Source of the DNA: a virus
Taxonomy: Duplodnaviria; Heunggongvirae; Uroviricota; Caudoviricetes
Length of the DNA stretch: 31,107 nucleotides
IMG/VR virus record: IMGVR_UViG_2713896798_000014
Strand: one strand, 5' to 3'
Part shown: piece by piece, positions 1 to 31,107 of the stretch
Layout of the letters: the number at the start of each line of letters is the position of its first letter
Position numbering within the stretch: position 1 is the stretch's first letter
Program-made: the position numbers and the translations under genes
Notes under the pieces: generated by a model
The model's database searches: none
What the model was told of the DNA's origin: nothing
Seen by the model: only the letters and a program-made list of their open reading frames with translations

Positions 1-573
1 ATGTTTTGCGAAGAAAAAGTAGCTCAAATGGCTGCATACCTACTTCTTAAGCGAGGTGGGCGCATGGCATATCTGAAATTGATGAAGCTGCTCTATCTGT
101 CTAACCGCAAGTCGATTTTGAAGCATGGCAGGATGATCGGCGAAGATAGCCTTTACTCTATGAAATTTGGTCCAGTCATGTCGAATACGCTGAACTTGAT
201 TCGTGGTAAGGCTGAAGGCATTGGTGACTACTGGTACAACTTGATAGAGACGAACGGGCATGATGTGTTGTTGCGTTCAGATCCGAGGGAAATGGATGCA
301 GACGAGGTCTTTGATGAGTTGAGCCGTGCAGATATCCGGATTTTAGATGAAATCTATTCTCTGTATGGGCATATGAACCGATTTGATCTCGCAAACATGA
401 CGCATTTAGAAAGCGTTTGTCCAGAGTGGCACAATCCTGGCAATTCTCGTAAGCCTATAGACCTGAAAGAAATGCTGATCAGTGAGGGTAAAAGCGAGGA
501 TGAGGCTAATCGCATAATTGGCAAAATGGAAGAATCTCAGAAACTTAAGGAATTTTCTTTGCAATTATCATGA
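1..573 (+). CDS. Panacea-domain (DUF4065) SocA/GepA-like protein, putative antitoxin
   Basis: 190-aa ORF starting at window edge; core KLMKLLYLSNR...GEDSLYSMKFGPV resembles the conserved DUF4065 core as I recall it; stop overlaps next start (ATGA 570-573). True 5' end may lie outside the window. Confidence 0.55.
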   Translation: MFCEEKVAQMAAYLLLKRGGRMAYLKLMKLLYLSNRKSILKHGRMIGEDSLYSMKFGPVMSNTLNLIRGKAEGIGDYWYNLIETNGHDVLLRSDPREMDADEVFDELSRADIRILDEIYSLYGHMNRFDLANMTHLESVCPEWHNPGNSRKPIDLKEMLISEGKSEDEANRIIGKMEESQKLKEFSLQLS

Positions 574-989
574 CGGATTATCAGCCATACAGGAAAGGAA
601 CTGTGCTTGCCCCAACTGGGCCATGCAATCATCTTCATGTGATTTGTAATGATCCTGTTTATTACCCCGTTAACGATTGTTATTGTGTTTTAGTTGTTAA
701 TATTTCTAGTATCAAGGATGGGGTTCCCCACGATCCGTCTTGCGTCTTGAATTCAGGTGATCATCGCTTTATCAAGCATCCAAGTTATGTTGTTTACGCT
801 GAAGCTATAATTTGGCGAGTGGATAACATGGTTAGAAAGCAGCAATCGGGTGAGATTTCTGTTCATGATGATATGCCAGAAGCTACATTCAATAGAATTC
901 TGGACGGTTTTGATATATCTGATGAAGTTACGCCAAAGAACCTTAAATTTAAAAATAAATATTGCGTATCATCTATTGATGATGAGTAA
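570..989 (+). CDS. hypothetical protein, candidate toxin partner of the Panacea-domain gene
   Basis: 139-aa ORF translationally coupled to the upstream gene (4-nt overlap); no family recognised. Confidence 0.5.
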   Translation: MTDYQPYRKGTVLAPTGPCNHLHVICNDPVYYPVNDCYCVLVVNISSIKDGVPHDPSCVLNSGDHRFIKHPSYVVYAEAIIWRVDNMVRKQQSGEISVHDDMPEATFNRILDGFDISDEVTPKNLKFKNKYCVSSIDDE

Positions 990-1028
990 ACAACAGGAAT
1001 TGTTTCGGTATAACTTCTGGAGTTTTCT

Positions 1029-1202
1029 ATGGAAGATCAAAAAGCAACCAAGCCACAGGTTAAGTTCGACACAATGAAAGCATTCGCAGGTATGGGTGCT
1101 GCTGTTGAAGTTCTGATGAAGGCTGCTCCTAATGCGTTCACTCACGCTACTGTCTCTGGTAAAGAGCAGCAGGGTAAGCTTCGTCGTCGCAAAGCAGCAT
1201 GA
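1029..1202 (+). CDS. small hypothetical protein (57 aa)
   Basis: ATG at 1029 preceded by GGAG (1019-1022) with 6-nt spacer; ends just before a strong terminator; below the ORF-track length cutoff. Confidence 0.35.
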   Translation: MEDQKATKPQVKFDTMKAFAGMGAAVEVLMKAAPNAFTHATVSGKEQQGKLRRRKAA

Positions 1203-1221
1203 TCATAGCTGGTGCTTTTTG

Positions 1222-1248
1222 AAAACCCGCCTTCAGGCGGGTTTTTTC
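1222..1248. terminator. rho-independent terminator, likely bidirectional
   Basis: Stem ACCCGCC/GGCGGGT with TTCA loop, T6 run downstream and A-run upstream; lies between convergent genes. Confidence 0.7.
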
Positions 1249-1249
1249 T

Positions 1250-1531
1250 TTAGTGATGTTCTTTGCCCTTCTGTTTGACTGTTCTGACCTGTTCCCACTC
1301 GATACGTCCTTCTTCTCGCCTTTTGTCTATGTATTCCGCAAGATCTTGAATATTGATGCAACGTTTTGCTTTTTGTGATGTGCCGATGCGATATGTTGGA
1401 ACGGGCAACTTACAAGCGTTTGCTTTTGCTTCTGCCGTGGCTGGACTCATACCAAAGTACTTTTGGCTAACTGCTGAGAGTTCAATATTTGGGGTATTGA
1501 ATTCAGCCATCAGTAAAAACAAGGTGTTCAT
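1250..1531 (-). CDS. putative excisionase-like DNA-binding protein (DUF1233-type)
   Basis: Translation MNTLFLLMAEFNTP...YFGMSPATAEAKANACKLPVPTYRIG resembles phage putative-excisionase family; start chosen at ATG 1531 (GGAG 6 nt upstream) rather than track GTG at 1558. Confidence 0.55.
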   Translation of the reverse strand: MNTLFLLMAEFNTPNIELSAVSQKYFGMSPATAEAKANACKLPVPTYRIGTSQKAKRCINIQDLAEYIDKRREEGRIEWEQVRTVKQKGKEHH

Positions 1532-1567
1532 AATTTTCTCCATCAAAACCGGCTGCACCCGGGAAAA

Positions 1568-2140
1568 TCATAATTCTGTGCTGGTGGCAGGAATTAATTT
1601 CTGCCAGATAGCTGAAACATATTTTGCCTGATGACGAGCATCAGCCAGGGCGTTGTGCCGTTCGCCATCGAAAGGCATGTCCATTTTGGGGTCGAATCCG
1701 ATGGAACGCCCAAGCGTAACGATCGTGCGTACATCGTGATCATTCCAGTACGCCCATGGGCAGATTTGTCCTGCTCGTTCATAAGCTCCGCGTAAAATTA
1801 CGTTGTCGAAGGTGGCCCCGTTACCCCAAACTTTTAAATATTTCGTATTGTCTGCGTGCCGATTAATGAAATGGCTCAGTTCAGAGAGTGCATCGCTGAT
1901 CGACAAAGTATCATCAATACAGATTGCAGCTCGTGCTTCAGGGCTTTGTTTCAACCACCACAGGATGGTATCGCCGTCAGGTGTGGCCCCTTGCTCCATA
2001 GCACTGTCCAGGCTGACAACCGCATAAAATTCTTGTCCGATGTCTCCGGTTTCTGGAGTGAAGAACACCGCGCCAATGGAAACGATCGGTGCATCCTTAT
2101 TTTTCCCCATCGTCTCAAGGTCGATCATTAAGTTGTTCAT
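1568..2140 (-). CDS. DnaQ-like (DEDDh) 3'-5' exonuclease
   Basis: Exo motifs MIDLETMG, WGNGATFD and HNALADA in order; GGAGG 7 nt upstream of ATG 2140; start overlaps stop of upstream gene. Confidence 0.75.
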   Translation of the reverse strand: MNNLMIDLETMGKNKDAPIVSIGAVFFTPETGDIGQEFYAVVSLDSAMEQGATPDGDTILWWLKQSPEARAAICIDDTLSISDALSELSHFINRHADNTKYLKVWGNGATFDNVILRGAYERAGQICPWAYWNDHDVRTIVTLGRSIGFDPKMDMPFDGERHNALADARHQAKYVSAIWQKLIPATSTEL

Positions 2141-3039
2141 CACTTCACCTCCTGCGGCGGTTCCGGTAGCGGCATCCAGTGAGTTGCTTGCTCAATACCA
2201 TTACCCGGCTTAATCGTTGCATCTCCGCGCCGAAAAGTGCTTCCGGTATAGCGTGCGGAGCATATTAGCGGTTCAACCAGAGAGCTATCGAAATTCACCG
2301 AAATGAGCACGTTCTGGCCCTTTTCCGGCATTCGCTCACTACAGCTTATCCAACCATCCGGAGTTACCGGAAGCGAGAACGGCAGCACATCTCTGTGAAC
2401 AAGTTTTTGCTGTGACAGGTTATCCAGAACTTTCTGTACTGCTGCATCACCGAATACACCAAGCGCATCTGCCATAACTCCTACAACCTGATAAGCCTCA
2501 GCGCATACCGTGGATAAACCATCCGGAATTACCGGAGAGTTGCCATTTATATCGAAGTTTGGCTCTGCGTCCTGAACCAGGAGGATGTAACCATTCTTGG
2601 CAGTATCAAGTTCTAACGCCTCGGTGACGGTGCCGAAATAGCGATTACCTAAATCAGCATCACAAGTGCTTACATCAATGGAAACTTCCATGCCTTCGAT
2701 TAATTCTGGCAAGTTGTAAGTTTGGCTTACAGGTTGGCTACCCTGAAGCATGGAGGCGCGGTGACACCAGATAATCCAGCCAAGCGCCATATCCCATGCC
2801 ATGTATTCTCTATCGCCATTTTTTGCCCTACGGCGATCTACAGATTCCCCGAAACGCTTCTCCATAAATAATTCATAGGCTGCTCGTTCATCCGATACTG
2901 CTGCCAGTGATGCCAGTGCAATTTTTAATGCGGTAAGCATGTTGTTTTGATCTTCATCGAGTCCGAACGGTATTTCATCCCGTGCTGACTCAATGCTGGT
3001 AATCGTGTTCTGTAACCATTCTTTGGTAAGAGTATTCAT
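2140..3039 (-). CDS. Ead/Ea22-like phage protein with C-terminal DUF551-like region
   Basis: N-terminus MNTLTKEWLQNTITSIE shared with the neighbouring ORF (3235-3702); C-terminal W...MPLPEPP pattern. Confidence 0.55.
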   Translation of the reverse strand: MNTLTKEWLQNTITSIESARDEIPFGLDEDQNNMLTALKIALASLAAVSDERAAYELFMEKRFGESVDRRRAKNGDREYMAWDMALGWIIWCHRASMLQGSQPVSQTYNLPELIEGMEVSIDVSTCDADLGNRYFGTVTEALELDTAKNGYILLVQDAEPNFDINGNSPVIPDGLSTVCAEAYQVVGVMADALGVFGDAAVQKVLDNLSQQKLVHRDVLPFSLPVTPDGWISCSERMPEKGQNVLISVNFDSSLVEPLICSARYTGSTFRRGDATIKPGNGIEQATHWMPLPEPPQEVK

Positions 3040-3041
3040 AA

Positions 3042-3233
3042 CTATTTCACCTTAATCTCAACATTTCGCAGCTTTAGCTCTACTGGCAAGTCTGACTTTC
3101 CTGTTAATGCTAATGCGAGATTTTCAGGAGTAATGAGAGCTGTTATTGTTTTCCCCATCGCCAGACGAATAATCATTCGTATCTCGCGATCGTCACATGC
3201 TCCCGGTCGAACAATTGATATTTGTCCGTTCAT
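3042..3233 (-). CDS. hypothetical small phage protein
   Basis: Start placed at ATG 3233 (AGGAGA 5 nt upstream) rather than track start 3254; no family recognised. Confidence 0.45.
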   Translation of the reverse strand: MNGQISIVRPGACDDREIRMIIRLAMGKTITALITPENLALALTGKSDLPVELKLRNVEIKVK

Positions 3234-3234
3234 C

Positions 3235-3702
3235 TCACTCTCCTTTGATGCCAATGTTTACAGCCTGACAAGCCTCTTTGAGCACCCAGTCAACAGCGTC
3301 TTTCCATGCTCCGGTTTCGACTGGCGGATTTTCACTCTTAACCTGTTCATAGAAGCGCACCGCTTTAATCAATCCTTCGGGTGTCAGTGGCACAGGCTGG
3401 GCCGTGAATAACGCCTGAATTTCATAGTTCGGCCTGTCGTTGCAATCCTCTTTTGTCGGTACATATTTCCAGTCACCAACCCACGGCTTCTCCTGAAAGT
3501 TCGTAACGCCTTTTCTCACGTAGCGATATCGCCATGTCACCGGTTCGGCTTCCAGCGATGCCAGCGCGACTTTAAATGCGGTAAGTACGTTTTTAACCAC
3601 ATCGATTTTGAATACTATTTCATCACATACAAACGATTTATCGTCTACTACCGTTTCAATTCCGGTAATCGTGTTTTGTAGCCATTTGGTTAATTCAGCC
3701 AT
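3235..3702 (-). CDS. Ead/Ea22-like phage protein
   Basis: N-terminus MAELTKWLQNTITGIE paralogous to the 2140-3039 gene; GC hairpin (3712-3728) immediately 5' of start on the coding strand. Confidence 0.55.
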   Translation of the reverse strand: MAELTKWLQNTITGIETVVDDKSFVCDEIVFKIDVVKNVLTAFKVALASLEAEPVTWRYRYVRKGVTNFQEKPWVGDWKYVPTKEDCNDRPNYEIQALFTAQPVPLTPEGLIKAVRFYEQVKSENPPVETGAWKDAVDWVLKEACQAVNIGIKGE

Positions 3703-3837
3703 TTTTCATTACCGCCCTTTCGGGCGGTCTCCTGATGTTCTGAGGGTGCAGGAATCCCTCCGGTTAAGGATTAAATTTTATTTACAGAACTGAATTTAAT
3801 TATTCAGATATACGTATCTGTAACCTTACGAACCTAC

Positions 3838-4011
3838 TCACTGGCTGCCTCCTTTGCGGATCTGCGCTGCGATGCACGAAAAAAAAGACTCTCGCGTATG
3901 ACTGTTAAGAGCTGGCGCGAACGCCGCGTTAAGAACGGCAGTATCACAGCCGTCATCGATATAGAGCGCAATTTTTTTCTCCAGGCGTGCTTTGGCTTCC
4001 TGCAACTGCAT
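3838..4011 (-). CDS. possible small ORF (57 aa), weak
   Basis: Hand translation MQLQEAKARLEKKIALYIDDGCDTAVLN...; weak ribosome-binding context; competes with a 118-aa arginine-rich ORF in another frame that looks non-coding. Confidence 0.25.
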   Translation of the reverse strand: MQLQEAKARLEKKIALYIDDGCDTAVLNAAFAPALNSHTRESFFSCIAAQIRKGGSQ

Positions 4012-4069
4012 ACCCCGGCACGCACGCGGGATATACTCAGCAATTTGAGCGATAGATTTTTCGTTCTGT

Positions 4070-4273
4070 TTAAATATGCTTCACCTCGATAGGCTTGATG
4101 GTATCGATCAGCAGTCGGCGGCGAGTATTTTCTGCAAAGTGGCGGCGTCCGTTTTCTTTGTGGTAAAACTCGTTTTTTCCGACGACCCACATCCGCTTTG
4201 TCTGGTGCAGTTTTTTTACCTGCGGACCGTCTCGGGTGATAACAATTCCCGTATGAGTTTTTATCACGCTCAT
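4070..4273 (-). CDS. hypothetical small protein (position of yfdT in CPS-53-like cluster)
   Basis: 67-aa ORF, start overlaps stop of upstream gene (coupled); GGAG upstream. Confidence 0.5.
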   Translation of the reverse strand: MSVIKTHTGIVITRDGPQVKKLHQTKRMWVVGKNEFYHKENGRRHFAENTRRRLLIDTIKPIEVKHI

Positions 4274-4632
4274 TTCTTATTCTCCGGTGCTTTCGGCATT
4301 ACTGCCCAGTGAGTGATATTGACCTTTTCAAGGTCCCCGACCTGAAATGTCCACTGCCATTCTCCGGTTTCTTTTTGTCCCCAGGTGTACCAGAGAGAAC
4401 GCCAGCCAATTAGCCAGCCTTCTCCGTTAGCATCAAATAACAGAACACTTTCATTTGCTGGCGGCAGTTCAGCTGACACTGGTATTATTTTGTTTTCCAG
4501 TGCCGCACATTTAGCTTCAAGCGCATCGAATTTACGTACCAGGTACTCAGCATTTGTTTCATTCACTTTCAGATCTCGCGGTACACATTTCCCGCGAAGA
4601 AACCCTTCCATTTCGAAAACATTCATGCGCAT
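4270..4632 (-). CDS. yfdS: DUF551-like phage protein, YfdS-like
   Basis: 120 aa, same length as K-12 YfdS as recalled; C-terminal W...HWAVMPKAPE pattern; GGAG 8 nt upstream of ATG 4632. Confidence 0.55.
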   Translation of the reverse strand: MRMNVFEMEGFLRGKCVPRDLKVNETNAEYLVRKFDALEAKCAALENKIIPVSAELPPANESVLLFDANGEGWLIGWRSLWYTWGQKETGEWQWTFQVGDLEKVNITHWAVMPKAPENKK

Positions 4633-5159
4633 TTGCGTAACTCCGATAACTCGTTAAAACGTTCCATAAACATCCCGTAGGCATGGCCTGGCGACAGTGG
4701 AATAACTTTGAACATCTCTGTTGCCGGGATACCTTCCAGAACAGGCCAGAAAGAGCCATCATCAAGCCCGAGATCACGGCGTTCGGTTGCCAGCATAATG
4801 AGATCGGCATATTTCACTGGCGTGCTCATAACAGGAGGTAACCCGTATTTCTCACGGATTACGGCGTCTATTTTTTCTTCCATCCGTTTATAGTCAGGAA
4901 GAAGTCGTTTCAGTGGCGCGGGGATGTCCTGGCAATATGCTTCTGTTGCATCATGCATTAACGCTTCAAAAGCAAATTCTTGCGGCACCAGCTGGCTGCA
5001 AAGCACCGCATGCTGGGCGACACTGTAGAAGTGTGAAAGATGTCCTGCAAAGCGACAGATATTTGAAAGGGAAACTGCGATATCGTTAATATCGATGTTG
5101 TCTTTATTTATCCTGTCATAATAAAAATGCTTCCCGGAAAAAGTTTTAATAAATGACAT
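4623..5159 (-). CDS. yfdR: HD-domain phosphohydrolase (5'-deoxynucleotidase-like), YfdR-like
   Basis: H..HD metal-binding pattern (SVAQHAV...ALMHDATEAY); start set at ATG 5159 (GGAG + 6 nt) giving 178 aa, matching K-12 YfdR length as recalled. Confidence 0.7.
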   Translation of the reverse strand: MSFIKTFSGKHFYYDRINKDNIDINDIAVSLSNICRFAGHLSHFYSVAQHAVLCSQLVPQEFAFEALMHDATEAYCQDIPAPLKRLLPDYKRMEEKIDAVIREKYGLPPVMSTPVKYADLIMLATERRDLGLDDGSFWPVLEGIPATEMFKVIPLSPGHAYGMFMERFNELSELRKCA

Positions 5160-5286
5160 TTTGTTCTCCACGTATATGCGCTGCACTGCGCTGAGCTCGG
5201 GTAAAAGGAAGCCCTCACCATCCGGCGATTATTGAGTCAATTACGTTTCCATAAATGCCCCCGCAGGGGCATTTGCAGTAATGAAA

Positions 5287-6111
5287 TCAGGCGGTGAAAG
5301 TACCAATAAAGGTTTCTACTTTGCTGTCCTTGAATTTCTCAACAAGCAGATCACGAAATTCGTTAGCCATTTCTTCCTGGACTGCTTCCAGCTGAATAAT
5401 GCGCAGAACCAGTACAGGACGATCGCCAGTGATAATGCTGAGGCGTAATTTAAACGGACGTTCTTTCAGGCCTTCAAACGGAACGCATTTAAATTCAAAT
5501 GCCACTGGCATAATGTCTTTGGTCTTCGCTTCGACAGACTCCATCAGGGAGCGTTTGCCGCTGAAGTCATTATCTTCAAAATCAGCGGTCTGGTTTGCTT
5601 CAATCGTGATTTTACGGACTGCCGCAGCCGCTTTTGTTGCCTGAATGGTGTCACCATTAGCATCAAAGCCTACAAGGTAGTCGGCCCAGTCTTCGATCCA
5701 TTCTGCCAGTGACTTCTGGGAGTTACGCTCGCCATTAACAGACAACAGAGCAGAGAACGGTGCTGTCTTTTTCAGTTTGAGAGTGGCAGTGTTATCTGCG
5801 TGACCTGGTTCATCAATAGTACCCAGGTTAAGCACACTGACGGCACGCATATTATCGGCATCGATAAAGCAGCGGGTGCCTTCATCTGCAAGATCTTTAG
5901 AATAACGGGTAAAGTCATCGATGCTGGCAGTGGAAAGCGCACCACGGAAACGGAAGCGATTTAAATTAAATTTTTCCAGATCATGAATGCGGAAATTCTC
6001 AGGCAATGCCACAGCATCGGCACCAATCTTACTGATAATTTCATTAACACCCTGAGCAGAAATAAGGGCATGGATTTGATTAATTGCGGTTGCGTCTAAG
6101 TTCTGAGACAT
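5287..6111 (-). CDS. yfdQ: YfdQ-like protein (DUF2303 family)
   Basis: 274 aa, same length and gene-order position as K-12 CPS-53 YfdQ as recalled; GAGGA upstream. Confidence 0.65.
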
Positions 6112-6176
6112 AATAAGTCCTCACTATATAAAGATATTCAGTGATGAGATAAATAATCAGTTAATTAAGAACGATA

Positions 6177-6539
6177 TTAATGACCTGCTGCGCGTAGTTT
6201 TCCGTCAGGTTCACCGGCAAGAGTCAGTAATTGTCCCTGGTCTTCCTGCAGAATAGTCAGGCGACCACCGCGATTGACATACATCGGCGTTTCGGTGGTG
6301 TCTTCTTCGGAAATTTTCCCGCGGTTAGTCGGGCGAACATATGAGAGTTTGTGTTTGATTTTCACACGGTTCTCATCAAATGGTTCGATTTCCAGGTTGA
6401 GTGAGACCTTACCTTTGGTTTTCGTGTTCATCACACCGGAAGCGACTTCACTGAGAACTGCGCCGATTTTGGTTTCAAATACGCCGCCGTCCAGCTCCCC
6501 GATAAATGCCTGCACATCAGTACTGCGTTCGCTAGCCAT
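6177..6539 (-). CDS. hypothetical phage protein (YfdP-position)
   Basis: Start set at ATG 6539 (GAGGAG + 7 nt); the 62-codon in-frame upstream extension in the track is Cys/Arg/His-rich and overlaps an RNA hairpin. Confidence 0.55.
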   Translation of the reverse strand: MASERSTDVQAFIGELDGGVFETKIGAVLSEVASGVMNTKTKGKVSLNLEIEPFDENRVKIKHKLSYVRPTNRGKISEEDTTETPMYVNRGGRLTILQEDQGQLLTLAGEPDGKLRAAGH

Positions 6540-6587
6540 TTTGCTGCTCCTCATCATATCGACCCTGCAAGGTCGGTTGGTTTCTCC

Positions 6588-6721
6588 ACAAAACAGAGAA
6601 GAACACCTGCGGTGGCAGCCGCCCGGATGGATTGGGTTATGAGCCCGTCGTCCGGTGATGCTCTTCTCTGTTTTGTAAAAAGAGCGGTACCAGCCGGAAG
6701 CAAGTGTACAAACTGGTACCG
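6588..6721 (-). promoter_or_regulatory. nutL-like element: boxA-like CGCTCTTTTTA plus two long hairpins in the leftward leader
   Basis: Minus-strand CGCTCTTTTTACAA (6686-6673) matches the boxA consensus with one extra T; perfect 15-bp stem 6588-6602/6662-6676 (59-nt loop) and perfect 9-bp stem 6685-6693/6713-6721. Confidence 0.45.
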
Positions 6722-7153
6722 CCAAAGCAGTGGCTGTTGTGGTGATCGGTGATGATCTCCGGCTTGCGGTTATTTCAGACTCTCACGGGCATTTAATTGC
6801 CCCGCCGAACAGCTCTTTTCCGCAATAGCTGCAATGTCTTTCGCGCATCAGCCTGCGCATTCACCACAACGCTGAGAGCACTTAGCCAGTTACGGCACCA
6901 CACTTTGTCGCGGTTCCATAAATGCCCTCATAGTTGCACCCTGGTCTCTTCCCAGGCGTCAAACCGAATCGCCACGCTGGTTAGGCGTCTTATCAGCATC
7001 ATCATTGACTTGCACATTCCGGCTACCTGGTTTGTTTGCCCGAGCAAGGAGTGGATTGTCCCCTTTAACGTCCCCAGACCGCTAACGACGCATGTGCCAT
7101 ACGCCGTGTTACAACCAAATTTTGTTAGTACCTTGTTTGTTGGTCTGGAAAGA

Positions 7154-7206
7154 AAGATAAAATGAAGTTGCGTATTATGCAAGTATTTTTGTTGCGAGAT
7201 ATGCAA
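7154..7206 (-). promoter_or_regulatory. candidate pL with two operator dyads (OL-like)
   Basis: Two 15-bp dyads TTGCGTATTATGCAA (7168-7182) and TTGCGAGATATGCAA (7192-7206), 24 bp apart; minus-strand -35 TTGCAT (7182-7177) and -10 TATCTT (7159-7154) with 17-bp spacer. Confidence 0.45.
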
Positions 7207-7220
7207 TTTGATGGGTAATG

Positions 7221-7240
7221 AAAAGCCACCTTCGGGTGGC
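7221..7240 (-). terminator. rho-independent terminator downstream of the repressor gene
   Basis: GCCACC-TTCG-GGTGGC hairpin followed on the minus strand by TTTT; 20 nt past the cI stop. Confidence 0.6.
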
Positions 7241-7261
7241 TAATTGATGAGGAGGTAAGGG

Positions 7262-7954
7262 TTAATTGTGTCGCTTAAGGGTTTGTGACTGGCTGATTAA
7301 GACCTTTCCAAAGACCATAAACCGGTGTTCATTTTCGCTGGTAATTCCCCATTCACGATAAATCTGGTTATCAGAAATCACCAGTAGTTTGTCAGGTATC
7401 ATTTGCAGTCGTTTGACATAAATTTTATCATCAAAACCAAATACATAGATACCATCTCCATCAAACTGATTGATACTGACATCAACGAAGATGAGATCTC
7501 CTGGCTCAATGGTTGGACACATACTGTCCCCACGAACGTTGATAACTTTAATGTGATTTGCTGGCCGTCCGCCAAACATCGATACAGCATTATCAGTTCT
7601 GTATTCAATGGCATGAATCACATCAATGACATCTCCGCCCTGGATAAGGCCATTTCCCGCACTGGCACTGATATCCAGCATTTCAATACGGAATACATCC
7701 TTCACCTGCGCAATATCCTCACTAATACTGTTTTTACATACAGTATTACTTTTGAAGTCTGAGGTAAAGAGATCAGCAATATCAACACCTAAGCTCCTGG
7801 CAATATTACTCAGGGCTTGTTCAGTGAATTGTTTCTGCTTACCTGTTTCGAGGCGCGAGATATTCGCCGCATCCACTCCTATTGCTTCAGCGAGATCGGC
7901 GATTTTCATGTTCTTCGCCTGGCGAAGTTGTCTGACTCGATTTCCTATGTTCAT
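7262..7954 (-). CDS. cI: CI-type prophage repressor (HTH + LexA-like S24 peptidase domain)
   Basis: N-terminal HTH (RVRQLRQAKNMKIADLAEAIGVDAANISRLETG) and C-terminal S24 pattern with G-D-S-M (VRGDSMCPTIEPGDLIFVD...YVKRL). Confidence 0.85.
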   Translation of the reverse strand: MNIGNRVRQLRQAKNMKIADLAEAIGVDAANISRLETGKQKQFTEQALSNIARSLGVDIADLFTSDFKSNTVCKNSISEDIAQVKDVFRIEMLDISASAGNGLIQGGDVIDVIHAIEYRTDNAVSMFGGRPANHIKVINVRGDSMCPTIEPGDLIFVDVSINQFDGDGIYVFGFDDKIYVKRLQMIPDKLLVISDNQIYREWGITSENEHRFMVFGKVLISQSQTLKRHN

Positions 7955-7974
7955 GCGTTTATTACATTTCTTTA

Positions 7975-8037
7975 TTGCGCGTTAAGCAAATCAACTTGCG
8001 CAAAATATTTGCGTGAAATAATATGCTCATCACGCAA
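7975..8037. promoter_or_regulatory. OR-like operator cluster and divergent promoters between cI and cro
   Basis: Three dyad elements at 24-bp spacing: TTGCGCGTTAAGCAA (7975-7989), CGCAAAATATTTGCG (7999-8013), ATGCTCATCACGCAA (8023-8037); candidate rightward promoter -35 TTGCGC (7996-8001), -10 TAATAT (8019-8024). Confidence 0.45.
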
Positions 8038-8051
8038 TATGTGGAGGTTAT

Positions 8052-8312
8052 ATGCAATCACCATTACGGAATGTGCGTAAGGCGCACGGATTTACTTTGC
8101 AGCATGTTGCTGCGGGCGTTCAGGTCAATCCAGCGACGCTGAGTCGTATTGAAAGACTGGAACAAATTCCATCTATCGAGCTTGCAGAACGTCTGGCCAA
8201 TTTTTTTAAGGGAGAAATCAGCGAAATGCAGATTCTCTATCCTGCACGCTTTCAATCTAGTCAAAACCGGAATGAGTTAAAACCACAGGAACAGGAGGTA
8301 AGCCGTGGGTAA
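8052..8312 (+). CDS. cro: Cro-like HTH regulator
   Basis: 86 aa, divergent from cI; HTH segment GFTLQHVAAGVQVNPATLSRIER; GGAGG upstream. Confidence 0.7.
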   Translation: MQSPLRNVRKAHGFTLQHVAAGVQVNPATLSRIERLEQIPSIELAERLANFFKGEISEMQILYPARFQSSQNRNELKPQEQEVSRG

Positions 8313-8856
8313 GCATCACTGGAAAGTGGAAAAACAGCCTGAGTGGTACGTGAAAGCTGTCAGAAAAACTATCGCGGCGTTGCCGGGGGGTTACGCTGAA
8401 GCTGCTGAGTGGCTGGATGTAACAGAGAACGCTTTATTCAACCGCCTTCGTGCCGATGGCGATCAGTTTTTTCCGTTGGGATGGGCAATGGTTTTACAGC
8501 GTGCGGCTGGTACTCACCACATTGCGGATGCTGTCGCACAGTCTGCTGGTGGGGTGTTTGTATCACTTCCAGAAATTGAGGAAGTAGAGAACGCCGATAT
8601 AAACCAGCGCCTGCTGGAAGTCATCGAACAGATCGGGAGTTACTCAAAGCAGATTCGTTCGGCAATCGAAGATGGGGTAGTGGAGCCACACGAGCAGACA
8701 GCAATTAATGATGAGTTGTATCTGTCAATTTCGAAGCTCCAGGAGCATGCAGCACTGGTCTACAAAATCTTCTGCGCTCCAGAAAAGAGTAACGCCCGCG
8801 AGTGTGCAGCTCCGGGCGTCGTGGCGTTTTGTGTCTGTGGAGAAACTAACGCATGA
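8305..8856 (+). CDS. CII-like phage regulatory protein (family uncertain)
   Basis: GTG start with AGGAGG 6 nt upstream; position after cro; motif ...NRLRADGDQFFPLGWAMVLQRAAGTHHIADAVAQSAGGVFVSLP resembles enterobacterial CII-like regulators as recalled. Confidence 0.45.
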   Translation: MGKHHWKVEKQPEWYVKAVRKTIAALPGGYAEAAEWLDVTENALFNRLRADGDQFFPLGWAMVLQRAAGTHHIADAVAQSAGGVFVSLPEIEEVENADINQRLLEVIEQIGSYSKQIRSAIEDGVVEPHEQTAINDELYLSISKLQEHAALVYKIFCAPEKSNARECAAPGVVAFCVCGETNA

Positions 8857-9455
8857 ACAGTTTAACGGCAAATAACCGTTTGTCGCAACAGCTGGTGGTC
8901 AGTGTCGCTGCACACCTGTTGTTACGGCATGAATGCAGATTACCAAATCACCTGGCTGTAAGTAACCACAGAGAACTTTACCTGACTGTGGGGGGCGAGT
9001 TGTGCAGGAACTTAACCGCTGGTTTCGTGACGGAAGAGGACTTTATGTTCATGTTATTCGTTGGGAGCCAGAAACACAGCGCGTTATCTATCTTCGCAAA
9101 GACTACCCGCATGAGTGCTTTAGTCCTTTGTGGAAATTCAGGCGTGATTTTGTTGAGTGTGAAGGACCACCAGCATATTGACTCTGCAATTCCGGGACGT
9201 TACACTGTTCAGGCACCTTATAAAGCGGGTGCCGGGATTGGCGTCCTGAAATTGTCAACGGCGATGTATGACGCGCCAGCGTCTTTTTTATCGTCCGCAT
9301 TTGCTCACATCCAGATTATGGTGGGCTGGGCGGGGGCACCGAAAGGTGCGCCGGTCTCCGTTGACGCCGGTTACGCCAACCCCGTCCAGTTCACCACCAG
9401 TGAAATTGGCGTTTCCGGTGGTGGAAGTTTTTCACTGTCAACGGAGGCTGCCATC
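8853..9455 (+). other. ambiguous coding segment (two competing frames, G6 tract at junction)
   Basis: Frame of 8853 stays open into the Rha gene but reads as low-complexity; a protein-like 59-codon ORF lies in the -1 frame (9002-9181, ...NRWFRDGRGLYVHVIRWEPETQRVIYLRKDYPHECF...); G6 run at 8990-8995 where the frames meet. Confidence 0.3.
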
Positions 9456-10013
9456 ATGGCTACGATCCAAGCCCTCACTCAACCTGAAATCACCATTGAC
9501 AACGGCCAGGCCGTTACCACTTCTTTGGCTGTTGCCAACTTCTTCTCCAAGCGTCACGACGATGTGCTGAAAAAGATCCGCACTCTGGATTGTTCCCCTG
9601 AGTTTTGTGCCCGCAATTTTGCGGAGACATCGATTTCGGTAAATCAACCGAACGGTGGTACACGCAAGCTCCCTTGCTATCAAATCACACGAGACGGTTT
9701 TGCGTTTCTTGCTATGGGTTTCACGGGTAAACGTGCTGCCCGGTTCAAAGAGGCATACATCAATGCCTTTAACCAGATGGAAAAACTGCTTTCAAAGCCA
9801 TCCACGCTGAGCGATGCCGCAGATAACGCCAGCGTGCTTTACTCCCACCTGTCGGTAATCCACAAGGTCTGGCTGCAGCAGCTTTATCCTATGTTGGCAA
9901 AAGCTGAATCTCCGCTGGCTGTTAGCTTATATGATTATATTAATGATGCTTCGGCGCTGGCCTGCCTCATAAATTTGTCGCTGAACCCTTCAGAGGTAAG
10001 GGGGCGCAAATGA
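9456..10013 (+). CDS. Rha-family phage regulatory protein
   Basis: N-terminus MATIQALTQPEITIDNGQAVTTSLAVANFFSKRHDDVLKKIRTL matches Rha-domain pattern; GGAGG 7 nt upstream of ATG 9456; track reports this as the C-terminus of a 386-aa ORF. Confidence 0.65.
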   Translation: MATIQALTQPEITIDNGQAVTTSLAVANFFSKRHDDVLKKIRTLDCSPEFCARNFAETSISVNQPNGGTRKLPCYQITRDGFAFLAMGFTGKRAARFKEAYINAFNQMEKLLSKPSTLSDAADNASVLYSHLSVIHKVWLQQLYPMLAKAESPLAVSLYDYINDASALACLINLSLNPSEVRGRK

Positions 10014-10234
10014 TCCGGAATATTTTCAAACGGTTTACCAATCAGACTTTCCGTTGTCCTCGTCCGGGTCAGTGGTACACCACACCTGCAGGGCATGTTC
10101 TACGTGTTAGCCTGGTTGACCGTGAATGTCAGAAGGTGATTTGTGAACCGCTTGGCCGTAATTACCGCGTCAGTATGCCGCTTATAGCCTTTCGCTCCGG
10201 AAAAAACATGAAGCATCTCGGAGGTGCAGCATGA
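10010..10234 (+). CDS. hypothetical small protein
   Basis: 74-aa ORF coupled at both ends (ATGA overlaps at 10010 and 10231); no family recognised. Confidence 0.4.
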   Translation: MIRNIFKRFTNQTFRCPRPGQWYTTPAGHVLRVSLVDRECQKVICEPLGRNYRVSMPLIAFRSGKNMKHLGGAA

Positions 10235-11049
10235 GTATGGAGCTGATGGTTAAAGCGATGAAAATTCGAGTGGGTAATCCATTGCGAAAACTGGTTCTGA
10301 TCAAGCTGGCTGATAATGCCAGCGATCAGGGTGAGTGCTGGCCCAGCTACCAGCATATTGCTGACCAGTGCGAGATTAGCAAACGTTCTGTGATGAATCA
10401 TATTGCGGCTCTTTGTGATTCCGGACTGGTAAAAAAAGTCACCCGGAAAGGTGAAAAAGGTAACTCAAGTAATATCTATCTCCTTCATCTTGATGGTGCA
10501 GGAGATTCACTAGGGGGTAGTGCAAATAATTCACTATCTGGTGCAGCAAATTCACCAGGTAGTGCAGGAGTTGCACCAGGGGGTGGTGCAGGAGATTCAC
10601 CCAGAACCAGTCACTCTTTTGAACCAGTCAAAGAACCAGTCAATGAACCAATAGCTGTTGGTGCATCTGCTGATGAGTCTGTGCGAGTTCGTTCAAACCG
10701 ACCGGAATACTCTCCGGAGTTTGAGCTGGCATGGCTGGCATACCCCAAACGTGCTGGTGGCAATTCAAAATCTGCAGCCTTCAAAGCCTGGAAAGCCCGT
10801 TTGAATGAGGGGGTAAAACCCGAAACCATGCTGGAAGGTGTGAAACGCTACGCGGGCTGGGTATCTGCGATGGGTAACAGCGGCACACAATTTGTGAAAC
10901 AGGCTGTCACGTTCTTTGGCCCGGATCGTCATTTCGAAGAGTCCTGGGAAGTTCCTGCGGTATCTGCAGCCAGACGCGAGGACCCGTACTTCAAAGCCAG
11001 TTACGACAACGTGGACTACAGCCAGATCCCGGCAGGATTCAGGGGGTGA
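10231..11049 (+). CDS. replication-initiator-like protein (O-like, N-terminal HTH) containing iterons
   Basis: GGAGG 6 nt upstream; N-terminal winged-helix-like segment; Gly/Ser/Ala-rich linker encoded by ~22-bp direct repeats, analogous to lambda O/ori. Confidence 0.55.
   Translation: MSMELMVKAMKIRVGNPLRKLVLIKLADNASDQGECWPSYQHIADQCEISKRSVMNHIAALCDSGLVKKVTRKGEKGNSSNIYLLHLDGAGDSLGGSANNSLSGAANSPGSAGVAPGGGAGDSPRTSHSFEPVKEPVNEPIAVGASADESVRVRSNRPEYSPEFELAWLAYPKRAGGNSKSAAFKAWKARLNEGVKPETMLEGVKRYAGWVSAMGNSGTQFVKQAVTFFGPDRHFEESWEVPAVSAARREDPYFKASYDNVDYSQIPAGFRG
10495..10650. repeat. iteron-like direct repeats, candidate phage replication origin
   Basis: Five ~21-24-bp units each with GTGCA...TTCAC (GTGCA at 10497, 10520, 10541, 10562, 10586), then three copies of GAACCAGTCA (10604, 10621, 10633). 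Confidence 0.55.
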
Positions 11050-11051
11050 TC

Positions 11052-11144
11052 ATGAGTCTGTTAAATGACGTTCAGAAATTCATTGAAGCCCATCCGGGCT
11101 GTACTTCCGGAGACATTGCGGATGCTTTTTACGTGGGGGCTTAA
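11052..11144 (+). CDS. possible small ORF (30 aa)
   Basis: GGGGG 5 nt upstream; coupled to flanking genes (stop TAATG overlaps the methylase start). Confidence 0.3.
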   Translation: MSLLNDVQKFIEAHPGCTSGDIADAFYVGA

Positions 11145-11797
11145 TGAGTAATAAATATTGCCAGGCGCTGGTAGAACTGCGGAACAAACCAGCCCATGAA
11201 CTGAAGGAAGTGGGCGATCAGTGGCGCACGCCGGACAACATTTTCTGGGGAATTAACACCTTGTTTGGTCCGTTTGTTCTGGATCTGTTCACTGACGGTG
11301 ATAACGCCAAATGTGCCGCGTATTACACGGCGGAAGACAACGCGCTGGCGCATGACTGGTCAGAACGTCTTGCGGAGCTTAAAGGTGCTGCCTTTGGCAA
11401 TCCCCCGTACAGCCGCGCCAGTCAGCATGAGGGGCAATACATCACCGGCATGCGTTACATCATGAAGCATGCCAGTGCCATGCGTGATAAAGGCGGGCGC
11501 TATGTTTTCCTGATCAAAGCTGCCACCAGCGAAGTGTGGTGGCCGGAAGATGCAGATCATATTGCTTTTATTCGCGGGCGTATTGGTTTTGAACTGCCTG
11601 CCTGGTTTATCCCGAAAGACGAAAAGCAGGTGCCAACAGGTGCTTTCTTCGCTGGTGCTATTGCTGTTTTCGACAAGACCTGGAAGGGACCGGCAATCAG
11701 CTACATCGGGCGCGATGAACTTGAGGCATGTGGTGAGGCATTTCTGGCGCAGGTTCGCCAGCAGGCGGAAAAACTGGTCAGGGAGATGGTGGCATGA
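11144..11797 (+). CDS. phage N6-adenine DNA methyltransferase (Dam-like)
   Basis: Catalytic motif FGNPPYS; 217 aa typical of phage Dam family. Confidence 0.75.
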   Translation: MSNKYCQALVELRNKPAHELKEVGDQWRTPDNIFWGINTLFGPFVLDLFTDGDNAKCAAYYTAEDNALAHDWSERLAELKGAAFGNPPYSRASQHEGQYITGMRYIMKHASAMRDKGGRYVFLIKAATSEVWWPEDADHIAFIRGRIGFELPAWFIPKDEKQVPTGAFFAGAIAVFDKTWKGPAISYIGRDELEACGEAFLAQVRQQAEKLVREMVA

Positions 11798-12183
11798 AGC
11801 TAATACTGCCTTTTCCGCCCAGCGTGAACACGTACTGGCGACACCCCAACAAAGGGGCATTTGCTGGTAAGAGCCTGATAAGCGAGGCGGGGCGAAAATT
11901 TCAGAGCGCGGCGTGTGCCGCCATCATTGAGCAGTTACGTCGTCTGCCGAAACCAACGTCGGCACCTGCTTCAGTGGAGATCGTGTTGTTTCCTCCGGAT
12001 AACAGGATCCGCGATCTGGACAACTATAACAAGGCGCTGTTTGACGCCCTGACCCACGCGGGTGTGTGGGAAGACGACAGTCAGGTGAAAAGAATGCTGG
12101 TGGAGTGGGGACCGGTTATCCCGAAAGGGAAGGTCGAGATCACTATCAGTAAGTACGAGAAAACGGCGGGTGCAGCCGCCTGA
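11794..12183 (+). CDS. rusA: RusA Holliday-junction resolvase
   Basis: 129 aa; N-terminal MKLILPFPPSVNTYW and acidic catalytic region DNRIRDLDNYNKALFDAL typical of RusA. Confidence 0.8.
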   Translation: MKLILPFPPSVNTYWRHPNKGAFAGKSLISEAGRKFQSAACAAIIEQLRRLPKPTSAPASVEIVLFPPDNRIRDLDNYNKALFDALTHAGVWEDDSQVKRMLVEWGPVIPKGKVEITISKYEKTAGAAA

Positions 12184-12202
12184 TCAAGAGGAGAAACGAA
12201 GT

Positions 12203-13012
12203 ATGAATAATCTGATGGTCATTGATGGTATTGAAGTTCGTCGTGATGTTTATGGGCGTTACAGCCTGAACGATCTACATCGCGCAGCAGTAGCATCTGG
12301 TGCAAATGCCAGAACCAAGGAGCCAGGAAAGTTTCTTTCCAGCCAACAAACTGTTGAGCTTGTTCATGAATTGACCAACACCCAGAATTTGGGTGTTGAC
12401 CCGGTGAGTGTGATTCATGGGGGAAATGAACGGGGAACGTATGTCTGCAAGGAACTGGTGTATGCCTATGCAATGTGGATCAGCCCGTCATTCCATCTGA
12501 AGGTGATCCGTACTTTCGACATGGTAACCAGCGCACCGGAAAAATTATCCGGACAGGCTGCTGACAAGATGCAGGCTGGTGTGATTCTGCTGGACTTTAT
12601 GCGCCGGGAATTAAACCTGTCTAACTCTTCAGTGCTTGGTGCCTGTCAGAAACTCCAGGAGGCTGTTGGCTTACCGAATCTGGCACCGCGCTATGCCATT
12701 GATGCTCCTGCTGACGCGCCTGATGGCTCAAGCCGCCCCACGCTGTCACTGAGTGCACTGCTGAAGCAGTATGGTATCCGCCTGACAGCTAATCAGGCAT
12801 ATCACCAGATGGCGAAGCTGGGGATCGTTGAACAACGCGAACGATACAGTCGTACCGCGATTAACAACATCAAAAAATTCTGGTCGCTGACCGCGAAAGG
12901 CTGCATGTTCGGCAAGAACATCACCAGTCCTGCAAATCCGCGCGAGACGCAGCCGCATTTCTTCGAATCCCGATTCCCTGAGCTGTTAAAGCTGCTCGAT
13001 ACCGTTCATTGA
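12203..13012 (+). CDS. KilA-N domain protein
   Basis: N-terminus MNNLMVIDGIEVRRDVYGRYSLNDLHRAA fits KilA-N pattern; AAGAGGAG upstream of ATG 12203 (track start GTG 12170). Confidence 0.6.
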   Translation: MNNLMVIDGIEVRRDVYGRYSLNDLHRAAVASGANARTKEPGKFLSSQQTVELVHELTNTQNLGVDPVSVIHGGNERGTYVCKELVYAYAMWISPSFHLKVIRTFDMVTSAPEKLSGQAADKMQAGVILLDFMRRELNLSNSSVLGACQKLQEAVGLPNLAPRYAIDAPADAPDGSSRPTLSLSALLKQYGIRLTANQAYHQMAKLGIVEQRERYSRTAINNIKKFWSLTAKGCMFGKNITSPANPRETQPHFFESRFPELLKLLDTVH

Positions 13013-13013
13013 G

Positions 13014-14009
13014 GTGACCGTGAGAGCACTACTGACCCCTGAAATTGCCCCGCGTATGGGGATCGTATTGTTCAGACCAGGTTCAGAGCTGATGCCCCTG
13101 TTTATGCAGGGGCGTGTCCTGTTGGAGCCTGAGCCGGAACGTTATTCATCTTTCGCCAGTGGTGCCGTACCGGCGGCATCACAACCGCTGGCGGATGATC
13201 CTGCCGTTCGGGCCGTGTTCCGCAATGAGGCAGTGATCCGTCGTGCTGGTGGCGTGGAATGTCTTGAAAGCTGGTTACTTCGTGAAAAAGGCTGCCAGTG
13301 GCCTCATTCCGACTGGCACAGCGAGAACATGACAACAATGCGGCACGCGCCGGGCGCAATCCGTCTGTGCTGGCACTGCGATAACCAGCTGCGCGATCAG
13401 TTCACGGAACGACTGGAATCAATGGCAACGGATAACTGTGCCCGCTGGGTGTTGTCTGTTGTGCGTCGGGATCTCGGTTTTGATGATAGTCACGTTGTGA
13501 CAATGCCGGAACTGTGCTGGTGGCTGATTCGTAATGACCTGGCGGATGTCTTACCGGAAAGTGCAGCCCGTAAGGCACTGAGATTACCAAAGCCTGTTGT
13601 GCCGTCTGTCACCCGGGAAAGTGACCTTGTGCCTTCGGTTCCTGCCACCAGCATCATCCAGGATAAGGCAAAAAAGGTGCTGGCGCTGAAAGTGGATCCG
13701 GAGTCGCCGGAGTCTTTTATGTTACGCCCAAAACGTCGCCGCTGGGTTAATGAAAAGTACACGCGCTGGGTTAAGACGCAGCCGTGCGCATGTTGTGGAA
13801 AGCCTGCTGATGATCCCCACCACCTGATAGGTCACGGTCAGGGTGGAATGGCTACAAAAGCGCATGACCTCTTTGTGTTGCCTTTGTGCAGAAAGCATCA
13901 CGACGAGCTGCATGCGGATACCGTGGCATTTGAAGAGAAGTATGGCTCCCAGCTGGAGCTGATATTTCGTTTTATCGATCGTGCGCTGGCAATAGGCGTG
14001 CTGGCCTGA
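13014..14009 (+). CDS. DUF968-family phage protein (HNH-like Cys/His C-terminal motif)
   Basis: C-terminal CACCGKPADDPHHL...CRKHHDELH cluster; position in the nin-like region upstream of Q. Confidence 0.6.
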   Translation: MTVRALLTPEIAPRMGIVLFRPGSELMPLFMQGRVLLEPEPERYSSFASGAVPAASQPLADDPAVRAVFRNEAVIRRAGGVECLESWLLREKGCQWPHSDWHSENMTTMRHAPGAIRLCWHCDNQLRDQFTERLESMATDNCARWVLSVVRRDLGFDDSHVVTMPELCWWLIRNDLADVLPESAARKALRLPKPVVPSVTRESDLVPSVPATSIIQDKAKKVLALKVDPESPESFMLRPKRRRWVNEKYTRWVKTQPCACCGKPADDPHHLIGHGQGGMATKAHDLFVLPLCRKHHDELHADTVAFEEKYGSQLELIFRFIDRALAIGVLA

Positions 14010-14026
14010 TTTTGTGGAGAAAGTTG

Positions 14027-14398
14027 ATGCGTGATATTCAAATGGTTCTTGAACGTTGGGGGGCATGGGTGGCAAATAATCACGAGGATGTGGAATGGTC
14101 ATCTGTTGCTGCAGGTTTTAAGGGATTAATTCCTTCGAAAGTAAAATCCCGCCCGCAATGTAGCGATGACGATGGCCTGATCATTAGCTCTGCGATGACA
14201 GTTCTTAAGAAAAAGGAACCGTATCAATACGAATTACTGGAAATGTATTATGTGTATGGGGTTACATTACGGGCGTTGGGGGTAAAACTGGGGATATCAC
14301 TTAATCAGGTTGTTATCAGACTGCAGAAAGCTGAAGGGTTTATTGACGGTTGTCTGGCAATGTTGGGGGTATCTTTAGAAATTGATTGTTACATATAG
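14027..14398 (+). CDS. Q: late-gene antiterminator Q-like protein
   Basis: Position immediately upstream of the late region; GGAGA 6 nt upstream of ATG 14027; family assignment from recollection of Q-like sequences. Confidence 0.6.
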   Translation: MRDIQMVLERWGAWVANNHEDVEWSSVAAGFKGLIPSKVKSRPQCSDDDGLIISSAMTVLKKKEPYQYELLEMYYVYGVTLRALGVKLGISLNQVVIRLQKAEGFIDGCLAMLGVSLEIDCYI

Positions 14399-14431
14399 TA
14401 ATAAATTCAATCAAAGTAAATAATCATATTT

Positions 14432-14470
14432 TATAATAACCTCCTGATGATACCTGTTCATTGGGAGGTT
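14432..14470 (+). promoter_or_regulatory. consensus -10 (TATAAT) plus hairpin sequestering the downstream Shine-Dalgarno
   Basis: TATAAT at 14432-14437, 34 nt after the Q stop; perfect 7-bp inverted repeat AACCTCC (14438-14444)/GGAGGTT (14464-14470) whose 3' arm overlaps the GGGAGG ribosome-binding site. Confidence 0.4.
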
Positions 14471-14473
14471 ATT

Positions 14474-15091
14474 ATGGATAAAAATGTAGAGCATGTATTA
14501 GTTGATGCAATTGAAAATAAGCAATCTTTAACAGTCGTTTACTTAGGAGGGAGCCAGCCCGGAACATTAAGGAATATTTCTCCGATTAGTATAAATGGGG
14601 ATAAATTGCGGGCAAGATGCCATAGTTCTGGAGCAGTAAAGGTTTTCAATCTTGGGAAAATACAGTTACCCAGTGACTCCTGCGCGGTATCTATGCACTA
14701 TGGAGATTTAGAAGTTAAAGCTTATGAGACGATGCAGAGCGTAAATGACAACTTTCATGCCCTTTATCCTGAAGGACGATGGGGTGTTGATTTTAATGAG
14801 CATCGCTTTGCTTTATTTGATTTTTTTAAAAACGGGAAACGAAAAAAAACGGCATTTATGGCAATTGAGTTCAGGGAAAGAGATGAAGAGAAAATAATAA
14901 CAGGTGTAACAATTGATATTGGTATATCTGGAACAGTGATTTCTGAGAAGTCCCGAATCCCAAAAAGACGACCATGGGTAGTGGTTGGTCCCGAACACGG
15001 AGAATACAGTACTTATTCAACTTTGGACAAGGCTGCTACAGCGTTTTTTGAGAGGCTTTCGTTGATAGCATCCGGCCTGGAAGATAATTGA
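14474..15091 (+). CDS. hypothetical protein with N-terminal WYL-like domain (cargo gene)
   Basis: 205 aa; N-terminal LTVVYLGGSQPGTLRNISPISINGDKLRARCHSSGAVKVFNLGKI fits the WYL pattern as I recall it; visibly AT-rich; start at 14474 (GGGAGG + 5 nt) preferred over track ATG 14447. Confidence 0.55.
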   Translation: MDKNVEHVLVDAIENKQSLTVVYLGGSQPGTLRNISPISINGDKLRARCHSSGAVKVFNLGKIQLPSDSCAVSMHYGDLEVKAYETMQSVNDNFHALYPEGRWGVDFNEHRFALFDFFKNGKRKKTAFMAIEFRERDEEKIITGVTIDIGISGTVISEKSRIPKRRPWVVVGPEHGEYSTYSTLDKAATAFFERLSLIASGLEDN

Positions 15092-15224
15092 TTTTATGTT
15101 TGGTATTCAGAGTTCTCCGTGCTTAAGAAAGTCAAGATTCTAAAAATACTGAATGAGCTACTTGTGTTATAACAAAAATGCTATTAGTGTGTTAAGAGTG
15201 GTTACTTCGCCACACAACTTAAAC

Positions 15225-15245
15225 CCGCCGCTGAGCGGTTTTTTT
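15225..15245 (+). terminator. candidate weak rho-independent terminator
   Basis: Short GC stem (CCGC/GCGG) followed by T7 run. Confidence 0.35.
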
Positions 15246-15369
15246 GTACCTGTAAACCTGGTGCAGTACAGTAAACACGCTGGTGGTCGTGAATACTGGC
15301 TTTTTATCTTGCTGGCTTTTTAGACAAGAGTTATTGGTATGTCACGTTAACCGGAAAGGGTAAAAAGAC

Positions 15370-15567
15370 ATGCTGAAACAGCAGGATATGACAGAAACCG
15401 CCAGAGTTGTGTTTGATGAATTAAGCGTTACCGAACCGGCGACAGTCGGGGAGATTGCGCAGAATACTTACCTTTCACGCGAACGCTGCCAGTTAATACT
15501 GACCCAGCTTGTTATGGCGGGTCTGGCAGACTATCAGTGCGGTTGTTACAGACGCCTTCAGTCCTGA
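15370..15567 (+). CDS. small putative DNA-binding protein (winged-helix-like)
   Basis: 65 aa; segment ATVGEIAQNTYLSRERCQLILTQLVMAGL looks HTH-like; followed directly by a strong terminator. Confidence 0.45.
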   Translation: MLKQQDMTETARVVFDELSVTEPATVGEIAQNTYLSRERCQLILTQLVMAGLADYQCGCYRRLQS

Positions 15568-15580
15568 AGGCTTTTTATTT
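15554..15580 (+). terminator. rho-independent terminator
   Basis: 7-bp stem GCCTTCA/TGAAGGC with 4-nt loop, then TTTTTATTT; overlaps the stop codon. Confidence 0.7.
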
Positions 15581-15635
15581 GTGGTGAATGGGCGGCTGGT
15601 GGGGGGGCGACACCTGTCAGTCCTTTGCTTATGTG

Positions 15636-15666
15636 TTGATGATAATTTACCTTTTGGGGCTATAAT
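15636..15666 (+). promoter_or_regulatory. candidate promoter for the AraC-family gene
   Basis: Perfect TATAAT at 15661-15666, 36 nt before ATG 15702; weak -35 TTGATG with a long spacer; a G7 run lies just upstream (15601-15607). Confidence 0.35.
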
Positions 15667-15701
15667 TGAGCTAACCAATTGCTAATGAAAGTAAAATTAT
15701 A

Positions 15702-16415
15702 ATGGCTGTTGTCTGTTCAGTTATCATGGTTTGCTCCCCAATTAATATTTTTCTTGAAAAGGATACGTTGTCACTTAAGCCAGGCTCAGTTGTTCTGGCC
15801 ACCAAATGCATCAGGGAGCTTTTCCTTATGCATTATGGCAAAGTTAAAATTGTCGATATAAGCGAATCCGTCGTAAGTCAATATCTGGAAAGTCAGCATA
15901 AGCTGACGAGGACTCGTCTGACTGACATTCCGCTTTACCTGTTGCTGGAACCCAACAATCCTGCGTTGGCTGCGGCTTTAATTACCAGCCAGGGATTTTC
16001 CGGAGAGGCCACGGATATGTTTCTTATGATGGCCTGCCTGTCTCTGTTTGAAACAGATGAACGGATGTCATTGTTTTTAAGTGGATGTTTATCCAGCATA
16101 AGTGCCAAAGTCAGGGCGATAATTCAGACAGATATATCAGCAAGCTGGACGCTTGGTGCGATTGCTCTACAGTTGCATATGAGTGAGAGTTTGTTAAAGA
16201 CAAAACTGAAAAATGAAGGGGGCATGTTCAGTCGCTTGTTGCTGGAAGAGCGGATGCGTGTTGCTGTAAATATGTTATGTTCCCGGCATGGATATGGACA
16301 GGCTATAGCAGAAAAATGCGGTTATTCAAGCAGGTCCTACTTTATTTCTGTATTTCACCGCTATTATGGCTTCCCGCCAGACAGATATGTATCCAGGCAA
16401 GGGCTTGATTATTGA
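15702..16415 (+). CDS. AraC/XylS-family transcriptional regulator
   Basis: C-terminal double HTH (WTLGAIALQLHMSESLLKTKLK...GYSSRSYFISVFHRYYGFPPDRY); AT-rich; start uncertain (15702 or 15828). Confidence 0.75.
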   Translation: MAVVCSVIMVCSPINIFLEKDTLSLKPGSVVLATKCIRELFLMHYGKVKIVDISESVVSQYLESQHKLTRTRLTDIPLYLLLEPNNPALAAALITSQGFSGEATDMFLMMACLSLFETDERMSLFLSGCLSSISAKVRAIIQTDISASWTLGAIALQLHMSESLLKTKLKNEGGMFSRLLLEERMRVAVNMLCSRHGYGQAIAEKCGYSSRSYFISVFHRYYGFPPDRYVSRQGLDY

Positions 16416-16443
16416 TTTTCATCTGATTATTATTTTTTGGCTC

Positions 16444-16519
16444 GGCCCTTTAGCTCAGTGGTGAGAGCGAGCGACTCATAATCGCCAGGTCGCTGGTTCA
16501 AATCCAGCAAGGGCCACCA
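16444..16519 (+). tRNA. tRNA with CAU anticodon (Ile2/Met-type, ileZ-like)
   Basis: 76 nt; acceptor stem GGCCCTT/AAGGGCC, anticodon loop CTCATAA, T-loop GGTTCAAATCC, 3' CCA. Confidence 0.8.
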
Positions 16520-16528
16520 TATTACATA

Positions 16529-16605
16529 CCGCTATTAGCTCATCGGGACAGAGCGCCAGCCTTCGAAGCTGGCTGCGCGGGGTTCAAGTCCCCGATGGCG
16601 GTCCA
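16529..16605 (+). tRNA. tRNA-Arg (anticodon UCG)
   Basis: 77 nt; anticodon stem CCAGC/GCTGG with loop CTTCGAA; T-loop GGTTCAAGTCC; 3' CCA. Confidence 0.8.
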
Positions 16606-16618
16606 TTATCAGCATCAT

Positions 16619-16695
16619 GCGTTGTTAGCTCAGTCGGACAGAGCAATTGCCTTCTAAGCAATCGGTCAGTGGTTAGACTCCACTACAACGCGCCA
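16619..16695 (+). tRNA. tRNA-Arg (anticodon UCU)
   Basis: 77 nt; anticodon stem ATTGC/GCAAT with loop CTTCTAA; 3' CCA. Confidence 0.8.
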
Positions 16696-16708
16696 CACTT
16701 ATTTTCCA

Positions 16709-16734
16709 GGCTCGCTTCGGCGGGCCTTTTTTGT
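16709..16734 (+). terminator. rho-independent terminator after the tRNA cluster
   Basis: GGCTCGC-TTCG-GCGGGCC hairpin followed by TTTTTTGT. Confidence 0.65.
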
Positions 16735-16864
16735 ATCTGCGCCACGCCCGGCGCATATCAACCACAGAGCCTTTCGGGGGTGAGCTTACGGAGTGGTCAG
16801 TGTGACTTTCTCTGTGGGCAGATCGCTCCCGGGCGTTGGCTCACCCACCCAAAGGAACGTCACG

Positions 16865-17296
16865 ATGTTTGGAATCTTCAAAAAGAAAACCCGCAGAGCG
16901 GCAGCGGAAATTAAAAAGTTTGAGAAACGCGATCTGGCACAGGCGGTGATTAACGCTGCATACCTGGTGGCCTATGCAGATGGTGAATGCGAGGCATCCG
17001 AGAAAGCGAAGATCGAACAGGTCTTACGTAATCAGCCTGCGTTGTCTGCGTTTACCTCGGAAATTAATGCGATTAGCGCAACCATTATCGGTCAGCTGGA
17101 TACCAATTTTAAAATTGGTCGTCGTGCCGCGTTACGCGAGATTGAGGATGTGAAACACGATACGCGTGAAGCGGAAGATGTGCTGGATGTGGCGGTGGCC
17201 ATTGCGGAGGCAGACGGCGAAATTGAGCCGGAAGAGCGCAAGGTGCTGGAAGAGATTGCCGGTGTTCTGGGTCTTCGTCTGGAGAATCACCTGTGA
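16865..17296 (+). CDS. TerB-like domain protein
   Basis: Two repeats of the ...A.ADGE.E..E pattern (AAYLVAYADGECEASEKAKIEQVL; VAVAIAEADGEIEPEERKVLEEI); start at ATG 16865 with AGGAA upstream. Confidence 0.65.
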   Translation: MFGIFKKKTRRAAAEIKKFEKRDLAQAVINAAYLVAYADGECEASEKAKIEQVLRNQPALSAFTSEINAISATIIGQLDTNFKIGRRAALREIEDVKHDTREAEDVLDVAVAIAEADGEIEPEERKVLEEIAGVLGLRLENHL

Positions 17297-17460
17297 CGGT
17301 AAAACTGCGCCTGGCTGTGGCTGCACTCCTGCTGTTTCTGGTGGTGATGGTGGATCTCACCAGCAGAATCATGTCGGTGCTGGCGGATGGGGTGCTGGTC
17401 TGCGGCATTGTGGTATTGCTGTGGCCGGTGATAAAAAGAAACAGCCTGCATAATGCTTGA
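17293..17460 (+). CDS. small predicted membrane protein (55 aa, two hydrophobic segments)
   Basis: GTG start overlapping the TerB-like stop (GTGA); hand translation VTVKLRLAVAALLLFLVVMVDL...VLVCGIVVLLWPVIKRN; below track cutoff. Confidence 0.4.
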   Translation: MTVKLRLAVAALLLFLVVMVDLTSRIMSVLADGVLVCGIVVLLWPVIKRNSLHNA

Positions 17461-17772
17461 TTTTTTTATTTGCTGTTTATTAAAAACACTTCTGCATGGT
17501 GAATCCCCCTGTGCGGAGGGGCGATCAGCAACCAGGTATATGGGATAATCGCGGATTCAGGTGCTGATACTGAATTCACCGGGAGGCACCCGGCACCATG
17601 CTTTGCCACAAAAGTGTTGTTTCTGTTTTTCTCAAACTATCATCATTATCCCTTTATTTCCGGCTGCGCATGGCGTGGCTTTTTTTACGACCAGCCACTG
17701 GCAGATGGCCATCCTGTAATTTGATTCCGGTTCCGGCTTTTTAACTCTGTTCCTGTACACGGGAGAAATTCG

Positions 17773-19623
17773 ATGTCGATTAAACATTATGATGTTGTCA
17801 GGGCGGCGTCGCCGTCAGACCTTGCGGAAAAGCTGACACATAAACTGAAAGAGGGCTGGCAGCCGTTTGGTAGTCCGGTGGCCATAACCCCTTATACCCT
17901 GATGCAGGCGATTGCAGCAGAAGGTGATGTGGTGGTCAGTGGTGCAACTGAGCCGGAGTGGTACTACGTCATCGTACTGGCCGGGCAGTCCAATGCCATG
18001 GCTTACGGTGAAGGGCTTCCGCTGCCGGATTCATACGATGCTCCGGATCCGCGCATTAAACAGCTGGCGCGCCGCAGTACAGTGACGCCGGGTGGGGCTG
18101 CCTGCAGATATAACGATATTATTCCGGCCGACCATTGCCTGCATGATGTGCAGGATATGAGTACGCTGAATCATCCGAAGGCAGACCTGAGCAAAGGGCA
18201 GTACGGCTGTGTCGGCCAGGGGTTACATATTGCCAAAAAACTGCTCCCGTATATCCCGAATAACGCGGGGATCCTGCTGGTACCATGCTGTCGTGGTGGT
18301 TCGGCATTCACCCAGGGCGCGGAGGGGACATTCAGTGCGGACACGGGGGCCAGCCAGGATTCGGCGCGCTGGGGTGTGGGTAAACCGTTATATCAGGACC
18401 TGATTGCGCGCACCAAAGCTGCATTACAGAAGAACCCGAAAAATGTGTTGCTGGCGGTGTGCTGGATGCAGGGAGAGTTTGACATGAGCGCCGCCACCCA
18501 CGCACAGCAACCTGCGCTGTTTACAGCCATGCTGAAGCAGTTTCGTGCTGACCTCACTGTGTTTAACGCGCAGTGTCATGGTGGCAGTGCTGCAGATGTG
18601 CCGTGGATTTGTGGTGACACGACGTATTACTGGAAAAATACATACGCTACCCAGTACGACACCGTGTACGGCGGGTATAAAAACAGGGAGAGTGAGGGCG
18701 TTTATTTTGTGCCCTTCATGACAGACGGTAACGGCGTTAATACCGCCACTAACGCGCCGGCAGAAGATCCGGATATTCCGGCATCAGGATATTACGGTGC
18801 GGCATCGAGAACGAATGGAAACCAGGTATCATCAAACCGCCCGACACATTTCAGTTCATGGGCGCGCAGGAGCATTATTCCGGATCGTCTGGCAACCGCT
18901 ATTCTGAACGCAGCCGGGCGCACCTCAGCCTTCATCAGTGGTAAGGCACCGGAAATCAAACCCTCGCCCGGCGGCAACACGCCATCGGGTCCGTCTGCAG
19001 ATACGTCCGTTCGCACAATCTCCCTGCTGCCGGCAGCCGGAGAGGCTGCTGCGCAGGGCTGGAGCATTAAGGATGGCGGAATTCAGTTGTCAGATGGTGT
19101 ATTTAAGATCACCAAGCAGAGCAATAAAACCTGGTCCCTGACGCATCCGGTGGATGACGCAATTACCCTGCTGACACAGGGTGGCAGACTGAACTGTAAG
19201 TTCCGCCTGTCAGGCGCACTGACCAACAATCAGTTCGGGCTGGGGATTTATCTGTATACGGATGCTCCCGTTCCTGATGGTGTGGCGATGACGGGTACCG
19301 GTAATCCGTTCCTGATGTCGTACTTCACTCAGACCACTGACGGCAGAGTGAATCTGATGCATCACAGGAAAGCCGGAAACACGAAGCTGGGGGAGTTCGG
19401 CGATTACGGTAACGACTGGCAGACGCTGGAGCTGGTGTTCACCGCCGGCAGTGCCACGGTTACTCCGAAACTGAATGGAGTGGCTGGCCCGGCATTCCAG
19501 GTTATAAAAGACAGTCTGAAAGTGGGGCTGAATGCGCTGACGTTAACTGACATCACAAAAGGTGCCACGTACGGCGTTGAGATAGAAAGTCTGGTGCTGG
19601 AGATAAATACACTGGCAGCATAA
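17773..19623 (+). CDS. nanS: NanS-p-like sialate O-acetylesterase (DUF1737 N-terminus + SGNH/SASA-like domain)
   Basis: N-terminus MSIKHYDVVRAASPSDLAEKLTHKLKEGWQPFGSPV and esterase block VIVLAGQSNAMAYGE; GGGAGA 6 nt upstream; occupies the position of Stx-phage yjhS/nanS-p. Confidence 0.75.
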   Translation: MSIKHYDVVRAASPSDLAEKLTHKLKEGWQPFGSPVAITPYTLMQAIAAEGDVVVSGATEPEWYYVIVLAGQSNAMAYGEGLPLPDSYDAPDPRIKQLARRSTVTPGGAACRYNDIIPADHCLHDVQDMSTLNHPKADLSKGQYGCVGQGLHIAKKLLPYIPNNAGILLVPCCRGGSAFTQGAEGTFSADTGASQDSARWGVGKPLYQDLIARTKAALQKNPKNVLLAVCWMQGEFDMSAATHAQQPALFTAMLKQFRADLTVFNAQCHGGSAADVPWICGDTTYYWKNTYATQYDTVYGGYKNRESEGVYFVPFMTDGNGVNTATNAPAEDPDIPASGYYGAASRTNGNQVSSNRPTHFSSWARRSIIPDRLATAILNAAGRTSAFISGKAPEIKPSPGGNTPSGPSADTSVRTISLLPAAGEAAAQGWSIKDGGIQLSDGVFKITKQSNKTWSLTHPVDDAITLLTQGGRLNCKFRLSGALTNNQFGLGIYLYTDAPVPDGVAMTGTGNPFLMSYFTQTTDGRVNLMHHRKAGNTKLGEFGDYGNDWQTLELVFTAGSATVTPKLNGVAGPAFQVIKDSLKVGLNALTLTDITKGATYGVEIESLVLEINTLAA

Positions 19624-19632
19624 TAAAAAAAC

Positions 19633-19667
19633 AGCCAGTACTGACTTTCGTCGGAGAAGTACTGGCT
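19633..19667 (-). terminator. hairpin oriented as a minus-strand terminator
   Basis: Perfect 10-bp stem AGCCAGTACT/AGTACTGGCT; T-run follows only on the minus strand. Confidence 0.4.
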
Positions 19668-19841
19668 AAGAAGGATAGTTGTGTTTCACATCATTTTCAG
19701 ACTGGACGGTACATTTTCTGACAGATAGTGACGGATGTTGTCAAGATATTGTGTCATTTATAACCTGAATCAGGGGAGGCCGGAATGTTATCTGGCATTT
19801 TTAGCAGAGCCTGAATGCCATAATCACGGCTCCCGGCGTTG

Positions 19842-19872
19842 GCCGCCAGTGGGTGACACTGGCGGCTTTTTT
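19842..19872 (+). terminator. strong rho-independent terminator immediately upstream of the holin gene (tR'-like)
   Basis: Perfect 10-bp stem GCCGCCAGTG/CACTGGCGGC, 5-nt loop, then TTTTTTGTTTTT. Confidence 0.75.
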
Positions 19873-19922
19873 GTTTTTCTTTACTTTCATTTTCTGTCGG
19901 CGGTGACGGAGACATACATCAG

Positions 19923-20129
19923 ATGGAAAAAATCACAACAGGTGTGTCATACACCACGTCAGCGGTGGGGACGGGATACTGGTTACTGCAGCTGCTGGAC
20001 AAAGTCTCTCCGTCCCAGTGGGTGGCGATAGGTGTGCTGGGGAGTCTGCTGTTTGGCCTGTTGACGTATCTTACTAACCTGTATTTCAAAATCAGAGAGG
20101 ACCGTCGTAAGGCGGCGCGGGGAGAGTAA
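19923..20129 (+). CDS. S: class II holin (phage 21 S-type pinholin)
   Basis: 68 aa; ...[47 protein letters not shown] closely resembles S21 as recalled. Confidence 0.8.
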
Positions 20130-20133
20130 AGCG

Positions 20134-20478
20134 ATGAAGAAAAAATACGAACTGGTTGTTAAAGGGATAAATAATTACCCGGATAAGATTACTGTTAGTG
20201 TGGCACTGGAAATTGGTGGGTATCCGTCACTGTTGTTGCCAGATGTGGCGATTAGTCTTGACCGTACTGAAGGAGCCACGCTGGAGTTTTACGAAGCTGA
20301 GGCGAAAAAGCAGGCGAAGCAGTTTTTCATGGATGTTGCTGCCGGGTTATGTGAAGGGGATGGTCCGTTGCCGGAAAAGCGGCCCATCATTTTAGAGGCG
20401 CAGGATGTGTTGATAACCTACAGAGGAAAACTACCGGGAATAATTACTGGTTCTCTGAAGACTCCACCGCTGGCCTGA
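20134..20478 (+). CDS. hypothetical protein inserted between holin and endolysin
   Basis: 114 aa; ribosome-binding site GGGGAGAG inside the holin 3' end; no family recognised. Confidence 0.6.
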   Translation: MKKKYELVVKGINNYPDKITVSVALEIGGYPSLLLPDVAISLDRTEGATLEFYEAEAKKQAKQFFMDVAAGLCEGDGPLPEKRPIILEAQDVLITYRGKLPGIITGSLKTPPLA

Positions 20479-20528
20479 AGACTTAACATATCCAGGGATT
20501 TGAAATCGATAAATCCTGATAAATATCC

Positions 20529-21062
20529 ATGAACGCAAAAATCAGATACGGCCTGTCGGCTGCCGTTCTGGCGCTGATTGGTGCAGGGGCGTCTGCGCCT
20601 GAAATCCTCGACCAGTTTCTGGATGAAAAGGAAGGTAACCACACCACGGCATACCGTGATGGTGCGGGTATCTGGACCATCTGCCGAGGTGCCATCCTGG
20701 TGGATGGTAAACCTGTCGTTCCGGGCATGAAGTTGTCGAAGGAAAAATGCGACCGGGTTAACGCCATTGAGCGTGATAAGGCGCTGGCATGGGTGGAGAA
20801 AAACATCAAAGTGCCGCTGACCGAACCCCAGAAAGCGGGGATCGCGTCATTCTGTCCGTACAACATTGGTCCCGGTAAGTGTTTCCCGTCGACGTTTTAC
20901 AGACGAATTAATGCAGGTGATCGAAAAGGTGCCTGCGAAGCGATTCGCTGGTGGATTAAGGACGGTGGCAGAGACTGCCGTATTCGTTCAAACAACTGTT
21001 ACGGTCAGGTATCCCGTCGTGACCAGGAGAGCGCGCTGGCGTGCTGGGGAATCGACAGATAA
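20529..21062 (+). CDS. R: SAR-type endolysin (lysozyme)
   Basis: N-terminal signal-anchor-release-like hydrophobic segment GLSAAVLALIGAGASA followed by lysozyme-like core (EGNHTTAYRDGAGIWTICRG). Confidence 0.8.
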   Translation: MNAKIRYGLSAAVLALIGAGASAPEILDQFLDEKEGNHTTAYRDGAGIWTICRGAILVDGKPVVPGMKLSKEKCDRVNAIERDKALAWVEKNIKVPLTEPQKAGIASFCPYNIGPGKCFPSTFYRRINAGDRKGACEAIRWWIKDGGRDCRIRSNNCYGQVSRRDQESALACWGIDR

Positions 21063-21332
21063 GAAGAATATTTTGCTGAAAAATGAGGTTTGCTTACATG
21101 GACGGATAACACGAAATCCTGCAAATTTGCAAAATGTAAGTGAATAAAGTCAAAACAGTTGTTTAACACTCAGGCACCGTAATGATGCCTTTGTCATTTC
21201 TGCGCATCTCACGCGCATCTCACAACACAGAACCTTTCAGGATGACCCTTGAGGATACCGGTTTGGCTGTCGGTGCCTTTCTGTGGACTGGATTCCTGTG
21301 AGACAAGGTTCATCACTAAAAGGAAATAACCG

Positions 21333-21902
21333 ATGAATATGATGGCCGTGCCGTTTCACGGCAACTCTCTTTATGTAGTTAACCATAATGGCGAACCATA
21401 CGTTCCCATGAAACCTGTCGTTGCGGGGATGGGGCTGGCCTGGCAATCACAGTTGGCTAAGTTAAGACAGCGTTTTGCGTCAACTATAACGGAAATCGTT
21501 ATGGTTGCTGAGGATGGGAAACAACGCAATATGGTGTCCATGCCACTTCGAAAACTTGCCGGCTGGCTACAAACCATTAATCCCAACAAAGTAAAACCCG
21601 AAATCCGCGATAAGGTCATCCGGTATCAGGAAGAGTGCGACGATGTTCTTTACGAGTACTGGACGAAGGGTTTTGTCGTTAATCCCCGTAAAATGAGCGT
21701 GATGGAAGAACTCAACCAGGCTTGTGCTGACATGAAACGGGATAAAAATATTGCCAGTGTGTTTGCTACCGGGCTGAATGAGTGGAAACAGGTTAAAGCC
21801 GCGCATGTATCAAAAATCCGTACGCTGGTAAATGAAGCGAATATGCTGATTGATTTTGTCCTGGCTGATACAGGCAAAGGGAAAATAACAAAGGCGGATT
21901 GA
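21333..21902 (+). CDS. antirepressor-like phage protein (family tentative)
   Basis: N-terminus VPFHGNSLYVVNHNGEPYVPMKPVVAGMGLAW resembles antirepressor N-terminal domains; located between endolysin and Rz as in some Stx phages. Confidence 0.45.
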   Translation: MNMMAVPFHGNSLYVVNHNGEPYVPMKPVVAGMGLAWQSQLAKLRQRFASTITEIVMVAEDGKQRNMVSMPLRKLAGWLQTINPNKVKPEIRDKVIRYQEECDDVLYEYWTKGFVVNPRKMSVMEELNQACADMKRDKNIASVFATGLNEWKQVKAAHVSKIRTLVNEANMLIDFVLADTGKGKITKAD

Positions 21903-22048
21903 TGGGGTGGCTAATGATATCAGATAAACTCATAACGCTGGTGAAGAGCCTCTGTGTACTTGTCGGCATTTCATTTTTAGTCATGCTGGTTGCCATTTTC
22001 TTTTCCACCGCCTGGCGAGTCCTGACGTTATCGGGACTGGTGGGGTGA
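21902..22048 (+). CDS. possible small membrane protein (48 aa)
   Basis: ATG overlaps upstream stop; hydrophobic core [18 protein letters not shown]; below track cutoff. Confidence 0.3.
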
Positions 22049-22055
22049 AAGAGAG

Positions 22056-22523
22056 ATGAACCGTGTTCTGTGTGTGGTGATTATTGTCCTGGCGGTTGGC
22101 TGTGGTGCGCTGTGGCTGGCAACAAACCATTACCGTGACAACGCGCTCACCTACAAAGCGCAGCGCGATAAAAAAGCCAGAGAGCTGGAACAGGCGAATG
22201 CAACCATTACTGATATGCAGCAGCGCCAGCGTGATGTTGCTGCACTTGATGCCAGATACTCGAGGGAATTAGCCGATGCGAGAGCTGAAAATGAAACTCT
22301 GCGCGCTGATGTTGCCGCTGGTCGTAAGCGCCTGCGCATCAACGCCAACTGTCCCGGTACCGTGCGTGAAGCCACCGGCACCGCCCGCGTGGATAATGCA
22401 ACCGGCCCCCAACTGGCAGACACCGTTACACGGGATTATTTCACCCTCAGAGAGCGGCTGATGACGATGCAGAAGCAACTGGAAGGGGCACAGGACTATA
22501 TCCGCACTCAGTGCCTGAACTAA
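22056..22523 (+). CDS. Rz: Rz i-spanin
   Basis: N-terminal transmembrane segment then coiled-coil-like Ala/Arg/Glu-rich periplasmic domain; Rz1 embedded in +1 frame. Confidence 0.8.
22276..22461 (+). CDS. Rz1: Rz1 o-spanin lipoprotein (embedded in Rz)
   Basis: Lipobox LVVSAC after a short signal peptide, proline-rich mature region; fully nested within Rz. Confidence 0.75.
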
Positions 22524-22715
22524 GTTTTGCTGATGCGCCGTATCGTCGCTGTATTCCCTCATTAACAGAGACCGCAGCCCGACAGGGAGACTCCTCTGCG
22601 CGAGTGTGCGGGGATAATCAAAAACGATACACACCGGGGTTTACCGCGTTAACGGAGCGCGGCGTTGTCCCCTCATAGTCGCCTGTCCGGTACGATGGTG
22701 GAAGAAACCGAACGT

Positions 22716-22916
22716 TCATTTCTCGTTATTTGTCATGCTGGCCGTACGCAGATGCGTTGCATCTGTTGCCAGCCTTCTCCTGCAGGCTTCAATAACCCAC
22801 GCTGAAAAGTTACTGGACCCTTTATGCTCAAGGGCGATGTTGATCTGTTCAATCATGTGATTGGGGAAACGGATATTGCGGGTTGTGGTTCTGCGGGTCC
22901 GGTTTTTCGATGACAT
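22716..22916 (-). CDS. small ribbon-helix-helix-like protein (DUF3950/YlcI-like)
   Basis: Start at ATG 22916 (AGGAA + 6 nt); MSSKNRTRRTTTRNIRFPNHMIEQINIALEHKGSSNFSAWVIEACRRRL. Confidence 0.5.
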   Translation of the reverse strand: MSSKNRTRRTTTRNIRFPNHMIEQINIALEHKGSSNFSAWVIEACRRRLATDATHLRTASMTNNEK

Positions 22917-22957
22917 ATTTATTTCCTTTACTGATTGCCATATGACGGGGATTTTAC

Positions 22958-23323
22958 ATGGCTGAGCTTCGTACACTCCAGAGCAGAATCAAAACTCTGA
23001 ACACCCGACGGGTGAATATTCTGAAGGGGGAACAGCGTCGTGTCAGTGGCAGTGCACGTGTTTCCCTCAAGCGTCATATCTGGCTGAGGGATGCCGGACA
23101 GTGCTGTCTCTGTGGTCGTGTGGTTGACCTCTGTGACAGTGAACTCGATCACCGAATTGCACTTCAGTTCGGTGGTGGTAATGAGGAGACGAATCTCTGG
23201 ACGCTCTGTACCGAATGCCATCGACAAAAGTCTGCTCGTGAAGCGGCGGGTGGTATGCCGGACCCGACGCTGCCGGAGGTGTCCGGAGGTCATGGCAGGG
23301 CAGACGATATCATCGGACTGTGA
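22958..23323 (+). CDS. HNH endonuclease
   Basis: C..C...H...C.C.H pattern (CCLCGRVVDLCDSELDHRIALQFGGGNEETNLWTLCTECHRQK). Confidence 0.8.
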   Translation: MAELRTLQSRIKTLNTRRVNILKGEQRRVSGSARVSLKRHIWLRDAGQCCLCGRVVDLCDSELDHRIALQFGGGNEETNLWTLCTECHRQKSAREAAGGMPDPTLPEVSGGHGRADDIIGL

Positions 23324-23331
23324 CCCGCCCC

Positions 23332-23383
23332 GGGGGGGGGATCATCCGGCGAAAAAAACGATCGCTCCGGACACCGCCCCCCC
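23332..23383. repeat. homopolymer tracts: G9 (23332-23340), A7 (23352-23358), C7 (23377-23383)
   Basis: Counted directly in the sequence, immediately after the HNH stop. Confidence 0.9.
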
Positions 23384-23569
23384 TCTCACGCAGAGAAAAA
23401 ATTCCCGTTTCAGGGCAGTTAACATGTTAACTGGCTGTCCGGGCATTTTTGCGGTTTTTATCTTTATTATTCAGTTTGTTGCGTGGGTAACCGGCTCATT
23501 TAAACCGTCTGGTCTGTTTCCTCCGGCTCTACAAAAATAATGTCCATCATTTTTAATGGACACTATCGT

Positions 23570-24217
23570 ATGAAACACCGGACCTGGATCACTGAAGCTT
23601 TACGTCTTCACTTTGAAGAACATTTACCCCGGGTTGTGGCCGGGCGTCGCCTGAGTGTACCAAAATCAACAGTTTGTAGTATGTTCGTGCGCTTTCGGAG
23701 AGCTGGCCTTTCGTGGCCTTTGCCCGCAGGCATGTCGGAGCAGGAACTTGATGCCTGCCTTTACGGACAATTTTCCACGGTACCAGTCGTACGTCCTGAA
23801 AGCACCGTTATATCCGAAGCCCCCGTGGTAAAAAAACGTCCCCGGCGGCCCAACTTCCCTTATGAGTTTAAAATCGCCTTAGTGGAGCAGTCACTACAGC
23901 CCGGAGCCTGTGTGGCGCAGATCGCCCGGGAAAACGGAATCAACGATAACCTGCTCTTCAACTGGCGCCATCAATACCGGAAAGGTGGCCTGCTGCCTTC
24001 CGGAAAAAATATGCCGGCACTGCTTCCCGTGACGTTAACGCCGGAGCCGGATAATAAAATCCCGGCCCCCGCACAGGAACCAGAGCAGATAAATACACCG
24101 TCCGACAGTCTGTGTTGTGAGCTGGTTCTGCCGGCCGGAACTCTCAGGCTTAAAGGTAAACTGACGCCGGCGTTATTACAGACACTTATCCGCGAAATAA
24201 AAGGGAGCAGCCACTGA
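23570..24217 (+). CDS. IS66-family accessory protein (orf1/TnpA-like, HTH)
   Basis: HTH segment ...CVAQIARENGINDNLLFNWRHQYRKG; start uncertain (23540 or 23570). Confidence 0.6.
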   Translation: MKHRTWITEALRLHFEEHLPRVVAGRRLSVPKSTVCSMFVRFRRAGLSWPLPAGMSEQELDACLYGQFSTVPVVRPESTVISEAPVVKKRPRRPNFPYEFKIALVEQSLQPGACVAQIARENGINDNLLFNWRHQYRKGGLLPSGKNMPALLPVTLTPEPDNKIPAPAQEPEQINTPSDSLCCELVLPAGTLRLKGKLTPALLQTLIREIKGSSH

Positions 24218-24564
24218 TGATATCTCTCCCTGCAGGTTCGCGTATCTGGCTGGTTGCAGGTATCACCGATATGCGAAATGGCTTTAACGGCCTGGCATCA
24301 AAAGTTCAGAACGTCCTGAAGGATGACCCGTTCTCCGGACACCTGTTCATCTTCCGCGGACGCCGGGGTGACCAGATAAAAGTGTTGTGGGCTGACAGTG
24401 ACGGACTGTGCCTCTTCACCAAACGCCTGGAGCGGGGCCGCTTCGTCTGGCCAGTCACCCGTGACGGCAAGGTGCACCTTACTCCGGCTCAGTTATCCAT
24501 GCTTCTTGAAGGTATCAACTGGAAGCACCCGAAACGAACGGAACGCGCTGGAATCCGCATATAA
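24217..24564 (+). CDS. IS66 Orf2 (TnpB-like) protein
   Basis: 115 aa; MISLPAGSRIWLVAGITDMRNGFNGLA...HLFIFRGRRGDQIKVLWAD typical of IS66 Orf2; ATGA coupling. Confidence 0.8.
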   Translation: MISLPAGSRIWLVAGITDMRNGFNGLASKVQNVLKDDPFSGHLFIFRGRRGDQIKVLWADSDGLCLFTKRLERGRFVWPVTRDGKVHLTPAQLSMLLEGINWKHPKRTERAGIRI

Positions 24565-24583
24565 CCCGTTGTAAAGTGAGGAT

Positions 24584-26155
24584 ATGGACACCTCACTTGC
24601 TCATGAGAACGCCCGCCTGCGGGCACTGTTGCAGACGCAACAGGACACCATCCGCCAGATGGCTGAATACAACCGCCTGCTCTCACAGCGGGTGGCGGCT
24701 TATGCTTCCGAAATCAACCGGCTGAAGGCGCTGGTTGCGAAACTGCAACGTATGCAGTTCGGTAAAAGCTCAGAAAAACTTCGTGCAAAAACCGAACGGC
24801 AGATACAGGAAGCACAGGAGCGAATCAGCGCACTTCAGGAAGAAATGGCGGAAACGCTGGGTGAGCAATATGACCCGGTACTGCCATCCGCCCTGCGCCA
24901 GTCTTCAGCCCGTAAACCGTTACCGGCCTCACTTCCCCGTGAAACCCGGGTTATCCGGCCGGAAGAGGAATGCTGTCCTGCCTGTGGTGGTGAACTCAGT
25001 TCTCTGGGATGTGATGTGTCAGAGCAACTGGAGCTTATCAGCAGCGCCTTTAAGGTTATCGAAACACAACGTCCGAAACAGGCCTGTTGCCGGTGCGACC
25101 ATATCGTGCAGGCACCAGTACCTTCAAAACCCATTGCACGCAGTTATGCCGGAGCGGGGCTTCTGGCCCATGTTGTCACCGGGAAATATGCAGACCATCT
25201 GCCGTTATACCGCCAGTCAGAAATATACCGTCGTCAGGGAGTGGAGCTGAGCCGTGCCACACTGGGGCGCTGGACAGGTGCTGTTGCTGAACTGCTGGAG
25301 CCGCTGTATGACGTCCTGCGCCAGTATGTGCTGATGCCCGGTAAAGTCCATGCTGATGATATCCCCGTCCCGGTCCAGGAGCCGGGCAGCGGTAAAACCC
25401 GGACAGCCCGGCTGTGGGTCTACGTCCGTGATGACCGTAACGCCGGTTCACAGATGCCCCCGGCGGTCTGGTTCGCGTACAGTCCGGACCGGAAAGGTAT
25501 CCATCCACAAAATCACCTGGCCGGTTACAGCGGTGTGCTTCAGGCCGATGCTTACGGTGGTTACCGGGCGTTATACGAATCCGGCAGAATAACGGAAGCC
25601 GCGTGTATGGCTCATGCCCGGAGAAAAATCCACGATGTGCATGCAAGAGCGCCCACCTACATCACCACGGAAGCCCTGCAGCGTATCGGTGAACTGTATG
25701 CCATCGAGGCAGAGGTCCGGGGCTGTTCAGCAGAACAGCGTCTGGCGGCAAGAAAAGCCAGAGCCGCGCCACTGATGCAGTCACTGTATGACTGGATACA
25801 GCAACAGATGAAAACACTGTCGCGTCACTCAGATACGGCAAAAGCGTTCGCATACCTGCTGAAACAGTGGGATGCACTGAACGTGTACTGCAGTAATGGC
25901 TGGGTGGAAATCGACAACAACATCGCAGAGAACGCCTTACGGGGAGTGGCCGTAGGCCGGAAAAACTGGATGTTCGCGGGTTCCGACAGCGGTGGTGAAC
26001 ATGCGGCGGTGTTGTACTCGCTGATCGGCACATGCCGTCTGAACAATGTGGAGCCAGAAAAGTGGCTGCGTTACGTCATTGAACATATCCAGGACTGGCC
26101 GGCAAACCGGGTACGCGATCTGTTGCCCTGGAAAGTTGATCTGAGCTCTCAGTAA
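24584..26155 (+). CDS. IS66-family transposase (TnpC)
   Basis: 523 aa; N-terminal leucine-zipper-like region, CxxC...CxxC zinc motif, conserved core typical of IS66 transposases. Confidence 0.85.
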
Positions 26156-26192
26156 ATATCAATACGGTTCTGACGAGTCGCTTACTTTTGTT

Positions 26193-26831
26193 ATGCCATT
26201 TACATTTTATTTGTCGTCCGAGAATCAATTGTCAATACAAGATGTTGAAGTTTTGCAAAACGCAGCCAGAGCGAATGATACAGGGAATATTATAATAGGA
26301 GACAGGCAGCTTTCTGTTCGTTATCAGAGTGCTATGGACGCTTTTATTGTTAATCCTGTTCAGGGGGAGCTGTATTCAGGTCTTAATAATACTGCTTTGG
26401 ATGATGTTCTCAGTCTGGCTGACGTTATTGAGAGTCGGTTGAATGGAGGAAGCTCATTTCTTGATGTATTCGACAGATATATGATACAAACAATGCAAAC
26501 CATGATGAATGGTAATGAGGGCGATCTTGAATCGTTAGCGACTCGATTATCTTCAAGTGCTTTTTCGGTTTCTCCTGAGGATATATCCTGTATACCGGAG
26601 GCATTGCAGTGTCCGATTACATTGGCAATTCCAGAGCGTGGTGTTTTTCTTAGAAACTCCGAGGAATCCTCTGTGTGTAGTTTATATGATGAAAATGCTC
26701 TCTCTCGTATAATTAATGATGGGGGGCATCATCCATTAAGTAGGGAGCCAATAACAGCATCAATGATTGTAAAGTCTGAAGATTGTATTTTTGACGCCTC
26801 AAAGGGAAACTTCATTATAAAAGATAGTTAA
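26193..26831 (+). CDS. nleG: NleG-family type III effector (U-box E3 ligase-like)
   Basis: 212 aa, AT-rich; C-terminal U-box-like CPITLAIPERGVFLRN...HPLSREPIT; start only 8 nt from the IS66 right end. Confidence 0.7.
   Translation: MPFTFYLSSENQLSIQDVEVLQNAARANDTGNIIIGDRQLSVRYQSAMDAFIVNPVQGELYSGLNNTALDDVLSLADVIESRLNGGSSFLDVFDRYMIQTMQTMMNGNEGDLESLATRLSSSAFSVSPEDISCIPEALQCPITLAIPERGVFLRNSEESSVCSLYDENALSRIINDGGHHPLSREPITASMIVKSEDCIFDASKGNFIIKDS

Positions 26832-31107: not shown

Follow-up and report, generated by a model that had tools for sequence, protein, structure and literature searches.

A Probable Panacea-Domain Toxin–Antitoxin Pair of PanT Cluster T6 at the attL Edge of a Lambdoid Prophage Integrated at dusA in Escherichia coli

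Positions 1–989 of the stretch of viral DNA analyzed here (31,107 nucleotides, IMG/VR record IMGVR_UViG_2713896798_000014; hereafter the window) very probably constitute a PanAT type II toxin–antitoxin (TA) module of the published cluster T6, in which the toxin PanT would inhibit translation and the antitoxin PanA would neutralize it by binding. The module is carried as cargo next to the attL of a lambdoid prophage integrated at dusA. The nomenclature is that of Kurata et al. (2022; PMC8832971), who introduced ‘Panacea’ for the DUF4065 domain, PanA for the proteins that contain it, and PanT for the proteins paired with these, and who distinguished 88 partner clusters. The window pair is a real and well-conserved E. 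coli prophage member of this family, which was published in 2022 and whose TA behavior has been known since then.

Gene Layout and Pairing of panA with panT

The two genes open the window and are followed on the same strand by a short gene, here termed orf57, and by an intrinsic terminator, on which the next two genes converge from the opposite strand (Table 1). Scanning of the RefSeq locus L001, which is 100% identical, placed the terminator hairpin at positions 7221–7246 of that locus; its 11-bp stem contains six G–C pairs and encloses a loop of 4 nt, and a T run is present. A search of Rfam with positions 1–1700 returned sub-threshold matches only, all of them terminator-like and all at this hairpin. 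The first-pass annotation, made from the sequence without database searches, had described a gene with a DUF4065/Panacea core that overlaps a 139-aa open reading frame (ORF) by 4 nt and is followed by a 57-aa ORF and a strong terminator, and each of these elements was recovered.

Table 1. Features of the window, with positions numbered from its first nucleotide.
Feature	Position	Strand	Description
panA (ORF1)	1-573	+	ATG start, 190 aa; predicted antitoxin; PF13274 match
panT (ORF2)	570-989	+	ATG start, 139 aa; predicted toxin, PanT cluster T6 by homology
ATGA overlap	570-573	+	panA stop/panT start, read directly from the sequence; predicted translational coupling
orf57	1029-1202	+	57 aa, phrog_2741; between panT and terminator
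Intrinsic terminator hairpin	1221-1246	.	Flanked by A and T runs; between panA-panT-orf57 and excisionase gene
PrtN/excisionase (xis) gene	1250-1558	-	Converges on terminator hairpin
Rv2179c-like 3'-5' exonuclease gene	1568-2143	-	Converges on terminator hairpin
CI-like repressor	7262-7954	-
Rha/Ash regulator	within window
Replication gene	within window
nanS-like esterase	within window
IS66 transposase	24584-26155
Integrase	28508-29605	-
Intact dusA	29694-30731

The window starts at the ATG of panA, and the promoter falls outside it. Position 1 is the true start of panA, as 24 PanA homologs align from the same methionine. Upstream of panA in L001, a promoter scan returned one 9/12 sigma-70-like site, 127 nt upstream, and the number of sigma-70-like sites in this region was not above chance (3, versus 4.6 in shuffled sequence). 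The start of ORF2 differs between records: RefSeq, where the gene is labeled ‘hypothetical protein’, begins it at the GTG at position 603 (128 aa), whereas the phage record MT225100 uses the ATG at position 570. Residues 1–11 of ORF2 (MTxYxPYRKGT) lie upstream of the GTG and are kept in homologs, with P6, G10, and T11 conserved. The ATG and the 4-nt overlap, the tetranucleotide ATGA, are therefore correct, and the RefSeq start codon is 33 nt too far downstream. This overlap would couple translation of the two genes and may thereby keep antitoxin and toxin in step.

A Pfam search with ORF1 recovered SocA_Panacea (PF13274) with 67.9 bits (E = 1.8e-18; gathering cut-off 25.7 bits) over residues 27–137, the match spanning positions 1–109 of the 113 in the profile, and RefSeq names the protein ‘Panacea domain-containing protein’ (WP_000458583.1). 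The domain reported by the first-pass annotation is thus present, and so is the pairing that its proposal of a two-gene TA layout presupposed. When genomes were scanned, one for each species, 26 loci with ORF2 homologs were recovered in the gamma-, beta-, and alpha-proteobacteria. Upstream DNA was available for 23 of these genomic loci, and in every one of them a same-strand ORF of 184–227 aa lies just upstream of the ORF2 homolog; all of these ORFs align with window PanA at 24–87% identity. In one further locus Ns cover the upstream gene, and one of the 23 has no assignable toxin start. In the other 22, the gap between panA and panT ranges from −4 to +33 nt, and 12 of them have the 4-nt ATGA overlap. 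Of the viral contigs, 15 include sequence upstream of the toxin gene, and in all 15 the match to PanA extends up to the toxin start. For three of three distant ORF2 relatives (32–36% identity), whose loci were looked up by exact sequence, a gene with a precomputed PF13274 match lies directly upstream. ORF2 is thus paired with a Panacea gene in every locus examined. Absence of a Panacea match or of conserved pairing had been named in advance as grounds for abandoning the TA reading; both the match and the pairing were found.

Within E. coli, panAT was detected in 208 of 5426 complete genomes (~4%), including O121 and O103 STEC lineages, and is essentially complete in 206 of these 208. Of the two partial copies, at least one has kept panA and carries a truncated toxin gene, an asymmetry that a TA pair would be expected to show.

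Prophage Context and a Possible Role in Phage Defense

The first 1300 bases of the window recur with 100% identity in E. coli chromosomes, located there just after a 5' fragment of dusA. In phage Lys8385Vzw, panA, panT, and orf57 are located between int and xis, and panAT therefore adjoins attP/attL. The third of these genes, orf57, matches phrog_2741 (E = 8e-36), a family of unknown function, and its distribution differs from that of the pair. Phage mEp460 carries orf57 and xis with an unrelated 177-aa gene where panAT would sit; orf57 and xis occur in 565 E. coli genomes, compared to the 208 with panAT, which leaves about 357 genomes with orf57 and without panAT; and neither the panAT loci of other genera nor the viral loci L094–L109 have orf57 next to the pair. 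These distributions, together with the arrangement in mEp460, indicate that orf57 is a neighbor rather than a component of the module and that panAT is swappable cargo, occupying a variable slot beside the attL of a dusA-integrated lambdoid prophage. The GC content is 38–44% across panA–panT and 47–52% in the adjacent early genes. Relatives also occur in IMG/VR contigs (120 of them), and they often adjoin integrases.

Such a setting raises the question of whether the pair is primarily an anti-phage system, acting by abortive infection or superinfection exclusion, with PanA as a sensor that, upon infection of the lysogen by another phage, frees or activates a MazF-fold effector. This function is compatible with TA behavior, and we regard it as possible, if on balance unlikely. 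The location of the pair in a temperate phage, in a variable slot that is bounded by attL/attP and xis and is filled by an unrelated gene in mEp460, is consistent with it, as are the GC content of panAT below that of its neighbors, the frequent adjacency of relatives to integrases, and the occurrence of relatives in IMG/VR contigs. Panacea has, moreover, been hypothesized to be a sensor domain (Ernits et al., 2023; PMC10440598). However, PADLOC-DB 2.0 gave no matches at E ≤ 1 for ORF1, ORF2, or ORF3, a literature search found no published phage-defense assay of a T6 PanAT, and a position at the edge of a prophage is just as typical of addiction modules. The TA reading of the pair is the preferred one, and the benefit conferred on its carrier may be stabilization of the prophage, defense of the lysogen against other phages, or both.

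Fold, Candidate Active Site, and Cluster Membership of the Predicted Toxin

Screening of ORF2 against Pfam, NCBIfam, and PADLOC returned no family match and noise only (ICMT, E = 0.048; DapC, E = 0.002). Its sole match in PHROGs was phrog_19071, a family of unknown function, and a profile search of PDB sequences gave nothing below E = 0.47. An initial search recovered 63 clusters of hypothetical proteins of ~133 aa in the Enterobacterales, Vibrio, and Shewanella. When a profile was searched against 1.84 billion cluster representatives, the family grew to 2731 clusters (at 50% identity) with E ≤ 1e-3, 945 of them with E ≤ 1e-10; it is thus large, yet lacks a Pfam model.

Structure prediction, which the first-pass annotation had proposed for the partner, yielded an AlphaFold2 model with a pLDDT of 89 and a pTM of 0.82 from an alignment of 31 sequences. 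Strands at residues 10–16, 19–25, 37–47, and 72–83 form a predicted beta-barrel, followed by helices at residues 84–92, 104–116, and 122–131. The model has the SH3-like barrel of the CcdB/MazF fold and resembles MazF and Kid over residues ~10–99, with a C-terminal helical extension at residues 104–131. When it was compared to the PDB with Foldseek, the top 47 matches were all MazF, with a best E-value of 6.9e-3 and a probability of ~1.0 for the leading matches, although E-values were only ~1e-2 and TM-scores were 0.43–0.60. In BFVD, the top matches were ‘PemK-like’ proteins of phages. The barrel did not have a counterpart at the level of sequence. PF02452 (PemK_toxin) was not matched by ORF2 and was matched by only one of 53 family members (E = 0.11), and hhalign comparisons of the ORF2 family profile with E. 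coli MazF and with a five-sequence MazF/Kid/ChpBK/EndoA profile each gave a probability of 0.3%, with approximate MazF reference sequences. We therefore do not claim membership in the PemK/MazF family by sequence, and describe ORF2 as a protein predicted to have the MazF/CcdB fold. The earlier statement that the partner matched no recognized toxin family held for sequence families; it did not hold for the fold, nor for the published PanT clusters considered below.

In E. coli MazF, H28-R29 lie at the place of beta2 and T52 at that of beta3, R29 and T52 being the catalytic Arg and Thr. Among 255 full-length ORF2 relatives, nearly invariant positions comprised H21 (254/255), S/T47 (253/255), C58 and H65 (each 252/255), D55 and Y76 (each 251/255), F67 (249/255), G113 (247/255), and S117 (242/255), whereas H23 and C26 are conserved in close relatives only. 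No Arg corresponding to the catalytic residue of MazF is conserved among these relatives, and no conserved Arg lies near beta2; the sole frequent Arg in the family is R109 (78%). H21 is located at the start of beta2 and S/T47 at the end of beta3, and the hhalign alignment of the family to MazF, which is not significant, pairs the same segments (H21 with beta2, S/T47 with beta3). From strand order and conservation we infer that H21 may stand in place of the catalytic Arg and S/T47 in place of the catalytic Thr, and D55, C58, and H65 would be candidates to complete an active or binding site. The window toxin thus appears to differ from MazF and from Kid of Kid-Kis (PemIK) in several respects: it lacks detectable sequence homology to them, it would carry an invariant His where MazF has its catalytic Arg, together with an additional invariant Asp/Cys/His set, and it has a predicted 35-aa C-terminal helical extension. 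This invariant His/Ser-Thr/Asp/Cys/His set on a MazF scaffold might be the only point that a specialist would not expect.

The ORF2 family could be connected to the published classification. Entries listed under cluster T6 in Dataset S1 of Kurata et al. (2022; PMC8832971) include Yersiniaceae bacterium 2016Iso4 (WP_101821906.1), Pantoea septica LMG 5345, Proteus vulgaris, Pluralibacter gergoviae, Salinivibrio socompensis, and many alpha-proteobacteria, and the cluster is noted there as ‘EndoA/PemK/MazF-family RNAses’ on the basis of HHpred. WP_101821906.1 is precisely the toxin of our locus L007, which shares 56% identity with ORF2 (E = 6e-50), and L009 is the P. septica LMG 5345 locus, whose toxin is likewise 56% identical. 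By homology to these listed members, ORF2 is assigned to cluster T6. In the part of Dataset S1 that was examined, all E. coli entries fall into clusters T1 and T3, and the window pair was not found in that part.

The T6 pair that was assayed in that study is from Pseudomonas moraviensis (PanA WP_083354365.1, PanT WP_083201923.1). Its PanT is toxic, is neutralized by and forms a complex with its own PanA, and specifically inhibits incorporation of 35S-Met and not that of thymidine (Kurata et al., 2022). The link from ORF2 to this PanT runs through published cluster membership rather than a direct alignment. The N-termini of the two antitoxins are similar (MIFSEQKVAQ in P. moraviensis, MFCEEKVAQ in the window), and cluster T6 and the window pair share a stand-alone Panacea antitoxin without an N-terminal domain, encoded first, with genes that overlap or abut, as well as a toxin of ~130 aa without a conserved-domain match that is MazF-like by structure or HHpred. 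They differ in setting, as the listing in Dataset S1 flags the P. moraviensis pair as ‘NotPhage’ and the window pair is prophage cargo. By analogy with the P. moraviensis homolog, window PanT would be toxic with translation as its target, and PanA would neutralize it through complex formation.

The conserved residues invite a departure from this picture that we consider doubtful. Rather than being MazF-type RNases, T6 PanTs could form an enzyme class of their own on the MazF/CcdB barrel, with the Arg/Thr dyad replaced by a nearly invariant His21-Ser/Thr47-Asp55-Cys58-His65 site that binds metal, employs a Cys/His nucleophile, or performs His acid–base chemistry on RNA or another target; the folded PanA would then be a phage-triggered switch, and the pair a prophage-encoded abortive-infection system. 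It is also quite unlikely that ORF2 is non-toxic in its native host, such that the pair would be a conserved two-gene phage module of other function and PanA no antitoxin. In E. coli, 8 of the 25 PanTs predicted by Kurata et al. (2022) showed no toxicity, and the lack of the canonical MazF catalytic Arg is compatible with such a reading. However, the tested T6 member was toxic and neutralized, and a TA pair would account for the 4-nt coupling and for the antitoxin gene invariably coming first. Loss of the toxin with retention of the antitoxin in at least one partial E. coli copy, and the near-invariant polar residues H21, D55, C58, and H65, which argue for an enzyme, likewise speak against it. 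A CcdB-like action, in which ORF2 would share the fold and poison gyrase without RNA cleavage, is very unlikely and was rejected: all better-scoring fold matches are MazF/Kid RNases, with CcdB not the best match, and the tested T6 homolog inhibits translation specifically and not thymidine incorporation.

Proposed Neutralization by PanA and Implications of the Pair

The AlphaFold2 model of PanA is confident along the whole chain (pLDDT 93.4, pTM 0.89), including C-terminal helices at residues 155–161 and 166–189 that extend beyond the Pfam domain. PanA has no N-terminal domain and is a stand-alone Panacea protein, and given the confidence of the model over the whole chain it is not MazE-like with a disordered tail. 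It differs in this from MazE and Kis, which are of the AbrB/RHH type with a disordered acidic tail, as window PanA is predicted to be a fully folded Panacea protein without a DNA-binding domain. Two modes of neutralization have been described, and a stand-alone Panacea protein can act directly via its conserved core (Ernits et al., 2023). In Corynebacterium doosanense, by contrast, neutralization is exerted by two extra C-terminal helices of PanA; in the Doc:PanA complex these Phd-C helices, and not the Panacea core, contact the toxin (Ernits et al., 2023). The toxin there is Doc, whereas the window toxin is predicted to have the MazF fold, and helices within residues 155–189 of window PanA are a possible contact for PanT. 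Neutralization in the window pair could thus proceed through the conserved core, around G57-P58 and T134-H135, or through the C-terminal helices.

A further precedent is SocAB of Caulobacter crescentus, a type VI TA system whose antitoxin, as window PanA, has a Panacea (SocA-like) domain. The SocB toxin is an unrelated inhibitor of the replication clamp, and SocA works via ClpXP. The Pfam family is named after SocA, the founding member of the Panacea-domain proteins, and window PanA could by this token serve as a proteolytic adaptor, handing the toxin over to ClpXP, rather than as a stoichiometric inhibitor. This mechanism is highly improbable and was rejected: ORF1 scored 13.5 bits against the SocA equivalog NF047745 of NCBIfam, for which the cut-off is 190, the window toxin has a predicted MazF fold and direct binding is expected, and the validated PanAT pairs assemble into stable complexes, as is typical for type II systems (Kurata et al., 2022). 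Finally, a tripartite module with orf57 as a functional third component, as might be supposed because it follows panT at a distance of 39 nt in the same orientation and precedes the only terminator, was rejected as barely credible, being largely refuted by the occurrence of orf57 without panAT in E. coli genomes and phage mEp460 and by its absence next to panAT in other genera and viral contigs.

In the preferred reading of the pair as a T6 PanAT module, PanT most likely causes growth arrest by inhibition of translation and is probably a sequence-specific endoribonuclease, and PanA most likely neutralizes it by direct binding. RNA cleavage would involve H21 and S/T47 in replacement of the Arg and Thr of MazF, with D55, C58, and H65 nearby. 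We counted against this reading the lack of sequence similarity to PemK/MazF and of a conserved catalytic Arg, the weak Foldseek scores, a fold that is common to the gyrase poison CcdB, the indirect link to P. moraviensis PanT through cluster membership, the share of predicted PanTs that were non-toxic (8 of 25) or toxic yet not rescued (5) in the assays of Kurata et al. (2022), and the lack of a PADLOC match.

The family and its TA behavior were published in 2022, and current understanding is for this reason unchanged. What the analysis provides is a name and a testable mechanism for a gene that is present in ~4% of complete E. coli genomes and that RefSeq lists as a hypothetical protein. The T6 PanT family, which is without a Pfam model, offers five clear residues to mutate, and the swappable slot beside the attL of dusA-integrating lambdoid phages is a convenient natural system in which to weigh prophage stabilization against lysogen defense.

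The prophage and its content

The window (1-31107) amounts to an essentially whole lambdoid prophage integrated at dusA. This prophage spans about 29.6 kb, from attL, at panA, to the integrase gene (int), and an intact dusA comes after it. A 616-aa protein encoded within it combines DUF1737, SASA (sialate O-acetylesterase), and DUF6645 domains and is a NanS-like esterase, an enzyme that lambdoid and Stx prophages typically carry. Between the lysis region and int, a partial Pfam sampling of the window showed no head or tail genes. The prophage may be a defective remnant that is maintained with the help of the toxin-antitoxin (TA) module formed by panA and panT.

Features of the prophage and of the corresponding slot in phage mEp460
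Feature	Location	Strand
Repressor	window 7262-7954	-
616-aa NanS-like esterase	window 17773-19623	
IS66-family transposase	window 24584-26155	
Integrase	window 28508-29605	-
dusA, intact	window 29694-30731	+
gp23, 177 aa, between attP and orf57/xis	mEp460 (locus L029, NC_019716) 1784-2317	

Gene starts, contig ends, and protein clusters

The start of panT differs among database records. Phage record MT225100 places it at ATG 570, while the RefSeq/PGAP annotation uses GTG 603, yielding a 128-aa product (WP_133253836.1) that lacks 11 conserved N-terminal residues; this choice of start also masks the ATGA shared by panA and panT.

At this attL end, the called prophage boundaries coincide with gene starts and in some cases separate panA from panT. 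Among IMG/VR loci L030-L093, the panA ATG is the exact first base of dozens of viral contigs, and other contigs open exactly at the panT ATG. The 90%-identity protein cluster that includes P0064-P0078 holds PanT (128 or 139 aa) and also takes in 190-aa PanA sequences and an N-terminally extended, 232-aa PanA. The grouping of these unrelated proteins is presumably a clustering artefact arising from the overlapping genes.

In one E. coli genome (NZ_CP074819.1, 5111034-5111743; match H56), similarity is limited to window 1-710, so that this genome has a complete panA together with a toxin gene cut short after about 47 codons.

The attachment-site slot and relatives in other elements

Phage mEp460 has the same slot beside its attachment site but carries there gp23, a gene unrelated to panAT and without a Pfam match. 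The slot between attP and orf57/xis looks like a hot spot for cargo genes. In a marine, Oceanospirillum-like relative (L112/L113, 294-2908), the PanA-PanT pair again directly adjoins a tyrosine integrase, with a transposase following the pair, suggesting that this family is generally carried at the edges of integrative elements.

Follow-up and report, generated by a model that had tools for sequence, protein, structure and literature searches.

How do lambdoid phages without an N gene govern their leftward early operon? N, cII and cIII are reported to be missing from the SfII, SfIV and SfV lineage (PMC3851460). The question arises again in the window studied here, the whole stretch of 31,107 nt, a lambdoid prophage of E. 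coli that belongs to the mEp460/SfV/cdtI type; in BLAST searches its positions 6400-7400 show 100% identity with E. coli Z1323HEC0108 and 97.5% identity with phage mEp460. An earlier note had read the interval downstream of the candidate leftward promoter as a nutL-like site, with a boxA and long perfect hairpins and no recognisable N gene, and had proposed that antitermination could depend on an RNA element like HK022 put or on a factor encoded elsewhere. That account is partly supported. The site is a conserved RNA structure of the leftward leader and the leader carries functional RNA structure without an N gene, but the nut reading fails. With modest confidence, we favor a reading in which the site is not nut and combines an attenuator (hairpin 1) with a processed, tRNA-like leader RNA (M3) standing before the first early-left gene.

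The leftward leader and its supposed boxA

All elements of the leader lie on the minus strand. A cI-like repressor gene with HTH and S24 peptidase domains (7262..7954; an ORF of 230 aa), annotated as an XRE family regulator by PGAP and as a prophage repressor in the mEp460 record, runs in the same direction as the leftward operon and is followed by an intrinsic terminator found in a terminator scan (AGCCACCCGAAGGTGGCT then TTTTC, 7224..7241). Next come the candidate oL/pL (7154..7206), with two operators of 15 bp, each reading TTGC-N7-GCAA (7206-7192 and 7182-7168), and within it a candidate pL read from the sequence, with a -35 element TTGCAT (7182-7177), a 17-nt spacer and a -10 element TATCTT (7159-7154). 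This is probably pL, and its transcript would start near 7146. TTGC-N7-GCAA repeats occur at the equivalent position in ST64B and phiNP, and BLAST similarity to phages of other immunity types starts at ~7126 of the window. The first leftward gene is yfdP (6177..6552 with its Shine-Dalgarno sequence; 363 nt in the PGAP annotation), in which GAGGAG (6552-6547) lies 7 nt ahead of the ATG (6539-6537) and the stop is at 6177; its substitutions are concentrated at third codon positions (273 vs. 53 and 36). Counted from the probable start near 7146, the untranslated leader is ~600 nt long. The claim that no N-like ORF is visible here was borne out: PGAP places no gene between the repressor and yfdP, and the small ORFs of the leader have no N-like match in Pfam or PHROG.

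The site is the promoter-distal part of this non-coding leader, which runs leftward from pL as a series of folded RNA modules. The first module, M1 (7072..7150), is a predicted three-way junction closed by UUCCAGACC/GGUCUGGGG (MFE -27.7 kcal/mol, z = -3.0). M2 (6733..6872) has a multi-branched predicted fold of STnc100-like architecture, closed by GUUGUGGUGA/UCACCACAAC. Then follow hairpin 1 (6683..6723), M3 (6579..6683) and hairpin 3 (CGACCU-UGCA-GGGUCG, 6560..6575), the last lying between M3 and the ribosome-binding site. The long perfect stems reported in the earlier note are present: a perfect 15-bp stem with a 59-nt loop (6676-6662 with 6602-6588), which extends to a 20-bp helix (6676-6657 with 6607-6588), and a preceding stem, given as 9 bp, which actually has 10 Watson-Crick pairs and one G-U pair (6723-6713 with 6693-6683) around a 19-nt loop. 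No other inverted repeat within 150 nt in the 31-kb window is as long as the one at the site. RNA folding of the leader, suggested as a check in the same note, gave -93.4 kcal/mol for a 211-nt stretch compared with -62.0 ± 4.4 kcal/mol in 200 dinucleotide shuffles (z = -7.1), none of which was as good. A long-range helix occluding the yfdP start, seen in the window MFE structure, was rejected as it is not conserved in relatives.

To compare the site across phages, a homologue set of 59 distinct M3 variants was compiled by BLAST and an exact-pattern scan from viral contigs and phages, including SfV, SfII, SfIV, ST64B, phiNP, LLS, Kp4866-6, Stx2c and Stx2a phages and many IMG/VR contigs. Nearly every variant has hairpin 3, whose stem takes 17 different forms and whose loop reads UGCA, GGCA or GUGCAGA; it is kept whatever gene comes downstream. 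Hairpin 1 in the window has an 11-pair stem and a 19-nt loop (dG -20.7 kcal/mol), and its stable, G+C-rich stem runs directly into a U-tract (UCUUUUU). Its homologues show at least eight different stem sequences, always re-forming (examples are GGCGGUACCAG, GUCGGCGUC, GGCGGUUAUCCA, UGCCCA, GCGGCGCCAG, GCGGCAUC, CUGGCGG and GGGGCGGUAACA), with dG values from -12 to -31 kcal/mol and loops from 5 nt up to structured loops of 40 nt. In these homologues the stem ends 0-2 nt ahead of the T-run, and a run of 5-7 T is found after hairpin 1 in 57 of the 59 distinct variants. A simple terminator scan did not call the window hairpin because its loop is 19 nt long, typical terminator loops being 3-8 nt. 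Hairpin 1 and the T-run have the anatomy of an intrinsic terminator, at which leader transcripts would probably terminate.

The string taken for boxA, CGCTCTTTTTACAA, is indeed present (6686-6673), although the 13-nt boxA consensus fits it only with an extra T. Its first 4 nt complete hairpin 1, the U-tract (6683-6677) comes next, and its last 4 nt begin the closing helix of M3. The boxA core is retained in just 15 of the 59 distinct variants, whereas the T-run is almost always kept; the other variants read CGCCC, CGTCC, CGACC, GCACC or CCGCA ahead of the T-run. Because the stem covaries and the T-run is kept while the core is not, the "CGC" of the supposed boxA is best read as stem and the "TCTTTTT" as U-tract. 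Nor is the core enriched in the window, where YGCTCTTW occurs twice against 4.06 expected, and a search with YGCTCTTTAACAA allowing up to three mismatches gave 15 matches against 15.9 expected, none of them the site at 6673..6686. The plus strand of the pR operon has no boxA core, and the 13-mer search likewise gave no credible counterpart there. A nutL-like boxA/boxB site, used by an N-like protein or by host Nus-dependent antitermination encoded elsewhere, would account for the resemblance of CGCTCTTTTTACAA to rrn and lambdoid boxA, and the untranslated leader with a long processing-type helix after the string recalls rrn leaders, in which boxA stands ahead of such a helix. This reading is opposed by the core counts, by the covarying stem to which the CGC belongs and by the lack of an N gene. 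It is also opposed by the lack of a short boxB-type hairpin with a GNRA-like pentaloop, the supposed boxA leading straight into the 20-bp three-way-junction helix, and by the lack of a nutR counterpart, as a search with filters off found no second M3 in the window. We regard it as largely refuted and very improbable.

In relatives, the terminator reads as the closing element of an sRNA module resembling STnc100 or RprA. In phage LLS, hairpin 1 together with the segment directly ahead of it aligns with the 3' half of RprA across its seed AUUGCUGUGUGUAGUCUU and the terminator (40.8 bits, below the Rfam threshold). The module preceding the terminator in ST64B scores 35.1 bits against Rfam STnc100 (E = 1e-4), and a unit of the P1 type scores 37.8 bits against the same family (RF02076), both below the gathering threshold of 47 bits. 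M2 of the window matches neither STnc100 nor any other Rfam family at E ≤ 10; judged by eye, it shares the STnc100 closing stem GUUGYGGUG/CACCRCAAC and the GAAU-hairpin layout. The RprA-like seed of the relatives is missing from the window through a deletion of ~10 nt. An Arg-rich ORF of 24-36 aa inside M2 (...NAQADARKTLQLLRKRAVRRGN) was considered as an N-like peptide and rejected: it is truncated in the paralogous P1-type copy and has no family match in Pfam or PHROG. The M2 hairpin differences in that copy are compensatory (GCGCA...UGCGC to GCACA...UGUGC).

M3, a conserved RNA ahead of the first leftward gene

M3 (6579..6683) is a conserved three-way-junction RNA of ~105 nt, delineated by an alignment (A1), pair counts and a covariance model (R1). 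Its closing helix has 20 pairs, 6676-6657 with 6607-6588. Arm A (6655-6623) contains the nearly invariant GACGGGCUCAUAACCCAAUCCA at 6649-6628, and arm B (6622-6609) is variable, ranging from a 4-bp hairpin up to a 40-nt insert among the variants. The GGAGAA directly 3' of the closing helix (6582..6587) is almost constant: nearly all class-A variants (those lying within an mRNA leader) have it, GGGGAA is seen once, and some genome matches read GGAGAU. Alignment A1 comprises 28 distinct M3 variants, and the structure tested has 32 pairs: the 20-pair helix, 5 + 3 pairs in arm A and 4 pairs in arm B. Pairing holds in 95.2% of the cells, compared with 36.9-50.9% when the partners are slid by 1-3 columns, and two-sided, compensatory changes are found at ten pairs (46 cells). 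Covariation scores 0.200, shuffled alignments 0.109 ± 0.006, and none of 500 shuffles reached the observed value. Most variants carry a single mid-helix mismatch in the closing helix. Across M3 sequences, R1 gives 93-124 bits on the sense strand and 28-49 bits on the antisense strand; for the window M3 the values are 119.1 bits (minus strand) and 45.6 bits (plus strand), and the G-U pairs also favor the leftward transcript. Every phage has one copy, and the window too has a single copy by R1 with filters off. The existence of M3 as a conserved RNA is well supported by these alignments.

No family of Rfam 15 matches M3. A scan at E ≤ 10 over 6100-8400 gave just a chance match to ar7, and a scan of the entire window at the gathering threshold gave nothing at the site. 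Searches of the literature on yfdP, on ST64B sRNAs, on STnc100, on RprA and prophages, and on mEp460/SfV antitermination turned up no account of M3. It is a candidate new RNA family, absent from Rfam 15.

Could the interval instead be protein-coding, as an N-terminal extension of yfdP or as small ORFs? Upstream of yfdP its frame stays open for 62 codons (from TTG 6725), close homologues keep it open, the substitutions lean to the third position (89 vs. 33 and 22), and the ORFs that overlie M3 on the two strands have matches among PHROG families of unknown function. The substitution counts, however, represent non-independent events, and the M3 helices show compensatory changes. Moreover, in 4 of the 28 variants each of the three frames is interrupted by stops across M3, and the variants differ in length by 1, 2, 4, 23 and 26 nt; on these two grounds the yfdP extension was rejected. 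The strong Shine-Dalgarno sequence of yfdP and the lack of a PGAP gene call also speak against coding. We consider a coding interval extremely improbable, and M3 is to all appearances non-coding.

The genomic context of M3 was compared at 110 loci. At 100 of them the same strand carries a repressor homologue upstream; of the other ten, most offer little sequence on that side. Downstream, yfdP is present at 66 loci and was not detected at the other 44. M3 always stands after the repressor and before the first leftward gene, irrespective of what that gene is. Because the downstream gene varies and the repressor is nearly constant, M3 travels with the immunity region and its promoter and not with a particular gene; it is also the sole leader module common to every immunity type examined. 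In one-genome-per-species data, true matches are found in the Enterobacterales genera Escherichia, Citrobacter, Enterobacter, Kosakonia, Mixta, Leclercia, Trabulsiella, Buttiauxella, Phytobacter, Pseudescherichia, Pseudocitrobacter and Yersinia, and Klebsiella and Raoultella carry a second form, class B. A wider phylogenetic spread was considered and rejected, since most non-enterobacterial pattern matches are chance or coding matches and their number is about that expected by chance (an estimate). The only one of them that also fits the whole model is a full-length, weak match in an Acidobacteriaceae MAG, adjoining a lysin-like gene. A match on a contig labelled Chryseobacterium is phiNP-like, and the label is doubtful.

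A folded RNA that is conserved in the pL leader of N-less phages, tied to the immunity region and promoter and shared by all immunity types examined, is what would be expected if M3 were a cis-acting antiterminator RNA like HK022 put, staying with RNA polymerase, making it resist Rho-dependent or intrinsic terminators and so replacing N. The put-like element proposed in the earlier note was sought with a covariance model (R2) built from HK022 putL and putR together with UPF_BP1, phiEt88, CobraSix, HK639 and S9-5. R2 recovers putL with 97.3 bits and putR with 48.3 bits; the leaders of the window, ST64B, Kp4866-6, phiNP and LLS gave no match to it with filters off, and its best match in the window, 7.3 bits, lies elsewhere. 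A 9-mer common to M1 and putL (CAUGCGUCG) was rejected as a sign of put, as the put model gives no match. Further points against a put-like M3 are its different fold (a three-way junction vs. two stem-loops), the lack of a partner copy in the rightward operon and the relatives of M3 inside tRNA operons of P1 and Klebsiella phages. M3 also lies downstream of the sole good leader terminator, and a consensus scan shows no strong intrinsic terminator further along the leftward operon. A put-like action of M3 is in our view unlikely.

Likeness to the initiator tRNA and relatives in tRNA operons

Arm A contains a stem-loop like that of the initiator tRNA. The sequence GGG-CUCAUAA-CCC (6646-6634) pairs in all 28 variants and has the features of an anticodon stem-loop, with a 7-nt loop, U33 and a purine at position 37. 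The 14-nt CGGGCUCAUAACCC (6647-6634) reproduces without mismatch the anticodon stem-loop of the initiator tRNA-Met gene of E. coli, and a tRNA-Met gene matching it is present in all 5426 E. coli genomes (median, four copies). By chance, a 14-nt identity with a tRNA would arise in 31 kb at ~0.015 per tRNA species (an estimate), so that the match alone is not improbable. The case for tRNA likeness is made because the match covers a conserved 7-nt loop and the most conserved part of M3, and because relatives of M3 are associated with tRNA operons. UCAU within a 7-nt loop closed by G-C pairs is found in every variant, including the P1 units (GUCAUAU and UUCAUAU) and ST64B (CUCAUUA). The window M3 is not called as a tRNA by ARAGORN or by the Rfam tRNA model, both of which confine their calls in the window to 16444-16695, and it has no D or T loops. 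It also has no acceptor stem or NCCA, the 20-bp helix being followed by GUGGAGAA.

Class B, a shorter form found in Klebsiella phages, keeps arms A and B and has a closing stem of 6-7 bp followed by (A/G)CCA. It lies 8-9 nt downstream of a genuine tRNA, downstream of Q, scores 38-41 bits with R1 and is not called by ARAGORN, even in mitochondrial mode. P1-type phage-plasmids have an array after tRNA-Thr that holds M3-like, M2-like and STnc100-like units. It includes a unit whose long helix encloses a true T-arm (GGGTTCGAATCCC), a copy of the window M2 at 94% identity, two M3-like units (31.6 and 37.9 bits with R1; loops GUCAUAU and UUCAUAU) and, at its end, an STnc100-like unit with a terminator. 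The annotation of P1 itself shows the ORFs plp and upl here, suggesting a mis-annotation in a model phage. Similarly, a P1-like plasmid has a 79% copy of M1 immediately behind tRNA-Ile and ahead of dnaB (ban).

These relatives raise a further explanation, that M3 and class B are trans-acting tRNA mimics whose initiator-like anticodon arm would bind or decoy a host or defence factor reading CAU-anticodon tRNAs, such as an anticodon nuclease (e.g., VapC), a synthetase, a modification enzyme or an initiation factor. VapC toxins cleave the anticodon loop of tRNA-fMet. The invariable UCAU loop, the 14 nt shared with tRNA-fMet and the acceptor-like stem with NCCA of class B in tRNA arrays downstream of Q are consistent with mimicry. 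Class A, however, has no CCA end and forms part of an mRNA leader, its fixed place immediately ahead of the first gene points to a role in cis, and the 14-mer identity alone could be due to chance. We keep trans-acting mimicry as a tentative alternative of low probability.

A proposed pathway and comparison with known systems

The favored reading, an attenuator followed by a processed, tRNA-like leader RNA, may be put as follows. Transcripts from pL would partly stop at hairpin 1, the attenuator, yielding a leader RNA of ~470 nt, and read-through transcripts would fold M3. The long duplex of M3 would then be cut, most plausibly by RNase III. Such a cut would separate the leader from the early mRNA, leaving hairpin 3 near the new 5' end, and would also free a stable RNA of tRNA size. 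The relatives with an acceptor-like stem and NCCA in phage tRNA operons may instead be matured like tRNAs. Both the termination at hairpin 1 and the cutting of the helix are proposed from sequence features.

The N-less early-left operon belongs to a large and medically relevant group that includes the Shigella serotype-converting phages, Salmonella ST64B and the Stx2c- and cdtI-converting phages and also spans many E. coli, Klebsiella and Enterobacter prophages. A candidate gate of this operon can now be located, a conserved terminator and then a conserved folded RNA directly ahead of the first gene, and the two textbook solutions, nut and put, are ruled out at the site by sequence and model tests. 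There is a small chance that M3 and its relatives in P1 and Klebsiella phages form an undescribed family of tRNA mimics, with an initiator-tRNA anticodon arm at its core, acting as decoy or regulator for a host or defence factor that reads CAU anticodons, or else as a new kind of RNA-only antiterminator replacing N. An RNA-only antiterminator, if true, would explain how lambdoid phages of the SfV/ST64B/mEp460 type manage without N, and tRNA mimicry, if true, would bear on tRNA-targeting defence systems and phage counter-measures.

Compared with lambda nutL and nutR, the site likewise lies in the leader of the leftward early operon, with a boxA-like string and then hairpins. It differs in that the boxA is not conserved and is here the U-tract of a terminator-like hairpin, and in lacking a boxB-type hairpin, N and a second site. 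HK022 put is also a folded RNA in the early leader of a lambdoid phage without N, and an action in cis on transcription is possible for M3 as well. The put RNAs, however, are ~70 nt long, with two stem-loops and the conserved CGAACGGC, CAGGAUGA and GGCAAU, whereas the 105 nt of M3 form a three-way junction with a 20-bp helix, present as a single copy ~470 nt from the promoter and behind a terminator.

The C4 RNA of P1 and P7 and the CI RNA of P4 are antisense RNAs processed by RNase P (RF01695, clan CL00128). Like M3, they are phage-encoded, lie in an operon leader and have a U-rich 5' flank and a long closing helix around two hairpins. Unlike them, M3 has no CCA-like 3' tail and no complementary target sites in the window, where no site is complementary to M3 over 10 nt or more. 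An antisense target of the conserved arm was sought and rejected, the lone 9-mer match in the window being at chance level (1 vs. 5.7 expected). The window does have a true C4 RNA (9314-9401, Rfam C4 model), but this locus scores only 8.3 bits with the M3 model, and M3 has no significant match to the C4 model.

Prophage sRNAs are also known to arise from leader transcripts that stop at an early terminator, as in STnc100/PasD and StxS. StxS is a regulatory sRNA made from an early-terminated phage leader transcript of pR' (PMC7547250). Hairpin 1 and the module ahead of it share this sRNA layout. STnc100/PasD and StxS sit in the late (pR') leader, unlike the window module in the pL leader, and M2 of the window falls under every Rfam threshold, with M3 outside those families.

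RNase III processing helices occur in the stems of rrn operons, in the lambda N leader and at inter-genic sites of T7. M3 resembles them in having a helix of at least 20 bp that flanks a folded RNA in an untranslated leader just upstream of a gene. It differs in that most M3 variants are mismatched once in mid-helix, and cleavage here is putative. Finally, tRNA-like RNAs include the tRNA-like domain of tmRNA, YrlA and the stable RNAs of T4 tRNA clusters. M3 shares with the initiator tRNA an identical 14-nt anticodon stem-loop, and its relatives are tRNA-sized, have an acceptor-like stem and NCCA and lie beside tRNAs. It differs from a tRNA in lacking D and T loops and in escaping the tRNA finders, and a 20-bp helix without CCA takes the place of the acceptor stem.

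RNA modules of the leftward leader

Over its entire 621 nt, the leftward leader, which is the non-coding stretch between the candidate pL and yfdP, has a folding z of -6.0. Besides M3, the conserved three-way-junction RNA, further folded modules make up the remainder of this leader, M2 at 6733-6872 (-) and M1 at 7072-7150 (-). M2 has an STnc100-like layout and shows 94% identity with a unit located 3' of tRNA-Thr in P1-like plasmids, and M1 shows 79% identity with the interval from tRNA-Ile to ban in P1-like plasmids.

In the leaders of the related phages LLS (L008 1370-1506), ST64B (L005) and phiNP (L007), the RprA seed region AUUGCUGUGUGUAGUCUU is found immediately 5' of hairpin 1, the probable intrinsic terminator directly upstream of M3, and LLS additionally bears an RprA-like terminator stem (40.8 bits against Rfam RprA). 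This RprA-like segment could be a phage mimic of a core sRNA. The RprA-like seed is missing from the window owing to a deletion of roughly 10 nt. Apart from the hairpin 1 site, which the earlier note had read as a boxA, the sole boxA-core match in the window is TGCTCTTTACCAG at 1156-1168 (-). This match, at the distal end of the leftward operon, is compatible with chance.

Structured RNAs in the rightward, late and structural regions

Adjacent isrK (62 bits) and C4 antisense RNA (81 bits) matches to Rfam occupy 9213-9401 (+), with a promoter-like site nearby at 9178-9206 and a terminator within the stretch at 9270-9283. This stretch looks like a P1-type c4/ant immunity module within the rightward operon. 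All four elements are located within an ORF (8853-10013) that PGAP assigns to a Rha-family regulatory protein; this CDS may have been annotated as longer than it is.

Downstream of Q, the stretch 16444-16820 (+) holds a tRNA cluster comprising a CAT-anticodon tRNA, which is probably Ile2-like, as well as Arg-TCG and Arg-TCT. A terminator after the cluster lies at 16708-16727 (+), and downstream of it, at about 16762-16820, a long-range stem CCACAGAG...CUCUGUGG may represent a further long-helix unit. In the late region, an STnc100 sRNA follows at 17468-17645 (+) (105 bits), with its terminator at 17662-17680 (+); the sequence after this terminator, UUUUUUUACGA, shows a pattern of a U-run plus AC that is identical to the one behind hairpin 1. 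Upstream of this STnc100 are TerB-family and DUF3927 genes, which are also present between the tRNAs of P1-like plasmids. In the structural-gene region, IS009 of Rfam has a full-length match at 27841-28039 (+) (214 bits).

A possible M3-like element beyond Enterobacterales, and protein calls over structured RNA

The whole M3 model also fits an element (36.6 bits) in an Acidobacteriaceae MAG (PMHC01000083.1; L175 2543-2635, (-)). This element adjoins a lysin-like gene and has an identical arm-A core ACGGGCUCAUAACCCAAUCC with wholly different stems. Phages far beyond Enterobacterales may thus also carry the arm-A motif.

ORFs on both strands, at 6612-6752 (+) and 6554-6703 (-), span M3 and match PHROG families of unknown function (phrog_3651, phrog_33599). 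Two mEp460 genes overlap this leader: gene 036, on the opposite strand, at the M3/hairpin 1 region, and gene 037 farther upstream. These protein families are probably products of ORF calling across a conserved RNA. An array of long-helix RNA units lies 3' of tRNA-Thr in phage P1 (NC_005856 69502-70199) and in a P1-type sequence (L129 2920-3835); the P1 record annotates this array as protein-coding (plp and upl), and these ORFs may be artefacts overlying structured RNAs.

Follow-up and report, generated by a model that had tools for sequence, protein, structure and literature searches.

Genetic organization of the locus

The window, by which we mean the whole stretch of 31,107 nucleotides analyzed here, was recognized from gene order and domain searches as the early region of a lambdoid prophage. 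Its early-right operon runs through cI, cro, a cII-like gene, an Ash/Rha gene and a small open reading frame (ORF) to an initiator gene that occupies the position of O. The genes were located as follows.

7262-7954, minus strand: cI-like repressor gene
8052-8312: cro-like gene
8305-8856: CII/CP76-like gene
8853-10013: Ash+Rha protein gene (PF10554 and PF09669)
10010-10234: ORF of 74 aa (PHROG 1153)
10231-11049, plus strand: initiator gene, 272 aa, with an N-terminal winged helix, a disordered linker and a helical C-terminal domain
11052-11144, plus strand: remnant of a PerC-like gene (SfV orf40/yfdN), 30 aa, with an internal deletion
11144-11797, plus strand: phage Dam methylase gene (Pfam PF05869, E 9.7e-46), the next intact gene, not a loader
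Downstream of Dam: RusA, KilA-N, DUF968 and Q, with Q at 14012-14398

The early-left operon contained yfbR-like and yfdQ (DUF2303) genes, with an ORF lacking any match in the yfdP position. In addition, the prophage carried an IS66 insertion and the internally deleted orf40, and its structural genes were absent from view. Screening of the region for RNA families returned one sub-threshold miRNA match from Rfam only, and no sigma-70-like promoter was detected there.

Pfam analysis of the initiator revealed an HTH_36 domain at aa 17 to 67 (E 2.8e-11; 43.5 bits against a cut-off of 25), a score that places the protein among the HTH_36 or "O-like" phage replication initiators (PHROG 270, 8540 and 391), and a DnaD_N match that fell below the Pfam cut-off. 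The protein also matched PHROG 270, "replication initiation protein" (E 2.7e-87), and all strong PHROG matches were replication initiators. Moreover, the family profile matched the DnaD N-terminal domain structure 2vn2 (E 0.002), and the AlphaFold model consisted of a single winged helix and a small, weakly DnaD-C-like helical C-domain, with pLDDT values of 92 to 98 for aa 1 to 88, 45 to 54 for aa 90 to 160, and 93 to 97 for aa 160 to 240. Homology to lambda O was rejected, as Pfam assigned HTH_36 and not Phage_rep_O (PF04492), a domain that an identical scan detected in lambda O at E 5.7e-36; pairwise BLASTP of the two proteins gave short, weak local matches only (best 8/22 identical residues, E 0.019). 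The gene was 97 to 99% identical to SfV orf39 and to the "replication protein" genes of mEp460, Stx2a_WGPS2, 2H10 and Ayreon, and 88% identical to ST64B sb42.

Iteron array and conserved block within the initiator gene

Five 15-bp quasi-palindromic repeats of the form GTGCA-N5-T(T/G)CAC were found at 10496 to 10600 (codons 89 to 124), followed by a block of GAACCAGTCA repeats that is conserved family-wide. The features inside the gene are listed below.

10231-10494, plus strand: winged-helix DNA-binding domain, aa 1 to 88, with the recognition helix at about aa 50 to 62
10440-10499, no strand assigned: low-stability segment left of the array, 38% GC
10496-10510, plus strand: iteron 1, GTGCAGGAGATTCAC
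10520-10534, plus strand: iteron 2, GTGCAAATAATTCAC
10541-10555, plus strand: iteron 3, GTGCAGCAAATTCAC
10562-10576, plus strand: iteron 4, GTGCAGGAGTTGCAC, with perfect 5-nt inverted arms, so that both strands match
10586-10600, plus strand: iteron 5, GTGCAGGAGATTCAC, with CCA between it and the conserved block
10601-10650, plus strand: conserved block, CCA-GAACCAGTCA-CTCTTTT-GAACCAGTCA-AA-GAACCAGTCA-AT-GAACCA
10708-10950, plus strand: C-terminal helical domain, aa about 160 to 240, proposed as the helicase/loader-recruiting module

The start-to-start intervals of the five iterons were 24, 21, 21 and 24 bp, and each iteron is a near inverted repeat in which GTGCA is opposed by GTGAA or GTGCA. 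The pattern GTGCANNNNNTKCAC occurred at 10496, 10520, 10541, 10562 and 10586 and at no other site in the 31,107-base window, giving 6 strand-matches against 0.23 ± 0.58 expected, a number reached in 0/100 shuffles. The approximately 22-bp direct repeats reported originally were thus all five recovered, clustered far above the shuffle level, and the tandem-repeat detection suggested with them gave period-21 (10516 to 10567) and period-12 (10621 to 10650) arrays in Tandem Repeats Finder. One detail has to be corrected: the repeat described as a perfect GGTGCA/TGCACC palindrome, repeat 4, reads AGTGCA...TGCACC and has arms of 5+5 rather than 6+6, because its sixth position is A and not G. The three further repeats said to follow the array were confirmed as exact copies of GAACCAGTCA at 10604, 10621 and 10633 only (span 10604 to 10642), together with a partial copy, GAACCA, at 10645. 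A chance origin of the iterons and of the GAACCAGTCA copies was rejected by the shuffles.

The original prediction also placed the repeats in a flexible linker, in agreement with their position at codons 89 to 140, where the model has a pLDDT of 45 to 54; in the AlphaFold model, array and block lie entirely within the disordered linker between two well-folded domains. DnaA boxes, an IHF site and Dam GATC sites were considered as origin accessories and rejected: no DnaA box was present in or beside the array (the nearest, with 1 mismatch, is at 9856), no IHF consensus within 5 kb of it, and no GATC site in or adjoining it. To the left of the array, the segment 10440 to 10499 had the lowest 40-bp stacking energy in the gene (-47.4 versus a window mean of -54.7) and coincided with a secondary, weaker instability peak at -150 to -130 in the average of 51 loci.

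Nucleotide-level selection on the repeats and the block

The comparison drew on 55 loci from one-genome-per-species contigs, which were gathered with degenerate peptide patterns and are therefore unbiased at synonymous sites, and on 120 viral contigs collected by the 27-nt block alone; gene and block were both present at 165 loci in total. The family as a whole comprised ~13,000 clusters. Every full-length homolog contained 3 to 8 quasi-palindromic 15-mers at a spacing of 21 to 24 bp, with a last interval of almost always 24 bp. Absence of the array from homologs that still support replication had been named at the outset as the observation that would count against an origin; the array was present in essentially every homolog examined.

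One alternative is that the repeats are a side effect of slippage, by which a low-complexity Gly/Ser/Ala/Pro linker grows and shrinks, and that they have no function as DNA. The linker is indeed predicted to be disordered, its copy number varies among alleles, and its peptide is repetitive as well (GAGDSL/GSANNSL...), because the array period in this window is a multiple of 3 (21 or 24 bp). However, the reading frame of a given DNA repeat varies, both within the gene and between homologs. In Pseudomonas (L008 to L013), iteron 2 is displaced, with spacings of 23+22 and not 21+24, and encodes VVQEIHQ instead of GAGDS, while in Shewanella (L044 and L048 to L050) the last iteron and the first GAACCAGTCA read LVNLLHPEPVT instead of SESPAPRTSH. 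In this window, likewise, copy 1 of GAACCAGTCA reads R-T-S-H and copies 2 and 3 read E-P-V-K/N. Moreover, the peptide repeats are unrelated between iteron classes (GAGDSL, GAADNP, SANVAPP, VGPEST and PMPSDST), so that the encoded peptide differs wholly by class while the inverted-repeat structure and the 21- to 24-bp spacing persist.

Codon usage in the block was compared across 45 loci from hosts of 41 to 62% GC. The codons AGA, ACC, AGT, CAC, TCT, TTT and GAA were used in 100% of them, CCA in 85% and GTC in 90%, whereas the equally conserved residues 1 to 48 used 2 to 6 synonymous codons, the commonest at frequencies of 0.3 to 0.75. Alleles in E. coli varied by whole units, both in the number of iterons (1, 2, 5, 8 or 9) and in that of block copies (3 or 4), and some of them (P0037 and P0042) had lost repeats or the block. 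These frozen synonymous sites next to the array, and a repeat sequence that tracks the recognition helix (see below), also speak against slippage, which is largely refuted by the frame and codon data and which we regard as extremely improbable. Taken together, the frame shifts, codons, spacing, helix tracking and unit-wise alleles exclude a purely peptide-level explanation, and they show directly that selection acts on the nucleotides of the repeats and the block, whatever peptide these encode. The family is a clean natural case of coding sequence selected for its nucleotides and not for its amino acids.

The conserved block as a candidate unwinding segment

Within the gene, mean pairwise nucleotide identity peaked at the block, with 0.89 in a 30-nt window versus 0.61 to 0.82 for the N-terminus, and the block was common to all iteron classes and all C-domain types among the loci compared, with the last iteron a fixed 3 bp before it in nearly all of them. 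Related viruses whose hosts are distant bacteria had it letter for letter; more remote family members, in which the N-terminal helix is a different one, were without the block, and their linkers were still repetitive. Of 80 viral contigs retrieved solely through the DNA motif, 77 had the block inside the same gene family and 3 had it cut by contig ends, so none of these 80 motif-ascertained contigs contained it outside the family (in intergenic regions or plasmid origins). In the average of 51 loci, no other 30-bp stretch within ±400 bp was as unstable as the block (z = +1.84); in this window the block, at 40 to 47% GC, is only modestly AT-rich and is not the local stability minimum, 10440 to 10499 being less stable.

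These features suggest that the block is a candidate unwinding and helicase-entry segment, a counterpart of the A-rich region of lambda, and this is the reading that we prefer. It could instead be a recombination joint between N- and C-terminal modules, or encode a peptide motif, RTSHSFEPV, that docks a host protein, with no part in unwinding or loading. C-domains swap exactly after the block, at least 6 to 10 unrelated C-domain clusters being joined to the same N-module; the block is always within the gene, and the peptide lies in a disordered region, as is typical of linear motifs. A peptide motif, however, leaves unexplained the invariant rare codons AGA, AGT and TCT across hosts of 41 to 62% GC and the retention of the nucleotides where the frame differs, and a recombination joint alone would neither fix the 3-bp distance to the last iteron nor match the stability minimum. 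We therefore consider both of these accounts unlikely, although a conserved short peptide motif may act jointly with the DNA constraint on the block. A +1 frameshift at CCC-AGA giving a truncated DNA-binding protein was considered as well, since the +1 frame is open and L022 terminates there, and was set aside because the Shewanella homologs retain the nucleotides without that codon context.

A bolder version of the unwinding reading, which we put forward only tentatively and judge somewhat doubtful, is that the block might be a universal sequence-specific unwinding and helicase-entry element, common to thousands of initiator variants with different iteron specificities and helicase partners, and recognized, possibly as single-stranded DNA, either through the invariant N-terminal ~48 residues of the initiator or by DnaB-DnaC-type machinery itself. 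If this were true, one small phage protein in the E. coli lineage would stand in for lambda O and lambda P together, working with the host DnaB-DnaC; such a minimal origin system would need a single protein, and its cis element would be written in frame into the coding sequence of a disordered linker.

Co-variation of the recognition helix and the iterons

Across the family, the half-site classes GTGCA, GTGAA, GGGC, GTAGGCC, TGCC, GTGAC and GTGTA followed the classes of the recognition helix, with the following pairs.

S(K/R/E)RSV(M/I/Q)NHI: half-site GTGCA
(S/T)RRSVMxHV: half-site GTGAA
xRSTVKxH(I/V)R: half-site GGGC
DRSTVR(K/R)HIK: half-site GTAGGCC
SK(S/T)AVRxHI and xHSTVRKHI: half-site TGCC...GGCA
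SKRSVMRHI: half-site GTGAC

The Spearman correlation with iteron distance, uncorrected for shared ancestry, was 0.45 for aa 46 to 88 versus 0.28 for aa 1 to 45. This pattern fits co-evolving initiator-iteron pairs.

Helicase and loader genes beside the initiator

It had been proposed that no P/DnaC-like gene follows the initiator, and this was borne out: the genes that come next are the orf40 remnant, Dam, RusA, KilA-N, DUF968 and Q, the remnant at 11052 to 11144 sitting where relatives have loader or helicase genes. The search was extended beyond the neighboring genes, as had been advised, and detected no P (PF06992), DnaC/IstB (IstB_IS21) or DnaB domain in the 30 window ORFs scanned; the window has about ten further ORFs of at least 90 aa, in the lysis, IS66 and integrase region. 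The 74-aa ORF at 10010 to 10234 (PHROG 1153) was rejected as a hidden loader because none of the genome-derived relatives has it, not even L004, the other one without a loader.

In relatives, the initiator is directly followed by a lambda-P-like gene (PF06992), by DnaC-like (IstB_IS21) and DnaB-like genes, or by a Toprim-DnaB fusion, and the C-domain type predicts which loader or helicase genes are the neighbors. Among the 58 loci that had the window-type C-domain and sufficient downstream DNA, 23 carried DnaC-like and DnaB-like genes, 1 a DnaC-like gene only, 1 a P-like gene and 33 none; these 33 belonged mostly to the E. coli/Shigella/Salmonella lineage, plus Leclercia L004. Another C-domain cluster occurred mostly with lambda-P-like genes. 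A DnaC-type loader or DnaB-type helicase is encoded beside the initiator in Pseudomonas, Enterobacter and Phytobacter relatives. The closest relatives outside E. coli, from Phytobacter and Enterobacter (52 to 65% identity, same C-domain), have a DnaB-like gene, which in Enterobacter L006 is accompanied by a DnaC-like gene. These neighborhoods are most simply explained by a C-domain that engages a DnaC-type loader together with a DnaB-type helicase, and by loss of the phage's own copies in the enterobacterial lineage. As the E. coli lineage (SfV, ST64B, mEp460 and the "Eru6" Stx phages) is without adjacent DnaC-like and DnaB-like genes, it probably uses the host DnaB-DnaC.

The same neighborhoods bear on the possibility that the array is an operator, at which a winged-helix transcription regulator would bind inside its own gene, either to autoregulate or to act as a roadblock, with replication initiated at another site or through recombination. 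Regulators often have HTH_36 and MarR-like folds, no clearly AT-rich unwinding element and no DnaA box accompany the array in this window, and the phage is rich in Chi sites (14 in 31 kb versus ~1 expected) with no Rec-module domain in the scanned ORFs, a class that has been proposed to rely on host recombination. Yet in relatives this gene directly precedes lambda-P-like, DnaC-like and DnaB-like, or Toprim-DnaB genes, and loader or helicase genes right after the gene are the signature of an origin-binding initiator; furthermore, the strong PHROG matches are all replication initiators, and the scanned window ORFs yielded no further replication gene. An operator is thus quite improbable in our view.

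A predicted replication origin in the linker-coding region

Considering the anatomy of the array, its co-variation with the initiator and the gene neighborhoods, array and block together (10496 to 10650) most probably constitute the replication origin of an "initiator-only" lambdoid prophage, lying in the linker-coding part of the initiator gene. Judging from the anatomy and the co-variation, dimers of the N-terminal winged helix would bind the five iterons, which are about two helical turns apart, and form a complex resembling the lambda O-some. Less certainly, strain from this initiator-iteron complex might then open the adjacent, relatively unstable GAACCAGTCA-repeat block. The C-terminal helical domain would bring in a DnaC-type loader and a DnaB-type helicase, which in the E. 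coli/Shigella/Salmonella lineage would be the host's own.

Comparison with known replication systems

The predicted origin resembles lambda ori in O in that the iterons lie within the ORF of the initiator itself, in an interdomain linker at the junction of the N- and C-domains. Lambda has four 18-bp inverted-repeat iterons at O nucleotides 349 to 433, spaced 20, 24 and 23 bp apart, with an easily melted segment to their right, and the window has the conserved block to the right of five 15-bp iterons. Typical features of a lambda-type array are present, namely inverted-repeat iterons in the linker, ~2 helical turns apart, with arms GTGCA/T(T/G)CAC, whereas the Phage_rep_O (PF04492) domain and an adjacent P-type loader gene are lacking, and the right-hand element differs from that of lambda in being a GAACCAGTCA direct repeat of about 40 to 47% GC rather than an A-rich tract. 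Among lambdoid phages, iteron sequences vary from phage to phage and the adjacent segment is conserved; the same pattern of variable iterons and a conserved neighboring segment was seen in the window family. The parallel to lambda ori originally drawn holds for the layout, with the array in the linker of the initiator, but the initiator is no homolog of lambda O. The data support the view that the array behaves as a set of initiator-binding iterons in the initiator's own gene, as lambda ori does in O, and extend it in that the lambda-like origin-in-initiator layout would here be carried by a non-homologous HTH_36/DnaD-like initiator, without a phage loader in this lineage.

Iteron plasmids (pSC101, R6K, RK2 and P1) have direct repeats of ~22 bp and Rep proteins with tandem winged helices; they use the host DnaB-DnaC and encode no loader, and in some of them Rep binds a single strand of the unwinding element as well. 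The window shares with them direct repeats of ~22 bp and a winged-helix initiator, whose binding to the repeats is predicted. Unlike these plasmids, it has no DnaA boxes or IHF site, its initiator was modeled with one winged helix instead of two, joined to a DnaD-C-like bundle, and its origin would lie within coding sequence. The DnaD/DnaB-type replication organizers of Firmicutes and their phages (DnaD, SPP1 G38P/G39P) represent a further near system.

Among Shiga toxin (Stx) phages, the window corresponds to the Eru6 type (PMC8044961, PMC8951638), being 98.2% identical over the gene to the reference Stx2a_WGPS2 (AP012537.1) and carrying the Ash/Rha gene (8853 to 10013) followed by the HTH_36 gene (10231 to 11049), downstream of cI. 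The lambda-type O/ori complexes of Stx phages (PMC7466680) are grouped with the Eru typing as a near system. According to both Eru papers, which type phages by gene content only, nothing is known of the replication proteins; the terms "iteron," "origin of replication" and "direct repeat" do not appear in the first, nor does "iteron" in the second (PMC8044961, PMC8951638).

The window also agrees with the "O-only" LLS type (PMC12315714) in having a single O-like gene, no helicase, loader or Rec-module domain in the scanned ORFs and many Chi sites, and resembles it in the early-left operon, where yfbR-like and yfdQ (DUF2303) genes occur and the place of yfdP is taken by an ORF without a match. 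In that study, 34 of 314 lambdoid phages carried an O homolog alone, and the replication of such phages "is not yet understood" (Genome Res 2025, PMC12315714); the origin was not located and iterons were not discussed. The absence of a loader noted in the original prediction is recognized, and unexplained, for this group of phages (PMC12315714). The replication of loader-less lambdoid phages is called not understood in two recent papers. Our literature search found the repeat sequences in no relevant paper and neither a published description of the repeats or the origin nor published experiments on them, though an earlier passing mention in the SfV or ST64B genome papers is possible.

Distribution and importance

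The gene was present, at least in part, in half of 5,426 complete E. coli genomes. This prophage type is very common in E. coli and unstudied. Placing the origin at 10496 to 10650 makes the open replication question of loader-less lambdoid phages experimentally addressable. Moreover, the initiator gene defines the Eru6 class of Shiga-toxin phages, and, since prophage replication is followed by Stx production, origin and initiator might serve as a point of control.

It is conceivable that the module is a dead remnant, the loss of the DnaC-like and DnaB-like genes having left a non-functional origin in a decaying prophage. Such decay would accord with the IS66 insertion, the internally deleted orf40 and the lack of structural genes in view, and with the alleles that have lost repeats or the block (P0037 and P0042). 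Against it, the dominant 272-aa allele has 2,852 member sequences, the full-length gene occurs at ≥95% identity in 897 of the 5,426 complete E. coli genomes, and the 34 of 314 lambdoid phages with an O homolog only include the plaque-forming LLS (PMC12315714). We regard a dead module as very unlikely. The loader-less module appears to be functional: it is found in phages that were isolated as particles or deposited complete (SfV, ST64B, mEp460, cdtI and Ayreon), and a 44.6-kb circular episome represents a whole phage that carries it with no annotated helicase or loader.

Chi content and early-left genes of the window

The window contained 14 copies of Chi (GCTGGTGG), against approximately 1 expected, and 11 of the 14 were located on the + strand:

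1580, 8545, 8891, 10753, 12096, 13245, 13516, 15279, 15595, 20947 and 28309, + strand: Chi sites

The early-left operon included the following genes:

4623-5186: yfbR-like gene
5287-6111: yfdQ/DUF2303 gene
6177-6725: ORF without a match

Considering its Chi abundance, its early-left genes and the absence of any Rec-module domain among the left-arm ORFs scanned, the window agrees with the Chi-rich LLS functional type, that is, the "O-only" lambdoid phages (PMC12315714). Moreover, the combination of an Ash/Rha gene with an HTH_36 gene (here the initiator gene, 10231-11049, +) is the signature of Eru6, a replication-region type of Stx phages. The Ash/Rha ORF is annotated at 8853-10013 (386 aa); since its Ash and Rha domains begin at about aa 105 to 117 and its PHROG match at aa 61, the true start probably lies downstream of 8853. 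Immediately 3' of the initiator gene, a 30-aa ORF (11052-11144) represented the PerC-like activator gene orf40/yfdN of SfV (162 aa) with an in-frame internal deletion. What is left are the 26 N-terminal residues, one of which differs from the SfV protein, and the 4 C-terminal ones.

Prophage edge and late region

Beyond the early region, the following features were found:

1-573: SocA/Panacea antitoxin-domain protein gene
570-989: partner ORF (139 aa), overlapping the SocA/Panacea gene
15702-16415: AraC-type regulator
16793-17296: TerB-domain protein
17773-19623: NanS-p-like esterase (DUF1737+SASA)
23540-26155: IS66-family element with three ORFs (transposase, 24584-26155)
28508-29605, - strand: tyrosine integrase gene

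The pair at 1-989, at the prophage edge, is likely a toxin-antitoxin or defence pair. No stx genes were detected between Q and the NanS-p-like esterase (14447-19623 examined), the stx position being occupied by one ORF of no known function, the AraC-type regulator and the TerB-domain protein. In addition, the IS66-family element and the integrase gene occupied expected late-gene positions, and the prophage looks rearranged or defective.

Related loci

The initiator-only module of the window, with no helicase or loader gene among the ORFs scanned, was matched by that of NZ_CP148393.1 (L179; PLSDB). This 44.6-kb circular record, deposited as a "plasmid" from an isolate of E. coli, is a complete lambdoid phage genome. 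Initiator-family members were also present on several other "plasmids" of 38 to 48 kb from Salmonella, Klebsiella, Microbulbifer, Shewanella and Arsenophonus. In Pseudomonas loci L008-L013 and L025, the initiator carried a third class of C-domain and was always directly followed by a gene for a conserved ~268-aa protein (e.g., L008:4893-5696), which had no match in Pfam and is a candidate new helicase-loader or adaptor family.

Reading frames at the iteron array

The +1 frame (10520-10654) was open through the entire array, ending at TAG (10652-10654), and the CCC closing the last iteron was followed by the rare codon AGA (10600-10605). In Pseudomonas bharatica (L022), the spacer was shorter by 1 nt and the gene terminated in the +1 frame, giving a 133-aa protein; this gene is probably a pseudogene, while a programmed frameshift yielding a DNA-binding-only protein is a hypothetical alternative. 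Within the initiator gene, immediately left of the array, the antisense strand carried a terminator-like hairpin plus T-run (10439-10454, -; TCACCTTTCCGGGTGA CTTTTTTTAC), with ∼1.4 such sites expected by chance.

What the first reader, a model, noticed from the sequence alone, without database searches (positions are those of the whole stretch)
14399..15245. Q-adjacent cargo gene encoding a WYL-like protein, with a hairpin that buries its own Shine-Dalgarno
Right after the Q stop there is a perfect TATAAT (14432-14437), then a perfect 7-bp inverted repeat whose 3' arm overlaps the GGGAGG ribosome-binding site of a 205-aa AT-rich ORF. Its N-terminus fits the WYL ligand-sensing pattern and the rest resembles nothing I recognise. 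A transcript starting just after the -10 would lack the 5' arm and be translatable, while read-through from upstream would fold the ribosome-binding site away. The Q-proximal slot in lambdoid phages is a known place for lysogen-expressed cargo, so this could be a lysogen-expressed defence or regulatory protein.
Basis: partly seen in the sequence, partly recalled or inferred. Interest (0 to 1): 0.75.

Follow-up and report, generated by a model that had tools for sequence, protein, structure and literature searches.

The report
Prophage WYL gene behind RBS-hiding hairpin
An E. coli lambdoid prophage carries, right after its Q antiterminator gene, a conserved gene for a small WYL-type (probably single-stranded-DNA-sensing) protein with no DNA-binding domain, whose ribosome-binding site is locked in a 21-bp RNA hairpin on any transcript coming from upstream; it is a reasonable candidate for a lysogen-only accessory gene, but its function and its own promoter are untested.

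Summary
The TATAAT, GGGAGG, ATG and 205-aa AT-rich ORF are at the stated coordinates. The "7-bp" repeat is the core of a 21-bp stem (14430-14450 / 14458-14478, -26 kcal/mol, z -5.6) that buries both the Shine-Dalgarno and the AUG. All four DNA-level mismatches are G·U pairs on the sense strand only, so it is an RNA structure.

A second allele (72% aa identity, dS 0.8) sits in the same slot in 22 other E. coli genomes and keeps the Shine-Dalgarno-sequestering stem. The protein is under purifying selection (dN/dS 0.23).

- **C-terminal domain:** an α-β5-α fold with no convincing known relative.
- **Absent:** no HTH and no WCX domain.

It belongs to an unnamed family of about 950 clusters that sit as single genes in prophage lysogeny modules and other mobile-element cargo slots.

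The best reading is IS10-style fold-back insulation. Read-through from the early operon cannot be translated, and only a transcript starting inside the 5' arm can be. The promoter, lysogen expression and any defence role remain unproven. The true late promoter most likely lies downstream of the gene, near 15162-15190.

The parts
14027..14398 (+). Antiterminator Q gene (123 aa, Q21/QuuD type). Its C-terminal half, from about 14189, is an allele found only together with the cargo gene.
   Evidence: PF06530 E 4.5e-48. Homology to other QuuD-type Q genes stops near 14188. The rest occurs only in the 51-52 genomes that carry the ORF.
14432..14437 (+). -10-like hexamer TATAAT, inside the 5' arm of the hairpin. 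Candidate own promoter of the cargo gene (unverified).
   Evidence: Sequence. Not more frequent than chance. No -35, so not called by the scan. It is TACAGT in the second allele.
14430..14450 (+). 5' arm of the leader hairpin; contains the anti-Shine-Dalgarno CCUCC (14440-14444).
   Evidence: Fold. 18 of 21 bases are identical in the second allele, while the intergenic DNA just upstream is only 50% identical.
14451..14457 (+). 7-nt loop.
14458..14478 (+). 3' arm of the hairpin; contains the Shine-Dalgarno GGGAGG (14463-14468) and the start codon (14474-14476).
14474..15091 (+). Cargo ORF, 205 aa. Member of an unnamed two-domain family of about 195 aa.
   Evidence: dN/dS 0.23 against the second allele. 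phrog_8498 over the full length.
14474..14665 (+). N-terminal WYL-like domain (aa 1-64): one helix plus a 5-stranded Sm/SH3-like barrel.
14732..15073 (+). C-terminal α-β5-α domain (aa 87-200) with a poorly predicted basic loop (aa 134-166, ...PKRRPW).
15092..15161 (+). 3' untranslated stretch, not conserved between the two alleles.
   Evidence: 27% identity.
15162..15190 (+). Putative cognate late promoter region (inferred): TTGTGT, 17 nt, TAGTGT, with the near-palindrome TTGTGTTATAACAAAA (15162-15177).
   Evidence: Conserved in both cargo-carrying alleles but not in prophages with other Q alleles. TAnnnT is kept in all relatives immediately before GTTAAGAGTGG. Palindrome I10.
15227..15246 (+). 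Intrinsic terminator shared by many lambdoid prophages. Likely tR', and also the end of the cargo mRNA.
   Evidence: Terminator scan. Conserved in mEp460, SfIV, SfII, Stx2a phages and about 890 E. coli genomes.
15279..15310 (+). Second terminator-like hairpin in the conserved segment.

Best explanation
This is a stand-alone accessory gene (a 'moron') nested between the prophage's Q antiterminator gene and, most likely, Q's own late promoter.

Regulation. Its leader forms a 21-bp RNA hairpin in which an anti-Shine-Dalgarno (CCUCC) and its flanks pair with the GGGAGG ribosome-binding site and the AUG. Any transcript that enters from upstream carries both arms and cannot be translated. In practice that means the early lytic operon that reads through Q. 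A -10-like hexamer lies inside the 5' arm. A transcript starting about 7 nt after it lacks the anti-Shine-Dalgarno and is translatable. The gene is therefore insulated from the phage's lytic transcription and is expressed, if at all, from its own weak promoter, for example in the lysogen. This is the logic of IS10 'fold-back inhibition'.

Protein. It has a WYL/Sm-like sensor domain closest to the ssDNA-binding WYL domains of DriD, CapW and BrxR, followed by an unrelated α/β domain. It has no DNA-binding HTH, so it cannot act as a WYL transcription factor. It most likely binds a nucleic-acid ligand and acts through protein contacts in a phage-host or phage-phage conflict role.

Shown: the gene, its selection, the WYL fold, the RNA hairpin and its conservation, and the family's link to mobile elements. 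Inferred: the promoter, lysogen-only expression, ligand binding and the biological role.
For: Hairpin:
- 21 bp, -27.3 kcal/mol, z -5.6; an outlier in the window.
- The sense strand folds at -26.1 and the antisense strand at -18.6 kcal/mol, because all 4 DNA mismatches are G·U in the sense RNA. Allele 2 shows the same asymmetry, -17.7 against -11.1.
- Shine-Dalgarno unpaired probability is 0.00 for upstream 5' ends and 0.32-0.47 for 5' ends just after the hexamer, in both alleles.
- Across dS 0.80, the hairpin stays 80% identical (5' arm 18/21), while the flanking non-coding DNA falls to 50% and 27%. Four of six stem substitutions keep the pair.
- No U-tract follows the stem, so it is not a terminator.

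Gene and protein:
- dN/dS 0.23.
- AF2 pLDDT 82.
- Family profile against DriD E 1.6e-4, with the shared motif Y-GGS-PG--RE--P.
- 32 of 71 members hit PF13280.
- No HTH in any library.

Family and context:
- 954 clusters, nearly all 187-210 aa.
- Members lie directly after a CI-like repressor (L016), after an integrase (L022), between the integrase and a LexA-type repressor in phage PY3, in terminase-portal cargo slots, and in toxin-antitoxin-rich arrays.

Position of the late promoter:
- In related prophages, reverse-oriented cargo abuts the Q stop with a 12-bp gap, so the late promoter cannot lie there.
- The element at 15162-15177 co-varies with Q's recognition region.

IS10 precedent: Davis, Simons and Kleckner 1985, as cited in PMC13181058.
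Against: - There are no transcript or protein data.
- The TATAAT has no -35 (best ATCAAA with a 16-nt spacer), is no more frequent than chance, and weakens to TACAGT in allele 2. The sequence upstream of it is not conserved.
- The conservation of the 5' arm could reflect the hairpin alone rather than a promoter.
- No double compensatory substitutions were seen, and only two alleles exist. All 51 E. coli copies of allele 1 are at least 99% identical.
- A distant homologue in a Spongiibacter phage has no such hairpin.
- Pfam WYL is below the gathering score and the W-Y-L tripeptide is absent.
- No known defence-system model matches.
- The late-promoter assignment at 15162-15190 is only a 6/12 consensus match and is inferred.
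Confidence: 0.5

Rival explanations
1. The TATAAT at 14432 is the phage's late promoter PR'. The ORF would then lie in the promoter-proximal leader between PR' and the terminator at 15227. It would be transcribed constitutively in lysogens, like lambda 6S RNA, and would also be the first gene of the Q-antiterminated late transcript.
For: The textbook Q cassette places PR' directly after the Q gene, followed by a sigma-dependent pause element and a terminator. The -10 is perfect. A -10-like GATGAT lies at 14446-14451, where a pause element would sit. The first intrinsic terminator downstream is at 15227-15246.
Against: - In related prophages with the same Q family, reverse-oriented cargo starts 12-36 bp after the Q stop, leaving no room for PR' there.
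- The DNA between the -35 position and the -10 is where phage 21 Q binds. Here it is only 50% identical with an 11-nt indel between two alleles whose Q recognition regions are identical.
- By contrast, an allele-specific element at 15162-15177 and a TAnnnT at 15185-15190 are conserved.
Confidence: 0.12
2. The hairpin is a processing or stability element rather than a promoter-linked switch. A 21-bp duplex is long enough to be an RNase III substrate. One possibility is that cleavage of the early read-through transcript activates translation of the ORF, as RNase III does for the lambda N leader. The gene would then be a lytic-phase gene, for example an ssDNA-binding counter-defence decoy against host WYL regulators. 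The other possibility is that cleavage simply trims and stabilises the 3' end of Q mRNA while destroying the downstream message.
For: The uninterrupted stem is 21 bp, about two helical turns, and lies 32 nt after the Q stop. The promoter evidence is weak. The host regulators CapW and DriD sense ssDNA through the same kind of domain, so a decoy role is conceivable. That RNase III needs about 20 bp, and the lambda N precedent, come from my own knowledge and were not tested here.
Against: Allele 2 interrupts the stem (11 + 3 bp core, -17.7 kcal/mol), which is shorter than a typical RNase III site yet still hides the Shine-Dalgarno. Family members sit in lysogeny modules next to repressors and integrases, which fits lysogen expression better than early lytic expression.
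Confidence: 0.2
3. The hairpin and hexamer have no regulatory role. The region would be a chance palindrome in AT-rich acquired DNA, or a DNA-level operator or recombination scar, and the gene would be an inert passenger.
For: TATAAT frequency equals the chance expectation. Promoter-like hits in the region are no more numerous than in shuffles. H-NS silencing of AT-rich islands is common (own knowledge, not tested).
Against: The energy is an outlier. The strand asymmetry caused by G·U pairs argues for RNA rather than DNA. The stem is conserved against decayed flanks. The ORF is under purifying selection.
Confidence: 0.05

Closest known systems
IS10/Tn10 'fold-back inhibition' (protection from external promoters; Davis, Simons and Kleckner 1985)
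   Same: An inverted repeat in transcripts that enter from outside pairs with the translation start region of the element's gene. Transcripts from the element's own promoter start inside or after the 5' arm and are translatable. Here the 5' arm holds the -10-like hexamer and the 3' arm holds the Shine-Dalgarno and AUG.
   Different: The setting is a prophage cargo gene at the end of the early operon, not a transposase. The own promoter is unverified. The stem is much longer and more stable. No antisense RNA partner is evident.
wHTH-WYL-WCX regulators (DriD, PafBC, CapW, BrxR)
   Different: There is no wHTH and no linker or three-helix bundle. The C-terminal domain is not detectably a WCX domain. 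The W-Y-L tripeptide is replaced (LRA; family consensus VRA). The protein is about 200 aa against about 300. It cannot bind promoters in the way those proteins do.
Lysogen-expressed prophage cargo with self-protection (lambda rexAB/sieB; BstA with its aba element; Tai/Ati of phi80)
   Same: These are single or small gene modules in prophage cargo slots. The problem addressed is comparable: keeping a lysogen-expressed function from interfering with the prophage's own lytic cycle. One family member lies directly after a CI-like repressor, as rexAB does.
   Different: No defence phenotype is known for this family. The insulation here would be translational, through an RNA hairpin, rather than a DNA anti-defence element or a late-expressed antidote.
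Cargo downstream of Q in Stx and other lambdoid phages (stx, tRNAs, nanS-p, nmpC/lc)
   Same: The neighbourhood is the same: Q, then the shared terminator segment, a small wHTH ORF, tRNAs and the nanS-like esterase.
   Different: stx lies downstream of PR'/tR' and depends on Q. This ORF most likely lies upstream of PR', between Q and its promoter, and so outside the late transcript.

Membership tests
WYL domain (Pfam PF13280) | Score at or above the Pfam gathering threshold | tested here: not met
   16.5 bits against a cut-off of 21.8, E 0.0085, aa 8-64. 32 of 71 family members reach E <= 0.01, best 1.2e-4. PADLOC WYL models give E 0.0014-0.0066.
WYL domain (Pfam PF13280) | Sm/SH3-like five-stranded barrel superposable on solved WYL domains | tested here: met
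WYL domain (Pfam PF13280) | Eponymous Trp-Tyr-Leu strand motif | tested here: not met
   The corresponding strand reads K-L-R-A-R-C; the family consensus is K-V-R-A-R-C.
WYL domain (Pfam PF13280) | Conserved ligand (ssDNA) contact residues | tested here: inconclusive
   S27, R33, K44, R46, K56 and K62 are invariant or nearly so. The GGS-PG--RE motif aligns to DriD.
wHTH-WYL-WCX transcription regulators (DriD/PafBC/CapW/BrxR) | N-terminal winged-helix DNA-binding domain | tested here: not met
   The WYL barrel starts at residue 19 after a single helix. No HTH hit in Pfam, NCBIfam, PHROGs or PADLOC.
wHTH-WYL-WCX transcription regulators (DriD/PafBC/CapW/BrxR) | C-terminal WCX dimerisation domain | tested here: not met
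Fold-back inhibition of translation (IS10 type) | Transcripts from upstream contain an inverted repeat that pairs with the ribosome-binding site or start codon | tested here: met
   Predicted Shine-Dalgarno unpaired probability is 0.00 and AUG 0.01-0.06 for 5' ends at 14380-14430. The Shine-Dalgarno is also at 0.00 in allele 2. These are computed values, not measured.
Fold-back inhibition of translation (IS10 type) | The gene's own promoter starts transcription within or after the 5' arm | tested here: inconclusive
   A -10-like hexamer lies in the 5' arm in both alleles (TATAAT / TACAGT). It has no -35, is not called by the scan, and no start-site data exist.
Fold-back inhibition of translation (IS10 type) | Measured loss of translation from read-through transcripts, relieved by 5'-arm mutations | not testable with these tools
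   Needs reporter fusions.
Q-dependent late promoter cassette (PR' + Q-binding element + pause element + tR') | Q-binding element between -35 and -10 that co-varies with the Q recognition helix (tested for the TATAAT at 14432) | tested here: not met
   Region 14399-14429 is 50% identical with an 11-nt indel between alleles whose Q recognition regions are identical. An allele-specific conserved element lies at 15162-15177 instead.
Intrinsic (Rho-independent) terminator | GC-rich stem followed by a U-tract | tested here: not met
   The stem is followed by GGAUAAAAAUG and is not listed by the terminator scan.
Known anti-phage defence systems (PADLOC-DB 2.0) | Match to a system-specific protein model | tested here: not met
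   Only generic Cas-associated WYL accessory models match, at E about 1e-3.
Described RNA families (Rfam 15) | Covariance-model match to the leader hairpin | tested here: not met
   No gathering-level hit. There are only sub-threshold plant miRNA-precursor matches, typical of any long hairpin.

The most novel reading that the evidence does not exclude
The roughly 195-aa HTH-less WYL proteins could be a new class of single-gene nucleic-acid sensors carried by mobile elements. In this reading the prophage copy is made only in the lysogen, because the RNA hairpin blocks its translation from lytic transcripts. There it would detect ssDNA or replication intermediates of an incoming phage and block that phage through its novel C-terminal domain. 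In some lineages a fused or adjacent 150-aa partner 'X' might take part. The opposite version is also open: the protein could soak up the ssDNA signal that host WYL regulators such as CapW and BrxR use to switch on CBASS or BREX.
Probability: 0.22. Interest if true: 0.72.

Novelty: new variant of a known kind. Interest (0 to 1): 0.45.

Why it matters
All WYL domains characterised so far work as ligand sensors attached to a DNA-binding or enzymatic output. A family of about 950 clusters that keeps the sensor but drops the HTH, and that travels as single-gene cargo in prophage lysogeny modules and other mobile elements, would be a different use of the domain. It is a concrete candidate for a defence or counter-defence function.

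The leader also gives a clean, testable natural example of how a prophage can place a gene inside its early operon yet keep it out of the lytic programme, by fold-back sequestration of the ribosome-binding site.

In addition, the cargo appears to be nested between Q and Q's cognate late promoter. If so, cargo, antiterminator allele and promoter are inherited as one block. This is useful for reading the mosaic Q-to-lysis region of Stx-like prophages.

Tried and rejected
**Searches with no useful result**
- Rfam at gathering and E-value thresholds: nothing for the hairpin.
- NCBIfam: no hit. PADLOC: only generic WYL models.
- BFVD Foldseek: nothing at E <= 1e-3. The afdb50 library was unavailable.
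- Literature searches for the protein accessions and the PHROG: no papers.

**Readings rejected**
- Intrinsic terminator: no U-tract.
- DNA palindrome or operator: all mismatches are G·U on the sense strand, giving -26.1 against -18.6 kcal/mol, and -17.7 against -11.1 in allele 2.
- Upstream in-frame ATG at 14447 as the start codon: it has no Shine-Dalgarno and is out of frame in allele 2 because of a 1-nt insertion.
- Translational coupling to Q: the Q stop is 32 nt before the stem.

**Leads that went nowhere**
- A conserved neighbour gene: none across the loci, except domain 'X' in three marine loci. X itself has no Pfam or PDB relative and is absent from the window.
- The same hairpin in a distant homologue: the Spongiibacter phage has none.
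- Other cargo in the same slot as known defence genes: no PADLOC or Pfam hits apart from one NA37 nucleoid-associated protein.
- Covariation: only two alleles exist and there are no double compensatory changes, so no covariance model was built.
Full report
**What is in the sequence**

The window is an E. coli lambdoid prophage. It is 100% identical over the finding to strain UTAK-6 and 99.5% identical to S88. Gene order around the finding is RusA, KilA-N, DUF968, Q, the ORF, a 65-aa winged-helix ORF, an AraC/YdeO-like regulator, three tRNAs, a TerB-domain ORF, a nanS-like esterase and then lysis genes.

Q (14027-14398) is a full-length PF06530 protein of the Q21/QuuD type (E 4.5e-48).

| Element | Coordinates |
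|---|---|
| TATAAT | 14432-14437 |
| AACCTCC | 14438-14444 |
| GGAGGTT | 14464-14470 |
| GGGAGG | 14463-14468 |
| ATG | 14474 |
| ORF end | 15091 |

PGAP calls the same ORF and names it either "WYL domain-containing protein" or "hypothetical protein". The ORF has 40% GC against 49% for the window and sits in an AT-rich island from about 14150 to 15350.

**The hairpin is larger than reported and is an RNA structure**

Folding 14425-14500 gives an uninterrupted 21-bp stem (14430-14450 with 14458-14478) and a 7-nt loop. Its energy is -27.3 kcal/mol against -12.2 +/- 2.7 for dinucleotide shuffles, z -5.6, with 0 of 200 shuffles as good. The stem covers the TATAAT, the Shine-Dalgarno and the AUG.

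Among 12,420 60-nt windows on both strands it ranks 43rd in raw energy although it is only 30% GC. Among the 1213 windows below 38% GC it is by far the most stable, at -26.9 against -19.6 for the next.

At the DNA level the arms match at 17 of 21 positions. All four mismatches become G·U pairs in the sense-strand RNA and C·A mismatches in the antisense strand. The sense strand therefore folds at -26.1 kcal/mol and the antisense strand at -18.6. This asymmetry argues against a DNA operator or cruciform and for a structure in the mRNA.

The hairpin is not a terminator, because no U-tract follows it. It matches no Rfam family.

**Does the switch logic hold?**

For transcripts with 5' ends at 14380-14438, the predicted probability that the Shine-Dalgarno is unpaired is 0.00. 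For 5' ends at 14444-14447, where a start from the TATAAT would fall, it is 0.32-0.44, and the local structure drops to about -9 kcal/mol.

The promoter itself is the weak link:
- TATAAT occurs 12 times in the window against 12.6 expected.
- The best -35 is ATCAAA with a 16-nt spacer (3/6).
- The consensus scan does not report the site.

**A second allele tests conservation**

A 72%-identical protein (P0002) is encoded in 21-22 other E. coli genomes. It again lies immediately after a Q gene and before the same downstream segment. Between the two alleles dS is 0.80 and dN/dS is 0.23. By region, dN/dS is 0.15 for the WYL domain, 0.23 for the C-terminal domain and 0.66 for the linker. The ORF is therefore a selected protein-coding gene.

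Non-coding DNA has decayed:

| Region | Identity between alleles |
|---|---|
| Intergenic DNA upstream of the stem | 50%, with an 11-nt indel |
| 3' untranslated stretch | 27% |
| Hairpin | 80% (5' arm 18/21) |

Four of the six substitutions in the stem keep the pair: U·G to U-A, G·U to G-C, A-U to G·U, and C-G to U·G. One or two break it.

In allele 2 the stem is shorter (11 + 3 bp core, -17.7 kcal/mol sense against -11.1 antisense). It still gives a Shine-Dalgarno unpaired probability of 0.00 for upstream 5' ends and 0.37-0.47 for 5' ends after the hexamer. The hexamer there is TACAGT, which keeps A2 and T6.

Sequestration of the Shine-Dalgarno is thus the conserved feature. Promoter conservation is only partial. 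There are no double compensatory changes, and all 51-52 copies of allele 1 are at least 99% identical. The covariation evidence is therefore suggestive, not decisive. A distant homologue in a Spongiibacter phage has no such hairpin, so the leader is specific to the E. coli Q-adjacent setting.

**Where the gene sits relative to the late promoter**

Homology to other prophages stops inside Q at about 14188 and resumes at about 15173-15190. The stretch in between comprises the C-terminal half of Q, the leader, the ORF and about 80 bp beyond it. It occurs only in the cargo-carrying genomes.

In related prophages the same interval holds other, uncharacterised cargo. This cargo is often reverse-oriented and begins only 12-36 bp after the Q stop. 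That leaves no room for a late promoter next to Q.

After the unconserved 3' stretch, both cargo alleles share TTGTGTTATAACAAAAA (15162 onward; a near-palindrome). A TAnnnT hexamer follows 17 bp later (TAGTGT 15185-15190; TAATCT in allele 2; TATTGT, TATCGT or TAATCT in relatives). Next comes the invariant GTTAAGAGTGG, and then a terminator at 15227-15246 that is shared with mEp460, SfII/SfIV, Stx2a phages and about 890 E. coli genomes.

The Q proteins of the two cargo alleles are 85% identical and have an identical putative recognition region (GISLNQVVIRLQKAEGF). That region differs from other QuuD-type Qs, whose prophages have CTAACGCGTACGC or TTAGCGCGGTCCGC in place of TTGTGTTATAAC. In phage 21 the Q-binding element lies between -35 and -10 of PR'.

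I therefore infer that PR' is at about 15162-15190 and tR' at 15227-15246. The cargo would be nested between Q and its cognate promoter. This is inference: the hexamers match the consensus at only 6/12.

Two consequences follow. Late transcripts would not include the ORF. Early read-through transcripts would include it, but in untranslatable form.

**The protein**

A single-sequence search finds only nine relatives. A profile of the full-length ones finds 93. An exhaustive HMM search finds 954 clusters at E <= 1e-3 and 191 at E <= 1e-30, almost all 187-210 aa with the same two-domain layout. None carries a Pfam annotation.

AlphaFold2 with a 71-sequence alignment gives a mean pLDDT of 82. It predicts an N-terminal helix plus a five-stranded barrel (aa 1-64), a disordered linker, and an α-β5-α C-terminal domain with a poorly predicted basic loop.

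Evidence on the N-terminal domain:
- The family profile matches DriD chains at E 1.6e-4 through the motif Y-GGS-PG--RE--P.
- 32 of 71 members hit PF13280 at E <= 0.01, although the window protein itself is below the gathering score at 16.5 against 21.8 bits.

The WYL call is therefore supported by fold and by family-level sequence evidence, though not by the curated Pfam threshold, and the W-Y-L tripeptide is absent.

In DriD and CapW the WYL domain binds ssDNA. A serine and several basic residues are conserved in this family, which makes nucleic-acid binding the most likely activity. This is untested.

**Genomic context of the family**

- L016/L017: directly after a CI-like repressor that diverges from a cro-like gene, which is the position of rexAB in lambda.
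- L022: directly after an integrase at the edge of an integrated element.
- Pseudoalteromonas temperate phage PY3: between the integrase and a LexA-type repressor, fused to an extra domain.
- L010, L023: in cargo clusters between terminase and portal or protease genes.
- L011, L013, L024: in arrays of short same-strand ORFs with toxin-antitoxin pairs.

There is no universally conserved neighbour. The extra domain 'X' of the PY3 protein is a separate adjacent gene in L015 and L024. X is itself an unannotated family of 285 proteins, and it is absent from this window.

The pattern is that of a single-gene accessory module of mobile elements, often placed where lysogen-expressed genes sit. This fits, but does not prove, a conflict function such as defence or exclusion. 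No known defence model matches, and no paper mentions the protein.

**Mechanism proposed and its rivals**

The best-supported reading (confidence about 0.5) is fold-back insulation of the kind described for IS10. Transcripts that enter from the early operon fold the ribosome-binding site away. Transcripts that start inside the 5' arm are translatable. The gene is then expressed only from its own promoter, most plausibly in the lysogen. The need for prophage-borne functions to be kept from harming the prophage's own lytic cycle has precedents in BstA/aba and Tai/Ati.

Rivals:
- The TATAAT is PR' itself (about 0.12). This is disfavoured by the reverse-cargo relatives and by the lack of conservation where a Q-binding element should be.
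- The stem is an RNase III or stability element, possibly activating lytic-phase expression of a counter-defence decoy (about 0.2). This is disfavoured by the interrupted stem of allele 2 and by the lysogeny-module contexts.
- Chance (about 0.05).

**Verdict**

The regulatory design is a new instance of a known principle. The protein is an HTH-less variant of a known sensor domain joined to an unrecognised domain, in a sizeable uncharacterised family. Interest is moderate: it is a good experimental candidate rather than a surprise.

Noticed in passing
window 15162-15190: The near-palindrome TTGTGTTATAACAAAA, followed 17 bp later by TAGTGT, is conserved only in the two cargo-carrying alleles. 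It co-varies with the Q recognition region, so it is probably the cognate late promoter and Q-binding site. Cargo, Q allele and promoter would then travel as one block.
   Followed up: partly
window 14399-15172 slot; loci L005-L008, L002-L004: The interval between Q and the shared terminator segment is a cargo hotspot. Other prophages hold unrelated, mostly reverse-oriented one- or two-gene modules there. Examples are a 404-aa protein with an NA37 nucleoid-associated protein, 182 + 308 aa, 149 + 313 aa, and a forward 141-aa ORF. None matches PADLOC or Pfam except NA37.
   Followed up: partly
L025 2006-3115 (Pseudoalteromonas phage vB_Psp_PY3); L015 768-1223; L024 3945-4535: In marine gammaproteobacteria the family module is fused to, or adjacent to, an unannotated domain 'X' of about 150 aa (285 relatives, no Pfam or PDB match). 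X is absent from the E. coli window.
   Followed up: partly
window 9213-9289 and 9314-9401: Rfam hits to the isrK Hfq-binding RNA and the C4 antisense RNA lie side by side. This is the P1/P7- and Gifsy-type antirepressor/anti-Q control module, here upstream in the same prophage.
   Followed up: no
window 17468-17645: A full-length STnc100 sRNA match (105 bits) lies just upstream of the 616-aa nanS-like esterase gene (17773-19623).
   Followed up: no
window 27841-28039: Rfam 'IS009' RNA match at 214 bits.
   Followed up: no
window 15702-16415 (promoter-like site 15639-15666): An AraC-family regulator resembling YdeO/GadX (NCBIfam YdeO E 4e-31, below cut-off) is preceded by the best sigma-70-like site in the region (ATGATA, 16 nt, TATAAT; 10/12). 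It is followed by tRNA-Met, tRNA-Arg and tRNA-Arg (16444-16695) and a TerB-domain ORF (16865-17296).
   Followed up: no
window 15370-15567: A 65-aa winged-helix ORF (phrog_331; weak TrmB/MarR-like hits) is conserved directly after the shared terminators in hundreds of lambdoid prophages. It would be the first gene of the late transcript. Its function is unknown.
   Followed up: no
E. coli SCPM-O-B-7615 (hit H172), equivalent to window 14189-14547: One genome keeps this Q allele and the leader, but the match ends at codon 25 of the ORF. The cargo gene there is truncated or interrupted.
   Followed up: no
window 14433-14460 (- strand) and 14447-14475 (+ strand): Because the leader is nearly palindromic, the scan reports 9/12 promoter-like sites in both directions. 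One points back into Q and could give a transcript antisense to Q. The number of such sites equals the shuffle expectation, so this is probably chance.
   Followed up: no
L011 and L013: Family members lie in long arrays of short same-strand ORFs with toxin-antitoxin pairs (ParE/Phd, HicAB), DUF4160/DUF2442 and HEPN genes, next to an integrase fragment. The arrays look like integron cassette arrays; attC sites were not searched.
   Followed up: no

Follow-up and report, generated by a model that had tools for sequence, protein, structure and literature searches.

A probable psrB allele in an exchangeable late-region cassette of a dusA-integrated lambdoid prophage of Escherichia coli

The window, that is the whole stretch of 31,107 nucleotides analysed here (IMG/VR record IMGVR_UViG_2713896798_000014), is an E. 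coli lambdoid prophage with dusA as its integration site. Positions 1-23486 were 99.9% identical to strain UTAK-6. After the lysis/HNH region the structural genes of the prophage have been replaced by an IS66-family element; UTAK-6 is intact there. Between the late antiterminator gene Q and a group of tRNA genes lie ORF205, a leader-like segment, an ORF for a 65-aa protein and a gene for an AraC-type regulator (Table 1). Inspection of the letters had suggested that type III effector genes are carried on the same element. One NleG-family ORF was indeed present, but no further effector-family gene could be verified.

Table 1. Positions of the features discussed, numbered from the first nucleotide of the window
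Feature	Position	Strand	Evidence and remarks
Late antiterminator Q gene	14012-14398	+	Pfam Phage_antitermQ, E 5e-48; PHROG 79; left edge of the variable region
ORF205	14474-15091	+	Most AT-rich cargo gene; PHROG 8498; unrelated to the psr cassette
StxS-like segment	15173-15246	+	Alignment to Stx2a_1447; similar to the 3' end of the late-promoter (PR') leader of Stx2a phages
Chi site GCTGGTGG	15279-15286	+	5' of the 65-aa ORF, within a non-coding block that is conserved
65-aa winged-helix protein ORF	15370-15567	+	PHROG 331; conserved, and first gene of the late region in lambdoid prophages, after Q and the tR'-like terminator
Intrinsic-terminator-like hairpin GCCTTCAGTCCTGAAGGC, then T5	15554-15571 (with T-run to 15576)	+	Overlaps the stop codon of the 65-aa ORF; kept in other alleles
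Chi site GCTGGTGG (15595-15602) running into a G7 tract (15601-15607)	15595-15607	+	
Candidate sigma-70 promoter of the AraC gene	15639-15666	+	-35 ATGATA, 16-nt spacer, -10 TATAAT (15661-15666)
psrB-type AraC/XylS regulator gene, 237 aa	15702-16415	+	Pfam; identity to the Sp11 and Sp4 proteins; PHROG 1450, E 1.5e-98
Three tRNA genes: ileZ-type (CAU), argN (UCG), argO (UCU)	16444-16695	+	ARAGORN; Rfam tRNA
Strong intrinsic-terminator-like site	16708-16737	+	3' of the tRNAs; first terminator downstream of the AraC gene
IS66-family element (tnpA, tnpB, transposase)	23540-26155		
NleG-family effector ORF	26193-26831		Pfam T3SS_NleG, E 6e-44; same dusA-integrated prophage as the AraC gene
257-aa ORF, AT-rich	26970-27743		After the IS66-family element
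Rfam IS009 RNA match	27841-28039		214 bits
Tyrosine integrase	28508-29605	-	Followed by dusA and pspG

AraC/XylS regulators are characterised by a C-terminal DNA-binding domain of about 100 aa with two helix-turn-helix motifs, and the 237-aa protein is one of them. Two Pfam models scored above their gathering cut-offs: HTH_AraC, matching in two stretches (E 2.4e-13; 50.3 bits, cut-off 26.6), and HTH_18, covering residues 155-230 (E 5.8e-10; 39.8 bits, cut-off 33.6). These matches confirm the assignment to this family, first made from the letters alone. The homology search gave near-identical prophage regulators. ECs_2191 of prophage Sp11 of E. coli O157:H7 Sakai, which has the same sequence as WP_000301797.1 of Xuzhou21, was identical at 234 of 237 positions (98.7%), and ECs_1087 of Sakai Sp4 at 215. 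The Sp11 and Sp4 proteins share 215 of 237 residues with each other (90.7%).

ECs1087 on Sp4 has been named psrA (PMC13502914); the sources differ on its locus tag, which elsewhere is z1789 on OI-50 (PMC10877973, PMC8565820). PsrA has its closest homologue in PsrB (z2104, OI-57), at 90% identity (PMC8565820, PMC10877973). The 90.7% between the Sp11 and Sp4 proteins agrees with this published figure, and from that agreement together with the prophage position we infer that ECs_2191 is PsrB (Z2104). The AraC gene of the window is thus very probably a psrB allele, encoding an AraC/XylS activator of the YdeO/GadW/AppY/PatE branch and forming a late-region moron of the prophage. The regulator itself has already been published, and our observation adds little beyond the fact that this dusA prophage has a PsrB allele.

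The gene is widespread. The window, Sp11 and Sp4 proteins (four sequences in all) share one 90%-identity cluster of 2285 members, and the exact 237-aa protein was found on at least 1000 contigs. Of 5426 complete E. coli genomes, 830 had a homologue of psr, and in 595 of these the nucleotide identity reached at least 99%. Genomes carrying psr had it at a median of two places each, and the O157 genomes listed had two each. The ORF is intact and dN/dS among psr alleles was 0.19-0.43, consistent with a functional gene under moderate purifying selection.

There is something to be gained for annotation. In RefSeq the gene product is no more than a "helix-turn-helix domain-containing protein". For both psr genes the Sakai annotation takes an internal ATG as the start, 42 codons too late, so that the products have 195 aa (ECs_1087, L002 18804-19391; ECs_2191, L010 1433-2020). 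The start giving 237 aa (position 15702) is favoured, because the NCBIfam model of YdeO gave a full-length, sub-threshold match to residues 1-229 and because the N-terminal motif M-x-x-x-CSVI is found in all relatives.

In comparison with PsrB of Sp11, the window allele has the same length and differs by A103V, H196Y and I202V, two of the three lying in the DNA-binding half. The gene order is also the same (small ORF, AraC gene, ileZ, argN/argO, TerB, DUF3927, nanS-p-like esterase, holin), with 94-97% DNA identity to Sp11 across positions 15272-22513, and both alleles are found in lambdoid prophages with NleG effector genes. The prophages themselves differ: that of the window is integrated at dusA and has a Q of the PF06530 type, whereas Sp11 has a DUF1133-type Q. 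The window furthermore has ORF205 in addition, three tRNAs instead of two, a G7 instead of a G8 tract, and no pch/PerC gene. Reviews describe psr loci as associated with effector loci and with Pch (PerC-like) regulators on the same prophage (PMC10877973, PMC8565820). A PerC/Pch gene was found neither in the window, where the prophage is truncated by the IS66 element, nor in this prophage as annotated in UTAK-6.

PsrA of Sp4 (ECs_1087; 90.7% identity) is likewise placed between Q and ileZ-argN-argO. Most of its 22 substitutions are in the N-terminal half, and the small ORF upstream of it is frameshifted. Close identity to PsrA and PsrB, and a late-region position between Q and the ileZ/arg tRNAs of a lambdoid prophage, thus both apply to the window gene. 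PatE (OI-8, Sakai Sp1; taken, by its position, to be ECs_0287) is another prophage-borne AraC-like activator of acid resistance, sharing the M-x-x-x-CSVI motif. Its full-length identity is far lower (37%) and it is located at the end of a degraded prophage, outside the slot between Q and the tRNAs. The K-12 chromosomal regulators GadW (35%), YdeO (31%) and GadX (41% over the C-terminal half) and AppY of prophage DLP12 (29%) have the same architecture and belong to the same AraC subfamily. The NCBIfam equivalog cut-offs were missed by a wide margin (YdeO, 108.5 bits against 348; GadX, 87 bits against 500), so the window protein is not an orthologue of YdeO, GadX, GadW or AppY. A PADLOC search with the AraC protein, the small ORF, ORF205 and TerB gave no convincing match.

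To delimit the cassette, eight psr loci were aligned: those of the window, Sp4, Sp11/Xuzhou21, phage phiSTEC1575-Stx2k and three other E. coli genomes. Their similarity starts at an intrinsic terminator (15227-15246), located where tR' would be expected; everything 5' of it is unrelated and tracks different Q families. The small ORF comes next in every one of these loci. Stx2a phages have it too, as do prophages of Salmonella and Klebsiella, and there it is followed by a PF01555 N6/N4 DNA methyltransferase gene in the place of the AraC gene. Homology between the AraC loci and the methyltransferase loci ends at about 15604-15640. The psr gene is therefore an exchangeable cassette, bordered on one side by the conserved ORF for the small winged-helix protein and on the other by the ileZ-argN-argO tRNAs.

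The cargo 3' of the tRNAs varies as well: TerB in the window, stx2k in phiSTEC1575 and subAB in strain OkiPb01701. In phage phiSTEC1575-Stx2k (L011 4481-6804) psr lies directly upstream of the tRNAs and stx2k. In strain OkiPb01701 (L014 2501-5714) a psr-type AraC gene lies upstream of the subtilase cytotoxin (subAB) genes.

The G + C content of positions 14400-16430 was 41.6%, against 52.1% in the left flank (8300-14000) and 51.9% in the right flank (16430-23480), and was within the lowest 5% of sliding windows of 2031 nt. The sequence-only reading was thus correct in calling this tract AT-richer than the phage backbone, although parts of the window elsewhere are as AT-rich or more so (e.g. 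26000-29700). The tract is a mosaic, however. The G + C content of ORF205, the Q gene, the AraC gene and the 65-aa ORF was 39.6%, 42.4%, 43.8% and 50.5%, respectively, and GC3 was 0.32 for ORF205 and a backbone-like 0.53 for the 65-aa ORF. The AT-rich cargo genes used the codons ATA, AGA and AGG more often (AraC 4.6%, NleG 7.0%, ORF205 7.8%) than backbone genes did (0.7-2.4%); with CGA included, the rare codons of ORF205 amounted to 7.8%. The description as AT-rich regulatory cargo therefore fits the AraC cassette, but not the 65-aa ORF, which belongs to the conserved lambdoid backbone and elsewhere stands before different genes. The AT-rich tract also takes in Q and the unrelated ORF205. Since a methyltransferase gene can replace the AraC gene after the same small ORF, and since the homology ends where it does, only the AraC cassette (approximately 15604-16415, 43.8% G + C, with its own -10 element) is swapped-in cargo.

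A TATAAT belonging to the AraC gene had been pointed out, and it is present where it was placed, as the -10 element of a candidate promoter. It was the best promoter-like site in our scan, with 10 of 12 matches. Eight such sites were found in the region and 6.8 were expected from shuffled sequence, so a consensus match by itself says little about promoter activity. The candidate promoter lies within cassette-specific sequence and its -10 hexamer was unchanged in all eight psr alleles; the -35 region is variable, and is deleted in one of them (L014). A 16-nt inverted repeat (15639-15654 and 15688-15703) spans the promoter and the start codon. A hairpin formed by this repeat and sequestering the ribosome-binding site was considered and rejected, as the RNA folded no better than shuffled sequences (z = +0.39).

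In a lysogen, psr would probably be transcribed from this predicted promoter. After induction it may be transcribed in addition by Q-antiterminated read-through of both the tR'-like terminator and the terminator of the small ORF. The psr transcript probably continues into the tRNA genes, which begin 29 nt past the AraC stop codon, as the stretch from that stop to position 16708 contains no predicted terminator. The first of these tRNAs (16444-16519) is Met (CAU) according to ARAGORN and tRNA-Ile (ileZ type) in RefSeq; presumably it is read as Ile following lysidine modification.

PsrA and PsrB activate gadE, yhiF and hdeA, and by raising GadE and YhiF they indirectly repress type III secretion encoded by the LEE (PMC10877973, PMC8565820). 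PsrB binds the hdeA promoter (-132 to -45) and the gadE promoter, and its induction leads to better acid survival, including during passage through the mouse stomach; deletion of psrB by itself caused little change in secretion in O157 (PMC10877973, PMC8565820). The proposal that the prophage regulator might control virulence or stress genes of the host matches this published role of its near-identical relatives (PMC10877973, PMC8565820). By analogy, PsrB of the window would raise acid resistance via gadE and hdeA, and in LEE-positive hosts would also repress type III secretion indirectly.

It is conceivable, though on the whole unlikely, that psr is intact yet effectively silent or redundant in the lysogen, through xenogeneic silencing of AT-rich DNA or through masking by a second psr copy, GadX, GadW or YdeO, and that it ordinarily has no measurable regulon. 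Such a situation would be in keeping with the small effect of the psrB deletion on secretion, effects having been seen with psrB in trans (PMC10877973, PMC8565820), with the low G + C content of the cassette (43.8%) and with the median of two places per psr genome. It is at odds with the higher acid survival upon induction of PsrB and its direct binding to hdeA and gadE (PMC10877973), and also with the moderate purifying selection and the -10 hexamer retained in eight alleles. This possibility overlaps in part with a psrB allele acting on host genes, and does not exclude it.

The 65-aa protein had also been picked out from the letters, as winged-helix-like and with a terminator of its own. The ORF and its hairpin with T5 were both found, and a winged-helix fold is supported by structure prediction. 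An AF2 model built from 20 homologues (mean pLDDT 87.7) has the topology H1-b-H2-H3-hairpin, with elements H4-17, H26-33, H37-49, E53-56 and E59-62. The best Foldseek matches of this model were winged-helix domains of IclR and MarR proteins (2g7u, 2ia2, 2pex; TM 0.78-0.81; rmsd 1.5-1.9 A for IclR), with E-values of just about 2e-3 because the domain is very short. The predicted structure thus superposes on solved winged helix-turn-helix domains. A search against PDB sequences gave no match at E <= 10. Pfam TrmB (PF01978) scored 17.8 bits, under its gathering cut-off of 25.6, so that "TrmB family transcriptional regulator", as RefSeq has it, is a loose label.

Homologues at least 77% identical occur across Escherichia, Salmonella, Klebsiella, Citrobacter and Buttiauxella. 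Comparison with Salmonella gave a pN of 0.07 and a pS of 0.63, the synonymous sites being near saturation; the ORF is under strong purifying selection. The two genes might form one regulatory module in which the small protein is a co-regulator or controller of psr, as they are neighbours in the same orientation, with 134 nt between them, in each of the eight psr loci and the small protein is predicted to have a DNA-binding fold. We regard this as improbable, since the small ORF occupies the same position without an AraC gene in the Stx2a phages and the Salmonella and Klebsiella prophages, and has a backbone-like G + C content and its own terminator. In Sakai Sp4 (ECs_1086, L002 18344-18583) a deletion of 1 nt alters the C-terminal third, giving a 79-aa product with an unrelated tail, next to psrA, a copy with a deletion phenotype; a partnership with Psr is thus unlikely to be obligatory. 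The 65-aa protein is separate backbone, not a PsrB-specific partner. Its ORF is bracketed by conserved non-coding blocks with Chi sites and always precedes an exchangeable cassette, that of the methyltransferase or that of Psr. It is conceivable, though doubtful, that the protein is an undescribed late-region regulator of lambdoid phages, Stx phages included, which like a controller protein would set expression of the cassette or of downstream cargo (stx) at induction.

Upstream of the small ORF, the window resembles the late leader of Stx2a phages. In these phages the 3'-terminal part of the PR'-tR' transcript yields StxS, an RNA of 74 nt (PMC7547250). The StxS-like segment of the window ends in the tR'-like intrinsic terminator (stem 15227-15239, then T7), whose position is kept in the eight psr loci; the stems differ in sequence yet stay paired by compensating changes. 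Rfam matched no family in 14380-15720, even at E <= 1, so the StxS-like reading is one of DNA similarity. Folding of 15173-15248 alone was not significant (z = -1.2). The late promoter for this Q may lie at about 15164-15172, where there is a TGnTATAAC element, but in the most similar Stx2a phage Q is just 48% identical, and the sequence upstream is unrelated. ORF205, between Q and this segment, gave a weak WYL-like signal under the cut-off (Pfam WYL, E 0.0096), and its 205-aa start is preceded by a GGAGG ribosome-binding site. The full arrangement of 14400-16720 was found in 27 of the 5426 complete E. coli genomes, including NMEC strain S88 (ECS88_0554).

The place of psr in the late operon, just 3' of Q and the tR'-like terminator, and its membership of PHROG 1450, a well-populated phage family whose function is not annotated, could suggest that the AraC protein mainly controls phage genes or the decision between lysis and lysogeny, host effects being incidental; this is highly unlikely, because on the chromosome its nearest relatives are regulators of acid resistance (GadW, YdeO and GadX; 29-41% identity), the targets published for PsrA and PsrB belong to the host, and sister phages with an otherwise identical late region hold the unrelated methyltransferase in the slot, an exchangeability that an essential phage regulator would not have.

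Chi sites are frequent in the window: 14 were found, 11 of them on the + strand, and 0.94 were expected from shuffles. The sequence GGCGGCTGGTGGG, just 3' of the terminator of the small ORF, contains a Chi site and is conserved in all loci, those of Salmonella and Klebsiella included. The G tract that follows differs between alleles (G7 in the window, G8 in Sp11, G9 in one strain and GGGTGTTAG elsewhere), and homology to the methyltransferase phages stops shortly after it. A G7 run upstream of the AraC gene had been noted together with its TATAAT. The run exists, but it is no recognisable promoter element: it flanks a conserved Chi site on the 3' side and varies, and in the eight-allele alignment nothing was found that ties the tract to promoter function.

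The PsrB allele gives this prophage a known route into the GAD acid-resistance circuit and into control of type III secretion of the host. The cassette shares its late-operon hotspot with stx2, subAB or TerB just downstream, and the position of psr directly upstream of stx2k in one Stx2k phage implies that a toxin-converting phage can co-deliver a regulator of acid resistance and type III secretion. LEE-negative ExPEC/NMEC strains, S88 for example, have the same allele block, and in them only the acid-resistance arm could matter.

Rfam matches to small RNAs were seen at two other places in the window. STnc100 (17468-17645; 105 bits, gathering 47) lies between the TerB/DUF3927 genes and a gene for a SASA/DUF6645 esterase of 616 aa, and a strong terminator (17662-17680) is located 3' of it. 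Adjacent matches to isrK (62 bits) and C4 antisense RNA (81 bits) are present at 9213-9401, within the region of the Rha-family regulatory gene of the early operon.

Follow-up and report, generated by a model that had tools for sequence, protein, structure and literature searches.

The two overlapping genes at positions 16865-17460 of the window (the whole 31,107-nucleotide stretch of phage DNA analyzed here) encode a stand-alone TerB-domain protein, TciA, and a DUF3927 hydrophobic peptide, TciB. The explanation favored for them, with a probability of roughly 0.4, is a composite one: the pair would be a two-protein inner-membrane module of the phage lytic program that guards or conditions the inner membrane. 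The main lines of evidence are the family assignments of the two products, the persistence of their pairing across very different phages, and a genomic context that points to lytic expression.

The pair is an already named and widely annotated phage gene pair. The novelty ascribed to it in the original prediction is lost, as GenBank records carry it as tciA/tciB in P1 and in many lambdoid, N4-like and jumbo phages (the records so annotated include JLK-2012 and PPyecE_EH1910), and RefSeq labels the products "tellurite resistance TerB family protein" and "DUF3927 family protein". Because the cassette already has a name, family profiles and annotations across hundreds of genomes, it does not constitute a discovery. 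The name, given "by homology", is traced to the 2004 P1 genome paper. Of 5426 complete E. coli genomes, 803 carry both genes in intact form, and several E. coli genomes are 100% identical to the window over the cassette and its flanks (16700-17560). The literature search turned up no experiment on the function of either protein. In a CRISPRi screen, P1 tciA, tciB and tciC were non-essential, and any benefit would therefore be conditional; reviews offer only speculation that tciAB protects against tellurite or phages.

The two reading frames are as follows.

16865-17296, plus strand: tciA, ATG start, 143 codons (143 aa), TGA stop at 17294-17296.
17293-17460, plus strand: tciB, GTG start, 55 codons (55 aa), stop at 17458-17460.

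Re-reading of the sequence reproduces exactly the coordinates and the TGA/GTG overlap that had been reported, in which the four bases GTGA are common to the tciA stop and the tciB start. A Shine-Dalgarno sequence, AAGGA, lies 8 nt before the ATG at 16865, and the GTG of tciB is preceded by GGAG at -13 to -10. As judged from this arrangement of the reading frames, tciA and tciB are translationally coupled. The ORF finder also calls a longer tciA from the GTG at 16793 (167 aa), a reading that lacks support, since every homolog begins MFG. Purifying selection acts on both genes: dN/dS is 0.04-0.54 for tciA (0.04-0.21 in close pairs) and 0.08-0.41 for tciB.

The TerB-like assignment of the first product is upheld by the profile searches. 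TciA matches Pfam TerB (PF05099) at 60.2 bits, well above the gathering cut-off of 24.4 (E 2.9e-16), with residues 26-138 aligned to profile positions 2-109 of 118, and matches PHROG 632 "tellurite resistance" over its full length (1-143 of 143; 1.7e-69). A phmmer comparison with the solved Klebsiella TerB structure 2jxu gives 4.4e-8 over residues 14-137. The AlphaFold2 model, built from 22 homologs, is all-helical with eight helices (pLDDT 88.1); Foldseek places it nearest to 2h5n (probability 1.0, TM 0.55-0.64) and also matches it to 2ou3, a COG3793 "tellurite resistance protein" (probability 0.84), with modest E-values of 1e-2 to 0.85 for these matches. The protein is cytoplasmic and acidic (pI 5.1) and has a basic N-terminal helix. 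It contains two ADGxxxxxE motifs, ADGECEASE at 38-46 and ADGEIEPEE at 116-124; across the 22 homologs D117, G118 and E124 never vary, and D39 and G40 show a conservation of 90% or more. A duplicated (A/S)DG-x5-E was reportedly proposed by Anantharaman et al. in 2012 to be the metal site of TerB.

The small ORF is likewise real and of membrane character. TciB matches Pfam DUF3927 (PF13064) at 58.9 bits against a cut-off of 25 (E 4.9e-16; residues 3-51 on profile positions 2-50 of 53) and PHROG 1470 "TciB-like" over its full length (1-54 of 54; 1.9e-28), and no holin family is matched in the Pfam search, which returns DUF3927 alone. The family is small, with 105 clusters at 50% identity among 1.84 billion representatives, and has the motif VDxTSRxMSxLADGxLV...WPxxK. 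P45 and K48 are invariant among the homologs, and the intramembrane residues D21 and D32-G33 are not kept in jumbo-phage TciB. The description of the product as a two-helix protein is only partly sustained: two marginal hydrophobic segments, at residues ~5-22 and ~26-47 with D-L-T-S-R between them, have approximate insertion free energies of -2 to +1 kcal/mol, and the Lys/Arg residues at both ends would fit an N-in/C-in hairpin, whereas AlphaFold2 predicts one continuous helix over residues 3-54 with no hairpin.

The conservation of the pair was assessed across phages. A profile scan of genome contigs with the TciB alignment returned one MAG fragment, and a viral-contig scan returned 80 near-identical E. 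coli prophage copies that are useless for divergence; the divergence sample was instead drawn from a tblastn search of TciA against GenBank phages, which gave 131 phage records, from which 20 diverse loci with TciA identities of 28-100% were inspected. The corresponding tblastn search with TciB returns 12 phage records only, since the first hydrophobic segment is masked as low-complexity sequence, and is invalid as a TciB census. An HMM built from 13 E. coli proteins together with TciB of coliphages 434 and JLK-2012 identifies a TciB homolog in 14 of the 20 loci (E 8e-36 to 6e-5), starting between -8 and +4 nt from the TerB stop. The junction takes the form of GTGA, TGATG or TAATG, TAAATG, or a short spacer. 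These loci are as follows.

This window, JLK-2012, LMessi, Klebsiella phage 5 LV-2017, P1, P7 and the Klebsiella phage-plasmid pJN2-26.
The N4-like phages Pollock, FSL SP-076 and Shigella B2; Pantoea LIET2; Pseudomonas ZY21.
The jumbo phages pSal-SNUABM-04 and ChrisDB.

In Pseudomonas ZY21 the TciB ORF is present but unannotated. The pair is also found in four Pantoea/Klebsiella prophage loci, and the stop/start overlap recurs in two prophage loci checked beyond the 14. The pairing thus persists while TciA identity drops to 28%. With the TerB assignment upheld and the small ORF conserved alongside it, the original prediction of a TerB gene joined to a small membrane partner therefore stands on both counts.

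The remaining loci show that the partner can differ. In the Pseudomonas phages AF and Zuri, a different one-helix membrane ORF of 67-73 aa abuts TerB (the AF and Zuri versions share 46% identity), Vibrio phage BUCT194 has the order TerB-TerC-TerB, and in about 3-4 of the 20 loci TciA has no adjoining membrane ORF. Phage 434 has a genuine TciB without TciA, with a 247-aa membrane protein upstream of it. The Pfam search assigns no family to the AF/Zuri partner, P1 TciC, the 247-aa protein of phage 434 or the BUCT194 ORF downstream of TerB. Near-identical tciB genes accompany very different tciA genes in P1 and P7, and again in FSL SP-076 and Shigella B2, and this shuffling of alleles argues against a tightly co-evolved interface. 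What emerges from the comparison is a putative logic in which a TerB protein is combined with swappable membrane partners. In the E. coli genomes, tciB-like DNA matches 4526 places versus 3201 for tciA-like DNA; two of the TciB-only places, considered as possible counterexamples to the pairing, were opened, and both are decayed (one is a remnant of 28 aa within a Qin-like cryptic prophage, the other a pseudogene flanked by IS elements). Four apparent TerB-DUF3927 fusions (P0223, P0285, P0130 and P0170) were considered as Rosetta-stone evidence and were rejected as frameshift or chimeric calls.

The surroundings of the pair in the window are listed below.

14012-14398: Q.
16444-16695, plus strand: tRNA-Met(CAU), tRNA-Arg(UCG) and tRNA-Arg(UCU), identified by ARAGORN and Rfam; common to Stx phages.
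16708-16737, plus strand: intrinsic-terminator-like hairpin (16708-16727) of 8 pairs, 6 of them G-C, followed by the T-run TTTTTGTATC.
16744-16864, plus strand: cassette-specific tciA 5' leader, conserved with JLK-2012 and absent from Stx phages.
17468-17645, plus strand: STnc100-family sRNA (Rfam RF02076, 105.1 bits against a gathering threshold of 47, E 8.3e-23).
17662-17690, plus strand: terminator-like hairpin of 8 pairs, 5 of them G-C, followed by the T-run TTTTTTTACGA.
17773-19623: SASA/DUF1737 esterase.
19923-20129: P21-type holin (PF04971, 8.8e-33).

The order described earlier for this region (Q, three tRNAs, cargo, esterase and holin) is confirmed by ARAGORN and Pfam, with the addition of three further ORFs between Q and the tRNAs that had been missed, one of which encodes an AraC/YdeO-like regulator. 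A complete S/R/Rz set also lies within the window. The hairpin at 16708-16737, after the last tRNA and upstream of tciA, belongs to a flank common to Stx phages and JLK-2012. On the other side, the STnc100 sRNA, 8 nt past the tciB stop, is a right-flank neighbor common to Stx phages and lies outside the cassette, and the hairpin at 17662-17690 closes the tciAB/STnc100 segment ahead of the esterase gene. In Stx2 phages, according to a published study, STnc_100 follows stx2 at a distance of 75 nt.

The proposal that the pair sits where Stx phages carry stxAB is correct at the nucleotide level. Window positions 16440-16743 are 89.5% identical to Stx2c phage 1717; the homology stops at 16743 and restarts at 17480, with stx2cAB lying between. 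In the Stx1a phage Stx1_EH1992, the right flank is common from 17480, and stx1AB ends just upstream. Window positions 16744-17479 therefore represent an alternative cargo in the exact stx position.

The timing of expression was considered from the same context. A scan of the plus strand of the tciA leader (16744-16864) finds no sigma-70-like promoter. A promoter-like site before the tRNAs, at 16405-16433, could allow some read-through in lysogens. After Q there is a strong terminator-like hairpin at 15227-15246, and the scan for pR'/tR' yields no convincing promoter there, so the assignment to the late operon rests on gene order. That order is consistent across the lambdoid phages of E. coli, Klebsiella and Pantoea, in which Q precedes the pair and the lysis genes follow it, with Q proteins of three unrelated families (PF06530, PF03589 and PF06323). 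In P1 the pair belongs to the ban operon, which C1 represses, and follows the ban promoters with their C1 operators; tciABC transcripts have been detected during P1vir infection. In the N4-like phages it is found among dUTPase, replication and ATPase genes (early/middle-type); in the jumbo phages the genome record opens with a tRNA-rich region that contains it. Both of these groups are of virulent type. Taken with the ban operon of P1, these carriers argue that the pair is made in lytic growth and not in the resting lysogen; gene order and annotation thus indicate that tciAB would be expressed during lytic development, and it is probably not expressed in a quiet lysogen.

In light of these observations, the mechanism proposed for the inner-membrane module is as follows. 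TerB is a reported interaction partner of TerC, and by analogy with the integral-membrane TerC, TciB would be the membrane partner of the cytoplasmic TciA. Docking of TciA may occur via its basic N-terminal helix, via the conserved cytoplasmic WPxxK end of TciB, or both. TciA would bind a cation or small ligand via the twin ADGxxxxxE motifs, and the complex would guard or condition the host cell's inner membrane during phage replication. The likeliest targets would be secondary insults that arrive via this membrane, such as superinfecting phage DNA or pore-forming colicins; the ter cluster has historically been associated with both phage inhibition and colicin resistance.

A further reading, put forward tentatively, is a "minimal Ter" lytic module, which would either shut the inner membrane to competitors or act as a TerB decoy against host TerB-based surveillance. 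If true, either form would provide the first function for DUF3927 and would explain the presence of the same pair in temperate lambdoids, P1-like plasmids, and N4-like and jumbo phages.

The original prediction had instead suggested an abortive-infection module. A defense system that protects the lysogen, in which TciA senses the membrane perturbation caused by an incoming phage and TciB is a small membrane-disrupting effector, would find precedents in Bunzi, Shango and Dionysus, which are validated defense systems with TerB domains for which "membrane surveillance" has been proposed; in Dionysus, TerB is paired with a pore-forming membrane effector. The literature includes speculation that prophage TerB is a defense gene, and basal expression could arise from the promoter-like site ahead of the tRNAs. 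However, among the PADLOC-DB v2 defense models TciA has only a weak local match to PDC-S48 (E 0.0035 over 35 residues) and TciB has none, and the helicase, ATPase, pore-forming-toxin and MAEBL partners are absent by Pfam. Placed after a terminator in the late region, the cassette lacks a dedicated promoter, and protection of a lysogen would be senseless in N4-like and jumbo phages or in the repressed lytic operon of P1. These points make the defense reading unlikely and speak against the abortive-infection module as first described, and a "stress module" in the loose sense, a TerB protein with a membrane partner, is a plausible candidate description.

A counter-defense role, in which TciA mimics TerB and so titrates or blinds the TerB systems of the host (ter, or those of the Bunzi/Shango/Dionysus type) during infection, is also given a low probability. 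The reasoning behind it is purely inferential, the purifying selection on tciA within lineages (in the close pairs noted above) runs against it, and it leaves the obligatory membrane partner unexplained, although the carriers are mainly phages, including N4-like and jumbo phages, that express the pair in their lytic programs, the targeted host systems use the same TerB domain, and a shuffled, divergent tciA beside a constant tciB might suit an arms-race component.

The constant position of the pair just upstream of the lysis cassette in the E. coli, Klebsiella and Pantoea lambdoids, and the size and hydrophobicity of TciB, which are those of small holins, could also suggest an accessory of lysis timing, with TciB as a small holin- or antiholin-like peptide and TciA as its modulator. 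This is quite improbable in view of the family assignment of TciB, to DUF3927 only and to no holin family, the complete lysis set already encoded in the window, and the location of the P1, N4-like and jumbo-phage pairs far from lysis genes, among replication, nucleotide-metabolism and tRNA genes. The database name implies lysogenic conversion to resistance against tellurite or metals, which is hardly credible: membership in the TerB family and acidic ADG motifs suggestive of cation binding speak for it, but none of TerC, TerD, TerE and TerZ is detected with Pfam among the 18 neighboring window ORFs scanned, the smallest resistance-conferring construct cited is terBCDEF, and a late-operon position and carriage by N4-like and jumbo phages do not fit. 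Under the preferred reading, the pair is neither a toxin nor, on its own, a tellurite detoxifier.

The cassette itself is ordinary, and the remaining interest lies in its function and in the logic of its swappable partner. Phages of very different kinds retain a TerB protein together with its own tiny membrane partner, and the slot that the pair takes in STEC-type prophages is the highly expressed one used for Shiga toxin. As TerB domains have lately emerged in several anti-phage systems, this two-gene phage version of ~600 bp offers a tractable handle on TerB at the membrane.

The cassette of JLK-2012 is essentially the same (amino acid identity of 97% for TciA and 69% for TciB) and has the same Q-tRNA-tciAB-esterase-holin layout; it differs in its upstream tRNAs (Asn/Thr/Gly) and in the C-terminal tail of TciB. 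The P1 tciA-tciB(-tciC) genes comprise the same two families in the same order with fused stop and start, and tRNA genes adjoin in both, whereas the P1 pair lies in the ban operon and the window pair in a lambdoid late region. P1 TciB is found by the TciB HMM at 2.9e-17, and the window TciA is 42% identical to P1 TciA, being closer to the P7 and jumbo-phage alleles (51-76%). The third P1 gene, tciC, encodes a 35-aa one-helix peptide, and tblastn gives no match to it in window positions 17400-17800, where the STnc100 sRNA lies instead. The stxAB moron of Stx-converting phages occupies the same slot, from the post-tRNA terminator to the STnc100/esterase flank, with an unrelated cargo.

Beyond phages, the terZABCDEF clusters of IncHI2 R478, E. 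coli O157 and Klebsiella likewise contain a TerB gene that adjoins a membrane-protein gene. However, the partner there is the multi-pass TerC and the clusters reside on plasmids or islands, whereas the partner in the window is an unrelated 55-aa peptide, TerA, TerD, TerE and TerZ are missing, and the element is a phage. Bunzi, Shango and Dionysus resemble tciAB in combining a TerB domain with membrane-associated components, but they have other partners, are encoded by the host and use their own promoters, whereas tciAB is phage-encoded and belongs, as far as its context indicates, to the lytic phase.

The genes tciA (TerB domain, 16865-17296) and tciB (overlapping DUF3927 membrane-peptide gene, 17293-17460) do not diverge together in two pairs of comparison loci. 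The tciB copies are near-identical between phages P1 and P7 (L088 versus L091, dN 0.11) and between Salmonella phage FSL SP-076 and Shigella phage B2 (L097 versus L099, dN 0.03), whereas tciA is strongly diverged in the same two pairs (dN approximately 0.8). This disparity amounts to a shuffling of alleles within the pair and implies recombination at the tciA/tciB boundary.

Partners other than tciB may also occur. In Pseudomonas phages AF and Zuri, the gene immediately 3' of the TerB gene encodes a one-helix protein that matches no Pfam family; the two proteins are 46% identical, share the motif YG(Y/W)QTERET(R/K)YA.FVGCMV, and look like an alternative membrane partner of TerB. Vibrio N4-like phage BUCT194 carries consecutive TerB, TerC and TerB genes, a case of TerC encoded on a phage. 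Additionally, a DUF3927 remnant stands alone in many E. coli genomes, 3' of Q (the late antiterminator gene) and tRNA-Ile and adjoining iraM, and is a cassette copy in decay.
L092:1932-2153 and L095:1643-1846, one-helix proteins of 67-73 aa, phages AF and Zuri
L103:1-1877, TerB-TerC-TerB, phage BUCT194
L104:3034-3120, DUF3927 remnant of 28 aa, Qin-like cryptic prophage

At 9 of the 24 loci, representing at least five phage lineages, tciA has same-strand tRNA genes no more than approximately 1 kb away (the window, 16444-16695, and L001, L088, L089, L090, L091, L096, L102 and L106). Among them are Asn/Thr in P1, P7 and JLK-2012, Thr in a Klebsiella phage, Asn in a Pantoea prophage, Trp/Cys in jumbo phages and Arg in ZY21. 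Either a travelling tRNA-tciAB module or a common cargo hotspot might explain the proximity.

The interval between Q and the tRNAs (14447-16415) contains three additional ORFs and a strong terminator-like hairpin.
214-aa protein, PHROG 8498, weak WYL match
65-aa ORF that has a terminator-like hairpin of its own
237-aa AraC-family regulator, nearest YdeO/GadX (4e-31, below the cut-off)
15227-15246, hairpin, GCCGCTGAGCGGT followed by T7
The regulator, which is accompanied by a promoter-like site at 15639-15666, resembles the Psr/PatE prophage regulators of EHEC. The hairpin, approximately 140 nt 3' of the ORF at 14447-15091, could be the late-operon terminator tR'; the promoter scan gave no convincing candidate for the late promoter pR'.

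The lysis region reads holin, DUF1327, lysozyme, antirepressor-like gene and Rz, and is followed, in the segments 23540-26155 and 28508-29605, by an IS66-family element (three ORFs; transposase match 2.5e-103) and, beyond it, a minus-strand integrase gene. The ORFs scanned, which covered part of the region right of the lysis genes, include neither a terminase nor a head gene; the prophage is perhaps truncated or defective at this point.

Directly downstream of tciB, 8 nt from its stop codon, begins a full-length STnc100-family sRNA.
17468-17645, + strand, STnc100-family sRNA (RF02076, 105 bits)
17662-17680, terminator-like hairpin 3' of the sRNA
A 2026 preprint links this sRNA to the PasD sRNAs. 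In Stx2 phages the same sRNA lies immediately 3' of stx2. It might derive from the 3'-UTR of any cargo that fills the slot (16744-17479) taken by stxAB in Stx phages.

Follow-up and report, generated by a model that had tools for sequence, protein, structure and literature searches.

A predicted intrinsic terminator between a PasA-family sRNA gene and the pinholin gene of a lambdoid prophage

Among the closest described systems to the locus studied here are the PR'-tR' leaders of lambdoid phages and the prophage loci that encode the sRNAs PasA and PasC. In a Q-dependent cassette the Q gene is directly followed by PR', the QBE, a sigma-dependent pause element, and a terminator, and Q-loaded polymerase passes terminators processively over long distances (bioRxiv 10.1101/651190). 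In the Stx phages of Sakai, StxS comes from the PR' leader, and tR' is the terminator element that makes up the 3' portion of this leader (Sy 2020; PMC7547250).

PasA was described in EPEC E2348/69 on the minus strand (743499 to 743415), between the esterase gene E2348C_0688 and the holin gene E2348C_0689 in the orientation '> < >', with PasC in the equivalent place of another prophage (Pearl Mizrahi 2021; PMC8550237). The EHEC homologues of PasA and PasC are EcOnc51/52 (Tree 2014; PMC4104026), and expression and Hfq dependence have been established for the E2348/69 copies of PasA and PasC and for EcOnc51/52 in Sakai. A preprint refers to the arrangement as 'esterase-PasA-holin-lysozyme', with YYZ-2008 (PasA) and 2B8 (PasC) as representative phages (Zhu, Shabalina & Storz, bioRxiv 2026). 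Neither the region upstream of the sRNA nor a plus-strand terminator is discussed in these two PasA/PasC papers (PMC8550237; Zhu 2026 preprint).

Here, we propose that the interval between the PasA-family gene and the pinholin gene carries a plus-strand intrinsic terminator, and consider it likely that this terminator ends an esterase accessory unit, insulates the lysis genes in the lysogen, and is overridden by Q-modified polymerase. Termination in vivo, Q-dependent read-through, and the assignment of a nearby promoter to PasA are what we infer from the sequence. The feature itself is already known, in that a 99% identical copy is annotated and the locus has been described for its antisense sRNA; mildly new are the promoter assignment for PasA/PasC and the possible divergent transcription from the same core. 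The value of the work lies mainly in annotation, as it marks where the lysis cassette of a large EHEC/EPEC prophage family would be insulated from accessory-gene transcription.

The locus and its relatives

The window, by which we mean the whole 31,107-nucleotide stretch that was analysed, is the right arm of a lambdoid prophage of EHEC/EPEC type, and over positions 17310-22708 it shares ~97% identity with Sp12, a prophage of E. coli O157:H7 Sakai. Its Q protein is 59% identical to that of H-19B, and the pinholin gene is the first gene downstream of the predicted terminator (Table 1).

Table 1. Features of the prophage arm around the pinholin gene (window coordinates)
Feature	Position	Strand	Description
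DUF968/HNH gene			upstream of Q, within the 12-21 kb region
Antiterminator gene Q	14012-14398	+	Pfam PF06530, E = 5e-48; Q21/933W family; matches PDB Q21 6p18
214-aa ORF	14475-15091		no family; between Q and the StxS/tR'-like element
StxS/tR'-like element	15191-15245	+	conserved GTTAAGAGTGGTTAC box, hairpin 15227-15239 (CCCGCCG...CGG), T7 run
AraC-type regulator gene			after the 214-aa ORF in the gene order of the 12-21 kb region
tRNA-Met, tRNA-Arg, tRNA-Arg	16444-16695		
TerB-domain ORF			between the tRNAs and STnc100 RNA
STnc100 RNA	17468-17645		upstream of the esterase gene
SASA-family sialate O-acetylesterase gene (NanS-p type)	17773-19623	+	Pfam DUF1737, SASA, DUF6645
PasA-family sRNA gene	19625-19709	-	homologue of PasA, PasC, EcOnc51/52; alignments to E2348/69 PasA and PasC
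Putative Pas-type sRNA promoter	19713-19744	-	perfect -35 TTGACA; weak -10 candidates
Promoter-like element	19738-19766	+	TTGTCA (19738-19743) with TATAAC (19759-19764) or TAACCT (19761-19766)
Hypervariable poly-G tract	19773-19781		left recombination boundary of the hairpin-terminator-holin unit
Long imperfect hairpin	19774-19834	+	directly 5' of the terminator; RNA fold; C/T variant at 19780 gives U·G on the plus strand
Predicted intrinsic terminator	19841-19878	+	stem-loop 19841-19867 (GGCCGCCAGTG-GGTGA-CACTGGCGGCT), then T6-G-T5 (19867-19878)
Class II (S21-type) pinholin gene	19923-20129	+	Pfam PF04971, E = 9e-33; RBS GGAG 19908-19911
DUF1327 ORF, endolysin gene, antirepressor-like gene			downstream of the pinholin gene, in that order

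As in the PasA/PasC locus of EPEC E2348/69, the gene order is esterase, sRNA, holin, and a PasD/STnc100 relative lies upstream of the esterase gene. Window positions 19709 to 19625 align end to end with PasA, the identity being 74% to E2348/69 PasA, 80% to the H-19B copy, and 62% to PasC, and both YYZ-2008 and 2B8 match the window. In its location, strand, homology, and 3' stem-loop with U-tract, this minus-strand feature has the properties of a Pas sRNA and is predicted to be one. Judged by these alignments, the DNA between the stop codon of the esterase gene and the start of the holin gene corresponds to a published sRNA locus. PasA as published is on the opposite strand and falls just outside 19738-19872; that interval sits immediately upstream of the sRNA gene (in the sense of the sRNA), covers the remaining intergenic region, and comprises the upstream (promoter) region of the sRNA together with the plus-strand terminator.

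In phage 434 (OL657226, 45673-45709) the homologous hairpin is annotated as 'terminator'. It lies in the same place, with a SASA esterase gene on one side and a class II holin gene on the other, and shows no material difference, the block from the sRNA gene to the holin gene being 99% identical over 19710-19922. The annotation appears to be computational, and we found no experiment on the 434 terminator.

Across the window, PasA, PasC, 434, H-19B, and 2B8, the sRNA body is 61-80% identical, against 96-100% for the block 19710-19922. At an identity of at least 95%, the block is carried by 699 of the 5,426 complete E. coli genomes searched (~13%), at 2,861 places in all, with a median of 4 and a maximum of 9 copies per E. 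coli genome, and a class II holin gene follows in every copy. It is also carried by H-19B, YYZ-2008, and Stx1a phages. A blastn search of 50,697 phage records returned 28 near-identical copies of the block and no more distant relatives, and in a one-genome-per-species set the block was found at 1 of 65 holin loci, in E. albertii. In view of the up to nine copies, the multicopy prophage sRNA HnrS (EcOnc10-12) was weighed as a candidate identity and rejected, as it lies ~3.2 kb deeper in the late genes and the window has no copy of it.

A set of 116 IMG/VR copies shows where the block does vary. Its G-tract has many length and sequence variants (GGGGAGGCC, GGGGTTGGTC, GGGGGGGGAGCC, and others), and the remaining block is nearly invariant. 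At one locus (L180) a different upstream sequence is joined at this tract, and three recombinant loci, in which the left side has been replaced or deleted, retain the terminator and the holin gene without the promoter and PasA.

Anatomy and probable role of the pre-holin terminator

A preliminary description of this DNA had noted a perfect 10-bp, GC-rich hairpin with a T-run before the holin gene, and this part of it is fully borne out: the structure is present, specific to the plus strand, and well above chance. The arms GCCGCCAGTG and CACTGGCGGC (19842-19851 and 19857-19866) form 10 perfect base pairs, 8 of them G-C, which a G·U pair (G19841-T19867) lengthens to 11 pairs around a loop of 5 nt. 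The T-run is directly 3' of the hairpin and starts 56 nt upstream of the holin ATG (19923). Among the 24 terminator-like sites found by a terminator scan of 13-21.5 kb, the pre-holin hairpin ranks first (11 pairs, 8 G-C), and RNA folding gives -24 kcal/mol for the hairpin region and a dG of about -20 to -23 kcal/mol for the stem-loop. Positions 19841-19878 combine a G+C-rich stem-loop with a U-tract on the transcribed strand, as an intrinsic terminator does, and inspection of the reverse complement found no T-run on the opposite strand. By these features, the pre-holin hairpin has the anatomy expected of a strong, unidirectional intrinsic terminator. A literature search with the hairpin sequence returned no paper.

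The natural variants point in the same direction. In the 116 IMG/VR copies the stem varies between C and T at 19846 and 19866, and these variants retain pairing, as G·U, on the plus strand only; on the minus strand they would give A·C mismatches. The mean dG of the hairpin over the 116 copies is -20.0 kcal/mol on the plus strand versus -12.9 on the minus strand. The stem of the window copy is wholly Watson-Crick (C at 19846), and 113 of the 116 copies have a U·G pair. This variation appears to support a function in the plus-strand RNA, although every change at 19846, 19866, and 19780 (the last in the upstream hairpin) is C-to-T, and mutational bias instead of selection could account for three such changes out of three.

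The long imperfect hairpin that precedes the terminator would belong either to the 3'UTR of the esterase mRNA or to a putative plus-strand RNA of ~100 nt, to which we return below. The RNA fold of 19765-19875 has a dG of -48.2 kcal/mol (z = -3.9 versus shuffles).

What might the role of a terminator be at this place? The terminator scan found no strong plus-strand terminator elsewhere in 17680-19841, and rightward transcripts of the esterase gene would be expected to end at 19841-19878. The PasA-type gene that they cross has a minus-strand terminator of its own, predicted by folding as a hairpin at 19633-19667 with a U7 tail (19625-19631). On inspection, the plus-strand version of this hairpin has no T-run, and it should therefore not stop rightward transcription. 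In EPEC RIL-seq data (PMC8550237), plus-strand RNA of the region starts at 743494-743512, equivalent to window 19704-19722 and upstream of any local plus-strand promoter, which indicates that rightward RNA enters the region from upstream; in the chimeras this RNA is the first (target-type) partner. In RNA-seq of uninduced EPEC, the esterase has a baseMean of 102, compared with 3.5 for the holin, 3.2 for the lysozyme, and 1.0 for the next gene, a fall per nucleotide of ~3-fold at the holin and 8-24-fold at the next genes, with very low counts. Genes of the nanS-p type are expressed basally, and mitomycin C raises their expression by 1-2.4 logs (PMC10462455).

In the mechanism we favour, 19841-19878 would close an accessory ('moron') segment whose last gene is that of the sialate esterase. 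Rightward RNA from the esterase region would, in the lysogen, cross the antisense PasA-type gene, whose terminator would act only leftwards, and would halt at the 19841-19878 hairpin, so that the pinholin and endolysin genes, 50 nt downstream, stay silent. On induction, polymerase modified by Q further upstream, in a region that in the window holds both the Q gene and the StxS/tR'-like element, would ignore this and all other terminators of the late operon, and the lysis genes would be expressed. The hairpin probably shields the lysis genes of the prophage from upstream transcription, and reading through it most plausibly needs Q-modified polymerase.

A similar layout is known from morons and the 'convergent sRNAs' at their insertion sites (Juhala 2000, cited in Tree 2014; PMC4104026). 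There, an accessory gene likewise lies in the late operon, and an antisense Hfq-binding sRNA is likewise followed by a sense terminator before the next conserved phage gene. The Sp5 case that has been described has two sRNAs that meet end to end, whereas in the window the sense transcript would cross the whole antisense sRNA gene.

Other loci of this type also have a terminator in this position. Of 61 species-level class II holin loci, 32 have a terminator at most 250 nt before the holin gene, the background rate elsewhere on the same strand being 0.15 per 250 nt, and unrelated hairpin/T-run sites stand 40-126 nt before the holin gene in 933W, cdtI, Lambda_2G7a, and PhiR26_1. From these comparisons, a terminator at the pre-holin place is a recurrent design in this type of late operon. 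Where Q adjoins the holin gene upstream, the pre-holin terminator is presumably tR', and in PhiR26_1 it is the StxS-like element itself. In loci with inserted accessory genes, as in the window, the pre-holin slot is filled by a different terminator.

The hexamers upstream of the terminator

The preliminary description had also proposed a promoter-like element upstream of the hairpin. Its TTGTCA (19738-19743) and TATAAC (19759-19764) are indeed present, with a spacer of 15 nt, but as a promoter-like element this register is no better than chance. It scores 6.75 bits in a simple weight-matrix scan for sigma-70 sites, a value that 314 sites in the window match or beat and at which ~1 site is expected per 150 nt per strand; TATAAC has C in place of the conserved T at its final position, the spacer is only 15 nt, and a consensus promoter scan did not report the TTGTCA-15-TATAAC register. 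With the -10 shifted 2 nt to the right, TTGTCA-17-TAACCT scores 11.2 bits and ranks 13 in the window, both strands included, and ~0.05 sites of this score class are expected per 150 nt. All 29 bp of 19738-19766 are invariant in the 116 IMG/VR copies, within an invariant stretch of 34 bp (19736-19769). Because the entire block is invariant, the conservation of the hexamers is uninformative.

Read on the bottom strand, the top-strand TTGTCAA becomes TTGACAA, with a perfect -35 TTGACA running from 19744 to 19739. The 5' ends published for PasA (743499) and PasC (1290909) were mapped independently, and in the alignments each corresponds to window 19709. The distance from the final base of TTGACA to 19709 is exactly 30 nt, which is canonical for a +1. 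On the Pas side, the variable sites in the 116 copies (19712, 19726, 19732, and 19735) fall in the discriminator and spacer, and the hexamers are invariant. Because the PasA and PasC 5' ends map 30 nt away and the hexamers are invariant, we assign this -35 to the leftward Pas promoter with moderate confidence. The leftward -10 candidates, TGT-CAGAAA (19723 to 19715, 18-nt spacer) and GAAAAT (19718 to 19713, 20-nt spacer), are both poor. Judged from the sequence, a leftward PasA-type sRNA promoter is more likely here than a second Q-controlled late promoter; we reject the promoter-like hexamers as a second PR' and consider that they most likely hold the -35 of a leftward PasA-family promoter instead.

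This gives a testable promoter assignment for the published PasA and PasC. It contrasts with the preprint, in which the 5' end of PasA is generated by cleavage/processing (Zhu, Shabalina & Storz, bioRxiv 2026). The longer form of PasA in table S6 of the RIL-seq study is extended at its 3' end, not at its 5' end (PMC8550237).

The same region contains the repeat TTGT-N7-TTGT (19738/19749), which was considered as a CII-binding site and rejected, since its spacing is wrong in comparison with TTGY-N6-TTGY and 434 has no such annotation. A direct repeat, CATTTTC[AT]G[AT]C, occurs at 19692, 19712, and 19888; we found no meaning for it.

The place of Q action and alternative explanations

A terminator directly before the holin gene raises the question of where Q acts in this prophage. 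A pR'-like -10 just after Q, to which the preliminary description had pointed, exists as TATAAT at 14432-14437, 34 nt past the Q stop. Further on, 15191-15245 can be aligned both to the leaders found after Q in H-19B and Stx2_14040 and to the element of PhiR26_1. It is homologous to the H-19B/933W tR'/StxS element, the leader/terminator located downstream of Q in H-19B and in Stx2 phages with the Q21 allele. By this homology, the StxS/tR'-like element is likely to be the Q-regulated terminator of this prophage. The 214-aa ORF is inserted between Q and this element. One should look for the Q-action site around the StxS/tR'-like element (~15.2 kb) instead of at the holin gene, and on the comparisons that follow the holin-proximal block is not the PR' candidate.

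The preliminary description had likened the block to a short terminated leader of pR'/tR' type and had treated it as a candidate Q-action site. Such a PR'/qut-tR' cassette would consist of a constitutive promoter with a short terminated leader, at which Q loads before the holin gene and turns the lysis genes on, and we regard it as highly improbable, even though part of the layout is alike. As in lambdoid PR'-tR' leaders (lambda 6S RNA; StxS, PMC7547250), a promoter-like site stands a short distance before a terminator that Q-modified polymerase must override, ahead of late/lysis genes: the hexamers precede a strong terminator by ~100 nt, at the customary position just before the holin gene, and 19841-19878 follows ~100 nt from the predicted start. 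Moreover, tR' is the terminator before S in simple lambdoid phages, and some loci have Q 400-700 nt from the holin gene with a terminator between. The block, however, never adjoins Q, as the unit of a Q-dependent cassette does. In the window, 5.3 kb separate the end of Q (14398) from the start of the element (19738), and at the 23 IMG/VR loci where a Q could be recognised the block lies 2.2-6.4 kb from Q. Nor does the block change with the Q family, as would be expected of a QBE. A 96-99% identical block is found after Qs of the Q82-like type, in 434 and at 16 IMG/VR loci, and after Qs of the Q21/933W family, in the window, in H-19B, and at 7 IMG/VR loci. BLASTP detects no similarity between these two Q families (434 versus the window), and they need different binding elements; a block shared by unrelated Q families is therefore not a Q-specific loading site. 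Sensitive blastn found no homology of the block to characterised leaders (H-19B/933W StxS and others), and blastn found no similarity to the Q-S intergenic regions of 65 species-level loci. A relic of a PR'-tR' of phage 21/82 type was also considered and rejected, with no blastn similarity in the 50,697 phage records or the 65 species-level holin loci.

By sequence scan, a plus-strand sigma-70 promoter is at chance in the 15-nt register and ranks 13 in the 17-nt register, and its -35 is better explained as that of PasA. The predicted start is ~19772, so that the initial transcribed region is the hypervariable G-tract, with no good pause element; the sole -10-like hexamer after the predicted start, TGTTAT at ~+15 to +20, lacks the conserved A at position 2. 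H-19B has the block, yet the Q-dependent promoter of H-19B and of its Sakai relatives is placed beside Q in PMC7547250 and the work it cites, and the window has its StxS/tR'-like element elsewhere. In lying away from Q, in its indifference to Q family, and in having neither a recognisable pause element nor leader homology, the block differs from PR'-tR' leaders, and it resembles tR' by position only.

Against the preferred reading, that of a terminator insulating the lysis genes, it may also be argued that the hairpin has no present role for these genes and is only a stabiliser of the esterase mRNA 3' end, or a recent mosaic module that is passively inherited. Identity is at least 95% among all copies, the block is restricted to E. 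coli and E. albertii, and with the block at 1 of 65 species-level loci its conservation could reflect recent spread, not selection. This explanation is nevertheless improbable: before other holin genes, unrelated sequences supply a terminator at the same place ~3.5 times as often as the background predicts, the variants tend to preserve the plus-strand stem, and deletion and recombinant derivatives retain the terminator. Less easily dismissed, but in our judgement still unlikely, is an independent gene for a ~100-nt plus-strand RNA, transcribed from TTGTCA-17-TAACCT, with its start at ~19772-19773 and its end at ~19872. Such an RNA would diverge back-to-back from the PasA promoter, with overlapping -35 hexamers, and it would be compatible with the function of the terminator, coexisting with it and not replacing it. 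In its favour are the rank of the 17-nt register among the sigma-70-like sites of the window (13, with 0.05 expected per 150 nt), the invariance of 19736-19769 in 116 copies, a predicted fold far better than shuffles (z = -3.9), and the presence of plus-strand intergenic RNA in 798 RIL-seq chimeric fragments in one condition. The invariance loses its weight, however, with the whole block being invariant, and the RIL-seq fragments begin upstream of the putative start and are the first partner in 97% of chimeras, unlike terminator-bearing Hfq sRNAs. Pearl Mizrahi et al. (PMC8550237) report no plus-strand sRNA at this locus, and the Sakai Hfq-CRAC catalogue has no sense-strand peak beside the Sp12 holin gene, in a region ~97% identical to the window. 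Rfam gave nothing on the plus strand for a pre-holin RNA, either at the gathering threshold over the whole window or in a permissive search of 19600-19950 (no match even at E <= 10), the only weak matches in 19600-19950 being to the minus-strand PasA terminator. The recombinants, moreover, retain the terminator without the promoter.

A little less likely again is the fuller version in which the 29-bp core 19738-19766 is a bidirectional sRNA promoter, serving the PasA-family sRNA to the left and an undescribed, highly structured ~100-nt RNA to the right. If this were true, the core would give rise to an 'orphan 6S-like' prophage RNA that ~13% of complete E. coli genomes encode, some of them as many as nine times, and slippage in the 5' G-tract could vary the level or structure of the ~100-nt RNA. 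Were the rightward promoter active, the EHEC/EPEC repertoire of prophage RNAs would gain a further multicopy member.

Two small ORFs, one of 98 aa on the plus strand (19735-20031) and one of 53 aa on the minus strand (19754-19915), were treated as spurious, the invariance of the block giving no evidence either way. Part of the 53-aa ORF is called 'hypothetical protein' in phage 2B8.

The StxS/tR'-like element and the segment after Q

Here, we propose that the StxS/tR'-like element located between Q and the AraC-family regulator gene is likely the Q-regulated terminator of this prophage. The element shares homology with the leaders found after Q in H-19B and in Stx2 phages with the Q21 allele. 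The segment separating it from Q is absent from related Stx2 phages. Its 214-aa ORF, which had no match in Pfam, probably starts at 14475, after GGGAGG, with an inverted repeat (14435-14444 / 14463-14473) flanking its ribosome-binding site; the segment also contains a TATAAT (14432-14437).

The placement of such elements was also noted in other phages. In PhiR26_1, a reverse-oriented ompD moron precedes the StxS/tR'-like element (2820-2875 of compared locus L013), so that some 1.7 kb separate this element from Q; the distance from the element to the downstream holin gene is 126 nt. In the Sakai Stx phages, PR' starts 258 nt upstream of tR' (Sy et al., PMC7547250). Applying this distance to H-19B (locus L002) puts the PR' start at about 1591, inside the annotated Q ORF (1344-1778) and not after Q.

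Coordinates of features in the window
Feature	Position	Strand	Remarks
isrK	9213-9289	+	Rfam match, 62 bits
C4 antisense RNA	9314-9401	+	Rfam match, 81 bits
Segment between Q and tR'-like element	14399-15190		~0.75 kb; carries 214-aa ORF
StxS/tR'-like element	15191-15245	+	GTTAAGAGTGGTTAC box, hairpin and T7
Sigma-70-like site, ATGATA-16-TATAAT	15639-15666	+	10/12 matches
AraC-family regulator gene	15702-16415	+	Late region, downstream of sigma-70-like site
STnc100 match	17468-17645	+	Rfam RF02076, 105 bits; directly upstream of esterase gene
Terminator-like site	17662-17680	+	Beside STnc100 match
PasA-family sRNA copy	19625-19709	-	Own leftward-only terminator (hairpin 19633-19667 + U7)
IS009	27841-28039	+	Full-length Rfam match, 214 bits; structural-gene region

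Regulator gene and small RNAs

The sigma-70-like site preceding the AraC-family gene was the top-scoring one in a scan of 13-21.5 kb, and the gene is a candidate lysogen-expressed moron. Further downstream, the STnc100 match occupies the position of PasD2 in E2348/69, and PasD is related to STnc100 according to Zhu et al. The isrK and C4 antisense RNA matches adjoin each other, within or overlapping an ORF at 8853-10013.

The seed-equivalent of the PasA copy, GCCAGUACUU, differs at 2 positions from PasA of E2348/69 but, with G·U pairs included, could still pair with the CUGGUGCUGG motif at the 3' end of the esterase gene (19592-19601). The sequence CATTTTC[AT]G[AT]C occurs three times on the + strand, with two copies (19692 and 19712, spaced 20 nt) at the 5' end/promoter of PasA and the third (19888) within the holin 5'UTR.

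Variation around the pre-holin terminator

Across 116 IMG/VR copies of the terminator block that are otherwise almost identical, the poly-G tract at 19773-19781 is hypervariable, both in its length and in its sequence. The tract is also a recombination junction, for example in compared locus L180. In the PasC prophage of E2348/69, PP5 (locus L006, ~2300-2470), ISEc13 is inserted right behind the T-run of the pre-holin terminator, an insertion that removes the holin.

Follow-up and report, generated by a model that had tools for sequence, protein, structure and literature searches.

A YdfR-family (DUF1327) gene between the holin and lysozyme genes of an Escherichia coli lambdoid prophage: probable late-operon cargo with a tentative link to RNase E

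Introduction

What is a small gene doing between the two genes that bring about lysis? The question is raised by a 31,107-nt stretch of DNA from a virus of the Caudoviricetes (IMG/VR record IMGVR_UViG_2713896798_000014; the window, as the whole of this stretch is called here), in which a 114-codon reading frame separates a holin gene from an endolysin gene. A preliminary description of this DNA regarded the frame as an uncharacterized peculiarity, stating that holin and endolysin genes are normally adjacent in cassettes of the phage 21 type, and proposed two ideas for its role, namely that it could modulate lysis timing or that it could be cargo riding on late transcription. The locus was therefore examined by homology, gene order, translation signals and structure prediction, and each of the possible roles was weighed against the evidence that bears on it.

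The lysis cassette and its reading frame

The holin gene (19923..20129, + strand) encodes a 68-aa protein of the phage 21 S family (class II, pinholin; PF04971, E = 8.8e-33), which is 81 % identical to K-12 EssQ. The endolysin gene R (20529..21062, + strand) encodes a 177-aa lysozyme (PF00959, E = 2.2e-24), 90 % identical to K-12 RrrQ, whose Gly/Ala-rich N-terminus (YGLSAAVLALIGAGASAP) and E-x8-D-x5-T motif fit a SAR endolysin. These assignments bear out the earlier placement of the frame, with a holin of the phage 21 type on one side and a SAR-type lysozyme on the other. On the 5' side of the holin gene, a consensus scan marked a terminator-like hairpin with a T-run (19841..19877, + strand), made of an 11-bp stem with 8 G-C pairs followed by TTTTTGTTTT, and late transcription must pass this predicted structure in order to reach the cassette.

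Phage 21 S is known to give a 71-aa antiholin product as well. The holin of the window is a single-start form, with no in-frame Met-Lys-Ser-Met start upstream (19905-19925), and so the 71-aa antiholin form cannot be made from it. The 207-nt holin gene is common to H-19B and the window, while the 216-nt form is found in K-12 EssQ and in PA11. A tie between ydfR, as the inserted gene is named below, and the single-start holin was considered and rejected, since K-12 and five of the examined loci (L015-L018 and L020 in our numbering) combine a 71-aa holin with ydfR.

Beyond the lysozyme gene lies an antirepressor-like gene (21333..21902, + strand; P22_AR_N, E = 1.4e-45, plus ORF11CD3) with a G+C content of 46 %, placed between lysozyme and Rz and found both in ydfR-bearing cassettes and in the ydfR-less one of PA11. 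A 49-aa hydrophobic ORF (21899-22048) also stands between lysozyme and Rz, and is annotated in both of the ydfR-bearing loci UTAK-6 and Stx1_EH1995. Together these two frames (21333-21902 and 21899-22048) are a second, independent cargo insert of the lysis cassette. The Rz i-spanin gene follows (22056..22523, + strand; PF03245, E = 1.3e-46), with an embedded 61-aa Rz1 o-spanin frame (22276-22461, + strand) that carries a lipobox-like LVVSAC.

The frame in question runs on the + strand from an ATG at 20134, 4 nt past the holin stop codon, to a TGA at 20476-20478. A Shine-Dalgarno sequence, GGGGAGAG (20120..20127, + strand), lies within the final holin codons, 6 nt ahead of this ATG, and its predicted pairing to the 3' end of 16S rRNA (-8.5 kcal/mol) surpasses that of every other cassette gene, in agreement with the ribosome-binding site that had been described in the holin 3' end. 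A consensus scan of the + strand found no promoter-like (sigma-70-like) site between 19500 and 22600, nor a convincing terminator 3' of the ORF. It follows that the ORF would be readable only within the late transcript, and the claim that it is transcribed together with the lysis genes held up. Without a promoter of its own, the ORF would depend on late-operon transcription, and ribosomes would be loaded at the Shine-Dalgarno sequence that lies in the 3' end of the holin gene, by which YdfR would be made along with the holin.

Pairwise comparisons with diverged homologues and alleles gave dN/dS values of 0.16-0.36, which imply purifying selection on the frame. Judged from these values, from the Pfam score and from the conserved slot given below, the frame 20134-20478 is a genuine gene and a chance ORF can be dismissed at the level of the sequence. 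A decaying remnant or chance frame from which no protein is made is hardly credible. The prophage does look truncated, with an IS66 element past the HNH gene, and selection on its lysis region is perhaps relaxed, but the frame keeps all of its 114 codons, matches copies from inducible Stx phages at 99-100 % identity, has a strong Shine-Dalgarno sequence and a confident Pfam match, and shows a dN/dS well below 1.

As regards the wider prophage, positions 14135-23486 of the window are 99.97 % identical to the UTAK-6 prophage, a match that ends just past the HNH gene. An IS66-family element (23540-26155; HTH_Tnp_1, TnpB_IS66 and DDE_Tnp_IS66 genes) comes next, with an NleG effector gene (26193-26831) 3' of it, followed by a tyrosine integrase gene on the - strand (28508-29605) and a dihydrouridine synthase gene (29694-30731). 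Genes for terminase, head and tail are missing 3' of the lysis cassette (window 23487-31107), and it is for this reason that the prophage looks truncated. In Stx phages the stx genes sit downstream of Q. The equivalent position in the window (15702-19623), past Q and three tRNA genes (16444-16695), is taken up by genes for an AraC-type HTH protein (15702-16415), a TerB-family protein (16793-17296) and a NanS-p-type SASA esterase (17773-19623), and stx genes are absent from this interval.

Family identity and distribution

The protein matches the Pfam family DUF1327 (PF07041) with 152.8 bits (E = 3.1e-45; gathering cut-off, 25 bits), residues 1-112 aligning with positions 1-92 of the 93 in the profile. 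Among the PHROGs it falls into phrog_406 (E = 1.2e-63), a group without known function, while NCBIfam contained no matching model. A 100 % identical copy is present in E. coli UTAK-6, where RefSeq names it 'YdfR family protein' (WP_047089938.1) and where the gene order is also identical (SASA esterase, holin, YdfR, lysozyme, antirepressor, Rz, HNH). On these matches the ORF is almost certainly an ordinary, already catalogued member of the YdfR/DUF1327 family. It is no peculiarity of the window either, the named gene occupying the same slot in H-19B, BP-4795, mEp460 and the K-12 Qin prophage. The possibility had also been raised that the ORF might prove to be a conserved, already characterised part of this type of cassette, and this has come half true, in that the gene is conserved and named.

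The gene is widespread. Of 5426 complete E. coli genomes, 2923 were matched by megablast with the 345-bp sequence, 1258 of them over at least 80 % of the query, and the matched copies carry the RefSeq annotation 'YdfR family protein'. A tblastn search found the protein in 101 phage records, with H-19B, BP-4795 and many Stx1a and Stx2c phages among the matches at 99.1 % protein identity. In the Stx1 phage H-19B (AF034975) the protein differs by one residue (S22T) and its position is identical; the record leaves the 400-bp gap between S and R unannotated, and no substantive difference from the window was seen. Copies of the H-19B kind are also found in BP-4795, YYZ-2008, Stx2 phage 86 and Stx1a/Stx2c phages.

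The position is as constant as the sequence. In the window and in 13 other E. coli lambdoid prophage loci the ORF fills the slot between a phage-21-type holin gene and the gene of the 177-aa lysozyme, and this slot is occupied in every examined E. coli locus that bears a homologue. The start 4 nt past the holin stop recurs in the window, UTAK-6, Stx1_EH1995, H-19B, mEp460, 2H10, PhiR42_1, Evi and six further genomic places. The family itself, as delimited by exhaustive HMM search, is small and unconnected to any annotated family, given that 1.84 billion representative proteins yielded 92 relatives only at E up to 0.001. Many of these relatives have 72-76 aa and consist of the core alone.

The namesake of the family is found in the Qin prophage of E. 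coli K-12, whose gene order, essQ-ydfR-rrrQ-rzpQ, is that of the window, with a holin and a lysozyme that are 81 % and 90 % identical, respectively. K-12 YdfR (b1555, P76160) belongs to the same Pfam family and starts 4 nt past the holin stop, and its residues 4-73 (70 residues) are 47 % identical to the N-terminal core of the window protein. Nevertheless, it has 103 aa and an unrelated C-terminal tail, and its stop codon overlaps the rrrQ start by 4 nt, whereas a gap of 50 nt separates the two genes in the window.

The protein: a conserved core and a variable tail

The ORF encodes a protein of 12.4 kDa with a pI of 5.5, whose highest 19-residue Kyte-Doolittle mean is 1.17, and the hydropathy scan revealed no transmembrane or signal segment. 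The product is, as predicted from its sequence, a small, soluble, mildly acidic cytoplasmic protein.

Two parts can be distinguished. The conserved DUF1327 core (codons 1-72; 20134..20349, + strand) is delimited by AlphaFold2, by residue conservation and by the alignment with K-12 YdfR, and is modelled as three antiparallel strands (5-14, 18-27 and 37/38-43) leading into a long helix (50-72/73). AlphaFold2 was run twice, on a shallow alignment and on a more diverse one, and gave concordant models with block-mean pLDDT values of 70-90 in the core. Homology and structure prediction, which the preliminary description had proposed as checks, thus returned a firm DUF1327 assignment and a beta-beta-beta-helix core. 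Within it, even when relatives of 24-45 % identity are aligned, Y53-E54 do not vary and Y5 is conserved to at least 90 %. Structural comparison gave a hit at noise level, and a search of solved structures by sequence likewise gave noise alone (E of 1.3 or worse).

The variable C-terminal tail (codons 73-114; 20350..20475, + strand; …PEKRPIILEAQDVLITYRGKLPGIITGSLKTPPLA) is defined by low pLDDT, by alternative tails and by alignment with longer alleles. Although it is conserved among E. coli alleles, it is modelled at low confidence, with pLDDT below 50 from residues 71/78 to 114. Its endings form a mosaic, …TPPLA in the window and …TPPKW or …TPPESQP in other alleles, and some alleles reach 176 or 183 aa through a coiled-coil extension of about 65 aa. 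Aligned with these long alleles, the window lacks about 480 bp at a deletion-type junction just past …TPP, a segment which comprises the coiled-coil extension and a convergent 86-aa ORF, and it was this junction that created the last two codons and the stop of the window ORF. Tails unrelated to that of the window are found in K-12 and mEp460, and 2H10 has an alternative one, while the protein of phage Evi is tail-less.

The N-terminal part exists in two deeply diverged allelic forms over codons 1-45 (20134-20268 compared with L007:2001-2135), …EIGGYPSLLLPDVA… and …QDKERFDGEIFDLD…, between which synonymous sites are saturated; in the same pair of genes, codons 75-112 are nearly identical. The pattern in the aligned sequences points to intragenic recombination.

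Relatives at other positions and the case for cargo

Outside the holin-lysozyme junction, the core is encoded without the tail in genes for 72-86 aa. In the Salmonella phages ES18 and Oslo the core gene lies between the lambda M-like and L-like tail genes, in one IMG/VR contig between I-like and J-like tail genes, and in a Pantoea prophage between a Q-like gene and an unrelated holin plus endolysin. ES18 gp24 reaches 30.7 bits against Pfam (cut-off 25) and is, like the ORF of the window, a late-strand cargo gene in a late operon, which the authors of the ES18 sequence annotated as 'possible moron; function unknown'. A profile built from E. coli sequences alone recovers the ES18, Oslo and IMG/VR-contig relatives at 33-39 bits (33.8 bits for ES18 gp24 by hmmsearch), and all three pass the Pfam cut-off; the Pantoea copy was assigned through the PHROGs comparison only (phrog_2735, E = 1e-13). 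Since the core sequence is kept across junctions as different as those between tail genes, between Q and S and between S and R, an action on the holin or the lysozyme is unlikely.

A convergent ORF of 86-100 aa lies directly 3' of every examined core-only DUF1327 gene, and the long E. coli alleles of L015 and L020 (176 aa) have one as well. The loci concerned include L011:3462-4014 (ES18 gp24/gp25), L012:2962-3514, L010:3001-3524, L009:2001-2540 (phage Evi), L014:3501-4042 (Pantoea) and L015:2501-3239. The convergent ORFs belong to three families (phrog_10490, phrog_25324 and phrog_2572), and homology between these families was considered and rejected (hhalign probability 0.05; blastp). They could reflect a two-gene module that recurs, or a spot favoured for insertion. 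The 114-aa allele of the window and K-12 ydfR lack the convergent partner, and tblastn and alignment found none of the partner families in the window.

In the E. coli cassettes, the gene is present or absent between homologous neighbours and deviates from them in composition (47 % G+C, where the holin gene has 53 % and the lysozyme gene 54.5 %), both of which are marks of a moron; a promoter and a terminator of its own, a further such mark, did not emerge from the consensus scan. Altogether, the ORF is likely to be dispensable cargo. Of the two ideas put forward at the outset, cargo riding on late transcription has thus turned out to be the better supported, by the G+C content, by the lack of a membrane segment and by the relatives elsewhere.

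What such cargo would do is a separate matter. One reading is that it serves conflict between phages or between phage and host (superinfection exclusion, defence or anti-defence), or the fitness of the lysogen, independently of RNase E. The moron-like distribution and composition would suit this role, and the convergent ORFs by the core-only and long alleles recall small two-gene accessory modules. Nevertheless, the partner has been lost from the window allele, the PADLOC-DB defence profiles gave no family at E up to 0.1, the structural hit stayed at noise level, and the lack of an own promoter in the window makes expression in the lysogen doubtful, so that we regard a conflict or fitness function of this kind as rather improbable.

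Comparison with cassettes that lack ydfR

The most informative comparison is with the 933W type, as in phage PA11, where a holin 94 % identical and a 177-aa lysozyme 96 % identical to those of the window are encoded by directly adjacent genes. The 933W/phage 21 arrangement shares with the window the holin family, the near-identical lysozyme, the antirepressor insert and Rz/Rz1; it differs in that there is no ydfR and that the lysozyme ATG is served by the Shine-Dalgarno sequence in the holin 3' end. In the alignment with PA11, homology spans the holin 3' end together with this sequence, the ATG of the ydfR slot coincides with the PA11 lysozyme start, and homology restarts at lysozyme codon 5-6, which indicates a clean insert or replacement. 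The comparison of related cassettes that had been called for thus found the insert in H-19B, BP-4795, mEp460 and K-12, and found it absent from PA11.

The same pair without the ORF occurs in PA11 and in many Stx2a phages. In the phage collection, which is dominated by series of Stx phages and whose record counts are descriptive only, 427 records have this holin type, 336 have a lysozyme at least 90 % identical and 101 have ydfR. The two genes are adjacent, as the preliminary description expected, in cassettes of the 933W type, and ydfR is present in 101 of the 427 records with the holin type. As the same holin and lysozyme lie side by side in ydfR-less phages, YdfR is probably outside the lysis machinery.

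This comparison weighs on the proposal that the ORF is a dedicated lysis regulator which, in the manner of an antiholin or a releasin, tunes when the pinholin is triggered or how the SAR endolysin is released and activated. The known antiholins and the releasin of Mu are membrane proteins, but the ORF protein has no transmembrane or signal segment. An antiholin would have a membrane segment or derive from the holin frame, and the ORF is separate from the holin gene and unrelated to it. Nor is it needed for, or always found with, its holin-endolysin pair, because a holin and a lysozyme of the same types function in 933W-type phages without ydfR. The core-only relatives, moreover, lie among tail genes or 5' of a holin and endolysin of a different type. 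In favour of a regulator are the invariant slot, 4 nt past the holin stop in all of the examined E. coli loci that carry the ORF, and the 68-aa single-start holin of the window, which lacks the start of the 71-aa antiholin and might leave room for another regulator; however, the presence of ydfR is independent of the single-start holin. Further support may be seen in the Keio ydfR mutant, which is among the hits of a CPRG screen for envelope permeability, where ydfR appears in the supplementary hit lists only and not in the main text (PMC3879167), but polar effects of the kan cassette on the downstream lysozyme gene rrrQ could account for this phenotype just as well. Nothing was found in support of a modulation of lysis timing, and a dedicated lysis regulator is, in our estimation, distinctly unlikely.

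A different consequence of the insertion concerns the lysozyme gene itself. The sequence GGGGAGAG, which precedes ydfR in the window, is the Shine-Dalgarno sequence of the lysozyme gene in 933W-type cassettes; with ydfR in place, the module takes it over and the lysozyme gene is left with a leader devoid of one. In the window this leader is 50 nt long, A+U-rich and SD-less (20479..20528, + strand), and here, as in mEp460 and 2H10, the predicted pairing to the anti-SD comes to +0.6 kcal/mol, compared with -8.5 kcal/mol in PA11. The motif TCCTGATAAATATCC-ATG is conserved in the leaders of these three cassettes; besides that of the window, the coordinates of the SD-less leader are L005:3027-3081 and L007:2853-2873. 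As read from these signals, the loss may lower or delay lysozyme synthesis.

It could even be argued that this effect in cis is the dominant one, the module altering the holin:lysozyme ratio by shifting the lysozyme gene about 395 nt away from a strong Shine-Dalgarno sequence, with the protein of minor importance. The SD-less leader of the three scored ydfR-bearing cassettes, the conservation of its TCCTGATAAATATCC-ATG and the 4-nt overlap of ydfR and rrrQ in K-12, which suggests translational coupling, would all be in line with this. Nevertheless, purifying selection acts on the coding frame (dN/dS 0.16-0.36), and the core domain is conserved as far as the Salmonella phages and Pantoea in unrelated positions, which argues that the protein itself is selected. 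A cis effect is, in addition, compatible with mobile cargo that encodes an active protein, and its dominance is very unlikely.

A lead to RNase E

For the function of the protein, one biochemical lead exists, and it comes from K-12. A bacterial two-hybrid screen with RNase G as bait turned up codons 1-72 of K-12 ydfR on three occasions, and this clone gave a stronger signal with RNase E constructs (PMC13232886, RNA Biol 2026). Full-length YdfR gave a two-hybrid signal with Rne 1-597 only, and Strep-YdfR co-eluted Rne 1-598-FLAG together with DNase-resistant nucleic acid; the co-purification was carried out without nuclease treatment, so that RNA may have bridged the two proteins (PMC13232886). 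Over-production of YdfR changed very few transcripts and left growth unaffected (PMC13232886). The authors placed YdfR among the proteins making contact with the RNase E catalytic half, a group that they compared with Srd of phage T4 (PMC13232886).

As cited in that paper, T4 Srd is a small cytoplasmic phage protein reported to contact RNase E in its N-terminal half and to stimulate the decay of host mRNA (PMC13232886). By this contact it would be a possible functional analogue of YdfR. The two differ in setting, since Srd is made early by a virulent phage and ydfR sits in the late operon of temperate phages.

The region mapped in K-12 (residues 1-72) corresponds to the conserved DUF1327 core. 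Binding to RNase E or RNA has been reported for K-12 YdfR only (PMC13232886), and its transfer to the window allele, by homology, would draw on 47 % identity over 70 residues, with a different tail, and on one study. It is consequently a tentative and somewhat doubtful suggestion, though the likeliest of the mechanisms considered, that the window protein binds RNase E or RNA, and to speak of a consequence for RNA decay is speculative.

The explanation which in our opinion best accounts for the locus, and which we hold to be about evenly poised between right and wrong, is that of a mobile YdfR/DUF1327 cargo gene of the late operon, with binding to RNase E or RNA ascribed to its product by homology. 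The gene would constitute a mobile accessory module of the moron type, inserted in the holin-lysozyme junction of E. coli lambdoid prophages; the beta-beta-beta-helix core of its product (72 residues) would dock late in infection on the catalytic, N-terminal half of host RNase E, on RNA or on both; and this binding could modulate RNA decay. Capture of the lysozyme Shine-Dalgarno sequence by the module would be a separate effect in cis. It must be said, though, that the strict holin-adjacent placement in E. coli would also be in keeping with a lysis-related role. [quoted passage not shown] Reasoning by analogy from the K-12 protein, we consider this extension possible in principle but unlikely.

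Implications

The gene that seemed peculiar to one prophage thus belongs to a named family, YdfR/DUF1327, which is found in more than half of the complete E. coli genomes. In fact, ydfR is among the commonest genes without an assigned function in the lysis regions of Shiga-toxin prophages, where it is co-transcribed with the genes of toxin release, and a first biochemical lead, RNase E, now exists for the family. Altered translation signals of the lysozyme gene could, in addition, feed into differences in the kinetics of lysis and toxin release between phages of the H-19B and 933W types. If the proposed role at the RNA level were true, proteins of the YdfR type might protect the long late transcript that carries stx and the lysis genes, and the small convergent ORFs could belong to the same RNA-level circuit.

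Follow-up and report, generated by a model that had tools for sequence, protein, structure and literature searches.

Downstream of an HNH endonuclease gene, and shortly before an IS66-family insertion element, the prophage DNA analyzed here (a stretch of 31,107 nt, referred to as the window) carries long runs of G, A, and C in close succession. An earlier note on this DNA had proposed that these runs are either remnants of a cos region or a length-variable site, which raises the question of what the interval is. We assign it, with a probability of about 0.88, to the cos site of an HK97-type, HNH-assisted packaging module of a BP-4795/Lys8385Vzw-like lambdoid prophage. The features of the interval are listed below, with the evidence for each in brackets.

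22958-23323, + strand: HNH endonuclease gene, 121 aa, packaging-associated, preceding cos in this phage family (Pfam PF01844, E=7e-7; corresponds to BP-4795 ORF53)
23332-23340, + strand: G-tract, G9, with its 3' edge 44 nt before the top-strand cut (comparison among relatives)
23352-23358, + strand: A7, in the variable spacer from the G-tract to the cut, not a conserved element (variant counts)
23369-23374, + strand: GGACAC motif just 5' of the overhang (conservation in the clade)
23375-23384, + strand: predicted cohesive end CGCCCCCCCT, a 10-nt 3' overhang with C7 as its core (match to the Lys8385Vzw ends)
23385-23407, + strand: predicted left genome end, CTCAC-GCAGAG-AAAAAA-TT-CCCG (alignment, diverse loci, left ends of Xp10 and Bcep176)
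23418-23431, + strand: GTTAACATGTTAAC palindrome, first of four ATGTTAAC copies in the cos-to-TerS spacer (BP-4795 spacer)
23487-26185, + strand: ISCro1-like IS66-family element (Pfam; RefSeq annotation of identical copies)
23540-24217, 24217-24564, and 24584-26155, + strand: tnpA, tnpB, and tnpC, within the IS66-family element

Homopolymer tracts downstream of the HNH gene

Direct reading and a run scan located G9 at 23332-23340, A7 at 23352-23358, and C7 at 23377-23383, all inside 52 nt, and the first base of the cluster lies 9 nt past the HNH stop codon (23321-23323). The tracts thus fall within 60 bp after the HNH gene, as the earlier note had it, and the open reading frame in front of them does encode an HNH endonuclease. 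From the stop codon onward, the order is TGA-CCCGCCCC-GGGGGGGGG-ATCATCCGGCG-AAAAAAA-CGATCGCTCCGGACACCG-CCCCCCC-TCTCACGCAGAGAAAAAATTCCCG. An additional A6 run (23396-23401), which lies beyond the interval considered in the earlier note, is better conserved than A7. The left end of the IS66-family element, described in that note as adjoining the tracts, starts at 23487, 97 nt past the end of that interval.

The G+C content around the tracts is 72%, against 48.6% for the window as a whole. Although 16 runs of at least 7 nt occur in the 31,107-nt window, the run scan returned no other G run of at least 9 and no other C run of at least 7. We then compared the cluster with 200 first-order Markov simulations of the window. 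Three runs of at least 7 within 60 nt were never obtained (0/200), two such runs were seen in 13% of the simulations, and any G or C run of at least 9 in 9%. Because none of the 200 simulations gave such a cluster, the clustering of the tracts is real and not a product of chance.

Cut positions and the cohesive end

The HNH gene and the next 160 nt have matches in 94 phage records, most of them from phages that convert to Stx1a, Stx2a, or Stx2c, and every one of these matches ends at window position 23481-23486. Positions 23300-23486 are 100% identical to phage BP-4795, in which the HNH gene (ORF53) is followed by a 290-nt spacer and the genes for TerS, TerL, and the major capsid protein. The same cos is present in 1,237 of 5,426 complete E. 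coli genomes (23%), with up to 8 copies per genome, and many of these copies sit on Stx phages. Its closest counterparts are those of Lys8385Vzw, BP-4795, 2851, and 1717 (Marienburgvirus/Pankowvirus-type lambdoid siphophages), with the order HNH, cos, TerS, TerL.

Among these, Lys8385Vzw, an induced Stx1 phage, was classified by PhageTerm as a cos phage with 3' cohesive ends, with CGCCCCCCCT as the cos at the genome end (PMC7946995); these ends are a PhageTerm inference from reads and not the product of direct end sequencing, and the coordinates stated in that paper are garbled. The Lys8385Vzw record (MT225100) has ...CACCGCCCCCCCT at its right end and CTCACGCAGAG at its left end. It ends in ...CGATCGCTCCGGACACCGCCCCCCCT and begins with CTCACGCAGAGAAAAAATTCCCG, which match window positions 23359-23384 and 23385 onward exactly. 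Over longer ends (...GGGGGGGATCATCCGGCGAAAAAAACGATCGCTCCGGACACCGCCCCCCCT on the right, CTCACGCAGAGAAAAAATTCCCGTTTCAGGG... on the left), the record equals the window all the way from the HNH stop codon to the left genome end, cohesive end included, except that it has G7 where the window has G9. Since the genome ends of Lys8385Vzw are identical to the window, the cohesive end corresponds to 23375-23384, and C7 forms its core. The position of the top-strand cut (23384|23385) is thus shown, at the level of sequence, by identity to a phage whose ends have been mapped; the virion-end assignment for the window rests on this identity, as the prophage here is incapable of forming virions by itself. The bottom-strand nick is predicted at 23374|23375, which would give a stagger of 10 nt and the 3' overhang CGCCCCCCCT. 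The cos site of the BP-4795/Lys8385Vzw phage family is, in this respect, already published. As for the earlier note, its suggestion of a cos region is supported by the match to the Lys8385Vzw virion ends; the word remnant does not apply to the core, which is intact and, within 23300-23486, identical to that of BP-4795.

The sequence on both sides of the predicted cuts is conserved. Just before the overhang, GGACACC, GGAAACC, or TAGACC is kept across the clade. The 10-nt overhangs of HK97 (gac|CGCCGCCAAA), the window (ggacac|CGCCCCCCCT), and Bcep176 (tagac|CGCACGTTCC) all start with CGC directly after GAC(AC), which suggests a conserved context for the bottom-strand nick. On the other side, the left-end block GCAGAG-A6-TT-CCCG at +6 to +23 consists of near-invariant alignment columns and is the most conserved block of the region; the GCAGA/A-tract/CCC block was also found in 58 of 74 diverse TerL-linked loci and in the left ends of Xp10 and Bcep176. 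By analogy with HK97, its A6-TT-CCCG portion (+12 to +23, with the A-tract at +12 to +19 and CCCG at +20 to +23) is a candidate TerS site.

Two metagenomic viral contigs (L121 and L139) start exactly at the predicted left end, CTCAT.... This coincidence implies that contig termini in viromes can mark cos cuts in this terminase family. Many of a further series of metagenomic viral contigs (L233-L311) start at the CTCAT... left end or about 430-590 nt upstream of TerL. Two isolate contigs (L006 and L030) end in ...CTCTCA(C), 5-6 nt beyond the cut; we took these ends as assembly breaks and gave them no weight as evidence.

Three properties place the site in the HK97 type. It lies between the HNH and TerS genes, an order taken from intact relatives since TerS is deleted in the window; the virion ends carry a short 3' extension, as read through the identity with Lys8385Vzw; and the large terminase of the family belongs with HK97 gp2. 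The latter assignment was made with BP-4795 TerL, whose gene is absent from the window: this protein has the Pfam domains TerL_ATPase and TerL_nuclease and is 23% identical to HK97 gp2 over 458 aa (E=6e-12). HK97 itself has a 10-nt 3' overhang, its HNH protein gp74 stimulates cleavage, its TerS binds +15 to +29 (a C:G pair plus an A-tract), and its motor stalls at cos in a TerS-dependent manner (PMC11331095, PMC9410871). The HK97 record has ...GGGGGGGGGATCAAATC...TGACCGCCGCCAAA at its right end, and its left end holds CTAACCCGATTTTTTT. As in the phages studied here, its cos lies between the HNH gene and TerS, the overhang begins with CGC after GAC, and a block of CCCG plus an A/T-tract lies about 20 nt into the left end; moreover, GGGGGGGGGATCA occurs 42 nt before the right end, compared to 44 nt here, and the length of this G-run also varies among close relatives of HK97. 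The remaining DNA is not alignable, the order of A-tract and CCCG is reversed, and the cos-to-TerS spacer is 49 nt in HK97 compared to about 230 nt in BP-4795-type phages. The TerS of the latter is a Pfam Terminase_2 protein. BLASTP detected no significant similarity between this TerS and HK97 gp1 or between the HNH protein and gp74; we therefore rejected direct homology of the accessory proteins to those of HK97, leaving TerL as the only component with demonstrable homology.

Distant relatives, retrieved by means of BP-4795 TerL, lend independent support. Bcep176, a Burkholderia phage with a TerL that is 58% identical, has CGCACGTTCC at both ends of its deposited record (taken here at face value as genome ends) followed by CTCACGCGCAGAAAATTTTCCC, position-for-position equivalent to the window. 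Xp10 (TerL 48% identical) has a 9-nt 3' overhang, GGACAGTCT (PMC2248197), and its record ends in ...GGACAGTCT and starts with CCCATTCGCAGAAAAATTACCCG. Bcep176 and Xp10/Xop411 share with the window the TerL clade, a G5 run 43-45 nt before the right end, and a left end of the form C(T/C)CA..GC(G)CAGAAAA..CCC, and Xp10 has an HNH gene at its right end. They differ from it by their overhangs (CGCACGTTCC and the 9-nt GGACAGTCT), which contain no C homopolymer, by the shorter G-run, and by a compact layout with TerS about 45 nt past the cut. A lambda-type cos was rejected: lambda cos has a 12-nt 5' overhang, lacks an HNH partner, and shows no sequence similarity to the site, where no sequence resembling GGGCGGCGACCT (cosN) is found. 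The sole cosN match in the window (4331-4342, minus strand, 2 mismatches) is at chance level, as 87 of 100 shuffles give at least one.

Position and length of the G-tract

The distance from the 3' edge of the G-run to the right genome end is 44 nt in the window and 42, 43, and 45 nt in HK97, Bcep176, and Xp10, respectively. The length of the run ranges from 5 to 13 (mode 7-8) in a set of 61 distinct E. coli-type sequences, in some cases on identical flanks, although some of these differences could stem from misread homopolymers in draft assemblies. Across the same 61 sequences, the distance from its 3' edge to GCAGAG stays within 48-52 nt; the changes in length extend on the side away from the cut and leave the downstream spacing intact. 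The distance to the cut is also kept when a holin gene, a tRNA module, or the gene for a different nuclease takes the upstream position. Close relatives of HK97 show the same pattern, with G-runs of 6-11 and a fixed 3' edge, and relatives at 50-77% TerL identity often have G5-8 followed by ...CGAAAGT...GGAAACCGC. In diverged IMG/VR relatives, with TerL 68-85% identical, the spacer sequence is unrecognizable, and the order of elements is G-run, spacer, GGACACC/GGAAACC, a C-rich overhang region, and GCAGAG-A6-CCC.

We also carried out a wider scan with one genome per species, in which loci were found through TerL and 74 were testable. Of these TerL-linked loci, 58 have a run of five or more G residues whose 3' edge falls 44-54 nt upstream of the GCAGA/A-T-tract/CCC motif; with the anchor displaced by 30-200 nt, the count was 0-2 of 74, and the probability expected from background was 0.006. 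The hosts are diverse Proteobacteria, among them Paraburkholderia, Pandoraea, Pseudomonas, Xanthomonas, Stenotrophomonas, Janthinobacterium, Enterobacter, and Oxalobacter. A G-run of at least 5 was undetected at the expected place in 16 of the 74 loci of the BP-4795 TerL clade and in 21 of 44 distant HK97-TerL relatives; the G-tract is thus common in HK97-type cos sites and not universal. As it is kept at a fixed distance from the cut even though the intervening sequence, TerS, and HNH are unrelated, the G-run is, as this comparison shows, a positioned component of cos, the length of which drifts by slippage on the cut-distal side.

The other two tracts behave differently. The C-run changes by substitution only and at constant length (GCGCCCCCT, GCCCCCCGT, or GCCCCCCCT), as expected for a run inside a fixed 10-nt overhang, and in distant relatives the overhang region is not a C homopolymer. 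The variants of A7 are TAAAAAA (30), AAAAAAA (14), A6 (5), A8 (3), TGAAAAA (3), and ATAAAAA (2), and A7 is missing from diverged relatives; being mostly substituted and absent at a distance, it is regarded as spacer. The suggestion of a length-variable site therefore stands for the G-run (5-13 in 61 close relatives), fails for the C-run, and hardly fits A7. Collectively, the comparison across relatives that the earlier note had called for found a G-tract of varying length within a packaging site, and neither invariant tracts nor a lack of similarity to such sites, the two outcomes that would have spoken against its reading.

Other explanations of the tracts were weighed against these data. A G-run of 5 to 13 between otherwise identical sequences is what a phase-variable contingency switch would produce, with slippage in G9 (and A7/C7) toggling a neighboring gene (HNH, TerS, or a small ORF), and homopolymer runs of G9 length are slippage-prone. 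Such a switch is nevertheless very improbable: the tract lies 9 nt past the HNH stop codon and about 290 nt before TerS, outside reading frames and promoter hexamers, no promoter-like or terminator-like site was found on the + strand between 22900 and 23600, the C-run never changes its length, and the G-run changes length in the direction away from the cut, with its spacing to the downstream elements preserved and its distance to the cut indifferent to the gene upstream. Equally improbable in our view is a G9:C7 hairpin in late mRNA or single-stranded DNA (a terminator, an RNA-stability element, or a cruciform), perhaps one that also involves the inverted repeat 23275-23288/23365-23378. When 23270-23400 is folded, the minimum-free-energy structure does pair the G-run with the C-run, and the 14-nt inverted repeat, 93% complementary, does flank the G-run, but the fold energy is ordinary for the composition (z = -0.86, with 38 of 200 shuffles as good), and relatives that keep the G-run have CGCACGTTCC, CCGCCGCCAAA, or GGACAGTCT in place of the C-run, so that the pairing is not conserved. 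An intrinsic terminator was rejected on the same fold energy, together with the lack of a T-tail and of any terminator-like site in the searched region. The inverted repeat, considered as a structural element or dimer-binding site, was likewise rejected, as its right arm varies (CTCCGG, CTTTGG, CCCCGG, CCCTGG) and its left arm does not compensate.

Insertions and junctions at the tracts might instead mark a recombination or transposition hot spot (an insertion target or a module boundary) with no packaging role. In PPompW prophages, the IS110-family element ISEc20 sits inside the G-run (...CTTTCGGGGGG, then the IS, then GGGGGATCATCC), one IMG/VR contig (L026) has a Q-tRNA module joined directly to the G-run, and the IS66-family element of the window is found 103 nt beyond the cut. 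Such events, however, are secondary and confined to particular lineages, they explain neither why the spacing between G-run and cut is conserved across Proteobacteria nor the identity with mapped virion ends, and a module boundary at the G-run is expected if a functional cos module starts there; we consider a hot spot only marginally less improbable than the switch or the hairpin. Least credible of all is chance low-complexity sequence in a G+C-rich intergenic spacer. Single runs of at least 7 are indeed common in the window, but the simulations yielded no comparable cluster, and the stretch is conserved in the 94 phage records and the 1,237 E. coli genomes; conservation and end mapping together refute a chance origin, within the reach of sequence analysis.

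The PPompW prophages deserve a separate description. In LC567822.1 (PPompW_132418), ISEc20 is inserted in the cos G-tract, the flanks of which at 1130-1150 and 2595-2612 correspond to window positions 23332-23340. In these prophages, the Q-tRNA module abuts the G-run, and there is no lysis cassette and no HNH gene. The contig L026 (...CTTTCGGGGGATCA) looks like the PPompW junction without ISEc20.

Returning to the cos reading, the identity with Lys8385Vzw makes DNA to the left of the cut (HNH, G9, and A7) the right end of the virion chromosome, with G9 and A7 within its last 53 nt, and DNA to the right (CTCACGCAGAGAAAAAATTCCCG...) the left end, from which packaging runs toward TerS. The rest of the scheme is drawn by analogy with HK97. 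TerS would bind the conserved A-tract/CCCG block at about +12 to +23, like HK97 TerS at +15 to +29; this position is an analogy, as TerS of BP-4795-type phages is not alignable with HK97 gp1. HNH and TerL would make the staggered nicks on either side of CGCCCCCCCT.

Within this scheme, the upstream G-tract may be a functional cos subsite that acts in termination, as cosQ does in lambda, a proposal that we regard as tentative and somewhat doubtful. The likeness to cosQ is one of position only, upstream of the nicking site and on the side that the motor reaches last (lambda references via PMC11331095, PMC7617512), and the conserved spacing of the G-tract suggests a comparable role in termination. 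The G-tract would be the final feature that the motor passes before the cut and could serve as a contact for TerL or the portal; alternatively, poly(dG).poly(dC) could act as a stiff, A-like segment that slows translocation. At about 43-45 bp before the cut, the tract would meet the motor as the nicking site reaches the nuclease. The tract goes along with the TerL family even though TerS and HNH are unrelated, which suggests that it is read by TerL or the portal and not by TerS or HNH. The G-tract would also be ancient, being common to the HK97, BP-4795/Stx, Burkholderia, Pseudomonas, and Xanthomonas phage clades, and would tolerate length changes on its distal side.

In HK97, only the downstream TerS site (+15 to +29) is defined, and the G-tract at about -43 may be the missing upstream termination element; the comparison thus offers a concrete, testable prediction for the HK97 packaging system. 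In the literature searched (including PMC11331095, PMC9410871, and PMC7617512), we found the downstream TerS site and the analogy to lambda cosQ, and no upstream G-tract. That HK97-type cos sites carry a conserved G-tract, tolerant of length changes and placed about 44 bp before the cut, therefore appears undescribed and is a modestly new observation.

The IS66-associated deletion and the orphaned cos site

The window is a lambdoid prophage. Upstream of the site, it encodes a CI-like repressor, Rha/Ash, a DnaD-like replication protein, a NinG-like protein, an AraC-family regulator, and a NanS-p-type esterase, followed by holin, lysozyme, Ant, Rz, a DUF3950 gene (minus strand), and the HNH endonuclease. 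Elements of the IS66 family carry tnpA, tnpB, and tnpC, have inverted repeats starting with GTAA, and generate an 8-bp target duplication. The copy in the window has the inverted repeats GTAACCGGCTC.../GTAAGCGACTC..., with GTAACCGGCTC... at 23487 and ...GAGTCGCTTAC ending at 26185. Its 8-bp flanks differ (TTGCGTGG compared to TTTTGTTA; window 23479-23494 and 26178-26193), so that a target duplication is lacking, a sign that the insertion was followed by a deletion or recombination.

The full layout is seen in E. coli SCPM-O-B-7615, where HNH, cos, TerS, TerL, and the head and tail genes up to the tail fiber are followed by IS66 copies and NleG, with about 25 kb between cos and the IS. The right flank of the IS in the window is identical to that of the copy beside nleG in this strain, and the window is therefore best read as having lost, by a deletion next to the IS, about 25 kb that begin 103 nt beyond the cut and run through TerS to the tail fibers. 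Downstream of the cut, 102 nt of phage sequence are retained; the terminase, head, and tail genes and the downstream part of the cos-to-TerS spacer are lost. Compared to Lys8385Vzw, the window thus has the IS66-family element from +103 on and lacks TerS, TerL, and all morphogenesis genes. The exact cos|IS junction of the window was found in none of the complete RefSeq E. coli genomes, and two near-matches carry the IS elsewhere.

By removing the packaging genes, the IS66-associated deletion orphaned the cos site. The annotation of the tract cluster is settled: it is the cut site for packaging in a defective prophage that carries effectors (NleG genes lie downstream), in which HNH and cos are retained and the terminase, head, and tail genes are gone. 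Use of such an orphan cos would be possible only if a co-resident phage of the same family acted in trans. It is plausible that orphan cos sites serve as substrates for this kind of packaging, which, if it occurs, would bear on the movement of defective prophages and their virulence cargo.

The spacer between cos and TerS has features of its own. The GTTAACATGTTAAC palindrome (23418-23431) is the only one of the four ATGTTAAC copies left in the window, as the remaining three lie beyond the IS junction. In diverged L100-type relatives, ATGTTAACAG appears to be the region of the TerS start codon, about 45 nt past the cut, and the E. coli-type spacer looks like an expansion of about 185 nt with duplicated 5' ends of TerS. 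The spacer of BP-4795 (4461-4656 of locus L001) also contains a 24-aa hydrophobic ORF, MLTGCPGIFAVFIFIIQFVAWKKC.

Elsewhere in the window, the AraC-family regulator gene (15702-16415) lies between the NinG-like gene and the NanS-p esterase gene, in the late-regulatory region; no stx genes were seen at this position. Directly after the IS is a gene for an NleG-family T3SS effector (26193-26831), followed by an ORF of 257 aa (26970-27743) with no Pfam match. A tyrosine integrase gene is located at 28508-29605 on the minus strand, and this region may be the end of the prophage or an adjacent element.
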